A stretch of DNA of 64,000 bases. It comes from Bugula neritina (taxonomy: Eukaryota; Animalia; Bryozoa). The stretch's first letter is position 1, and each line of letters begins with the position of its first letter. Made by a program: the position numbers and the translations under genes. This document shows positions 1 to 64,000 of the stretch, one piece after another. The stretch spans positions 14,011,133 to 14,075,132 of the forward strand of contig OZ037771.1 of the NCBI GenBank assembly GCA_964035545.1, in the 5' to 3' direction. The notes beneath the pieces are model-generated. The model ran no database searches and was not told the DNA's origin. It saw only the letters and a program-made list of their open reading frames with translations.

Positions 1-1220
1 CTTCAAACAGGTTCGCAGTGAATGTATATATAATAAATTATGTTATCAGTCTGTATTTTCAAAGTTCTCATGTTCAAATAAACATACAATATATTTTAAT
101 GTAACTCAACTCAAAGGCTGTCTTGTTTTCTCATTAACTGCATTTCCATTGCTTAGCATTATGTGATTGGATTTTTGAACTCATGTTTGGGAACAGTTGT
201 ATAGAATGAAATCACAACCATAAGTTAGCGCAGACTGCAATGGAAACAGACTGCAATGGAAACTCAGTGATTAGCCTGTCAACATTTACTTCTGCATAGA
301 TTTTATGACCAACAGAAATGTTTATATACTTGAAAATGAACTTGAAATGTTCAACAGAATTTCTTTCAAATAATTTGCTATGTTTATTTTGATTATTCCA
401 TCTGCTAAAAAGACAAGAAATATACATTACGTTAGCAGAAATTAAAGAATAGGTTGATGTGAAAATGTCTACTTCAAACCACTCAAAGACATCTGAAATA
501 TATTGCAGTGGTTTTCTTAGAAACCATTAAAATTAGCCATTCTCAGGTTATTTTTATGGTACATGCACACACACATCTCAATCTGTGGACAGCTGCTGTG
601 TCAGGATTCGCCCTCTCATGTACTCCACACAAAACATGTTAAAAATCAATATATTTAAATTTATACAATTAACGCATTTTGTATAGGAATAACAAAACTA
701 GAAAGGTATACTCTAGAAAAATAGATAGTTTTCTAGGTTTCTGTTGAAAAAATTCTTTAACAACTACAAAACAGTATGGCACCGGGCAATAATATAAACC
801 TGACCAAATCTGCATCAACATGAATGAAGTCTTGTCAAATCTTTATTTGCTCCATCAAATAGGTTCACTCACTGCTTTCTGTCCGCCTCTTATTAAACTT
901 CAACATGACGAGCTCAGCGGGCAACATGATGACAACCCTAGCTTGAAACTTCAATGGTCTTTCCTGGCATCAAAGTGAAAAAAGAAATTTTACAAACAGT
1001 GCAGCTTTTTAAAGTTACAGTAAAATCTTCTTTCCTGTGAGTTTAGTGAGTTTATTCACTATGAATACTAGCAAAATTTTAATATATGTTCTCAAACTTT
1101 GTACTTACGGGCGTTTCCTCTCACCCCTCAATAATAAATTATTTGAGAACAGAAACTACAGATATCTTCATTTCTATCAGTGCAAGACGACTCCCAATAC
1201 ATTGTCTTTTTCAAAATCCA

Positions 1221-4200
1221 AAGTTTTACTTGTGTCATTTTTTTCCAAACATCATATAAAGCTTCTCACCTCTTATAATAGCAAGTTGAAATAATAATAT
1301 AGCTGCATAGTATCATAACAGAATGATGTAATATATAAGTTATATGGTGATAGGAGCAACAATGTGTTGTATATTACTAGAATTGTCTCCCTTGCAATTG
1401 TATCCACTTCAAGTGCTGGTAATGAGTGTAAAATACTTATGGATCACTAAGTGTATATGAGAAGATAGTTTAAAGTAGAAGTGTTTAACATTTACAAATA
1501 TGTTACAAAATATTATCACATAATAGATAATAATAGTAAAACAAATATCAATAAAATAATATGCACACACTTAATAGTGAAGCTATATACTGTAGGTTGT
1601 ATATCATGACTGTACACTGAAGATAATAGTAAAACAAATAAGCAGATTATATATCAAGTGGTATATTAACACACTTAATAGTGAAACTATAATGTTGTAT
1701 ATCGCGACTGAAGATAATATTCAATAACTCATGCAATATGGAGTTGTAATATGGGTTGTATAATCACATAATATACTAATATCAAGTAGTACACGTGTGG
1801 AGTATACAATGGGGTTAAAGTTTGCATGGTATAAATGACAGAGTAAATTTTGTGCAGGTAATTGCATTGTACAAATGGAAAATTATACAAATGTACCACA
1901 TTTTCAAACTTGTGGTTTAGAGTTGAAAAGGTGGGTTTGGGTTTTGTGGTTTGGGAGGGTTGAGTGGTGGGTTTAAGTTAGGCGTAGGGAAATTTGGAGT
2001 TAAGGTGGAGTTTTTGGTTTGGGGTTTGAGTTTGGGCAAATATACCATCAGAGTCCCATTTTATTTAACTCTTTATTTGTGCCAAGGTGATGTCTGTGCT
2101 ATATATTACATGCCACTTTTACCTATAATAAAATAAATACAAGAAGCTTCAGACATTGAACGTTGCTGCAAGAAAGTTGACAAACACCATATAGGTTAAA
2201 TCTAGAGTAGTTTTCAAATGCTACATAATAATATTGTCCATTACAGACTAACTCTAAGTCTTCAAGTGTTGAGAGAGTAAACAGATGTGTATCAGAGACT
2301 ACGTCAGTCAGTTTTATCTAAACTCATAGTATAACTATATATAGTAACTTTCCAGAGGGTATAATAGCGGTCATATTATACTGCTGACGTACAAGATAGA
2401 CACCTGGACTTTCACAACTGGTTGTTTAAAATACTATCTTCTTTACCTCATCATCCATTTAATGAATTGTAAATATAATATTAAGGTGGCTTTAGCTATA
2501 ATACATAGGACAGTTTGCACAGGTACAAGGAGCACAAGTAATAAATTAATAGCACAAATGAAAAAGTAAGCAAAATGGAATATTTACATCTTGCCCAGAT
2601 CCAAATCTTCAGCCTCCAATATTCCCATGTACCCAAACCCTTCACTCCTAGCCTACCAGTTTACCAAACTCCAAATGAGGGCCCAAACCCCAAACCCTTA
2701 AACCCCTAAACCCCAAATCTTATGATCTTCAAACCTCCAAACCCAAGCCCCAAACCCCATGCCTCTAAACCCTAACCCTCTACTAAAAACCCAAACCACT
2801 AGACTCCTAACCCCATAACCCCGAATTCTATAGCTTTCAAACCTTCAAACCCCAAACCCTCAAACCCCTCCTTATAATATACTTCCAACTCCAACCCCAA
2901 ATCACATTACTAAAATTTTCTAATTATGCAATTAATTATAAGCAGTGCGAATTTACCCTTACTTATATTTGTATTGTGTCATTATAACCAGTGCAGCTAT
3001 AGTTTTACTTGTGTCATTTTTCCCCCAACATCATATAAAGCTTCTCACACCAAATGATAATAACAAGTTGAATTAATAATATAGATGGTGCCATAACATA
3101 ATGATGTAATATATAAATGCTATGGTGAAAAGAGCAACAATGTGGTATAATATTAGAATTGTCTCCCTTGCAAATGTAATCACTCTATATGCTGGTAATG
3201 AGTGTAAAATACTCATGCTCATGCTATATGGAGTTAATGCAACATGAATTGTATAATCACATAGTATTCTGATATCTTTGCAATCATGGTACATGTGAAG
3301 TAGAGAATGGGGTCAAAGTTTAAAAAACCTTATAATAAATGGTCTCGGGTAAGAATGGCACAGGCAAAGGTTTGCACAGGTAAAAATAGCAAAGAAAAAG
3401 TGGTACAGATAATAATGGCAGCAGTAATATAATGGCACAGACGGAAAAGGATGGGAAATTGTGAAAAAATTTAATATTAGGGCTTGAGGTTTCGGATGGG
3501 ATTAGTTGGGACTGGAGATTAGGGGTTTGAGGTTGGAGTTAGAAGTTGCATGGAGGCTTAACTTTGCATGGTGGGGGTTTGGGTTTTGGGTAAATATAAC
3601 ATCAGTGTGCCATTTTACCAGCTTTTCTATTTGTGTCATAGTGTTTTCCCATGCTGTTATTTACTGTTTCATTGTTGCCTGCTACATTTATTGTGTGCCA
3701 CTTTTATCTATATAATCAAATGAATACAATAAGTATCACAAATTAAAAGTTGCTGCAAAAAAATTGACAAACAGCTGCACGCAGGTAAAAACTAGAGTAG
3801 TTTTTATAAAAGCTGCCTGATAAATATTGTCTAGGTAGACTAACTCTAAGTCTTCAAGTGTTGAGAGAATGTGCAGACATATTATAACATAGTAGATATA
3901 TCAAATAGTATATATACACACGCACTTAATACGGATACTATGTTGTATATTATGACTGAACACTGAAGATAATATTCAATAACTCATGCTATACGAAGTT
4001 AATGTAACATGGGTTCTACAATCACATAGCATATTCTGGTGCATTAGTACACATGCGGAGTATACAATGGGGTTAAAGTTAGCACATGCAGAAAAATTTG
4101 GAATAGTGGTACAAATAGAAAATTAGGTAAATATGCATCAGTTTCAAAATTGGTGTTTGGGGTTGAAGGGTTTGTTTAGGGGCTTGAGGTTTGGGGTGTA

Positions 4201-7200
4201 GGGTTCAGGGTGTAGGGTTCAGGGTTTGAGGCTGAAAGCTTGAAGTTTAAGATTTGGGTTTTGGAGTTTGGGGGGTTTGGATTGTGGGTTAAGGTAAGAG
4301 TAGGGCTTTAGAATTGGGGTGGGGTTTTTGGTTTGGGGTTTGAGTTTGGGCAATTATGACATCAGCTAATTTGCCATTTTACATACATTTGTATTTGTGA
4401 CAGTTTCCCATGCAGTCATTTACTGTTTCAGTGTTGCCTGTGCCATTCATTGTGTGCCACTTTTAGCTATGATCAAATTTATATAATAAGCATCACACAT
4501 TAAAGTTTGCTGCACAAAAGTCGACCAACACTATGTAGGCTAAATCTAAAGTAGTTTCTATAAAAGCTGCCTGATAAATATTGTCCAGGCAGACTAACTC
4601 TAAGTCTTCAAGTGTTGAGAGAATAAACAGATGTGTATCAGAGACTACGTCAGTCAGTTTTATCTAAACTCATAGTATAACTATATATAGTAACTTTCCA
4701 GAGGGTATAATAGCTGTCATAATATACCGTTGACGCACAAGGTAGACACCTGGGCTTTCACAGCTGATTGTTTAAAATATTATCTTTTTCACCTCACCAT
4801 CCATTTAATTATATTGTAAATATAATATTAAGGTGCCTTAAGCAATAATGCATACTATAGTTGGTACAGGTACAAATAAAACAATTAGTAAAAATAGCAC
4901 AAGTTAAAAAAATAAATTAAAAAGAATATTGATGTTAATTGTGCTCAAACCCAAACCACTATATATACTGCTCTATAACCCCTAAACCCAAAAACCTATA
5001 GCTTTCAAAACTCCAAACCCTCAAACCCTTCTCTATACTCCCAGCTTCAATCTCAAATCACACTATAATAAAATGTGCTATTCATTTAGTTTCCAATTGT
5101 GCAATTATTTATAACCAGTGCGAATTTACCTGCATTATTTCTATTGTGCCAATTAACCAGTGCAGCTATAGTTTTACCTATGTCATTTTTTACTAAACAT
5201 AATATATAACCTCCCACATCATATTATGAGAGCAAGTTGAAGAAATAATATATATGTTAGAATGATGTAATATATAAATGATATGGTGAAAAGAGCAACA
5301 ATGTGGTATAATATTAGAATTGTCTCCCTTGCAAATGTAGTCACTTTAAGTGCTGGTAATGAGTGTAAAATACTTATGAATCACTAAGTATATATGAGAA
5401 TATAGTTTAAAGTAGAAGTGTTTAACATTTACAAATATGTTACAAAACATTATCACATTGTAGATATATCAAATAGTATAAAGAGTATATCAAATAATAT
5501 ATGAATTAGTATATCAAATATTGTAAAAGCACTTAATAGTGAAACTATGCTATATATCATGACCAAACATTGAAGATAATATTCAATAACTTCTGCTATA
5601 TTATATGGAGTTAATGTAACATGGGTTGTATAATCACATAGTATATACTAGTGCATTAGTGCACATGTGGAGTATACAATGGGGTTAAAGTTCGCATGGT
5701 ATAAATGGCAGAGTGAATTTTGTATAGCATAGTACAAACGGAAAATTATACAAATGTACCACATTTTCAAACTTGTGGTTTGGGGTTGAAGGCGCGGGTT
5801 TGGGTTTTGTGGTTTGGGAGGGTTGGATTGTGAGTTTAAGTTAAGTGTAGGGCAATTTGGAGTTAGGGTGGGGTTTTTGGTTTGTGGTTTGAGTTTGGGC
5901 AAATATGACATCAGAGTCCCATATTACCTAACTTTTCATTTGTGCAAAGGTGATGCCTGTGCTATATATTACATGCATGCACTTTTACCTATAATCAAAT
6001 AAATACAAGAAGCATCATATATTAAAATTTGCTGCAAGAAAATTGACAAACACCGCATGTGAGTAAAATATAGAGTAACTTAGTTTCTAAAAGCTGCCCA
6101 ATCGATATTGTCCAGGCAGACCAACTCCAAGTCTTCAAGTGTTGAGAGAATAAACAGATGTATTAGAGCCTACGTCAGTCAGTTTTATCTAAACTCATAA
6201 TATAACTATATATATAGTAACTTTCCAGAGGGTATAATAGCTGTCATATTATACTGCTGACGTACAAGATAGACACCTGGACTTTCACAGCTGGTTGTTT
6301 AAAATACTATCTTCTTTACCTCATCATCCATTTTGTGAATTGTAAATATAATATTAAGGTGGCTTTAGCTATAATACATAAGGCAGTTTGCACAGGTACA
6401 AGGAGCACAAGTAATAAATTAATTGCACAAATGAAAAAGTAAGCAAAATGGAACACTTAAGTCTTGCCCAAATCCAAACTTTCAGCCTCCAATATTCCCA
6501 TGTATCCAAACCCCTCACTCCTAGCCTACCAGTTTACCAAACTCCAAATGAGGGCTCAAACCCCTAACCCCAAACCCCAAACCCCTAACCCCAAACCCCA
6601 AACCCAAGCCCCAAACCCCACCTCTAAACCCTAACCCTCTACTACAAACCCAAACCACTATACTCCTAACCCCATAACCCCGAATCCTATAGCTTTCAAA
6701 CCTTCAACCCCAAATCACATTATTAAAAATTTTCTAATTATGCAATTAATTATAACCAGTGTAAATTTACCCTTACTTATATTTGTATTGTGTAATTATA
6801 CCCAGTGCAGCTATAGTTTTACTTGTGTCATTTTTTCCAAACATCATATAAAGCTTCTCACCTCTTGTAATAGCAAGTTGAATTATTAATATAGCTGGTG
6901 CCATAACCGATTGATGTAATATATAAATGATATGGTGATAGGAGCAACAATGTAGTGTAATATTAGAATTGTCTCCCTTGCAAATGTAGTCACTTTATAT
7001 GCTGGTAATGAGTGTAAAATACTTATGCTCAAGCTATTTAATGCAACATGGATTGTATAATCACATAGTATTCTGATATCTTTGCAATCATGGTACATGT
7101 GAAGTAGAGAATGGGGTCAAAGTTTAAAAACCCTGAATAAATGGTCTCGGGTAAGAATGGCACAGGCGCAAGTTAGCACAGGTAAAAATAGCAAAGAAAA

Positions 7201-7643
7201 AGTGGTGCAGATAATAATGGCAGCAGTAATATAATGGCACAAATGGAAAATGATGGGAAATTGTGAAAAAAATATTAACATTAGGGTTTGAGGTTTCGGA
7301 TGGGATTAGTTGGGACTGGAGATTAGGGGTTTGAGGTTGGAGTTAGAAGTTGCATGGAGGCTTAACTTTGCATGGTGGGGGTTTGGGTTTTTGGGTAAAT
7401 ATAAAATAAGTGTGCCATTTTACAAGCTTTTCTATTTGTGTCATAGTGTTTTCCCATGCTGTTATTTACTGTTTCACTGCTGCCTGCTACATTTATTGCA
7501 TGCCACTTTTATCTATATAATCAAATAAATATAATGAGCATCACAAATTAAAAGTTGCTGCAATAGAAGATTGACAAACACCTGCATGCAGGTGAAGTCT
7601 AGAGTAGTTTTTATAAAAGCTGCCTGATAAATATTGTCTAGGT
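1221..7643. repeat. Tandem array of composite repeat units (segment 1), Helentron/DINE-1-like ends, with a ~3.8 kb higher-order duplication
   Basis: Conserved junction AGACTAACTCTAAGTCTTCAAGTGTTGAGAGAATAAACAGATGTGTATCAGAGACTACGTCAGTCAGTTTTATCTAAACTC at ~2245, 4591 and 6118, truncated at 3837 and 7643. C-rich (AAACCCC) and G-rich (GGGGTTT) arms alternate. ORF-track look-alikes 1951/5814, 3073/6886 and 3506/7310 are offset by ~3.8 kb. Confidence 0.92.
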
Positions 7644-8155
7644 CAGGGCTGTCCAACAGGCGGCCCGGGGCCGGATCCGGCCCTCCAGCTATATTTGTGT
7701 GGCCCCCCCCCCCAAGGTATAGCAAGTTACAAATTTTTGTTCATCAAATTTGCTAACTATAGCCTGAAACAGCAGCACATAGGATAGTTGAGAACATCCC
7801 ACTAAGAATTTCTATTAAAATGTAGTTTAAGTTCTTCTACAATACTGTTCTGTGGGTGGCATGCGTGTTGCCTACTTATCATTGTTTAGCCTGAGATCAA
7901 ACTACAACTAATACCAATGAACTCAATAATTATTAATTGGAATGGGTACGATTGTACTTTGTAATGCAACCTCGTTGCCGATTGGCTTTGTGAGCCCGAG
8001 CATGCTCTTTTTCTAGCGGGAGAAAATAGAGCCGGTCGTCCATCATTTCGATTGAGTGAATCTCACTTTTAAACTTTGTTTTTTGTCCTGCTTTATATCT
8101 GAAGCGACTATATTTTTATTTAATTGTGTTTTCTATCACCTCTACTTCGTTAAAC

Positions 8156-8876
8156 ATGTCGAATTCTCCGTATCCTAAGCAAACTAAGGGTCAAAGAAGC
8201 AAGACCACTGAGTCTCAGTGTTAATGTTATGCATACAATTGCCGCAACTACCAGTACAGCAGTTACATAAAGACAAAAAAATCTCTTTTCACAAGTAAGT
8301 ATATGGCTTTAGTTACAACAATCAGTGAAAGTAATACATGAACTAGCGTAACAGTAGGCTTAATAGTTGTGGTAGCGGTGCTGCTGCCTACTAGTAGTAC
8401 TAGTACTAGTAGTACTCTACTACTAGTACTACTACTACTACTAGTAGTACTAGTAGTAATACTAATACTAATAGCTAAGGCTAATGGCTAATGTTATACT
8501 TACAGTATCAGTATGATAGTACAACTACTACTACTACTGCTGCTACTACTACTACTAGCCTACTGCTACTACTACTACTACTACTAGTACTAGCCTACTG
8601 CTACTACTAGTACTACTACTACTAGCCTACTGTTACTACTACTACTAGCCTACTACTACTACTAGCCTACTGCTACTACTAGCCTACTGCTACTACTACT
8701 ACTAGCCTACTGCTACTACTAGCCTACTGCTACTACTACTACTAGCCTACTGCTACTACTACTACTACTACTAGCCTACTGCTACTACTAGTACTACTAC
8801 TACTAGCCTACTGTTACTACTACTACTAGCCTACTGCTACTACTAGCCTACTGCTACTACCACTACTAGCCTACTG

Positions 8877-8968
<92 letters not shown>

Positions 8969-10290
8969 GCTGCTGCTGCTACTTCTACTACTAACCTACT
9001 GCTACTACTAGCCTACTGCTACTACTACTACTAGTAAAGCGCTACTTTGGCAATGCAGTTATAATTGAGTGTTGAACTAATATCTTTATTGTGTCATCTA
9101 CTCAGGTGTCTCTTGCTACCCAGTTGCTGTCAGCTTCAGTGGCTGACTCACTAGATACGCTGAAACAGTTGGGACTCTCTAAATTCCAGCAGTGTGATGC
9201 TACCATCAACTTCATTAGGGTTTGTTACAGCTTTTGGTTTTATTTCTTTAAAATACTGTAACTGCAATCGTCCCATGTTCTGCTGATGTTACTTTTTCTG
9301 TAGCGAGTTGATCGGTTGTTTGACATCCTGAATAGTCGATCAGCAATAGCTAAAGGCTACAAGCAGCCTTTACATCTAAATGGTATCAGTGTCATCACTC
9401 CTTTTCTGAAAGATACACGGCAATATTTGCTAGGCCTAAAGAATAATGAAAAGATACCTCTGTACAAGACCAAAAGGTAAATTTCCTATTACCATAGAAA
9501 GTGTTACTTGCTTATATTTCAGATCTAATATGTGCCTGTCCCTATTTGTGTTATTTGCAGACATGTTTGTATTACTGGACTTGTATGTGCCATTGACACA
9601 GTATTTGGGTTGGTGGAGAAACTGTTGGTGCCTAAAACGCTCGACTATCTGCTAATGTATAAATTTTCGCAAGACCATTTAGAGCTGTGGTATGCTATAG
9701 CTCTAAACTGCTATGCATGAAGCCCAGTCTGCATGCACTTATGTTAAGATGTTCATTTGTTCTCTTGCTCTCTTATCTCTTTCCTTCAGGTGTTCGGTTT
9801 TTCACTTTGCTTTGATAGGTGCAACTAAGATGGTCGGTTGGACCAACTGTGTTGAAAAGTGAATTTTTTTGCATGAGCTTAGCGGTTAAAATGCATGCAA
9901 TATGAAGTAAATTTTATTAACTTTTGAATACCAAGAGACAAAGATAATGAATTTTCAAAAATTTCCAAAACTGTGGTGTCAAAGCAATTGTGCATTTTTT
10001 AATTAAATGACTTTTTTGGCTTAATTGCATGCAAGGTTTTGCTTGTGTTCTAAAAAACATCATTTTTTCTGGGTAAACATAATCCAATCATTAATTGTGA
10101 ACAGGCAATTGATGTCCAAGCATTTTTTTAATATCTGTTCTAGGTGGATGGAATAATAACGCATCTGTAACTGGCTTTCAGTCTATCTTTAGAAAATTGG
10201 TGACCCGATGTGGTGTACATCCAGGCAACTCAGGAAATTCTAAGCCATTAGATAGCACAACTGTTATTCATGGAGACATCATTAGGCATC
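8156..10290 (+). pseudogene. Spliced THAP9/P-element-like transposase pseudogene
   Basis: Exon 8156-8294 has a THAP start (CYAYNCRN...KISFHK) with a stop and a frameshift. Exons 9106-9219 VSLATQLLSASVADSL..FQQCDATINFIR, 9304-9476 RVDRLFDILNSR..AKGYKQPL, 9561-9689 YLLMYKFSQDHLELW, and 10144 onward GWNNNASVTGFQSIFRKL. GT-AG boundaries; the central part of the transposase is missing. Confidence 0.9.
8385..9035. repeat. (CTA)n / CTAGCCTACTGCTA compound microsatellite in the transposase intron
   Basis: Directly visible, including a pure (CTA)n run at ~8878-8967. Confidence 0.97.
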
Positions 10291-12578
10291 GAAAATCATC
10301 ATTTCTCCCTTTTAAATTTACTCATTGAAGTATATTATGACTTATTTCAGCACCACATTGCTAAACTAACAAATATTGCTATGCACAAACTAAATTTTAG
10401 GCAATGTAGCAACAAAAGTGTACTGTTTAGAGGCCAGTAATAAGGATGTGGGTAATTAATCGTTTAGAAGTTATTACAACAGTATTTATATTATAACATT
10501 AGATGATAACAAATATTGTTATTGCAATATAATATTATTTTTTGTTTATTCTGTAATTCCATTTTAATCACTTATTGCTTTCAGATTAGCACTTGAAAAC
10601 AGAATTTAAAACTTTGAAAGGTTTAAGGAAATCTGTTACTTGCCTGTGTTGTAAAGCTGGGTCTTACCACCGGTTTTTTTATATTATTTATAAACTTTTA
10701 TACTTGTTATCCTTACTGCCAGTGTTCATGTACTAAGGCTGAAATTTGCTTTGCTGTTGCTTTTCATTTAATTTTGACTAATGTGTTGATCTAATCAATA
10801 AATATGTAATGCATTTGTTAGGTTATTAAAGTTATTATCATATATACTTGAGGTACATGCTTCATAAAATGATAATTAGTCATGAAATTACAAATACCAA
10901 AAGTAAAATAAACAAAATAATTGGTTCCTGCTTCACATTGCTGAATTTTCATTATTTTTTAGTATTTACCTCAATATATAAGCTCTAATAGCTTGCATTT
11001 ATAATGGATTTTACTACTACTGCGTGCAAAACAAGTAGGCGTGGTTAAGTTTTCCATGTTAAGGCGGAGCTAAACTATTTGGCCACGCTAAAACGTCCTT
11101 GGCCTCTCCAGGTCTATTCCAGCTCAGTGACTAATACCACCAAGCTAGTCATGATAGCCTGCTAGCTAGCAAGCCTGTGACTTATAGTAATGTAGACCCC
11201 TATATTATATTATGCTCATCTCTACGCGTTCACCGAAGTGTGAAGTGATGCACAGTGTTTACTGCTTAAAAAGAAATACACCATTTCCAGTGTATAAATC
11301 CACAATTTATATAAAATTTAAAAGTCATTGACTTTTTATTCAGATATCATGTTTTCCTGCTAAGATATTTTACTGGGACTACAAAAATCAACTTTGAAGC
11401 AAAATTAGCCAAAAATGTGCAGGTTTTTTCCTATAACTTTGCAAAGGAATGAAAAAATTCCAAAAAAGCTTCACTGAGAAAAAATACGATTCAGACCAAA
11501 GTTTTTAAATTTTGATTCTAGTAGCCTTCAATTAAATAAGATTGTTTTTATTGGTACTGAATTTTACACAGTTACAATGCAAACCTTAGCATGGCAGTTG
11601 CAGCTAAAAAGTTGCCCTTAGCTATCCTGTGCAGACAGATATTTTAAAGACATTTAATCAGGACAGGCCATATAGAGACAAGACTTTTTTAAAAGTATAG
11701 CTAAGATCTCATTTTTATTGATTGTATTGTGAAAGATAAGTAGTTGAAGAATCCCTGACACACTTCACTTATGCAGTACTAAAATATTATTGTGTATATG
11801 TTAGTTTTCATTTACATACTGTTTTAAGATTAGATGCCTAAACAATTTTTGTTTTATAATGAATTTTGTTCGAGTATGTACTGAAATGATATGGGGTTTG
11901 TGATCGCCTTGACCTTTGACCTTTGACTACTTGTTAGATGCTGCACTGAGATCGCTTGAAGGTTTGAACTTTGAACTTTTAATTTTCAGTCAAATGAAAT
12001 ACACAAAATAAATAATACACTTCACTCACTAGTCAGCACTTAGTCCAGCAACTAAGGGTTATATGTTCTGATACAAAACCAGATATTAACAGAATTGTTC
12101 AAGGCAAACAGTACTCACTATGTACTCACAAGTGTTTCACTGATGGTTGTAAACTATAACTATACTGGTAATAGTACAGACTCTTAGCACTGGCACATCT
12201 TGTTTAAATTTGCATGTGCAATCATGAATATATACCTTGTATGTATATATGTATAATTTTTTATGCGCAAACATAAATGCATATATATAATTATTGATTA
12301 TTAAAGTAATAAAAATGAAATGTTTCTTGTTTACCTATTTTAACTAAATGCATATATACACACATACACACACATAAATAATATATATTTATTTAAATAT
12401 GTTATGATTTTAATAAACATGCAAAGCCTAGCCCTCGCTTATAATTACACTACATATAGCCTGCAGATGTTTAATGAATCTTGAAAATTGATTTTAAAAA
12501 CAGAAAAAATGTTGTGGCCCCCAGCTCAAGCTGAAACTTGCAGACTGGCCCTTGGTCTGAAAAGGTTGGACACCTCTG

Positions 12579-13983
12579 TATTATAACATAGTAGATATAT
12601 CAAATAGTATATACACATGCACTTGATACGGAAACTATGTTGTATATTATGACTGAACATTGAAGATAATATTCAATAACTCATGCTATATGAAGTTAAT
12701 GTAACACAGGTTCTATAATCACATAGTATATACTGGTGCATTAGTACACATGTGGAGTATACAATGGGGTTAACATCAGCACATGCAGGTAAAATTGGGA
12801 TAGTGCGGTACAAATAGAAAATTAGGTAAATATGCATCAGTTTCAAAATCGGTGTTTGGGGTTGAAGGGTTTGTTTAGGGGCTTGAGGTTTAGGGTGTAG
12901 GGTTTAGGGTTTGAGGCTGAAAGCTTGGAGTTTAAGATTTGGGTTTTGGAGTTTGGGGGTTTGGATTGTGGGTTAAGGTAAGGGTCGGGCTTTGGAGTTG
13001 GGGTGGGGTTTTTGGTTTGAGGTTTGAGTTTGGGCAATTATGACATCAGCTAATTTGCCATTTTACATACATTTGTATTTGTGACAGTTTCCCATGCAGT
13101 CATTTACTGTTTCAGTGTTGCCTGTACTGCCATTCATTGTGTGCTACTTTTAGCTTTTCAAATTTATATAATAAGCATCACACATTAAAGTTTGCTGCAC
13201 AAAAGTCGACTAACACTATGTAGACTAAATCTAACGTAGTTTCTACAAAAGCTGCCTGATAAATATTGTCGAGGCAGACTAACTCTAAATCTTCAAGTGT
13301 TGAGAGAATAAGCAGATGTGTATCAGAGACTACGTCAGTCAGTTTTATCTAAACTCATAGTATAACTATATATATAGTAACTTTCCAGAGGGTATAATAG
13401 CTGTCATATTATACTGCTGACGTACAAGATAGACACCTGGACTTTCACAGCTAATTGTTTAAAATATTATCTTCTTCACTTCATCATCCATTTAATAAAT
13501 TGTAAATATAATATTAAGGTGGCTTTAACTATAATACATAGGACAGTTTATACAGGTACAAGGAGCACAAGTAATAAATTAATAGCACCAATGAAAAAGT
13601 AAGCAAAATGGAACACTAAAGTCTTGCCCAGATCCAAATCTTCAGCCTCCAATCCCATGTATCCAAACCCCTCACTCCTAGCCTACCAGTTTACCAAACT
13701 CCGAATGAGGGCCCAAACCCCAAACCCTTAAACCCCTAAACCCCAAATCTTATGATCTTCAAACCTCCAAACCCAAGCCCCAAACCCCACCTCTAAACCT
13801 TAACCCTCTACTAAAAACCCAAACCACTATACTCCTAACCCCATAACCCCAAATTCTATAGCTTTCAAACCTTCAAACCTAAAACTCTCAAACCCCTCCA
13901 TATAATATACTTCCAACTTCAACCCCAAATCACATTATTAAAAATTTTCTAATTATGCAATTAATTATAACCAGTGCAAATTT
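12579..13983. repeat. Repeat array, segment 2
   Basis: 12579 onward matches 3879 onward. Junction core at ~13275-13440; C-rich arm at 13640-13930. Confidence 0.92.
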
Positions 13984-15044
13984 CAGTGCATCACACGGCT
14001 TTTACGACTGTCAGGGTCGATCCTCATTTTGCCATTTCGCGATATTAGCCGCAATAAACAATATATTTTCGTGCGATAACATCGACTGTCTAGGGCGCTA
14101 CTGTTGACGAATCAGAACAAAGAGAGCACATGAGTGCTGTAAACATGTACGTGTTGTTATGGTTACTAATGATGATCTGCTACGTAATTTTTGTAGTAGA
14201 CAACTCTCACAGAAATCATTAATTTGTCTTTTCCTTATTTAGCTAACAACTTTTGCCTAGAAAAGAGAGAAGGCAAGGTGGCTCAAGCGATGCTGTATTT
14301 TTTTAGAATGTTTTAGCTTAAATTCTGTTTGGTTTATCCTACTAGAATGTTACCTGCTGCAGCATCAACACTATCATTGCAAAACTATATCTACTTATAA
14401 CAAAATCTTGATGCCCATAGCAAAATTATATACTTTATTGTGGCGGATGTGCAAGAGTTTGGAGTCATCTCATCAATTACACATAGCAACAGAAGAACAC
14501 AATATAGAAATAACAGAAAGCCAAAGACGGTATACCTTTATTTTTAACCAAGAAAGAATTTTGTTAAACATTATATTGTTAAGTTCACCATAAAAAAACT
14601 GATTTTACAAGTGGTTACATCTTTTCCGAAAATAAAGGTGCCATGAAGCAGCCGAAAATGAAGTCGTCCGCTCACCAGACACCTAAAAAATAATTATGCA
14701 ACATGATATTTTCAAAATTAAACACAGATATGCAACAGTCATCACCTACATAATTTTTTATAAATTTAACAAGCTTGTTTAGTGAAAGTGTATAATACAA
14801 ACACTAATGTTGATAGCGAAAATGCCATGTTCATGCAAGATAGTAAATCAATATAAATAAGAAGTCATATCATATCTATGTTATATATGTATTCAATTCT
14901 GGTTTATGCTTTATGCCTTCAACTATGAGTGCACAACCACTAATCCTATTTCTACCAACACCATCTCTACCGCTAACAGTACTAACGTCAGAACCAAAAA
15001 CAACTTCACCACTACTACTAATAATTCTATTATTTTATTATTAT

Positions 15045-15235
15045 TACTTCTACTACTATACTACTGCTACTGCTACTACTACTACTACTAGTGCTACTGC
15101 TACTGCTACTACTACTTCTACTACTGCTGCTGCTGCTACTACTTCTACTACTGCTACTACTGCTGCTACTACTACTACTGCTACTACTACTACTGCTACT
15201 ACTACTTTTACCACTACTAATATTGTTTCTACTAC
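15045..15235. repeat. (CTA/CTG)n microsatellite
   Basis: Directly visible; it produces the Thr/Ala- and Val-rich ORFs in the track. Confidence 0.95.
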
Positions 15236-17019
15236 AAATACTGTAAATCTTACCAGCAGCAAGTTATATTGGAAACTGTTTGCTCATATTTTTATCATTG
15301 TATTAGTGCAATAACAAAATGTTTATATTTTAATATAGTCAAACCTTTTAAAAAGCTACGCTGCTACTTATGAACTAAGAAGTTGTGCTACCCACCTTGA
15401 TATGCACTCGGCTCTAACACCAAGCAGGTGGTTATGATGCTTCTCCACAATAGCCAGGCTATCCAGCTGTCCGATTGTATGCATCTACGTAAAAATTATT
15501 GGCATATGGTGCAAGAAATGATTAAAAACCAGATAGGTGTGCTAGAATTTATACAGCATAATATAGAGTAAGGTAAAAGAGAACAGACCGTCAAGTGGTA
15601 CAGCATAGAAACAATTACTAGCTATTATATGCTTTATAGAAGTTGGCAAATTGTAGCCCACTAGATATGAACTTTAGTTAGCATTTTATTTTGGCTTTCA
15701 GCAACTGCTTTAATCACTGATCTTGGTAAAACCAATATGTTTACAAATTAACACCTCCACTAGATAGGTATACAGGTCAAAATATTCCAATTGGTGACAT
15801 ACTAAAAGAAAATGTATATTTATTCATTTTTAAAAGATTGCTAATAATTTATAGAACAGCGTCGAAATCACTAAAGTAACAGCGCAAATAAGTTTATTAA
15901 ACAGCATTATAGGATTGCCTATTACTAGTTTCATGATTTCTATTATTTTACTGGTTTCAAACATAATATAGGCTGAAAAAGCAATATTAGTTCTCTCACT
16001 TTTGCTAACTACATTGCTTGGAAGGCCATCATAATTAGATTAGATCAAACAAATGTGTTGACAGGTAGACTGGAACAGGCCTAAAATTTGCAAGGTATAA
16101 TTTAAATTTATCTGGCCTGAAATTGCTGAAACTGACAATACAATAATATGAGAAACGAGCAGGGTTTTTTATTAAAGCTAGCAAAAATAATTCCTCTACA
16201 TATAATTAACATACAGTCCATACATATAATATATTACTATGTCCAGGCAGCAGTGCTTGTTCTAGCCAAAAGAAAACTGATTTAATGGCTGATTTTAATG
16301 GCCAACAAGAAATTTATGGCGCACAGTGGCATTGTCATATTTTTAATATTCAAAATTACAGTTCTAATCTATCAATCATTTTATCAATACTACTATACTA
16401 TAATCTACTCCTGCTGCTGCTGCTGCTGGTTCTACCACTGCTACCATACTGTTGAGTAATGCAAGCTAAGTAATTTAAATTACAATTAAAAAAATTATCG
16501 GACTTTCTTTTCTATTACCTGTCTAGTTTAGCATTTCTTTCATCATAGCTTGCCATATTAACTTGAAAATTCACAGGGTTTGAGTTAGACCTATGGAATA
16601 TACTTACAAGTAGAATGAACCCACAGTTCTGCAATATATCATAAAAACATTCAAAATAAAACTATAGGAAAACCAAGTAAATGCTTCTAAGTATTAGCGC
16701 AAGTAAAGATGCTATGCAATCTATCCAACATGCAGCCAAATGTCTCAAAATAGGCTTCAGAGTTATAAATATAAAATGTTTCCAAATCAAGGCTAGCAAC
16801 ACTTCTGTTGTTGTGATAGCAAATTTTGCTTAATAAAGTAAGGAAACCAGCTTCCCTTGCATGACTCAATTTCTATTAAAGAAAAATTATACTCTCCTAT
16901 AATCGCTGAAACACAGGCCTGTCACAAGTACATGAATGGTAAATTTAGATGTTTTCCTAAAACCATCATCAAAACAGTAAACACACTGCAAAATATTTAT
17001 TTTTACTTTTTCTGCTCAA

Positions 17020-17600
17020 ACATTTAAATGGGCTCTGCAGGATATGACAAATACCAAAATAATTCGGCTTTGTGAACTAGCAAATATGGACAAACAAACA
17101 CCCTAATATTCACGCCAAAAGAAAAGTCTACGCAGTTGGTGTTCTCAGCATTCTTCCTTGTGAATCAAAAACATGGGCAACATGTGGACTGCAAGAATCA
17201 AAGCTCAGCACTTTTCATACCTGGAGTTTAAGATGCATGTTGAGTAAAATCTGGGAAGATAAAATGATAAATGAAGATGTATTTGAAATCACAGACCCGG
17301 ATTCTCTTTCTTCAAAACTGAATTTCTTCTGTCTTCACTGGGCTGGTCAACATGCCAAAGTATCTCATCCGCCGCACTCGATTGCATGCATTAATATCAA
17401 AAGGAACTCATCCAGCTAGAAGAACTTATATCTAAGGTTTGAGGATGTCCTGAAACAAGAGCTTAAGGAATTTTACATAAAATCCAATCAATTTACCACC
17501 TCTCAAATGGAGGCAAAGCATTCTTGCAGGATGGGCATTCAACACTGGAAACAATATAAAGGGAGCTATGGCTAGATGTTCAAGACATGAATGCTAAGGG
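17020..17600 (+). mobile_element. RTE-clade LINE, degenerate 3' fragment
   Basis: Translates AKRKVYAVGVLSILPCESKTW...FHTWSLRCMLSKIWEDKMINEDV...LHWAG...LRFEDVLKQELK, matching the RTE post-RT consensus (TKxKVY..LLYGSETW..LRRIL.I.W.D...N..V..LRWxGH). Confidence 0.85.
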
Positions 17601-17649
17601 TGTCATGTATATGATCACTGAGATATTTATGACAATCTCTCAATATACC

Positions 17650-20150
17650 TTAGCATATTAAATATGCTTGTAGTTATAGCTATTACTATAGTTGTTATAT
17701 ATGCTACTAACTAACAAGCAATAACCGTATTACAAACATAGGTGAATAAGAAAAATAATTCAACAGTGGTGATATCAGTATAGGTATTATAATTTAGCAA
17801 TTGGCATACAAATTAAAAATGATGAATATAATGATGGTTAAAGTTATTAGATACCTAAACTTATACCTATATTAATTAAAACAGTGACTTGTTGAAAAAT
17901 AAATAAATTAATATTCATTAAAACTTTATTAAATTAAAAGATAATGTTGAAGTAAAATGAACAGTTAAAATTAATTTATTCACAATAATTTTAACTTTTT
18001 ATGATCAACCTTAAAATAAAAACTCAAGTATTTGTAGCAAAGTTTTGAATAAAGTTGGATTTTGCAACGGTTTGAGATACTTTCACTAGCACTATGTGCA
18101 TAACTGTATAAGTTTTATCATATTAATACAGTTACATACTCATACTCAAATATATAGTAACATTTTCAATAAATCAGGTATTGGTATTGAGATTGCGTTG
18201 GTCGAGATAACATCATGGTTACTCACTTATGGTTGTATACTTTAGCTTATACTTTTAGTTACATGTACTACTGCCCTATTATTAAACTTAATCTTAGTCT
18301 GTCATCACTTAGAAAACATAGTTCAGTCTTGAGGCAAATCAGTTTGAGTGTCGTTAGTTTCATTACCACTAATCATTAGATTTAGTCAGTGTACTTAAAA
18401 TTTATTGATCAATATTACCATCAAATTTAAGTGACTATTATTATGAATACTATATCTATCAAATATCAAAAACTGCAAGCTTAATAAGTATGATTAAGAA
18501 AATCACAGCCAACATGGCGATGATTGAATTGTATGCTCGTGCTATTGAGATTCCTAACATAAAGGTTAACCTTACATAATGATTAGATAACAATCATATT
18601 CAATTTTTCATTACTGTCATTTGTTAGGAAAAGCATCCAGTCATAATTACTCCTATGCTCCAACCAAATAATTGCTTAGCCCCATTTAACAAAAAACCTT
18701 TCCCATCAGGGGTTTCTCACAGGGATGCCAACTATAAACTTGCACAAGTTTTATTTAATAGTAAATTAATTTACTTATATAAAAATTATTACATTCACAG
18801 TGATACATTGATGGTCATAATGTTTTATATATCAATATCATCATTATGATACAATTATCACTATTACTATATGATATCTTATCAATAAAATTTCATAAAG
18901 TTCATGAAAAACATTAAATATAACAATTTAATTAAAACTAAATCACTGCCAAAGGGCAAGGTAAAGTCAAAATTAAATAAGCTATAGGGTGTAGGCTATA
19001 AGTGTAAGTATAATTATCACTATAAAACTAAGTGACTGATGAGTTGGTACTTGGTAGAATAAACATAAAATGAACATAAACAATCATAAACTAAAACACC
19101 ATTACATATATGATTTATGACCCTTTGGTTTCTATTTTTAATTTTAGCTTTACCTTGTCTTTTGGCATTGGTTATAGTATTAGTTTAGGTTACACCACTA
19201 TCAGTTACTATGACTATGAGTATGAGTGAGTAGCCTTGCCCGTAGAACTAGGAGTAAGAGTAGATCACTAGAAGTAGAAGTATGGGTATCGGGGTGTGAC
19301 TATAAGTATAACTCATAGTCATAGTATGATTATCTTACTGAAAGTGATACTCATAAACCTCAAGTGATAATCATAATGATACTCAGCATGACATGTAAGG
19401 TGTATGATAGTCAGTCTCGGTTATACAGAGTAGAATATCAAACTTTAAGTTTAACTGCTACTTTGAAGTAGGACTTAGACATCACCATTTATGGGTATGT
19501 CATGCCGTCATAGACTATAGACATAGTATAAGGTTCTAATACTATAAGTATAACTATTACTACTATAAGTATAAGTCTTTAAGTTTAAGTATAACTATAT
19601 TTACTATTGATTAATTTCGATTTGATACTATTACTATTACTATTAGTAATACTGTATTAGTATTAGTATTACACTTTACAGTATTACTATTAGTATTAGT
19701 TGATCCCATACTGATAGTGATACTCATACCACTACCATTATGATTATGATTAAGAGTACTACAGTGAGTTATACTCACAGCTATACTGATTACTAATTTA
19801 AGATCACTCTAATCAGTAACTGTTATCACTAAGTATTAGTGGATTATTTATCATTTTATGATTTTATCATAGTCATAGTGAAACTGATTGAGTAATACTT
19901 ATAGTTATAGCTATATTCATATTGGTAGTGATACTGATAGTGATGCTGATAGACTTAGACTTAGAGTGTGAGTCAGAGTGAGAGCGATATTCATGTTTAT
20001 AAATATGATTATAACTAAGACTAAGAGTAAGAGCAAATGTAAAGTCTAATCGTGACATTATAACTATTACCATTAGTGCATTCGTATTACTATTAGTATT
20101 AGTATTACTAATTATTAATCTATTTTCCAATAATAACCATGCATATGCCC
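17650..20150. repeat. AT-rich low-complexity tract with 3/6-nt periodicity (AGTATG, ACTATA, TAGTAT)
   Basis: Visible degenerate hexamer periodicity, strongest at 19200-20130. Confidence 0.7.
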
Positions 20151-22008
20151 TAGCCTATAACTATAAGTTTGAGCACGCCTATGGTATTCAAAATTGAAAT
20201 TGAATCTTTGGGTCATTTGACCAAAGGAGCCGCGGACTCAATTAGGCATTGGACCTTGGGGGCGATTCTAGTGTTCAAGTAGAACCGATATTCGGTCAAA
20301 ACAGGTCTGGTCTATCATGGTGGCCAGTAATTTATCTGCGCAAATTTACTCGACTCTTGTGTTCATAATAAACTCGGCCTGACTACTCCGCAAATGGGGC
20401 GATAATCATAAATTTCATAATAATATATTATTAGAGACTAATTTAGTATGTATACACATGTCGGTAATTACAATCTAGTTCCATTCTTCAGGAAAACCCA
20501 TTACGGATCAGGTTGGTACTATTGCTATTAGGTTGAGAATATTATTAGTAAAACAATCACAATGTGCTCATTTTTGATATAAATTATTATTACTACTAGT
20601 ACAGTAGTAGTACTAGTAGTAGTAGTACTCTAGTTACTAGTACTAGTAGTAGTAGTACTAGTAGGCCCACTAGTAGTTATGGTGTCTAATACCTTGATTG
20701 AGAACTGTGAAAATCATTAGATTTAGTGATAACAGACTACCACTGTAAGTCTGTAAGTGCTTTAGTACTAGATGTACCACAAGTATCAATGCTTTAGGTT
20801 TTTATGGTGTTAAATACTCATTTTTTACAGTGATTGTTATTTTATTGGTACGTGTTCTGTTACTTGTGAGTATTGTTACAATTCCAAATGAATAAGCCAT
20901 TTTAAGTAAATACTCTTATACGGTGTGAATATTGATATGAATTATATGTTTCACATTTACCGCTATAGTTTTATCAGTATGATATACATTTTTTTAATAA
21001 TAATGATCATAAAACATCATCATTAAAAGTGTAAAGTTTTACTCCACTTTTTGGGACCAGTTGCTGCTTCTGGTAGCATAGGTAGAGTCTTTGCTCATTT
21101 ATCCTAACACACTAAGGTTTGAGTTTTATCTTTATTGCAACATCCAAAAACCTTTGCCGACCTTGTTCTTACAATCAACTATGAAACCTTGTGAGTCTAT
21201 GCCTAGTAGATGCATTACTGATAAATAACTAATAATATCTGCTTGTTATATGGGGAAGAATTTTTTGCATAGTAATTTTTCTCGTGTTTGTATTTTGATT
21301 TTTCTAATGTCAATATACTTAAGAAATATCCTGGAAAGCATTTTTTGCCAGTTCATTTCTTCTCTTTATTTCTTGTTCATTTTAACCATGCAATATCAGT
21401 TATTAACTCTCCAAGGTATACTGTTTTAATTATTCGTTGCTCTGGTGTAGCATCTAGGATGGTGTTGATATTAAGTGTGGTGCAGACTTTTTGAAAATCA
21501 TGGCTTTTGTTTTAAAACCTTTCTTATCCATATCACAAAGTTTTCTTGCTTGTTTACCGCAATGAGTCTTAATCTAAATAAAAAAGCAATATTTGATCAA
21601 TTAAATTTTCAATCTGAAATTGGTTTTCAAACTGCTTTTGCCATTTAGTGTTCTTTTGCTGATGCTATATTAATGTGATTTTAAAAGGGAGTTTGCTGCG
21701 TTATTAGATGTACTTATAATATGGGTATTTAAGTTCAATGGGAATATAAATATCCTTTTCATTATTGAAATGTTCACAATGACAACTCTGTTCATATGAG
21801 CTGCTGACTACAACTTAAAAGTTATCTGTTTGGAATGATTTTTATAGACTCTTGATAATGATTGCGTATGATTTACAATACAATACTATTTACCAACTAT
21901 TGTTCGATGGTCACATGTCTTGTTTTATTTTTTCATCTTTTTTGTTTTCAATATGAGCAAACAAATAAGAATTGTATGGGTACGTTAAATTATTATTTAA
22001 TTTTTCAG

Positions 22009-22874
22009 AATATTTCAGTTGGTGACCACTGTGGAGGAATTGAATGGAAAGCTGCAAAGACGGTTTCAGGCACTTATATGTAAGGCATTGGATATGGAGA
22101 GAGGGAGATCTGTGCTTATCCTTATATAATGCAAGTAAGTTAATTAATGTATTGCTGGCTTTTATTTATATGCATATAAAGTTTGTTTAGTGACTATTTG
22201 TGCTTGAAATTATTTGCAAAATTTAATTTGTCCTCTGCTTATAAAAATCTATTCAGAACTTTTTGCCTGTAGAATCTTCAACGTTTTAATTATATTTTTT
22301 TGGAGTTTTAGAAACAATTTCTTGGTACACAATCTGTTGCTACCAATGTAAGGTGACGGTACTTCTCTTGACTTCTAAAATGCAAGCAAAGCTTGTTTCC
22401 TCTCACGATTACTTTTTGAGTGTGATGTTCGCTAAGGCACACATTTGAACATGTCAGTTACTACACTTTAATAGATGTTTTAGTATTAGATATATTTTAG
22501 TTTTAGGTAACATGAAATATTGAAAATAATGTATGCGAATCTGGTGAATGTTTAGACTTCAACTACCCCTATGCAAATGCAGGTTTAAACCATATAATCA
22601 AACTAAAAATCAATTATTTTTCTTTATATTTGATTTCTAGTTTTTTAGGTGAGAACTTGTTTTGTTTTGTTAAAAATTGTGGTTGGAAAATATCCTTATT
22701 CACCAGGCCACAGCTGCAACATTTACACTGCATGTCATCGTGATTTATGATTGAAGGCTAAGTGCAGTGGTAGAGTGTGGCAAGGCATAGGTCTAAGTAC
22801 TGAAGAGACCACGGAGCAGAAAAATATTTATATCTCAAGATGTGGCTTGATTACACAGCATATGAATTATGATG
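22009..22874 (+). pseudogene. KDZ (Kyakuja-Dileera-Zisupton) transposase catalytic-core exons, degenerate
   Basis: 22009-22134 HCGGIEWKAAK..S / ICKALDMERG(fs)EICAYPYIMQ; 22312-22457 FLSVMFAKAHI*TCQ; ~22758-22874 SGRVWQGIGLSTEETTEQKN..ISRCGLITQHM. These match the Zisupton motifs CG.s.WkAA, ALnM.RGEi.AYP, FLSVMHAKAH.W.C and GR...GaG...GE..EQ.NS.lSR....TK.M. Weaker exon candidates at ~21770, 23602, 24470 and 25838. Confidence 0.88.
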
Positions 22875-25048
22875 GTAACAAAATATATGCCTTTCAACTT
22901 TAAAGTTTTTTTAAGCTTGCATTAATCTTATTCAAGATAGTATCTGTCCAAGCATTTAACAGCACATTGTAGGCCTATAAGGTTTTGCAAATGTTATTTA
23001 ACTTTGTTTACTACTTGTTTTTTGCTATTTTCAACAACTCGAACATGCCGCCAGTTTTTGTAATTTTCAAACAAGAAATTTCACAAACTCCATCAAATTG
23101 ATTCAAATAGATGTTATATGCACTATGCAGTTACAAAAGAATATTTTATTAACTAATTATGAGTCATAGTGTGTTGTAAAAATCTAAAACTTAACTATGT
23201 ATTATTATGTCTCGTAAGACTATTTTTCAAAAAATTCCAAAGGGTTTTATTTATATATAACTCAAAGCCTGAAAGTTTTTTTTTGTCCAAAGTTCTTATT
23301 GTGACAATTAAAAGTCGCATCATAGTTTTTATTCTGTTGAATTACTTCATCACCCTTCGAAATTATTTCTTTCACTATGATTATTATAGTTGCTACCTAT
23401 GATTACCTAATTCAACATATATTCTTATTGTTATCAATTTTTTTTCATAACTGTCTTAATTCCATTTTCAAAAACGTATTTAAAAATGATATTAGCAAGT
23501 TGAATAGTTAGTTAAATGTGGCTTCAGATGCCATACTGCATACATTGTCACTTTTTACATAGGCAATCATTGTATTTCCTAAATTAATTATTTCTTTTTA
23601 GTTTAAAATGAACTACTCGATGGCTGTTGTGGTGAAGCTGAAAAATGCTGACATAGAAGATGTAATGGAAAGACTTTGTTTTGCTTGTCCAGGTAAATCA
23701 TTTGTACAAAATTAAAAGTCTATTATGATAACAGATGATCTAAAAATAAATTGCATATCTTAAGGCTTAGTGGTAATATAATATACTTTGAGCACAAATT
23801 TAAATGATTAAAAAGCCCTGCATTGCTTACCTAGTATATTATCTCTTTACACATATTAGAAAAAGAAGTCATCATAATTTTTTTACTACAGAACATAGTC
23901 AAATTATTACATTTACTTTTACATGAATAATCAGTTTCTCAGTTTTTTTCTTTATCTTCATGAACAAGCATTAACTTTGAAGACCTAAAAATAATGCACA
24001 CAATTTTGAGGTATTTTTCTTCTTAAGTGTTTAAAATGTTTGACAGTTGGAAGAATATTTGGACATGATGTCAGTATGTTTCCTAGTTTTTCATATGGTT
24101 GAACTTGATTTTTGTCATTCTCCTATACTCCTCAAGTGTGGAGTCCTGAATGTACACTTTTACTACGCTATTGTTCAGGGTTGTTTTAATTTTACTCTGT
24201 TACTTTACTATATTTTAATCAACAAACCCCTAATTTATATTGATGGTATTTATGGTTATATTTTAGTCAAGCTGACCTAACACTTGTTCAGTTCAGGCTC
24301 ATCAATGTATGTTTGGTTTAGAAAATTAAACTGCAATGTGAAGTATTCAGACTAGTTACTTAACTAAAAAATGCACTAAATGCAAGGAAATATTATGTTA
24401 ATATTTGTTACCATAGTTCATTTCAAACTCATACATGTGATCAACAAAATACTTCATTTTGTTTTGCAGTGTAATCAAGATGAAATTATGAATGATGAAA
24501 TTATGGATGGCAGCCAATTTATTTTGACTATCAGACAAGGACTACAGTTTTTATGGTAATTTCAATTTTTGAATATATCTCTTATATTATACATAAAATG
24601 TTCACCTTCTGCTTTAATTTGCAGCCAGGTTTTACTCATGGCTGCTGTATTCAAGTCACCTCATCACACAGCCAATCTACAAGACTGTCATAAAAGTTGC
24701 TATTATATTTTTTCACCAATTAATTAAAAGAAATAGAACTTCGGCTTCACAAGTGGTGTCACTCTCATACTCATTGTTTTACTTAATTTTGCCATCCTCC
24801 TATTCTTCACTATATTCTTTTAGGTCGCAGTGTTCTGCACTAATCTATGATCTCTTTTGATTTTTAACCCCCATGTTTAAATGTTTTGGTCTTGCTCCCT
24901 TTTTCTGGAGTTTCACACTGATGTAGCTGATTCCCTTCTTGTTTTATTGTTCTCTGCTGCATAGGTGCCCATATTATTCCAGCCTTCTCTTTCCCACAAA
25001 TATAGTTACTGCATTTACTGCCGCCCTGTCTCAGATCCCTTCATTTCT

Positions 25049-25552
25049 GGGAACGAAGCAATATTCCGAAGGCCCATTGCTCCGAAGGTCCATTAGTCCG
25101 AAAATTAGTACACACAGGCATCCTCACTGAGAATATCATTAATATCACTCACAATTCAGTTTAAGTTCTTGCTATATTATTGATCTGTGGGTGGCATGCG
25201 TGTTGCCTATTTGTGATTGTTTAGCCTGAGATTACACTATGATCAATAAGGGCTGTATCGTTTATCAACATTCCATTATGGCTGCTCCATAAACAAAGTA
25301 CACACCAAGCTATTCATTAGCCTGTCACCTCGCAAGCCTGTAATTAATAATGTACCGTACGCATAATCATGTTGATAGATGATGTAGCAAGTAGGCAACA
25401 CACATGCCACCCACAGAGCAATAACATAGCTAGAACTTAAACTGAATTGTGAGTGAAATTAATGATATTCTCATTGAGGATGCCTGTGTGTACTAATTTT
25501 CGGACTAATGGACCTTCGGAGCAGTGGGCATTCAGAATATTGACTAGTTACC
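25049..25552. mobile_element. Foldback/MULE-like MITE
   Basis: Inverted arms of ~175 bp with repeated TCCGAAGG.CCATT subterminal motifs. Degenerate 9-bp TSD TTCATTTCT/CTCATTGCT. The paralogous site in copy 2 (~52365-52380, minus strand) is empty and reads CTCATTCCT once. Confidence 0.85.
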
Positions 25553-26538
25553 CTCATTGCTTATGTAGCACAACTCATCTCCATGAAACCTAATTGATCC
25601 TCTAGGTACTAAGAACTAGGGGCTGTCTGCAGTCATAATTTATTGCCAAAAGACATTGTCAGTCAAATGCACATTTTATATCAGCATTTTCAATTTTGTT
25701 GGCGTCTTCTTGATGGAGCCTTACCCTATTTCTTTTTCTACCCCTGTTTTGCATACTCTGTTGCTATGTGTCACTTCAATGAAACCATCGCCTCAACTTA
25801 TTTAGTTTGACTGTTGAAATATATTTTGCTTTTACAGGTCTAAAAGAAAGTGGCCATTTGAGTTTAAGTGCAGCTTCACTATTGACAAGAACATCTACGT
25901 TAGAGAAGAAAAGCATCTAGCTATATAATCAAGATGATTTGCATCCTGATTGTTACGATACCGCATGGTTCTGTTGTCATACTATTGTTCTTTCATACCT
26001 TTGTACTTTTTATTGTAAAGAGCTAGGCTTGAGCTCTGTAATAGGCAAGCCTACAATATATATTGACTGACAACAAATATGTCATCTCTCTCCCACATAA
26101 TCGCAAGGAGTTACATTCTAGTATTGGTTCTAAAAACTCACACCTTAGTAATTAGATGCATAGCACAAAGTCTTAGCAATAGGGAGTATTGGTAAATTTT
26201 CCACATGAGTGGTGAGAAAATAACACTAACTTGAGACCTTTCTAAAACTCAACATTGCATTGCAAATAAGCTATACTTATTGTGCTTTATTCAGTGCTAG
26301 CTGGTATTTTTCAGACTGTTGGCCACAGCAAAGTATTTTGCCTTTTTTTGTACACATAGCCTAATGGTTGATTTAAGAAAATTGGAAGCTGCAGCCTACA
26401 TGCACTGCAATTCATCATTCTCATTCCGAAATGGATTTCTCATCACCTCATGGAACTAATTACATAACGAAGGAAACCACAACTGATGAGTTACTGCAAC
26501 TACAAATTCACAAAATGCTCAGTCATAGAAGCGAAGTA

Positions 26539-26699
26539 CACTGCGTTTCCATTATCGCATTATGCGAATGGATTTTTTCATTCGGCTAATGGGAACAGTT
26601 ACATCCGATGAAACGCAACTATAAGTTAATGCAAACCACAAACCGCAAATAATCCGTACAGAATTCATTCGCATTATGCGAAGTCATGGAAACGCAGTG
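26539..26699. mobile_element. Small MITE, PIF/Harbinger-like termini
   Basis: Perfect 14-bp TIR CACTGCGTTTCCAT...ATGGAAACGCAGTG with internal TCGCATTATGCGAA palindromes. Absent at the paralogous site (~51275-51300). Confidence 0.8.
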
Positions 26700-28700
26700 A
26701 TAAAGAAGTCAATGTCAGCCCTGGTGAATATTTACCTAAAAGGCAACAAACAAATTTTACTGCACCATTTCAACAAGTTAAGATATAAAACGCCTATTCT
26801 TTTAATTTGATTGTTCAGCTTGATTTTATTTTTAGATTGTACCAGCTGGTGCAATAAAAATATATTTGGAAAGGCTTCAGTTTTATAGAGGAAAAGCAGT
26901 GAAATAACTTTCGTTTTACCATGCACCCCTAATCAACGCTCTTGTAGTTTAAGAGCTTAGGTTAATAAAGTTTCTCAGCTAATTAATCCCACCTGCACAC
27001 ATTTTTACACATAATTATCAGTCGTCTCAGCACCATGCAATAGTTAGATTAAAAGGGTCATTTATTGACAATTAAAAGCCATAGTTAGCAGAGTAGTTAA
27101 AAGCCTTTTTTCAATAATAAGTTTTTGGTTGCATTTTTCAAGTTATTCTTTCATTGTAAATTAAGATAAAAACAAAAACTGCAGGGCTTACCTACAGCCA
27201 AGTAGAGAAATTATATTCAATATGCTGTCAAAGGCAAACAAACTATATGAACTATTATAATATGATATTAACTATGCACATGTGCTATGCTTCTATTTAT
27301 TTTTGAATTGTGGCTCAGATATGCTAAATACTCGAACTGCGGTTACTTCTTTTTCTGTTCAGCTGTATAAGTCAATAGGTAGTATTTTAGGATTGAAGTT
27401 TTTTCTTAAATAGAATTTCTATAGGGTAGTCTTTAGTATAAATTCTTTGTCTGCTAAAATCTATGAGCAAAATAATATTTATAGTACTCTGTTTTGAAAG
27501 AATAGCACACCATTTGGTACAGGAATTTGGCCCCTATAAAAATGCAAGTGTTGGTGATGGAAGTAGTAAACGAATTGCTACTGCAAGTGTAGAGTAGTGT
27601 GACTTTCAGCCATGACAGAACGTACTTCAGAGCATAATGACATAGCATAACGTCAATAGTTGTGCATTACACGGTTTAGTTGCCTGCTGGCCCGTTTGTA
27701 ACACATTCTGTTAGTGCAAATAAGTGGTAATCCAGTAGGCCTAATGGAACTGCATTCGTGAACTATTTATAGTTAACATATTATGTCAACCACAATATCA
27801 TTACCCTTTGACCATCTTTGTTTTCCATATGCCTATTGTGAACTGCATAATGTTAGCCAACATGTTTTGTAAGCTTATCAGTTTAGCTATAGCTATATAA
27901 ATGCTTGTAAGCTTGCTCGCACCTGGCAATACCATGGTAGGCCAACTGCTAGGACCATGACTAGTGCAGCCACAATTAATATAACCAACCAGCTTTCACT
28001 GTAGTGTGGCCATATGTTTGGCTTTGGTAATATTTTGTCAGAGTGCAAGTCTCAACTGATGCCATAAATTGCAATGTGAAAACTATCATGAATCAAGTAA
28101 TATGTTGGTAAAGATATGCAAAAATGTATAACAAGTCACAAAGTTATCTCAAAACAATCAGGGTTTCAAATTTCATCACTGATGGCCATAGCTCAAGCAA
28201 GTTGAATATCATTGCAACAAAAAGGAAGCAACTTATTTTCTCCAAAAAATTTGTTATTGTAAAAATAAGTAAAACTAATTTAATTTTTAAAATTTACCTC
28301 TAATATTAGTTTAGATCTTTTCATGATTTGCGGACGTAAACCTAAAATTAAGGCTGCATGCATGTTTTCTCAAACCAAAGTGTGTTTACCTATAAAAGAT
28401 AATTTGACTTGTCAATCTATTACCTAGGTCCTAGTACATCAGTGTATATTTATATACCATAGCTCTGACCGCTGGCTGTGCCTTAGTAATAATATACAAA
28501 CTACAGTTTATTTTTAACCGTTGGTTTATTTAATCAAGATACCTTTGCAAGTAGCAACAGAGTCATAGGCCAATTTTAAAACAAGATGGCAATCCACTGC
28601 TAGTAAACACCCTGATGGAATATAACCCACTCATTTTTCTAGCTGTTGTTTATATCATTATAGTATAATCCCTTATGTATTGGCATTCTTCCTAAGATGA

Positions 28701-28772
28701 TGCATTGGCTTCGTGGTAAACCGCGTTTCCTTTGCACTCGTTGGGTATGGGTTCAATCCTCGCAGTCAGCTA
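28701..28772 (+). pseudogene. tRNA-like / tRNA-SINE head remnant
   Basis: A-box-like TGGCTTCGTGGTAA and B-box GGTTCAATCC at tRNA-like spacing, followed by a T-run. No convincing cloverleaf. Confidence 0.55.
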
Positions 28773-30964
28773 AATTTTTTGCAATCTTGCATTCTTGTCA
28801 AATACTTCCACTAAATTATTTTTACTAATTTTACACATTGATATGTGTAATAATAGTGATGGGTCAAATATGACTATAGTTGTAGAATTTCTTTCACTTT
28901 TTAAATAACACTCAACAGGTGGACAGTGTATATAGTACATACATATTAGTTAGATACTGAACACTGGGCTAAATATAGGGTTTAGTTATTAAGTAAATAT
29001 TGATAGTTGGTGCAATAATGGAGAAATTAAGTTATGTACATGTTCTTGTGATTACATTTTTATTAACCGCACCCCACGCTAAAATTTGTTATCCAGATGA
29101 AGAAGGTTAAGCTATCAAAGCTTTTAAATTACTGCACAGAAGTGTAAAAATAGCAGCCTATTTCTTCTTGTTATATAGTGAAATGACATTCATTATGTAT
29201 ATAGGCATATATATATATATTTTAATTCTGTTACATCATATTTTAGCTTTAAAACAAGCATGTTATGTCCATTTGTTTATCACACCCCTGCAGTAAATAT
29301 GTCAAAAATTCCTTACTTTTGCTACCTAAAATTTCTTTTAAAATATAAGCAGCTACATAGAGCATTTTTTCAAGTTAGAAAATATGTATATATATTTTTC
29401 AACTACGTTTTAAAAGGAATACAAATATGTAAACCACAAAGCAGTGATTGTCTTCTTTCAATGCCATATTTTTGATGACACCAAGAAAGAAGGTGATAAT
29501 GCAACTCCTAAGAGCATGTGCACTAAATCGCTCCTCTGTCTGAGAGTATACCATTTGTATTAATGTATGAAGTCTTCAACATATATTTCAACTTATTTTT
29601 GCAAGTAACTCATGACAGTAAACTATATGCTTGCTTTTCTTCATGTGTGTGTGCGTGTGTGAGTGTGTGTGTAAAAATGCAGCACTCATAATAGTTGCTA
29701 TTTTATGAACAGCTTACTATAGCTACAGTTATATGTAATTGCATAGGAGTGTTGCAAGTGTTTGCTAAAAGATGGTATATAAAACATGTCGACGAATTTG
29801 TTGTAGAAAAATTTAAATAATTACTTAGCATTTAGCAATAAAATTGTTCATGTACAAATCAGAAACACCAAGTTGTATGCATATATTTCAAATAGTATAT
29901 GCATGAATTTGCAAAAAAAATTAGAACTTATACTTTCACTATGAGTATATGTTTTATATATGTGCTCATTTTGTATATACTGCACAATATGTTATTTACA
30001 ATGTTAAACCAAAATAATCAGAACTCAATATAGTGTAATACAGGCACATCTACAATGTTAACAAATATAACATTAAAAACAAGAAACAAAATTGTTGGTA
30101 TCTTTTACTTAATTTTTTACAAGCAAAAAATTATTCTTGCCGCAAACTAAATTTAAATGCTGAGGTTCGTAAAGTTATATGTTTGTTAAATTATTTTGCA
30201 TTTGTTTATATTCTACAAATAATTTCTACATCTTTTATATAATTGCGATATTTCTTTTCGTCTACTACATGCAGCTCATTATATGCATATGTAGGCTATA
30301 TACAATGCAGCATAAAATTTTATAATACTAAGCAAAAAATGCTATGAAAATAAAAACATTTTACAAAATGATATTATATTATGGTAGCAATAAAGTTGTA
30401 ATAGACTATTATTTAATGAGAAGACAATTATGTCTTTATAATGAAGATTGATAAATTTATAATATGAGCTGAAATTGAGTGAGAAGACAATTATGCTTTC
30501 AAAATACTTACAAGACTAAATTCTTATCTAATAGCTACAGTATTTAATATCCTTTGTTCAGAACAAAGTCTAAAAGGAGCGGATTTAAATAAAAATTCAG
30601 ACCTGCATTTGTTAAAACTTTTCAATCAAAATTATTACATTATATTATTCTTTCTCATAACTCCTAGCTTCTAAAACCTTTTGCATGAAAAAATTGATTT
30701 AGAATGCAAATTACTGCTAGAAATTGCCGTGTTTTAATGTCAACCCTAACTGTATCCACCACTTGTTTTAGTTGTTACGATCGTTGCCTAACCAATGAAG
30801 TTGAACTGGTTGTACCTCCAGCCAATCAATTACTTATTTCAATTGCGCCTCATTAGGCTAGGATCGTTGACGAAATCTATATAATGTAATACAAATCCCA
30901 TTACCACTGATTGACCCGAAGTTCTCTACGACTTTTATAGTGGTATAGGATAATAGATATACTG

Positions 30965-33900
30965 GCAAATTTACCCTTACTTATATTTGTATTGTGTAAT
31001 TATACCCAGTGCAGCTATAGTTTTACTTGTGTCATTTTTTTCCCAACATCATATAAAGCTTCTCACCTCTTGTAATAGCAAGTTGAACTAATAATCTAGC
31101 TGGTGCCATGACCAAATGATGTAATATATAAATTATATGGTGATAGGAGCAACAATGTAGTATAATATGAGAATTGTCTCCCTTGCAAATGTAGTCGCTT
31201 TATATGCTGGTAATGAGTGTAAAATACTTATACTCATGCTATATGGAGTTGATGCAACATGGATTGTATAATCACATAGTATTCTAATATCTTTGCAATC
31301 ATGGTACATGCGAAGTAGAGGATGGGGTCAAAGTTTAAAAAACCTGAATAAATGGTCTCGGGTAAGAATGGCACAGGCGCAAGTTAGCACAGGCAAAAAT
31401 AGCAAAGAAAAAGTGGTGCAGATAATAATGGCAGCAGTGATATAATGGCACAAATGGAAAAGGATGGGAAATTGTGAAAAAAATTTAATATTAGGGTTTG
31501 AGGTTTTGGATGGGATTAGTTGGGACTGGAGATTAGGGGTTTGAGGTTGGAGTTAGAAGTTGCATGGAGGCTTAACTTTGCATGTAGGGGTTTGGGTTTT
31601 TGGGTAAATATAAAATCAGTGTGCCATTTTACAAGCTTTTCTATTTGTGTCATAGTGTTTTCCCATGCTGTTATTTACTGTTTCACTGCTGCCTGCTACA
31701 TTTATTGTGTGCCACTTTTATCTATATAATTATATGCATACAATAAGTATCACAAATTAAAAGTTGCTGCAGGAAAATTGACAAACACCTGCATGCAGTT
31801 AAAGTCTAAAGTAGTTTCTATAAAAGCTGCCTGATAAATATTGTCGAGGCAGACTAACGCCAAGTCTTCAAGTGTTGAGAGAATAAACAGATGTGTATCA
31901 GAGACTACGTCAGTCAGTTTTATCTAAACTCATAGTATAACTATATATAGTAACTTTCCAGAGCTGGGTATAATAGCTGTTATAATATACTGCTGATGTA
32001 CAAGATAGACACTTGGGCTTTCACAGCTGCTTGTTTAAAATACTATCTTCTTTGCTTCACCATCCATTTAATTATATATTGTAAATGTAATAATTATTAA
32101 GGTGCCTTAAGCAATAATGCCTACTATAGTTGGCACAGGTACAAATAAAACAATTAGTAAAAATAGCACAAATTAAAAAAAATAAATTAAAAGGAATACT
32201 GATGTTAATTTTGCTCAAACCCAAACCACTATTCTGCTAACCCCTAAACCCAAAAACCTATATATAGTTTTCAAAACTCAAACTCTTCTCTATACTCCCA
32301 GCTTCAACCTCAAATCACACTATAATAAAATGTGCTATTCATTTAGTTTCCAATTGTGCAAATTTACCCGTATTATTTCTATTGTGCCAATTAACCAGTG
32401 CAGCTATAGTTTTACCTATGTCATTTTTTATTCAACATCATACATATATAACCTCCCACATCATATTATGAGAGCAAGTTGAAGAAATAATATATATGTT
32501 AGCATGATGTAATAGATAAATGAGATGGTGAAAAGAGCAACAATGTGGTATAATATTAGAATTGTCTCCCTTGCAAATGTAGTCACTTTATATGCTGGTA
32601 ATGAGTGTAAAATACTTATGGATCACTAAGTGTATATGAGAATATAGTTTAAGGTAGAAATGTTTAACATTTACAAATATGTTACAAAATATTATCACAT
32701 AATAGATAATAATGGTAAAACAAATATCAATAAAATAATATACACACACTTAATAGTGAAGCTATATACTGTAGGTTGTATATCATGACTGAACACTGAA
32801 GATAATATTCAATAACTCATGCTATATATGGAGTTGTAACATGGGTTGTATAATCACATAGTATTCTATAATCAAGTAGTACACATTTGGAGTATACAAT
32901 GGGGTTAAAGTTTGCATGGTATAAATGGCAGAGTGAATTTTGTGCAGATAATTGCATAGTACAAAAGGAAAATTATACAAATGCGCCACATTATTAAACT
33001 TGTGGTTTGGGGTTGAAGGGGTGGGTTTGGGTTTTGTGGTTTGGCAGGGTTGGGTTGTGGGTAGTTAGGTGTAGGGCAATTTGGAGTTGGGGTTTTTGGT
33101 TTGGGGTTTGAGTTTTGGCAATTATGACATCAGCTATAAATTTGCCATTTTACATACATTTGTATTTGTGACAGTTTCCCATGCAGTCATTTACTGTTTC
33201 AGTGTTGCCTGTGCCATTCATTGTGTGCCACTTTTAGCTATGATCAAATTTATATAATAAGCATCACACATTAAAGTTTGCTGCACAAGAGTCGACCAAC
33301 ACTATGTAGGCTAAATCTAAAGTAGTTTCTATAAAAGCTGCCTGATAAATATTGTCGAGGCAGACTAACTCTAAGTCTTCAAGTGTTGAGAGAATAAACA
33401 GATGTGTATCAGAGACTACGTCAGTCAGTTTTATCTAAACTCATAGTATAACTATATATATAGTAACTTTCCAGAGGGTGTAGTAGCTGTTATAATATGC
33501 TGCTGACGTACAAGATAGACACCTGGACTTTCACAACTGGTTGTTCAAAAAATATTATTTTCTTTACCTCACCATCCATTTAATGAATTGTTAATCAAAT
33601 AATATTAAGGTGCCTTAAGCAATAATGCATACTATAGTTGGTACAGGTACAAATAAAACAATTAGTAAAAATAGCACAAATTAAAAAAATAAATGAAAAG
33701 GAATACTGATGTTAATTGTGCTCAAACCCAAACCACTATATATACTGCTAACCCCTAAACCCAAAAACCTATAGCTTTCAAAACTCCAAACCCTCAAACC
33801 CCTCCCTATACTCGCAGCTTCAATCTCAAATCACACTATAATAAAATGTGGTATTCATTTAGTTTCCAATTGTGCACTTAATTATTACTGGTGCAAATTT

Positions 33901-35560
33901 ACTTGTATTATTTCTATTGTGCCAATTAACCAGTGCAGCTATAGTTATAGCTATGTCATTTTTTACTAAACATCATATATAACCTCCCACATCATATTAT
34001 GAGAGCAAGTTGAAGAAATATCATATATGTTAGCATGATGTAATATATAAATTATACGGTGATAAGAGCAACAATGTGGTATAATATTAGAATTGTCTCC
34101 CTTACAAATGTAGTCACTTCAAGTGCTGGTAATGAGTGTAAATACTTATGAATCACTAAGTGTATATGAGAAGATAGTTTAAAGTAGAAATGCCTAAGAT
34201 TTGCACGACTGTTACGAAAACATTATCACATTGTAGATAGATCAAATAGTATAAAGTATATCAAATAGTTATAGAAACACACTTATATAATAGACGTGAA
34301 ACTATGTTGTATATCATGACTGAACACTGAAGATAATATTCAATAATTCATCCTATATGGAGTTGTAATATGGGTTGCATAATCACATAGTATACAAATA
34401 TCATTGCAATTATAAGTGCACATGTGGAGGATGCAATTGGGTTAAAGTTAGCACGCAGGTAAAATTGGCAAAGTGAATTTGGTGCTTAAGTAATTATGGT
34501 GCTAATGAAAAATTAATTAAATGTGCCACAGTTACATATTTGGGGTTTGTGGTTTGGGGTTTGGTGTTTGGAGGAGGTTTGGGGTTTGGGGTATAAGTTA
34601 GGGGTAGGGCTTTGGAGTTGGAGTCCGGTTTTCTGCTTGGGGTTTGAGTTTGGGCAAATATAGCAACCTACTTTTCTATTTGTGCCACTTTTATCTATAA
34701 TCGAAAAAATATAATAAGCATCAAACATTAGAATTTGCTGCAAGAAAATTGACACACACCGCATGTAAATAAAATTTAGAGTAGTTTCTAAAAGCTGCCT
34801 GATAAATATTGTCGAGGCAGACTAACTTCAAGTCTTCAAGTGTTGGGAGAATAAGCAGATGTGCATCAGAGACTACGTCAGTCAGTTTTATCTAAACTCA
34901 TAATATAACTATATATAGTAACTTTCCAGAGGGTTTAATAGCTGTCATAATATGCTGTCGACGTACAAGGTAGACACATGGACTTTCACAGCTGCAGTTG
35001 TTTAAAATATTATCTTCTTTATTTCAAGCAGTATGTTACTATAAATTACACCAATCAAATTAATCGAACAATAAACAATATCAAGATGCTATGGCTATAA
35101 TACATAGTATATTTTGCACAAGTAGAAACAACACAGGTAATAATATCACAAATGAAAAAGCAAGTAAAATGGCACACTGATAATAATCTTGCTCAAACCC
35201 AAACTCCTACCTCTAGCCAGCCAATACCAAGCCTCAAAATCCATAACACTTCTCCTGTAACGCTAAAATTCCAATTTCTCAAACTTACAATCCTCCAAAC
35301 CCTTTACCCTACCCTGTACCCCCCCCCTCCAAGATGTGCATGGCTAGCTATAATACAGAGTATATAAGTCAGCACTGATGCAAGTAGCAGAGGTAATAAT
35401 GACACAAATGAAAAAGTAAGTAACATGATACACTGGTAATAATTTGGTTCAAACTCAAACCCAAGCTCTTATAGCCTCTAACCCTCAGCACCAAACCCCC
35501 TACTTTTAGCCAATCAAACCAAAACCACTATTAGCTTGACTAACATCACATCCTGTAACC
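30965..35560. repeat. Repeat array, segment 3
   Basis: Continues the unit broken at 13983. Junction cores at ~31851, 33362 and 34819. Confidence 0.92.
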
Positions 35561-36333
35561 TTCTGAGAACATACTTCTCGTTTGTTATGCTGAAGAAGAT
35601 TCCTTGAAACGTGAGGCTTGCTATAAAATGGTTTGAACACAAAATATATGCAGTTAGATTATATATAATAATCATATCTTAGTTCACTCAGGCTACCCCA
35701 GGCTTTGTGGTTAGGAAAGCTTGGGTTTGTAGATTGCTTGCTGCTCGACTTGTTGCTATGTACCTCATGTATGTTTGCTTGTATAAGGTAAAGTGACACA
35801 ATATGATGGTAAATTTGCCCATACTTCAATTCTCAACAAACTCAAACCCCAACCCCTTCTTAATGAGATGTCTATATTCTCTCCCCCTGACTTTATGTTG
35901 CCTCTCCAAATATTCAAATATAAAACATACTTTTATTTTCTCAGCTGAAAAGGATTCATATAGAAATATAAGGCCTGCCGTATTATACTATATTAATCTG
36001 CACTACAATCCAATTATATATAATTTATTACGTACAATAATATAAAATTATATACTACGTATTATAGTATTTATGAAAAACGAAAGAATTGAAACAGATG
36101 TTATATATTCATGGAATAAAAACTTGCCTTAACATAAGTGAATTTTAAACTACACTGCCGAATTTTATTTTCTAACAGTCTCAAAAATTATATTAAGTAG
36201 ATAATATTCTAAACAAATATGGCTCTTAATAAAAGCATAGAAACTACTTGCATATATCATAAAAATAAGATAACTCCAATTATGTTCAACACATCTTTCT
36301 GATGGGAACTAACATATGCTGCTGGTGATTTGA

Positions 36334-36339
36334 TATAAA
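36334..36339 (+). promoter_or_regulatory. Candidate TATA box of the NHL gene
   Basis: TATAAA ~75 bp upstream of the ATG at 36410; the AT-rich background weakens this. Confidence 0.3.
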
Positions 36340-36409
36340 GTTTGTAACTTTGCTAGATAGACTTCATTTGTGGAAAACATTCACTTTAGGTAGACGTTAC
36401 AAAGAAAAG

Positions 36410-39400
36410 ATGTACTGGTGGTACATAGCTGTAAGTATAATTTATATTTTTCTATAACACTCAAAGTTCATTACTTTTTTACATTTTGAAATTTCAAGCA
36501 TTAAGTATATTGTAAATATCATAATAATAATATATGTTTTAGATTCTGCTGATAGTCTGTGGACAGACAACTGCTGATAGGAATAATGCAACAAGGTAAG
36601 TGTAGACTACATGGTTATGTTGATATATACATATGAACTGTCTTTACACACGGCTTTATAATTATGCAAGATATGTAATCAATAATGTTGCTATGGTTAC
36701 GTGCCTTAATTTACTCACTATAAAATTATATTAGTATTAATTATTATATATTCATTATAGAGCTGCTATTTGTGTCAATTAATTTAGAATTGATTAAATA
36801 TAAAAATATAATTGAATTTTCCATAAAATATTTACTGATTAAATTGTGAAATAGTTTTTATATGCATTAGAACTTTTTGTGTTTAATAATTTATAGCGCT
36901 GTTTAAATATTGAAAACAGAAAATAGAGTTTTTATAAAATAATATACTGTTTCATCATGATAAATATTACACAAAACACATGCTTACATTTTTATAGAAC
37001 TTAAAATACTAGAAAATACAGCTAAAACTATTTTGTGCATCTCAAGTATATAATGTACAAAGTCAAGAAAATGCATTGTTTTGGTTAACAACACTTTGTT
37101 GGCTACTTTCAATTGCTATATAAGTGGATGAAATAGAACTTTGTTTATGAATGATAGTAGTCCAATAATTTGTTTACAATGCATATAGGAGTGTTTTATT
37201 ATAACAGTAAAGTTGATGATCCACACACATATCTAATTCACTTTTATTGCAGTAATGTAATTGATAATCTACATAATATAAATAAGAAACTATGGGCTGT
37301 AGCAATAATTAATAGTCACACAGTGGTATATACATAATAGCTGTAACATATAGTATACAGCTTAAGCTCATAGTTTTTTAATTCAATCATAGCTGCAGCT
37401 CAAATAAAATTGATAGTTAATAGATTGAAATATTCATAAATATTTATCATCTTTTTTATTACAGCATATCCTTCAAGAAAGCAGAACTGTACCTTACAAC
37501 TTCTTACTTCACCTATCATATGGAACTTGATAAATACAAGAATGATGGAAGCCTCCTCCTCGGTACCACCTCTGGTCTACTAACTACTGATGGGCAGACA
37601 ACTTCAACTCTTGTGTCATTTAGGGTAACAAGTTTCACACAAATCAATATGACTCACGTTGTTTTGACAGACTGGTACAATCACTGTATTAAACTGTTGA
37701 CTAGAGAAGATAACAATATTAAAGTTATGGCAGGATCATGTGGTACCAGTGGCTACAAAGAAGGAGCAGTAGGGGTGGGACAGTTCAAGTACCCTTGGGG
37801 AGTACAGATAGATGTTAGGAACCCAAGAAAGCTATTAGTAACTGATGACAATAATCATGCCTTAAGGTCTGTTGATATGAAGACAGGAGAACTGAGTACA
37901 GTAATAAATACTGGGTTCAGTGGTCCTGGAGGATTTCTGTGGGCTGGCAGACAGTTGCTAGTAGCTAATCGTAATCACTACATATCACAAGTGAGCTGGT
38001 CCAGCAATGGAAGAGTTAGTAACACTCTATTGGCTGGTTCAACTACAAGTGGTGGTGATGTGATTGGCTCGTTTGACAATGCTAGATTTAACTATCCTAC
38101 TGATATTGAAGAAGTGGCAGACAATCTGTACCTGGTTGCTGACTATAATAATAGAAAACTCAAGCTAATGGATATGAAGAAGAGGATAGTTGGTCCAGTC
38201 TGCTTTAAAGGAGAAGATCCGTGTACAGAGAGTAGCTTGCTTCCTGATAGACCGTGGTCTTTGTTGAATGTGGGTGGAGCAATCTATGTTGGAATGTACC
38301 GGAATATCTATAAGTTGAGTGGTGAGTGAAATCTATACATATTATGCAATAAATGTATGCAGGTGTTTATACTATATAGCTTAGTATAGCTTATACTATT
38401 TATAAAAATACATATAATATAATACATACATACTATATATATATAGCATAACATATTATATTATATGTTGTAGTATATAGTATATAAAATATATAAATAT
38501 ACAATAACAGTGTAGAATATACATATATACTGTCCATATCTCACTATAATGCTATAATTAATATAGTGTATGTATAGTGTATAGGCATATTAAACATCAA
38601 TATCAATACTATAATATTATTATATTATCATTATAATGTACTTGAGGAGTGCTAAAGAAGCATGAAACTAATAGTAGCACAATAAGACAACATCCAATTA
38701 AATTGCTCTTTTTCTTGATAACAAAATTGCTAAGTATTGTACATATAATAATTTAAGCACTCTTTTATTTGCTGTGCAGATTGTCCTTATAACAATCTCA
38801 CTGCTTCATTGACACCTGGTCAAACTACAGCAATAGTCCTGTTGGCAGACGAACACTCCATAGAGCTTCCCGAAGGGGCTTTTCGATTAACAAAGAAACA
38901 CAACTCTGAGATATGTGTCTATTACGTCATAGTCACAAGTAAGTGGCTGAAAGTGAAAAACAAGATAGATCCCATATAAAACGATTACCTAATCAATGCA
39001 CTGCAAGTGTATTTTGTTTCACAGTAAATCTAAAAAAGTATAAAACCTAATGGTTGTTATAATTTTAATTATAAAAAAATCATTTTTAGTCTATATATGA
39101 AGCTATAACAATATTCAGTTGAGATTTGTTTAAAAAAAGCAGGTTTTTTTTATTAGAAACGGAGGTTTTAATTTTCCTTTTGCAGTTTGTCTAGTTTGCA
39201 AAAGCTCTGCATGGAGTGTTTAGTATACTGCATTAAATACAACTCTTTTGTTATCTTTGTCTAAGCGGATGCTGGAAAAAATAAATTTTATTTAGGAACA
39301 ACCCAAATCTCAACAATTAGTGCTGTATAGCAACATAATTCTATTGTGCTATAAAAATACTTTTTAATATAAACATGTATCACCTGCATATGTTTTTTAA

Positions 39401-40595
39401 CATTGGTGGGACTTTTTCCAAACTCAAATGAAAAACACTAATTTATTTGTAGAGTCCGAGATAGTGAGAAGATTGACATTCAAAGCAGAGTATGACGTGA
39501 CATGTGACTTACTCAATGGCTATATTAGCAGAGCTGTACTGAGATCTACATTGACTCACAGGAGAGATCAAATTCAAAAGATCTGTGCTGGTAGTAAATA
39601 TGATGTGTACTGTTTGTTATCTTTCTGGGAGATTGTTATGGAATTCTTACACTGATGATTTTTGTAGTCCTGAGTGGATAGTTTTATTAGAAGTATGTTA
39701 ATGAAATTCCTTGTTTTTTTTCATAATTTCAAGTGTGTGAATATAGAGATATAAAGATTCGAAAGATCATGGTTGCGTGTATTTTAATAATATAATGTAA
39801 ACTACGATAAATTTGTAGCTTCAGCTGTTTATTTGGTAAATTTCTAACTGACCCATTTTTTAAAATATTGAATTGCTATTATAGTTTCCTTGTGCTAATG
39901 CAATATCAATATAGTATTTTAGTGACCTGAATATTTATCTCATGTAGATTGTACAATATCTGCCACACTTGAACCATTCTATGACTGTACCAATAATCTC
40001 TTAACTCTCTACTGGCCAACTGATGAGCTGTATCCTGCCACCATCTTGGAACCTCCGGCAGTGTTGAGTGATGAACTGAAAAAGAGGCTGAATCAATTTG
40101 ATGCTACGAGAGCTCTCGAGATTTTCATTCCTTCCCATAAGCCACCGTGAGTCTGATACTCTATAGCAGCCTTTTTGTAGGGTTTTGTAGTTTGAAGCAA
40201 TGTTTGGCTCACTTTTTGGAAAATATTGAACAATAAGTAAAATAGAATCGGAACGAAAAATATTTGCTTTGTTCCCCTTATAGCTAAAATATGTAGATAT
40301 AAAAAATTTGAAAAGAAAATCATTATTTGTGCAGTTTTAATAAATATATATGACTAATTATATGCTGGAATTGCATGGTAATGTTGTCTACAAGCACTGT
40401 GGCTTCTAACTCAGGTCAATGTGAAGTTACCGCTCATTATATAATTAACAGGATATTATATTATTATATTATATTATTCACAGGATAGTTGCTGCTAAGA
40501 AGAACTCAAAGGGAGAAGCCATGCAGATAATTCTTCATTCAACCTGTGCTGATGAGACTCAAACTTATGATGCTATCAAGGACATGTGTACCTAG
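36410..40595 (+). CDS. Secreted NHL-repeat beta-propeller protein, ~512 aa, 7 exons: 36410-36430, 36543-36595, 37465-38321, 38780-38938, 39453-39590, 39948-40146, 40484-40595
   Basis: All junctions are GT-AG with compatible phases; the total is 1539 nt, open to TAG. Signal-peptide-like MYWWYIAILLIVCGQTTA. NHL motifs FKYPWGVQID..LLVTDDNNHALR and ARFNYPTDI..LYLVADYNNRKLK lie in the 37520-38329 ORF. Cys-containing C-terminal region with no TM helix. The exon 5 donor (GTAGTA) is the least certain. Confidence 0.88.
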
Positions 40596-40773
40596 ATTGC
40601 TGACCAATCAGCAGCATTTGGATGCATTCACATTGTTTGTTGTCTAACTAAAAGCTACCACAAGCTACATGGAACGGGATTGCTAAGCCTTGATAGCTTA
40701 CATCCAAATCATCTATAATCATGAATGTCTAATTCTATGTGATTTATTAACTTTGTGTGTTGAAATGTCTCTG

Positions 40774-40779
40774 ATTAAA
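40774..40779 (+). terminator. Candidate polyadenylation signal ATTAAA
   Basis: ~180 nt after the stop codon, followed by T/GT-rich sequence. Confidence 0.45.
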
Positions 40780-40894
40780 AGTTTGATTTTGCAGTGAAAA
40801 CCTTTTGCCTTGTTTTGTAGTCTTAACTTTCACCTAGTAAATTCATTAGAGTGAAAGACTATAAGTATTGACACATTTGTTTTCAGCAGATAGA

Positions 40895-43047
40895 TACTTA
40901 CATGGATCATACTGAGTTTATAAACACACTTAATAGTGAAACTATGTTGTTGTATATCATGACTGCATGAACACTGAAGATAATATTCAATAACTCATGA
41001 TATATGGAGTTGTAACATGGGTTATATAATCACATAGTATTCTAATATATTTGCAATCAGGGTACATGTGAAGTAGAGAATGGGGTCAAAGTTTAAAAAA
41101 TCTGAATAAATAGTCTCTGGTAAGAATGACAATAGCAAAGGTTAGCACAGGTGAAAATGGCAAAGCAAAATTGGCGCAGGTAATAATGGCACCAGCAATT
41201 TAATAGCGCAAATGGAATAATTACAGGTTTAATGTGACACATTTTTGATATATTCAGGTTTTAGGTTCGGAATGGAATGAGTGGGGGACTGGGAATAAGG
41301 GGTTTGGGGTTGGAAGTGCTGTTTAATTTTGTGGGGATGGTGTTTGGGTTTGGGTAAATATACCATCAGTGTACAATTTTACTTACTTTTCCATTTCTGC
41401 CATAATGTTTTCCATGCCGTTGCTTATTGTGTCAATGTTGCTTCTGCTATTTATAGCTTGCCACTTTTGCCAGTGCCATTTATAGCGTGCCACTTTTATA
41501 TCTATACAATCAAATAAGTATAATGAGCATAGCTAGTATGCATACCTTAGAAGTTGCTGCAAGAAAGTTGACAAACACTGCATTTAGGTTAAATCTAGAG
41601 TAGCTTTCAAAAGCTACATAATAAATATTGTCCAGGCAGACTAAGTCCAAGTCTTCAAGTGTTGAGAGAATAAACAGATGTGTATCAGAGACTACGTCAG
41701 TCAGTTTTATCTAAACTCAAAGTATAACTATATATACATATAGTAACTTTCCAGAGGGTATGCATGATAACTGTCATATATTATACTGCTGACGTACAAG
41801 ATAGACACCTGCATGGACCTTCACAGCTGGTTGTTTAAAATACTATCTTCTTTACCTCATCATCCATTTGATTAGATTGTAAATATAAAACTAAGGTGAC
41901 TTTAGCTATAATACATAGTATTATAGCTATTCTTTACCTCACCATTCATTTAATGAATTGTAAATATATTATTAAGGTTTAATTAGCTATGATACATAGT
42001 ATAGTTGACACAAGTACAAATAGCACAAGTAAAACAAATAAATTAAATGGCACACTTATAGCTGATGTTAATTTTGCCCAAGCCCAAACCCTTACCTCTA
42101 TCGACTCCAACTCTACGTACCCAAACCCCTCGCACTTAGTCCACCAATAGTAAACCCCAAACCCCTACCTTTAGTCTCTCACCCCTTACCCCAAAACCCA
42201 AACCACTATACTGCTAACAACTAAACCTAAAAACCTATAGTTTTCAAAACCCTATCCTCAAACCCTTCCCTATACTCCCAGCTTTAACCTCAAATCACAC
42301 TATAATAAAATGTGCTATTCATTTAGTTTCCAATTGTGCAATTAGAATTATTATCAGTGCAATTTTACCTGTATTATTTTTATTGTGTCATTTTACCCCA
42401 AACGTTGTGCAATTAGAATTATTATCAGTGCAATTTTACCTGTATTATTTTTATTGTGTCATTTTACCCAGTGCAGCTATAGTTTTACTTGGGTCATTTT
42501 TATCAAACAGTATAATGCATCTCTCTTCACAATAGCAAGTTGAAAAAGTAATATAGATGGTGCCATGACCAAATGATGTAATATCTAAATGATGTAACGA
42601 TAAGAGCAACAATGTGGTGTGTAATATTAGAGTTGTATCCCTTACAAATGTAGTCACTTTATATGCTGGTAATGAGTGTAATATACTTATGGATCACTAA
42701 GTGTATATGGCAAGACAGTGTATAAAATAGGAGTGCGCTTACCATTTGCAAATCCGTTACGAAATACCATCACATAGTAGATAATAAATCACATAGTATA
42801 AAGGATATCAAATAGTATAATAACACTTATAAAATAATATATGAATTAGTATATCGAATAGTATATTAACACACTCAATAGTAAAATTAAAACGTTGTAT
42901 ATCATGACTAAACACTGAAAATAATATTCAATAACTCTTGCTATATATGGAGTTAATGTAACATGGGTTGTATAATCACATGGTATTCTAATATCAAGTA
43001 GTACACATGTGGAGTATACAATAGGGTTAAAGTTCGCATGGTATAAA
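40895..43047. repeat. Repeat array, segment 4
   Basis: Unit middle and G-rich arm resume after the gene. Junction core at ~41638-41760. Cut at 43047 by the second Zisupton-like element. Confidence 0.9.
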
Positions 43048-44589
43048 CAGTATATCTATTCCTCTACTGGACATTTTAAGTCCTATCACGGCTCGACGGG
43101 AGTCAGTGAGTGGCAGTGATCACGAATGTTCACCTACTCTGGTGAGCTAATATGTACAGATTCGATTGGCTGCATGTGATAACCAATTCAATTCGATTGG
43201 TTAAAAGACTGCTAGTAGCTTGAAGTACTAATAACAACTAGTGGTGGATATCAAGGGGGTTGATGCCTATACACATATTTTTAGCAGCAATATGTATTCA
43301 AAAGTACAATTTCTTAACTACATAGTTTATATACTTACATATCATAAAGATAATACTAAAATCTTTTGGTTTAGATAAAATGTTTATAATAAATTAAAAT
43401 GCATTGATTTGAAAACAATCCACCCCTTGTAGACTTCGCACCAGCTTTTCACAATTACAACTATAATGAGCAAGTAGGAATTTAGTCTTACAAACTCAAT
43501 TCAAAAATAGTTGTCCTCTCATTTTATGTTGCACCTAAAATTACTTTTATATTCTAGGAAGTTATGTGCACTGATATAAATAGCCCAAATATATATTACG
43601 TTGATATATAATGTTATTTATTTATAATTATCATATTATATATAACAATATATTTTTATTTTTATATACCAACGCAATATATTATATATTATACTAAATT
43701 ATATACATTTTATATGTTATAATTATGTATCATAACTATTATTTATATGTTTTGTATATTATAATATATATATATTTATAATTAGATACAATTTTATTTA
43801 TCAATATTGATTTAAGTATATGTTTTTGATATATTTTTCGATTGCGTTTTATCCATTATTTTTATCGTTTATTTATGTTGCGAGATGTACTCATAAAAAG
43901 ACGTAGCTTTGTAGTGGGTTGATCAAACTTGTAAATAATCATTATTATAACTCGATGTTCACTTCATGGGCAAATGGCGCATGTTCTTTAGGAGTTGTCT
44001 ATTCGATACATGAAAAGTTTCGAAAAGTAAAGTGTTGTGATAAAAGTGAAAACGAAAATAGCTTTTCAAAAAACTTTTTGTCATTAAAAAATGACTATAA
44101 TATAAGCTCTATTAGTATTTGATTTGTCACAAAGAGGCCCAAATATTTTGTCAACCTATTCTCTTAAAAACTTGAATCATAGTATAGAAATATTTTATTT
44201 CGGGTTTTAAATATATTAATTGCAGGCATCCGCTACGCATAATAATACATCAGGACCCAATTTGAAAAAATTGAAAATCCTTCTCATTCATGTAATTTGT
44301 ACCAGTTTTTCGCAAATAAATTAAATGAAGAGATGTTCTTGCCAATCATTAAAACTTAAATCAGGTGAGTGTTTATGGCATTCTTACTATTGGTGACTCT
44401 GGTTTATGACTATTTAGTATAACTATATAATTATATTCAATAATTCATACTTATTAACTAACTTATAGTTATAACAATAATGAATAAATATAATATTAAT
44501 AATATTAATAATAATACTATTAGTATTACTATTAGTATTACTATTAGTATTAAGTAATTAACTACAAGTATAAGTTATAGTAGAGGTAT

Positions 44590-44746
44590 TAGTATTACTT
44601 TAGTGTTATTCATATTCATATTGTAATTGTTATTACTGCTGCTACTAGTACTAGTACTAATACAGTATTACTGTATTAGTACTAGTACTAGTAGCAGCAG
44701 TAATAACAATTACAATATGAATATGAATAACACTAAAGTAATACTA
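44590..44746. repeat. Perfect palindrome, 78-bp arms with 1-nt spacer
   Basis: Centre ...TAATACAGTA-T-TACTGTATTA... at 44668; the arms read as exact reverse complements. Confidence 0.9.
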
Positions 44747-46259
44747 TTACTAATAGTAATACTAATACTGTAATACTAATAGTAATAGTAATTATACTAG
44801 TAGTCGTACCAGTATGAAATATAGTAACACTTATACTAATAGTAATAGTACAGGTAGTACCAATACTAATAGTAATAGTGATCAGTGATCACTAATAGTA
44901 ATACTAATTATCTAATACTAGTAATAGCAGTAATACTATTACATAATCATAATGATAATCAAGTTTAAATTTTTAATAGTAATAGTATTACTATTACTAT
45001 TAATATCAACAAGTTTCAACTTGATTATCATTACGATTATGTATTACTATTACTATCAGTATTGGTAATCACTGTTAACAGTAGACGTAGTAGTACTTTT
45101 ACTGGGTTTAGTATTAGTACCACTGCTAGCAGTAGTACTAGTACTAAGTGGTTAATGTTAGTGATACTGCTATTTTGACTTTCTATTACTATTAGTATTC
45201 GACTCACAGTTATTATATCTGTTACTCTTCAATTGCCTAAGTATTGTCATTACCAATCCTTTAAGCTATTGGTATTTTTATTATTATTAGTATTGATTTT
45301 AGATTTAGTTACATAATTATTACTTAGAGTTCGTGCCACAAAATTAAATATCACAATAATCTATATATTACTACACCACAACTCCTAGTAACACTAACAG
45401 TATTTACATTTACTTAATGCTTGTAGTTGCACTGCTACCAGTCTTTGTAGGCTACTAGATATTAATTCTTGCTGTTGCTATTATTCTAAGTTAGCAAATT
45501 GGTAGCACTAGCGGTATAAGTATTACTTGTGTGTAGTATAACATGTATTTGCAATAAAATTAGAATAATTTAATTGCAATAATAACCATATTAACATTCT
45601 ATAATCACTCAATTATAGAAGTTGAATGAAATTATAAATGATTCAATTTAATATAAAGATAGGCTGAGATATTTTGCAAATTATATAGGCTCTGTGATTT
45701 TTGTAAAGATATGATGTTTATTTTAGGTGTTGTGGCAGGTACGAAGCATAACAGACAAAGATAGTTTCAAGAATTTTGCTGAAATAACTGATGCAAATGT
45801 GAAAAAATGAAAAATAAATTCTTCGTTTGTATGAATTGCGATTGTAATTTTCAAGTTGTTAACATATACTATCAATTGTTATAATATGATGTTGTGCAAA
45901 ATAAAGTATATTCTGCTAATAAAAGTATATCTTGATATATTTATGCAACCTATGTACTTCTAAATAGTTTATATAGTATAGCATCAATAAAATGTGTATA
46001 CAGACAACACCACGCTATAAACTGAGTTTGAGACTTTGAGTCATCTTTCTGTTCTGAGCATAACCTTGTAGCTGTTACATAATCATGTTAACAGTCTAAT
46101 GCTTTTGCTCATGTAATATTATGCTACATTATATACTATAATATACAGATATTATACTGAAATCACTAGATTGTAGCATCACATACTGATGATGGTGCCT
46201 CAAACTGTTGGACAGACTTGCACCTGATTTCAATTATATGCAGTTTTTCAAATATAATA

Positions 46260-46550
46260 TATAAGTTGGCAACTACATGATAGTAATATTATACTGAATA
46301 CTGCAAGCCGCATGAATAGAACATTGATGGAGAATGAACAGCTTTTTGCACTTTTAATTTGGAGTTGTCTCACTATTACTTTCTTTCTAGAGATGATAGG
46401 TATATATACCATCATCTCCAGAAAGCAAGAAATAGTGAGACAACTCCAAATTAAAAGTGCAGAAAGCTGTTCATTCTCTATCAATGTTCTATTCAGTCGA
46501 CTTGCAGTATTTTGTAAAATTAATTATTATAATGTAGTTGCCAACTTATA
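46260..46550. mobile_element. ~290 bp fully palindromic MITE-like element
   Basis: TATAAGTTGGCAACTACAT...ATGTAGTTGCCAACTTATA, centre GGTATATATACC at ~46405. Explains the mirror-image ORFs 46248(-) and 46312(+). Confidence 0.8.
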
Positions 46551-47665
46551 AGTTATAACATTATATATTTATGTGTAGAGAGAAAGCAGTTTATGCTGCA
46601 GCAGACTTACGCAATTTCTATTTGTTGTACTTCTATTATTTTAATTATAAGTATATAATTAAAACTAATTTAGTTAATATTAGAAAAGTGATGTTTGTGT
46701 CAGTTCAACCCCAAGTGGGTTACTTTACGCCAATGTGGCTTATGATATAAATTCTGCGTATTTGTCAGATTTGGCTTTACATATTATCTGTGTATATATA
46801 TATATAATCTAGCTGCTTATACACTAGATGTTCCCAGCTTTTGTCGATTGTGTTATTGCTAATTGTTGTGCAAACTACAGCAGTGCTTCTGATTCATGTA
46901 TTAATCTCAATATTGGATACAAAACTGCAAGTATAAACCTCTTTTTAATAATGTAAATGTTTATTCAGTGTGGTATTTTTTTCCTCAATTAGGCTGGTGT
47001 GAACAACCAACGCAGTTTTACTGTTAAACGCTTAGCATACAGGATTTGTCATTAATTTATGTTGCTAAAATAAAACAATTTAATATTTCAGTCCTACAAT
47101 AATTTATATATTATAGTCTGTTGCATGGATAGCATGCAGCTATAGTATATATAGTTCTGTACTATAAGTGTTTGTATCTCTTTACTGTTAACTTAATATT
47201 TATTTCCTTAAGCCATCAAACCTCAATATTCATAAATTAATGTTTTTTATCCTGATTTCTATTTTTTTCTAATATGTTATTAAAAATCTTATAAAAGCTG
47301 TCAACAAAGTGTACCGTGAAAGATATAACTATATATAAAAACAATTTGTAATTGGTAAAAAGTTTATATTGAGACTGCATGATGCTTTTTCATAGTGTCT
47401 ATGCATGCAGTACAAATAGAAAAGTAGGTAAAATATTATATTAGAGTACACCTTATAGACATGGCAAAAATTGTTTTTTACACAAAGTTAATCAATGCAG
47501 CAACCTTGCCAGAAAATGCCTCTTAAACGTAAAGGTGCAATCTGTTTTTCTGAGCATCACCAATATATGCCTATACACATATGTATTACATTTCACTATT
47601 GTAAGAAGAAATAACCTGTTATAGCAGCTATACATGCCTACAATTTTTGTCACTTACAGTATGTG

Positions 47666-48170
47666 GGCAACTAGTCAATATTCCGAAGACCCATTAGTCC
47701 GAAAGTGATTGTTTATTAAAATATAAAAGCGCTGTTGTTGCTTTTGTTTTGTAGGCCTATATGCATGTATTGTATTGTAATTAGTTAAAAAGAGACGTTT
47801 AATGTTCTTAATTGAACTTAATTTTTTGCTAGTGCTTTATTTATATTTTCAAGCTTTTTGTTTTTTGCATTACTGTCCAGAATAAATTATATAACTCAGC
47901 ATTAAATATTCAGCATAAATTCCAAATTGCATACGGCCCAGTATATATTATAATATATGCACGCAAAGATGGCTAATGATGGCAAAGAAAGTTTTATTTA
48001 TAAATTCCTATTCTTAGTAAAGTATGATTATGAAAAACAGTGCAATATAAGTACCAATAATTTTAAAATCTAGTTTACTTCTACTGTAACAATATAGTAT
48101 GGTGTAATTTGCACAGCAACTTGTTCCAGTCAGGGTGTACTAGAAAAATATTTTCGGACTATAATGATCC
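47666..48170. mobile_element. Foldback/MULE-like MITE, degenerate, related to 25049-25552
   Basis: Left end GGCAACTAGTCAATATTCCGAAGACCCATTAGTCCGAAA; partial right end TTTTCGGACTATAATG at ~48150-48167. Confidence 0.6.
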
Positions 48171-48502
48171 ATCCTCTAGCACTCGTGGTAATTGAAAAGC
48201 TTATTAAATTTTAGTTTGGAGTGTAGGTAAAGAATAAATTGCAAGAATGTAACTTAATTTGCTATATCAGATCCCAGGTTTTCTTGATTATTGCACCAGC
48301 TCTCAATTATATATTTTACTTATTAAATCCTAAGGTTTAGCCCAGTGCTCAGTATCTAATTGGCATGCATGCATTCATGCTGTCCACCTGTTAAAGAATA
48401 TTTTAAAAGTAAAATAAAGTCTACAGCTATAGTCATATTTATGCTCTCATTGTTTATACATACCGATGTGTAGAATTTGAATAAAAATTTGGCAAAAAAA
48501 CT

Positions 48503-48575
48503 ACGCTAAGGCGATCAATCCTGTGGTTACGGTGCCACTGATAACCCTGTTAACCACTAGGCCACTCTAACGCAC
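48503..48575 (-). pseudogene. tRNA-like / tRNA-SINE head remnant
   Basis: Minus strand has A box GTGGCCTAGTGGTTAA and a decayed B box. Same relative position as 28701-28772 in copy 1. Confidence 0.45.
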
Positions 48576-49371
48576 ACTGATGAGGGTATGCTCAAAGTGA
48601 GTAACTATCATGACTCAAACTTATACAGCTATGGATGGGAACTGGTTATATTAGTTCAGCAGTATGTTTACCAGCTGTGCATAGCAATCTTGTTTCAATT
48701 TTTTTACTATAGCCTATATGACTCTGTGGTTGATGGCCATATGGCTACTGATGCTAATGGTTTTGAATAAACCCAAAAGTTAAAAATAAGTAGATTGCAC
48801 CTTACTATAAGGCACAACCAGGCACCTGAGGAGAAGCATTGCAGCTATGCATATAATATTATACTGATGCATAAGAGGTAATTTATCATAATATAGTTCA
48901 ACATTCCTTCTTTTAAGAAAAAATACAGCCTTTATTTTAGGTTTACCCAGCAAACCATGAAATGATCTAAATTAATATTAAAAGTGCATTTTGAAAACTC
49001 AGGTTAATTGCGCTTATTCATAAATTAATAATAGATATTAATATGTAAAAATATAATGCATATCATGTATAATATCATTATATTATTATATAATACTATA
49101 TTATATTACCACTATATTTGCGTTATATTTTAAGTTGTGCTTCACATCTTGATTTTCTTAATGTAAAAATTTAAATTCAATATGTGCCTGAGGAGTGCCA
49201 AAGAATTGCAAAATTAATAGTAGCACAGGCTCAGTATAGTTCGGAGCAAAGTGAACAAAAGTTCTGTGCAATAAAATTTGATTTAAAACTTTTTATTACT
49301 ATAAGCTCCATGTGCATTATATATACACAATCATAGAATAAAATGTAAAGATGTAATAGTATGTAAGAATG

Positions 49372-49373
<2 letters not shown>

Positions 49374-49450
<77 letters not shown>
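49374..49450. repeat. (AT)n microsatellite
   Basis: Pure dinucleotide run. Confidence 0.98.
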
Positions 49451-49454
<4 letters not shown>

Positions 49455-52400
49455 CATACAGGATATAATATGAAAATGCCTATGAAAGCTATAAAATAAA
49501 AATTATAAAGCCGAAGGATTGAAATTATTTATAAATAGATAAAATGAAAGTAAAATAGTTGAAGGATTGAACTATTAAGCCACATTTTCTAAAAGGGGTT
49601 TTCTATAAGCTTGTCTGCATGTTGTTACAGCTTCACGGTGTTTTTAAAAAAGATTAAAAAGTATATTAGAGGAAGTAAGTTCCCCTTTATATTGTTTGTT
49701 GCTGTGACATTCAATCTGTTTGAGCTATCAGTGATGGAATTCATATGAAGTCTTGATTGTTATAAAAATAACGTTGTGACTTGTTATACAGTTTGGCAAT
49801 ATTTACCAAAATATTGCTTGATTCATAATAGTTTTTACATTGCAATTTATGGCATCAGTTGAGACTTGCACTCTAACAAAATACCAAGAAAACCAAACTT
49901 ATGGCTGTACTACAGTGAAAAGTGGTTGGTTATACTAGTTCTATATAGTGGCTGCACTAACCATGGTCCTAGCATTGACCTACCATGGTATTGCCAGGTG
50001 TAGAACAAATCCTGTGGTGTATGCAAGCTATTCACATAGCTAGCTAAAATTATTACTGATGAGTTTACGAAATTGTTGGTTAACATAATGCAGTTTGTAA
50101 TGTGCATGACAATGCACCATGCAATTATGTAATCTGTTTTGTAAATATTACTATAGTTGTGTTGTTTTCTTTTGTTTTCTAAATCCCCTTTATCTTTGTG
50201 GTTTGTATATAATATTGTCAGTCTTGGAAATGTATTTGCAGTTCACAACAGGGCACTAAATATTATATGGAAAGAAATGGTTAATAACACAGAAGTTGAC
50301 AAGTTAACTATACAAGTAGTTCAGGAATGCATTAACAGAATGCATTTACAGAACGTGTTACTGTGACAAAAAGGCCAGCAGCCAGCTAAACCTGTAATGC
50401 ATAACTTTGTGACGTTAGGATATGTTTGAAGTTGCTCTGAAGTACTTTATGCCATGGCAGAGACACACTACTCTCCACTTGCAGTAGCAATTAGTTTACT
50501 ATTCCAATCACCGGCCTCTTGAATTTCTATAAGGGCCAAACTGGTGTGCCAAACATCATGCTTGTTGTGTTGTATAAATAAGTACTGCAATGAATTACTA
50601 CCAACTTTCTTACTGTCACTACACTTTATTATCTGAAATCTCGAAGCTAACTGACCCACTTGATAAACAAACAGTATGTCCCAACAGTTACATAGCACTT
50701 TTAAAACCACAACATAATTACTTTGACAGCATAATTGCATCGCTATAACATTCCACAATATAAGGCTACTAGCAGGTATAAGTCGTGGGATAATATTATA
50801 AGCATAGCTTTAGTAAACAGATACAAACATTACAATGCTATTCTTTCAAAACATAACCACTGCTTTGCGCATCAGTTTTAGCAGACAAAGAATGTATACT
50901 AAATACTACACTGTAGCAGCAAAGTTACAGGAAGTCTATTGAAGTAGAAAGTTTATTTTTAGATTACTATTGAGCTGTGCAACTGTACAGAGAACTAAGC
51001 ACGCAAAGTTTAAATATTTGGCACCTGAGCCACAATCCAAAAATTAATAAAAGTATAGCACGTGTGCATAGTTAATACCAGTAATAGTTCTTATTAGTTG
51101 TTTGCCTTTGGCAGTAGGTAAGCCTTGCAGTTGTTTTAAATAGAGTACTTTCATAATGGAGAAATAACTTGAAACATGTAGCAAAAAACTTGTTATTGAA
51201 CAGGGCCTGTGTAACTACTCTGCTAACTATTTAATTGGTAGTTATTTAGGTCAAAATTGACCATGGTTGACATTGATTTCTTCATTACTGGCTTCTATGA
51301 CTGATCATTATGGGACTTATTTGCTTGCAATAACTTATCTATTGTGGTTTCTGTTTATGTAACTTTTAAATTCTTATTATGCAATGAGACATTCATTGTA
51401 CAATGCAATGATAATGATGGGAGCTAAGTGTGTGTAAGCTGCTTGCGAAAATAATTTGAAGTTTTTTAAATGAATCATTATGTGTACAAAAAGGCAAAAC
51501 CTAATGTCGTTATTGTTGGAGAGAAGATGTGGTTAACTGTCTAAAAATACTAGCTAGCATTGGATAAAAGATAATAAATGTAGCTTTTTGGTCTTTGAGA
51601 CCTATTATATTATACATTACGAATAATTTGTCATGCAATGTTCATAGATTTAGAAATGTATCAGGTTAGTATTATTTCCTCACCACTCAAGTGAAAAATT
51701 CATTAATACTCCTATAGCTAGAATTTTGTGCTGTGTAACTAATTACTAAGGTGTAAGTTTGAGAAACCAATGCTAGAATATAGTCCTTGTGGTTATAGGA
51801 GAGAGAGATGAGGTATTTGTTTGTCAACCAATATAATATATATATATATATTGCAGGCTTGCTTATTACAGAGCGCAATACAATAAAAATTATAAAAATA
51901 AAGAATGATAGTATGACAACATAACCATATATGAGTATCATATCAATCAGAGTGCAACTGTCACTGCAAATCATCTCTATTACATAGCAGAATGTTCTTT
52001 TCTTATGCAAGTGTTCTTGTAAAAGTGCAACTGCACTTAAACTCAAATGGCCACTTTCTTCTAGATCTGTAAAACAAAAAAATGTTTTAACAGTCAAAGT
52101 AAATAAGTTGAAGTGAGGGCTTCATTAAAGTGACACATAACAATGGAGTACCCGAACCAGAGGTAGAGAAAAGCATAAGGTAAGTGGAAAGATTTTGCTT
52201 GGTTGTTGCAATGCAAGAAGGCTCCAACAAAATTGAAAATGCTGATATGAAAATGTGCATCTGACTGGCAATATTTTATGGCAGTAAATTATGGCCGCTG
52301 ACAGCACCTAGTTCCTAGTACCTAGAGGATCAATGAAGATGAGTTGCGATAAATCTATGGACAAAAGGAATGAGGAGATCTGAGACAGGGCAGCAGTAAA

Positions 52401-53373
52401 AGCATTAACCATGTGGGGAAAAGAAGGCTGAAATGGTGTGGGCACCTATGTAGCAGAGAACAATAAAACAAGAAGGGATCAGCTACATCAGTGTGAAACT
52501 GGAGAGAAAGGGAGCAAGACCAAAACATTTAAGCATGGGGGTTAAAAATTAAAAGAAATCATCGATTGAGTTGGAAATGAACAAACCCTGTCACCTAAAC
52601 GAATGCAGTGAGGAATAGGGGGATGGTACAATTAAGTAAAACAAGGAGTATGAGAGTGACACCACTTGTGAAGCCAAAGTTATATTTAATTTAATTAATT
52701 TGTAAAATATATCAATACAAACTTTTATGACAGTCTCATAGGCTGGCAGTGAGATGAGATGATATGTACTTAGCAGCAATGAGTAAAATCTGACTGAAAA
52801 TCAAAGCAGACAGTGAGGTAAACATTTGATTTATAGCAGAATACATTCAAAATTGAAACTACCTCAAAATAAACTCTAGTCCTCGTCAGATGAGTCAAAA
52901 TAGATTGGCTGTAAGTAGTCATCATCCATAATTTCATCTGATTATACTGCAAAACAAAATGAAGAATTTTGTTAATCACATGTACGAGTTTGAAATAAAT
53001 TATGGTTACAAAAATTAACATAACAAATTGTCCCGCATTTAGTGCATTTTAAAGCCTTTAATCATAAACCACAATGGCATGCAGTGTAAATGTTGCAGCT
53101 GTGGCCTGGTGAATACGGATATTTTCCAACTGTAGCCCTTTTTTCTATATAAAAAAAAAACAATTTCGAACCTAAAAGGCTCAAAGTCAAAAATAGTTAA
53201 TTTTAGAAGTTTGATTCTATAGTTTAAATCAACATTTCCATAGGGGTAGTTGAAGTCTAAACATTCACTAGATTAACATAGTAAAAAATTGGAAACATAC
53301 ATTATTTTCAACGTTATACGTTACCTAAAACTAAAATATATTCAATACTAAAACATCTATTAAAGCGTAGTAA

Positions 53374-53831
53374 CTGACATGTCAAAATGTGTGCCTTAGC
53401 GAACATCACACTCAAAAAGTAATCGTGAGAGGAAACAAGCTTTGCTTCCATTTTAGACGTCAGGGGAAGTACTGTCACACTATGTTGGTGGCAATAGATT
53501 ATGCACCAAGAAATTATTTTTTAAAACTTCTCAGAAATATAATTAAACGTTGAAGATTCTGCAGGCAAAAAATTTCACATACCGAATATGTTTTTAGAAG
53601 CAGAGGACAAATTACATTTGCAACTAATTTCAAGCAAAAATAGTCGCTAAACAAACTTTAAATGCACTCTATGAATAAAAGTCAGCAATGCCTTAATTTA
53701 CTCACTTGCATTATATAGGGATAAGCACATATCTCCCCCTCTCCATACCCAAGACCTTACATATAAATGCCTGAAGTTGTCTTTGCAGCTTTCCATTCAA
53801 TTCCTCCATAGTGGCCACCAACTAAAATCTT
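53374..53831 (-). pseudogene. KDZ transposase exons of copy 2, degenerate
   Basis: 53706-53831 GGIEWKAAKTTS / MERG(fs)EICAYPYIMQ with a GTGAGT donor; ~53374-53525 FLSVMFAKAHILTCQ. The downstream E..EQ exon is deleted in this copy. Confidence 0.85.
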
Positions 53832-54939
53832 CTGAAAAATTAAATAATAATATCATACTTACAATTCTTATCTGTTCCCTTACATTCAAAAAAGCAAAAA
53901 TGAGACACTGTGCTTTCAACGGTCACTTAACAAATAAATAGTCTAGCTAGACTGAGCATTTAACAGCAGAACAAGCTACACACGCACGCACCGAACTGTT
54001 TGAACATCCAACTCACAAACAGATGAGAGCTAAGATATTATAAATAATTATTGCATTAGTGTATAAATTGTGTCAGAGAATTTTTAAATATTAGGAATAG
54101 ACACAAATTGATGTAAAATCAAGCAAGCAAACTAAACGTAGTATTTTAATAAATATGTACAATGCACTTACTTCTTTCACGCAGTTTCAATCTTTATTTT
54201 TCAAGTTTCAACTGCAGCAACATTTCTGATGTTATTTTCTGCCATACTCTTTTCAGTCGATGTCTCAAGTTGTGACAAGCACAGGGAATAGCTATAGCCT
54301 ATTTATCATTATTCAGAGTCTATAAGAAATCATTCCAAACAGATAAATTTTAAGTTATAGCCAGCAGCTCATATGAACAGAGTTGTCACTGTGAACATTT
54401 TAATAATGATTATGTTATTTATATTCTTATTGAGCTTAACTATCCCCATAAGTACATCTAGTATCACTGCAAAACTCTCTTTTAAAATAACTTTAACATA
54501 GCATTAACAAAATAATGTAAAATGGCAAAAGTAGTTTAAAAACTACTTCGGATAAGAAATTTAATTAATCTAATATTGCTTTTCTATTTCGATTGGAACT
54601 TATCGCAGCAAACGAACCAAGCAAACTTTGTGGTATGGATATAAATGCTGTTAAACAAAAGCCATGATTTTCAATAAATCGGCACCACATTTAAAATCAA
54701 CACGACCCTAGAATCTAGATGCTACATCAGTACAACAGACAATAAAAATGGTAAATCTTGGGAGCGTTAAAAACTGATATTGGATGGTAAATGTGAACGA
54801 AAAATCAAGAGAAGAATTGAAATTCCGAAAAATGTTTTCCAGAATATTTCTCAAGTATATTGACATTAAGAAAACGAAAATACAAACACAAAAGATAATA
54901 TTACTTCCATGCTTTGTGTGCAGTCAACACTACTATATA

Positions 54940-55320
54940 AATGTAAAAGATAGTCACCACTTAAATCAACAATTAAAAGATTAGAAGTTTTTGGAATGTG
55001 GCCATATAAAAGAATGGTGAGAGCATCTTGGACAGAATATAAAACTGATGAAGGGATATTAAACATGGCAAATACAAAAAGATTATTAATGAAATATATT
55101 TTAAAACAAAATTGCCGATATTTTCAATATATTCAAAGAACTACACTAGAAGCAGAGATTGAATGAAAGAGATGAAGAGGCCAGCCTAAAGTTATATGGA
55201 TGGACAATTTCAAAGACTGGACTAAGATTAGCAACAGATACTGTTTACGAATGGCATGAGAAATATCCAAATAGAGATTCATGACAGTCAATCTGCGACT
55301 AGTGGATGACATATGATGAA
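54940..55320 (+). mobile_element. RTE-clade LINE, 3'-terminal fragment
   Basis: IKRLEVFGMWPYKRMVRASWTEYKTDEGIL...KR*RGQPKVIWMDNFKDWT...MTVNLR, ending in TGATGA. Absent from copy 1 at ~21270. Confidence 0.85.
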
Positions 55321-56959
55321 CCAACTCAGTTAGACTCAGAAAAAGTTGAAAACGGGTAGAAATAACGTAATACTAAAAGTCCCACTGCGGCCTCTTGCAA
55401 TTTAACAAATGCAAAAAATTCTTCCCCATATAACAAGCAGATATCATTAATTATTAATCAGTAAGACATCTACTAAGCATAGACTTCCAAGGTTTCATAG
55501 TTGATTGTAAGAACAAGGTTGGTAAAGGTTTTTGAGTATTACAATAAAGATAAAAATCAACCCTTAGTGTTTTAGGGTAAATGAGCAAAAATTCTGCTTA
55601 GGAAACAGCAGCTGGTCTTGAGTCTTAAGAAAGTGGAGCAAAACTTATGATGTTGACGGCTATCATTATTTATGCTATATCAGATGTATATCATACTAAT
55701 AAAACTATAACCGTAAATGTAAAAAATATATTTCATATGGGAGAGTACTCACTCAAAATGGCTTATTCATTTGAAATTGCAAATAACACTCATAAGTAAC
55801 AAAACATATACCAATATAAGAACAGTCACTATAAGACAATGAGTATCATATAGGCTACCACAAAAACTAAAAGCATCTACACTTGTGATACATTTAGTAC
55901 TAAAGCACTTGCATACCTACAGTAGCAGTCTGTTGTCAATAATGATTCTCACAGTTCCCAATCCAAAGTACACTTTGCAGTTATTATAATTGACATAATA
56001 ATCAGTAATGATAATTGCAATATTATTATTAATGTAAATCATGATAATATTGAAAATAACTACAACCATGAGTATCTTAATTATGATTTTAAAAAAATTA
56101 GAATTATTATAAATGTGAGTCTTTGAGGTATCGCTAGTAAATGCTATAGGTATATTTTTTACTTATGTTTATTGTATTAGAAAAATAGTACTACCAGTAT
56201 CAGTATTACTATCACATTGAAGTATGAGTATGACCAAAATGAATTACTTATTTACTATACTAAAAATGCGTAATCATACTGTACAACTTTAAATTTTAGC
56301 TGCATACATAGAAACCTAAGTGATAACAATAATGCTATAAGTGTTATTACTATAGTTACTGACTCACTCAGTAGCTGAGTACGGAGTAGTACAAATTTAA
56401 AAATAGTAACATTTGGTAATACAAATGATACAGTAATACTAATAGTATTAGTAATAGTAAAACTGAAAGTATTAAAAAACTATCTAATTCTATGTGTTTA
56501 TAAGAAAACTTACAACATAAAATATGAATATTTAATATAAATAAATGGGTGCAGGTCATTCCGTACACACATGATAGGTCGGTGTCATCCCACATGAACG
56601 CTTTCCAGTTAGTCGCGATTTATTTATATTGGTACAATATATATTTTATGTGCCATTTGTTTGAATATTATTTAAATATATGTATGTACTCAAATAAAGC
56701 AGGCATTGAGCACATAAATAAATCTCGTTGATTTGCATTAACATATTTATTTTACACATTTTTTGCTTCTTGTTTGAACAGATATTTTATTGATGAATAT
56801 TCATTAATTAAAGATAATGTTTATTAATAATATATTACTGCTTTTTGTCCCACACAAATCTATGAAAATTAGAGTATTATTCCAGATAATTCATGTTAGC
56901 TAATATAGCTATTAGCATTTTAGCTATTTAGCAATCAATACAACAGTTATATAGGTATA

Positions 56960-59776
56960 CATGGCCCATCTCAAAATATTTAGTACACACAGAAAAAAAT
57001 TATCAAAAAATAAAACTTGTAGTAGAAAGCTCAAACTTTGTGATAAGGGTAATTATTAGGTGCTGAATTCAAATATGAAATTATTTTTTTGCTATAGGTG
57101 CTTAAACTTGACCTTTAACCTCTCAAAAGTCCGCAGTCCAAAAAAATGGTGAAATATAAATGTTTATATTTTAATAAGCAAAACATGGTTTTAGACTAAT
57201 ATAAGGGCTTTGAATTCAAAAATAATACTAGTTTTTATCTGTGATAGACACATTTATACCTTTGGCTCTATAAAGTCAACACCCAAAAAAAATTTATTAA
57301 AAATATTGCAGCATAAAGAGACAAAAGTTTTATGATTGGCTTTAAACAGAATGACTTTATTTTGGAAAATAATTTTCTACAGACTAAACTTTTAAAATTG
57401 ACAGCATATGCATACAGCAGGTGCCTTTCCAAACCACCTATGAGGTAGGCTAATAACTTGTTACTTTTTTGTATAAATTGACAGTTCACCAGTAGTCCTA
57501 TTATATCGAGTACAAGACATTCACACAAACAAAATGCATGCACAAAACATAAAATATTGTCAACAAACCATGAAATACATATTCACTAACACACTTCCTT
57601 CTACCTTATCTAAACTCACATCTCCTCCTACAAAAAACAGTAAGACAAATTATAGAATGTTTGCTAATGTTGATGTACACATTTAAACTTTCATCATTAT
57701 TTCACAAGTAGCAGTTGCAGAAACCATGTGAGCTTGAGCTGATGTTATTGCAGCCCTCTCAATATTTTGCTAGTTGTAGGAGTAGATTGTTTAGTCTACA
57801 TTTCTATTGTACTGGCTTCATCGTAATATTTATCTAAACTTAATTAAGCTGAATATTTCAAGTATGATTTTTATTTTAGTCGCTCTTCTGAACTTTCAAT
57901 TTGTCTATACTTGTTCAGATGTTGACATACCCCTCAGTTGTTGCTTCTTTCTCTCTTGCTGCTCTTCAGACCACTGCTTTTTTCTGATGAAGCATGGCTC
58001 CTAGCAGTGGACTGTTGCCTGGTCTTGAAAGGCATGGAACTATTCTATACAATATAAAAACTAAAATATATGAGTTTTTTAGTTTGGTAAGCTATTGAGA
58101 CTAATGCTTAGAAGAATGAGGGTTAGCTATAATCTAAGTTATTGGCTATTAATAACTTAATGAATAAGATAATGAAACTAAGTAGTTGCAAAACAAGAGC
58201 TAGCCTTCAGAATAAAGTTGTATTTAAATTGACTATTAGTGTTACAAGCTATTACACTATTGACAAGTTGTTAGCAATGATTAATTTGCTTAAGTACCCG
58301 TAGCGTACATGTCCGTAGTATAACTTACTCATTCAACTTAAACCTAAGGAGCTAATCCAAATCACTATTATGTACTAAGTAGATATATTAACATATTAAT
58401 ATTATTGCAACTTATTCTTAAATTTCTAATTGAATTAAATTTATCAAGTGCAAACTATAAAAAGTGCCAATAAGCAGGGATCAAGCACTCAGAGTGAGAG
58501 TAGTAAGAGTAAGAGTAATCACTTAATGCTTATGTTATTAAGAAAAGTAATACTAATAGTATTAGTATTGGTAATATCATATTGAGTTCAATATCATTAC
58601 ACTTACAGTTTGAATTTACACATCGCAGTTTACAATATTCAGTATTGACTATTGAATTCAAAATGAATCATTAAATGGTGAATGGCTACTACAATTTCAA
58701 TTTGAATTTTAAGTTGCTGATCGCAACAATAAAAGTTTTAGTTGAATATAAATTATGGCAATTTAAAACTAAAGTCTAAATACGCAAGTGCAAATTAAAC
58801 TTAATGCATTAAAAAGTTATTTACTTAGTTATTTAGTTCTTATTTCCCCATTATCATTCATTTTAAATTATTAATAATACATTAATTATTAATAGAAATG
58901 TTATGATAAACTTAAAGAGTTACTCGTTATCGTTATGATTGGGATTATCATTGTAAGAATTGATAAAACAAAAGAATAAAGCCTTAGAGAAAAATTGACT
59001 GAAAGTTATATTGTTTGATAAATATAAAAAGTTATGAGAAGTTTGGAAAAATACAATTAATACTAACCTGACGAAATAAATGAAAACTAAACCGCTATGC
59101 CATCAGATTATTTTCTTGGCAACAAACCGGATGCGCTACTATACTCTAAATTCTAGAAGTTTCAAGATGACTTTATTTATGAAAACAAAATTAGATTACT
59201 GTGTAATTATTTTATACTTATGAATAAACAAAATAAAAATATATTTCTTGTTGTAAAAAATGGGTTTGAGCAAAATAATAAAATTTAACTATTTTATTTG
59301 AGAGTGTAAACAGAAAGCGTTAGCAATTTCGTTCTCACGTGCTCATACTCAATTTACGGACAATTGTTGCGGACAAAAAATTCGTGAGGTTGAAACACTA
59401 AAACAGGAATATCTAAACTTGTACTGCTAGGAATTAGACATTCAGCACACCAAGAGATTGACAAGTTTTTCTAGAACAGTTTAAGAAAAAAAATATAAAC
59501 ATAATATATATTTATAAAAAAATTATGCTATGTCAAAGTTGAAATGTGTTACCCACTGAATTTATTTTTCAGTGGGTAAAATTTATAAACTTGTCATTTT
59601 TTCAATAAAAAATGCATAATATAGCTTAAATATACTAATTTTATAATAAATTAAAATGTTTTTTATTCTGGGACACAGTGAGTTCACATATTTGAAGCAT
59701 CAGAGAGCTAGACAACATCATTTTTGAAAACCTGTCCTTATTTTGCACTGTACTAATTATTTTGAGATGAGCCACA
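56960..59776. mobile_element. TA-flanked TIR DNA transposon derivative (Tc1/mariner-like), non-autonomous
   Basis: TA|CATGGCCCATCTCAAAATATTTAGTACA versus the reverse complement of the right end TA|TGTGGCTCATCTCAAAATAATTAGTACA (24/28). No recognisable transposase. Confidence 0.65.
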
Positions 59777-60399
59777 TATATTTATATATATAAGTATATT
59801 ACTAGATAATTATATAGCACTAAAATAAAAAATAGCTTCTAACTGGGAATCATTCAAGTGGGAAATTTAGCCTATCATCTAACTGCGATGCAACCGATAG
59901 GTCGTTTTGCACACATCAATATAAATTAACCAAAATACATATTTTTAAATTTTTTTATTATTAATTGATGTAGGAGACTACGAGCCATACAGTACTTGTC
60001 ACAAGTAACTTGAACATTTCATAATAGATGATAGATTAATATACACCACTGATCAAAATTAAACCAAAAAATAGTACTAGTAGTGTGTTCAATTAAAACA
60101 AAGATTACCTTATTTATCATAATCGTTACAGATAAATTAATGTAAAATATTGATCAATAAGTAACATGGGAAGTGTTATAGATACATGCTTAGATGCAAT
60201 AAATAAGGAAACTAGTATCATTCAATTGGTTATCCAACGAATTAATCCATTTTCTATAAATTGCGTACGAAATAGACGACAGTTTGTGTAAAAAGCAGCA
60301 TATATTGATAATGGTAATAATGATTGGTAACCACGTGCGTTATAATTATATTGATAAATTGACATCCGAAAATATAATAATATTATTATATTGATTATA

Positions 60400-62300
60400 T
60401 TTATAGAATTATAACCAAGAATATTAAGTAGTACTATCAGGCATCAGCATCATTATGATTATCAATATAACTTATAGTTATAATCATAGGGCAAGAACGA
60501 CAGCCACCTTAACCACAACAACCTGACCACAAATCTAATAGTTAGCACAAGGCAGATGAGTAATGCCTACTGATGTATGTCACCCAAACATAAATAGGAA
60601 GTTGATGAGGTCAATAGTTATTTATAGTGGGCAACACACAACTAGTTACAGTGATAATCTAAATCATAATGAATTTATGATGATGAATTGAAATAAAAAA
60701 TACAATATCATTATCAATTTCTGTGAATTTGAATATCACCATCACCGTGAACTTGTTTATCATTATCACCATGACTATGAGTATGACTATGAGTATCAGT
60801 ATGACTACAAAACTAATTAGTTATTTGTTAATTAGTCTATTAATATAAATATCACTATCAGTATCACTGTGAGTGTGACTGTGAGTATCAGTACGATTCA
60901 GATTGTGATAGTTATAGTGACACTGACTGTGACAAGCATACAACTGTTTACGTTTCACTTTCGGTATGTAATCATTCATACTCATACTGATACTCGAAGT
61001 CAGTTAATATTCAAATTGACATAGTTTAACTTTAGGTTTAAGCGATATTCATATTGAGTTATTTATACTCATATTGAATTTGATATTTATATTTTATATA
61101 ATACAGATATTGATAATGATATGGCATGTGCTAAGCCTAATGCTGAGTAATGCATATTGATATTCTGATATTGAATTTGATATGCATATTGATATTCATA
61201 TTGGATTTGATGTATTGCAAAAACAATTGTCATGGCTTTCAGCCATCAATACGTCGCTTTTAAACTAATAATTATAAAGATTAAATTAAATAAGAATTTC
61301 ATTAAGATTTCAAGTAAAAAACTTAAATTAAACTAAACTAAATCAAATTAGTTGGAGTGATGGAGTGAGCGTCAGATTTTAAGCACTAGGGAATTGCTAT
61401 AAGCAGCACGAAATAGGTGTCGTTAAATGCTGAGCTGTGCAAATTCCAGACGCCAACTAACGAACTTTCGACTACTGCACTCAGTGACTGCATGTATGTA
61501 TTTTGTGCTGCGTCAAGCGTTGTTCAAATAACAAAAGTGACTTGCTTCACTGTCCCATATTTTGGCCAATAAAGCTCTTCAGTGCAAAGTCAAGGGTCAT
61601 CATAGGGTCGCAAAGTAGATCGTAGTAAATCGTACTCACCGACAACTGATAATAAGAAATCTCAAACTCTACCAAATTTAATAGTTGTATATAAATTTCT
61701 AATCAACTCCAGGTTTATTCCCTGCAAATCGTCAAACGAAATTAAATTGAAATTGGAACTGGTTTGAAATTACCAGATCTTGTGCTGTAGTAGTACTAGT
61801 GTAATGATTTAAATTATCAAATATGGAAAGATTTAGATTATTCGTTATCAGTATCACTCAATCTCATCACATCACTCATCACCATCACTATGACAATGAT
61901 AATCATATTGATTCATGATTATGATAATCATAATTATTAGTTATTTTTTTAACTTTATAATCGTATGGATAATGATAATTATAATGAGTTTATACTTACA
62001 GTTTGCACTCATACTGATAGTGATACTCATGGTCATACTCATACTGATACATTAACTCATAGTATCAGACATCAGTGATACATATACTTATAGTTATAGT
62101 ATACTCATAGACTTACAGTTAGAGTGATAGTGATACTCATACTGAATCTGGTACTCATAATCATACTGATAGCAGGGTTAGGGTCAATTATATATGAATG
62201 TAATTAATTACAATTACAAGATAATTTGTCAATTACATTTATAATTACCGTTGAAATAAATGTGAATAATTATAATTACTGCTGCTGCCTACTATGCTCA
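60400..62300. repeat. Hexamer-periodic low-complexity tracts flanking a CpG-containing block (61250-61790)
   Basis: ACTATG/AGTATG/ACTCAT periodicity at 60700-61220 and 61850-62300. Confidence 0.6.
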
Positions 62301-64000
62301 GTTATAACTTACAGTTATGTGTCACCTAATATAAACATGTGTAAAACTCATGCAGGCACTTTGTTTTTAGACTATTATTAGTGCTATAATATCTTTTACT
62401 ATGTTTAATAACTTTAGAAATAAGTCAAAGAAAGAAACTAACTGAAAAAAGTAAGTAGGCGTCATAGGGTCTCAACAACCACCATGTTTTAATATTGTGA
62501 ATAAAATGTAACTGCAGGTGAATAACAATTCCAATTGTAATTTGATGTACTCACATTATTTTAATTCTAATTTTAATTGTTATAACATATGGAGTTAAAT
62601 TTAAATAATTTTGCCTCAATTTAATAAACAGCCATAGGAATATTCTAGCTCAGTTTATATTACCTAATAGTAAAGTAACTTATTGCAGTTCTTATACTTA
62701 TTCATTTTTCCCTAATCAATTTTTGACTTGGACAATGTTTAAAAGTAGGCTAGGACTATGTCTGATTTCAGTCACCTAATTGGATTGATGCTCATAGCAT
62801 TTACAATGCTAATATGCATATAGTTACATATATTAATTTGTGAAAAGTGGTTGGTTGGGTGAAATTAAATAAACTACTAGTGATTTCATTTAGCTGTGCA
62901 TTTACTATTCGAATAATTTAGTTTTGTTTGCTTAACATTGTGTCGCCCCTTTCTTGATTTGTACCTGTTGTGCTGCTTTTGAACCATCTTGCTGCAGCAT
63001 ATTATGTTGATTATGTGTAGTATCCACATCTAATTTTAATGAGTAATTTACAAGGTATCTCACGATATTTATTTGTCAGCTTTATGAATCTCTTTTAATG
63101 GTGTTATACAGAACTGACAATTGATTCAGGCTGTTATAGTGGGTTTGCTAGTTGCTGTAGTTAGAATTGTTGAGAGAAACTCCATTCTAACATTGCCTAA
63201 AAGTCTCCTACTGCCTTAGGTTTTTATTTCATGTGAAAACCAGTAGTTTACTAGTGCAAGTGTGTGTATGTGCATGCATATAACTATGTAAATGAAGCAC
63301 CATCATGGTTCTATAGTCAATGAGACTCAAGTTGTATGATGATACAGTTAGGAAGTAGTAGATAGTAGGAAGCCTATTTTCAACTTCAGTACAGTTGCGT
63401 TTATTAAATAATTACCTATAGTTTCTCCAAAATTATATGCAGTAAAATTATTAAAGTAATGATTTTATCTCTCATCATTCGGTGCTGCCTATTATCCATG
63501 TCATTATTTTGTCATCTAGTGGGGCAAGGTTAGATAACTTCAAATTAGTTACATTAAAATTGCTTTTAATAACGCTTTTTATCAGCATGCATTTTTGTTG
63601 TTATTTGGTACTTTCATATTAAAATAGTTGTGGAAAATATGACAGTATTAAAACGTATTGCTGTGATGCTTTATCTAAGCTATTGTTGTGGGCCATATTT
63701 TGTATATATCGGTTGTGTCAACCCAAAATAAATGGCTGTCTTGAAATTATTGGCAATTATAAACATATCTTTTGCAATGTACAGTTCGTTTAGTTTATAG
63801 TAAAATTAAAATACATAGTTTTAAGGTATCACGATTTTAATTAAATTCCAATTAAAATAGTTTGACTTGTGTGCACTATTTAAAAGACAGACAACTCCCA
63901 CTTGACATGCAAGAATGCTTGATTTTAAAACCTCCTGTTTCAATTAAGAATTGGCCAACAAAAGTGTTAGTGGTCGTAATTATACACTGAAAGTAGAAAG

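Follow-up and report, generated by a model that had tools for sequence, protein, structure and literature searches.

A mosaic 17-kb non-autonomous KDZ-type transposon from a young family of giant elements in the bryozoan Bugula neritina

Transposons of the Zisupton superfamily were first described in fish and are also present in fungi, algae, nematodes, and other metazoans. They produce 8-bp target site duplications (PMC12730594), and their transposase, encoded by several exons, contains the Pfam KDZ domain (PF18758; PMC9297572). The Kyakuja elements of Agaricomycete fungi have 5'-CA...TG-3' termini, no terminal inverted repeats, and 7-bp duplications (PMC12730594). In Cryptococcus neoformans, laboratory work recorded transposition of KDZ1, KDZ2, and KDZ3 (9–11 kb), in most cases with duplications of 8 bp (bioRxiv 10.1101/2025.05.19.654958). 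These elements carry a CxC1 domain and inverted repeats of 139–241 bp; movement of shortened non-autonomous derivatives was not observed.

The KDZ transposon class is already known, and what is new here is the mosaic structure of one member, found in a 64,000-nucleotide stretch of Bugula neritina DNA (hereafter, the window). The family of this element resembles Zisupton in its 8-bp duplication, its multi-exon KDZ gene, and its signs of recent bursts. It differs in that Zisupton has terminal inverted repeats, whereas in this family the inverted portion is 4 bp and the ends otherwise differ from each other; its members are 17–32 kb long, and we assign it at the level of the KDZ (Kyakuja-Dileera-Zisupton) superfamily. 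CA...TG termini without terminal inverted repeats and a KDZ-type transposase are shared with Kyakuja, but the duplication is 8 rather than 7 bp, the host is an animal, and the cysteine cluster, in an upstream exon of a 26-kb copy, resembles CxC3 (PF18804; 24.6 bits, E 2e-5, against a cut-off of 26.6 bits). Large size and 8-bp duplications are common to the Cryptococcus elements and the window family; in contrast to the former, most young copies of the latter are 17–18 kb non-autonomous elements with almost no inverted repeat.

The window element occupies positions 13984..30964 (16,981 bp, plus strand, oriented by its transposase remnant). As the sequence-only reading of this DNA had claimed, it begins with CAGT, ends with ACTG, and lies between exact copies of an 8-bp target site duplication, GCAAATTT, at 13976..13983 and 30965..30972. 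That reading also held that the insertion cleanly interrupts a repeat unit, and repeat comparison agrees: a macrosatellite with a unit of ~1.5 kb flanks the element on the left (12579..13975) and on the right (30973..35200), and two satellite units within the window (2111–3870 and 5978–7646) read through the insertion point uninterrupted. In a genome-wide search, five intact paralogous units were found on the same chromosome in which the left- and right-flank matches adjoin with an overlap of exactly 8 bp, the duplicated sequence being single in each. The assembly held no allelic empty site for the 17-kb element, and the best paralogous site was a 94% match. The element landed very recently in this tandem-repeat array.

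To place the element in its family, we considered where its ends recur. Both 400-bp ends were found 35–40 times in the 216-Mb genome, with pairings at 17.0, 18.1–18.6, 20, 26, 28.6, and 32.5 kb. Exact 8-bp duplications, all distinct, flank 25 of the 30 paired copies, the window copy included; they are missing from the other five pairs, among them one pair from the four long copies that were examined. Family homology ends precisely at CAGT and ACTG, and the flanks of the copies are unrelated. The genome-wide check proposed earlier, for paired ends with different 8-bp duplications, thus gave a positive result. The 17-kb copies number nine, and the six closest of the 17.0-kb copies, including that in the window, show no more than one difference each over 3,673 bp, a total drawn from five samples and not from whole elements. 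Together with the 25 distinct duplications, this near-identity upholds the claim that the element moved recently as one unit. We put at about 0.88 the probability that the window element belongs, as a non-autonomous copy, to a young family of KDZ-superfamily DNA transposons of giant size (17–32 kb), a figure that applies to the whole best explanation, including the 26–32 kb helpers and the mosaic origin.

The termini are strongly conserved across the family. Among 30 copies whose left end could be read, 20 share the left terminal 64 bp (13984..14047, plus strand) without a difference, and the three 26-kb copies compared belong to these 20; over the first 400 bp, nearly all family copies are 97–100% alike. 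The right terminal 64 bp (30901..30964, plus strand) show three variants at two differing positions across 30 copies of all subfamilies, and are thus near-invariant, whereas the right 400-bp end is merely 81% alike in some copies. The inverted repeat is 4 bp (CAGT/ACTG), with seven of the first nine bases matching; when the 400-bp ends were compared by local alignment and by k-mers, neither longer terminal inverted repeats nor common subterminal words stood out above chance. The proposal that very short ends suffice was not borne out: the inverted repeat is 4 bp, yet 64 bp on the right and 400 bp on the left are conserved, which suggests that longer asymmetric end sequences may be required.

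Remnants of a transposase gene in the element, all on the plus strand, were delimited through homologous exons in a 26-kb relative. In the first (22015..22140), ~16 codons are deleted, so that the CRH motif has lost its C and R, and there are also a stop and two frameshifts. The second (22312..22490) contains three stops and a frameshift, and in its conserved Asp-x-x-Cys motif Asp has become Asn. The third (22751..22900), the region of the Gly-Glu-x-x-Glu motif, is still open, and a further remnant lies at 23623..23706. The CxC3 exon and the first catalytic exon, with its DGN motif, are absent from the window element. Nine colinear tblastx matches link the window to the gene of the 26-kb copy (summed E 9e-40). 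A Pfam search of 20 stop-free window frames returned no KDZ or other meaningful domain; the window's own pieces having no Pfam KDZ match, the KDZ assignment is an indirect one, made by way of the 26-kb copy. By that homology, the KDZ exons with stops, frameshifts, and a CRH deletion that had been described from the letters could be recognized. The broken gene, and relatives that do match Pfam KDZ, likewise agree with the earlier classification as a non-autonomous KDZ-type DNA transposon: the ends match those of the 26-kb copies, while the element's own gene is short of two exons and damaged by stops, frameshifts, and a deletion. Self-mobility is impossible because the CxC3 and first catalytic exons are lost and the other exons are broken. 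Since the same deletion and stop occur in a fossil copy whose sequence has diverged by 13% over this KDZ-remnant part of the core, the transposase was dead long before the element moved.

Five relatives of 26–32 kb are present in the genome. A genome scan with Pfam KDZ gave matches above the cut-off, and the matches L006–L010 fall inside the long copies. The three 26-kb copies compared with the window element have its first 64 bp identically and its last 64 bp with one mismatch. Searched singly rather than as a spliced model, exons of a 26-kb copy score 30.5 (the exon homologous to the first remnant), 22.7, and 21.1 bits on Pfam KDZ, colinear at profile positions 55–205. The CxC3 and KDZ exons are open in all three copies compared, and a comparison of exon cores with a 94.7% identical metagenome contig gave a pN/pS of 0.10 (P 9e-10), indicating purifying selection. 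Against 1.84 billion proteins, the CxC3 exon matched only single-exon metagenome fragments of 82–181 aa; a 66%-identical relative on metagenome contigs (P0002) has a precomputed CxC3 match. The enzyme that moved the 17-kb element most likely came from these five copies. They are candidates for the KDZ transposase that the sequence-only reading had expected elsewhere in the genome, judging by their termini (matching in the three compared), open exons, and pN/pS of 0.10.

We compared the window element, a 26-kb copy, and the fossil copy in three segments. In the left arm (13984..21569, plus strand), window and 26-kb copy are 95.8% identical, while the fossil copy is 72.5% identical to each. The relation is reversed in the KDZ-remnant segment aligned from the core (22082–22649): window and fossil copy are 87.5% identical, against 68.6% for window and 26-kb copy and 69.4% for 26-kb and fossil copy. 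The right arm (29371..30964, plus strand) repeats the pattern of the left, at 93.7% for window and 26-kb copy, 55.7% for window and fossil, and 55.4% for 26-kb and fossil. Most segments of the left arm are 93–96% identical to the 26-kb lineage, with two short stretches at 88%, and the right arm is about 93% identical to it. As a pattern of identities, the element is a mosaic, with both arms of the putatively active 26-kb lineage and a core (21570..29370, plus strand) that derives from a much older, dead KDZ lineage. The fossil copy also sits within the window, where its left end was not found.

Several passengers were observed inside the element. The left arm contains a TAC/TGC-rich microsatellite with a 9-bp period (15008..15243, plus strand), and a segment at 16911..18747 (plus strand) is missing from 26-kb copies. 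This segment holds the 5'-truncated tail of a non-LTR retrotransposon (~17076–17600, open frame 17081–17416), which is repeated in the genome. The tail had been called RTE; the non-LTR identity stands, but the clade found no support in Pfam or in an ESM Atlas look-up, which gave weak leads only, including DUF6451. A MITE had also been reported, and a nested one of ~0.5 kb lies at 25049..25592, with 165-nt inverted arms (25049–25213 and 25388–25552); it is present in the 17 young copies and missing from four old ones. ARAGORN and Rfam found no trace of the tRNA-like passenger claimed alongside it.

Could the element have been moved by some other enzyme? The activity of the 26-kb gene is predicted from sequence, and a second, unrelated KDZ family, encoded in a single 451-aa open frame that occurs in several identical copies, reaches a higher Pfam KDZ score (38.8 bits), with at least four copies intact. 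Its five loci all lie outside copies of the window element's family, however, and it is the 26-kb copies that have the element's termini and a gene under purifying selection; we consider this family, or an unrecognised transposase, an unlikely mobiliser. As possible kin of the window gene, the 451-aa frame was compared with the window by tblastn, with no match. It is less likely still that the 17-kb element remains autonomous through an unrecognised gene, whether in the shared arms or through alternative splicing of the remnant. Intron-rich genes are easily missed by six-frame scans, and the 7.6-kb left arm is common to all subfamilies, but that arm has no recognisable protein domain, and ORFs in the element that start with ATG, GTG, or TTG reach at most 133 aa; no stop-free stretch exceeds 155 aa, and the one of that length is low-complexity. 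The 20 window frames tested are without Pfam domains, and the KDZ remnant lacks its two N-terminal exons and has stops within conserved motifs. Least probable of all, to the point of being barely credible, is an origin of the copies by segmental duplication or assembly artefact instead of transposition. For the family as a whole such an origin is contradicted: the flanks of 25 copies are unrelated to each other, each of these copies has an exact 8-bp duplication of its own, and homology stops at CAGT and ACTG. One contig (C112) does carry two mirror-image copies with a common 20-bp flank, an arrangement that looks like an inverted duplication or a palindrome made in assembly.

Under the preferred explanation, mobilisation by the 26–32 kb lineage, a KDZ transposase supplied in trans would recognise the two dissimilar ends and cut after CAGT...ACTG by cut-and-paste chemistry. 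The whole 17-kb unit would then have been inserted into a satellite unit through an 8-bp staggered cut, a dead element having become mobile again by acquiring arms that the current enzyme recognises. We tentatively suggest, at somewhat less than even odds, that a long-dead transposon was remobilised by replacement of both arms with those of the active lineage, and that the KDZ enzyme acts on two ends that are neither alike nor inverted, some tens of bases long or more, and can carry 17–32 kb. If true, the family would provide a case from nature of "arm capture" and would show that, in an animal, very large cargo can be moved by DDE-type transposition without terminal inverted repeats. A transposase tolerating such cargo could be of practical interest for gene delivery, and the near-invariant, non-inverted termini hint at where its recognition sites may lie. 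For the family itself, this animal genome shows that KDZ elements can carry units of 17–32 kb and that their helpers can be fewer than non-autonomous derivatives of such length (5 versus at least 26). The mosaic offers a concrete route by which dead elements may regain mobility.

The element runs from position 13984 (CAGT) to 30964 (ACTG), a span of 16,981 bp, and is flanked by an exact 8-bp duplication, GCAAATTT, at 13976-13983 and 30965-30972; the interval originally proposed, 13976-30972, takes in both duplicate 8-mers. The window lies on contig C7 of the 216 Mb assembly and, at ~31% G+C, is AT-rich eukaryotic DNA. Both flanks consist of a macrosatellite with ~1.5-kb units, which makes up much of 1222-7646, 12579-13983, 30965-35200, and 40900-43047. 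Genome-wide searches with the 400 bp on each side of the element as separate queries found this satellite mostly limited to 13.7-14.2 Mb of C7. In five uninterrupted satellite units, the left- and right-flank matches abut and overlap by exactly 8 bp (for example, C7:14013683-14014086 with 14014079-14014483, and 14152768-14153165 with 14153158-14153561), so the 8-mer is single in an intact unit and was doubled on insertion. The target duplication, the CAGT...ACTG ends, and the clean break of a repeat unit had thus all been read correctly from the sequence. No allelic empty site was found in the assembly, where the best other match was a 94% paralogue. Two further repeats were noted to the left of the element. 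The 1.4 kb at 11153-12578, directly adjoining the satellite, are 91% identical to positions 22907-24318 of a 26-kb relative on contig C8, and are probably another repeat that rides in such long copies. A TAC/TGC-rich minisatellite of 650 bp at 8381-9034 resembles one in the element's left arm (15008-15243), at 80-85% similarity.

The first 400 bp of the element recur 35 times in the genome and the last 400 bp 40 times. When left and right ends on one strand were paired and sorted by spacing, we obtained nine copies at 17.0 kb (two of them, on contig C112, at 17.03 kb), eight at 18.1-18.6 kb, at least two at ~20 kb, three at 26.1 kb, and one each at 28.6 and 32.5 kb. A further group of at least nine copies has a right end that is just 81% alike. 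An exact 8-bp duplication was identified by script for 24 of 30 pairs, and for one more by eye, with both junctions read. All 25 differ from one another, so the finding that the sequence-only reading had named as fatal to it, ends never paired elsewhere with different duplications, clearly fails to appear. Their G+C content of 30% is that of the genome, with a weak tendency toward a purine first and a pyrimidine last. Of four long copies checked, three are flanked by their own exact duplications. The fourth, at 26.1 kb (L063/L065, C7:12121255-12147360), has differing 8-mers at its two junctions, possibly through recombination between copies or deletion of a flank. The two copies on C112 (L021/L022, 601154-618179 and 635623-652649) lie in mirror orientation with the same 20-bp outer flank, which suggests an assembly palindrome or an inverted duplication more than a pair of insertions.

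Identity among copies was sampled over 3,673 bp, comprising 400 bp at each end, 1,051 bp of the KDZ remnant, 1,201 bp around the MITE, and 621 bp of the retrotransposon tail. Six copies, the window's own plus two each on C9 and C8 and one on C2, are identical to the window element or one base off, which, together with the 25 distinct duplications, supports recent movement as a unit. Copies of the 18-kb subfamily match the window element at 97-99% in the internal samples and at 97-100% in the terminal ones. The inverted match of the two ends is confined to CAGT/ACTG, seven of the first nine bases, and no further inverted repeat or common words above chance were found between them. The last 64 bp exist in only three variants, with two differing positions, among 30 copies, even across subfamilies whose last 400 bp are just 81% alike, and at the left end nearly all copies agree by 97-100% over 400 bp. 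The proposed very short ends therefore hold for the inverted repeat, but the sequence that the enzyme needs may be longer.

Genome hits to Pfam KDZ split into two groups. The first, an unrelated family, has a single open frame of 451 aa (38.8 bits), intact in at least four copies, and loci (L001-L005) at C4:11721561, C4:11728328, C5:10985459, C5:8715204, and C8:6196648. The second comprises five hits inside the 26-32 kb members of the window element's own family. In the C8 26-kb copy, searched one exon at a time, CxC3 scored 24.6 bits, and three successive exons matched KDZ at 30.5, 22.7, and 21.1 bits (profile positions 55-106, 119-165, and 165-205). This copy retains the DGN, Asp-x-x-Cys, and Gly-Glu-x-x-Glu motifs, which in KDZ alignments mark the likely acidic triad. 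Nine colinear pieces of the window element match its gene by tblastx (summed E 9e-40), at 38-60% amino-acid identity and with order and strand preserved. With the three 26-kb copies, the window element shares an identical first 64 bp and a last 64 bp with one mismatch, and its assignment as a non-autonomous KDZ-type element is upheld. The alignment also displays the decay described earlier: a deletion of ~16 codons removes the C and R of the CRH motif and is adjoined by one stop and two frameshifts, and the following KDZ exon has three stops, one frameshift, and an Asp-to-Asn change. No counterparts of the CxC3 and DGN exons were found in the window element by homology to the 26-kb copy, and its pieces alone gave no Pfam KDZ match, although the homologous 26-kb exons do.

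The three long copies compared are mostly 98-99% identical to one another (96% across one repeat-rich stretch), and the transposase exons are open in all three. A public metagenome contig (L076, JGI sample 3300002729) is 94.7% identical to the 26-kb copy over 8 kb of its transposase region. The exon cores differ by 21.5 synonymous and 8.5 non-synonymous changes (pN/pS 0.10, binomial P 9e-10), and no stop interrupts these cores; non-synonymous divergence, at 1.1%, is below the 3.1% of the aligned region overall, which is mostly intron. Both measures argue that the gene of this lineage has been kept functional. An active KDZ transposase elsewhere in the genome had been postulated; with ends that match and exons that are open in the three compared, and with purifying selection on the gene, the five long copies are candidates for that current activity. 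The JGI contigs L076, L074, and L075 (samples 3300002729 and 3300003318) carry this transposon family, the latter two representing a more distant lineage, whose CxC3 exon is ~70% identical in amino acids and of which they hold N-terminal exons only.

The window also contains an old, degraded relative on the minus strand, spanning at least 43048-60272. Its identity to the window element is 87.5% over the part of the core that holds the KDZ remnant, and 64-82% in further segments of the core; three more such copies elsewhere in the genome are 81-82% identical. The fossil shares the deletion and the stop, and the N-terminal exons are absent from it too. Shared damage at just 87.5% identity means that the gene was dead before the lineages split, in line with the long-dead transposase first proposed, and that the window element's transposase died long before the present burst. 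At the fossil's right terminus, position 43048, the final 13 bp are preserved intact and directly adjoin the same macrosatellite, whose last base is 43047; the candidate flanking 8-mer is 43040-43047. Its left end was not found within the window.

Three-way alignments of the window element, a 26-kb copy, and the fossil gave discordant relationships between arms and core. Next to the breakpoint in the left arm, the window element is 95.8% identical to the 26-kb copy and 72.5% to the fossil (26-kb copy versus fossil, 72.5%), and in the right arm the values are 93.7%, 55.7%, and 55.4%. In the core, they are 68.6%, 87.5%, and 69.4%. The element is therefore a mosaic, in which arms of the active lineage (13984-21569 and 29371-30964) enclose a core from the old, dead lineage (21570-29370). 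Recombination, or template switching in gap repair, may have put enzyme-recognised arms on an old element.

Of the proposed passengers, the MITE at 25049-25592 is borne out, with 165-nt arms and a degenerate ~10-bp direct repeat on both sides; all 17 young copies carry it, and none of the four old ones does. Its family is abundant and includes larger members with paired ~300-bp arms. Such arms, inverted, 2-7 kb apart, and 84-85% identical to the nested MITE, occur at C9:6057616-6060011, C2:17560241-17562623, C6:1092357-1099502, and other loci, which probably represent the transposon family from which the MITE derives. At 17081-17416, an open frame looks to us like the C-terminus of a non-LTR reverse transcriptase. 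All 26 non-autonomous copies include this segment and the five long ones lack it; 14 or more relatives of it, at 65-74%, are dispersed in the genome. The frame matched nothing in Pfam and gave only a weak lead in Atlas; a repeated non-LTR-like tail is thus present, but the RTE label is unproven. No tRNA-like passenger was found with ARAGORN or Rfam.

Among known KDZ elements, duplications are 8 bp long in Zisupton, which has inverted repeats, and 7 bp long in Kyakuja, whose CA...TG ends lack them (PMC12730594). The genes of Zisupton have multiple exons and are found in several metazoan phyla (PMC9297572). Cryptococcus KDZ1-3 measure 9-11 kb, have inverted repeats of 139-241 bp, and move under laboratory conditions, in most cases generating 8-bp duplications (bioRxiv 10.1101/2025.05.19.654958). 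The Bugula neritina family fits this superfamily in enzyme and duplication length, but its elements differ in size, have almost no inverted repeats, and are active mainly as large non-autonomous derivatives. The original observation is real and well read, and the Bugula neritina elements form a new family within a class already known, rather than a new kind of transposon.
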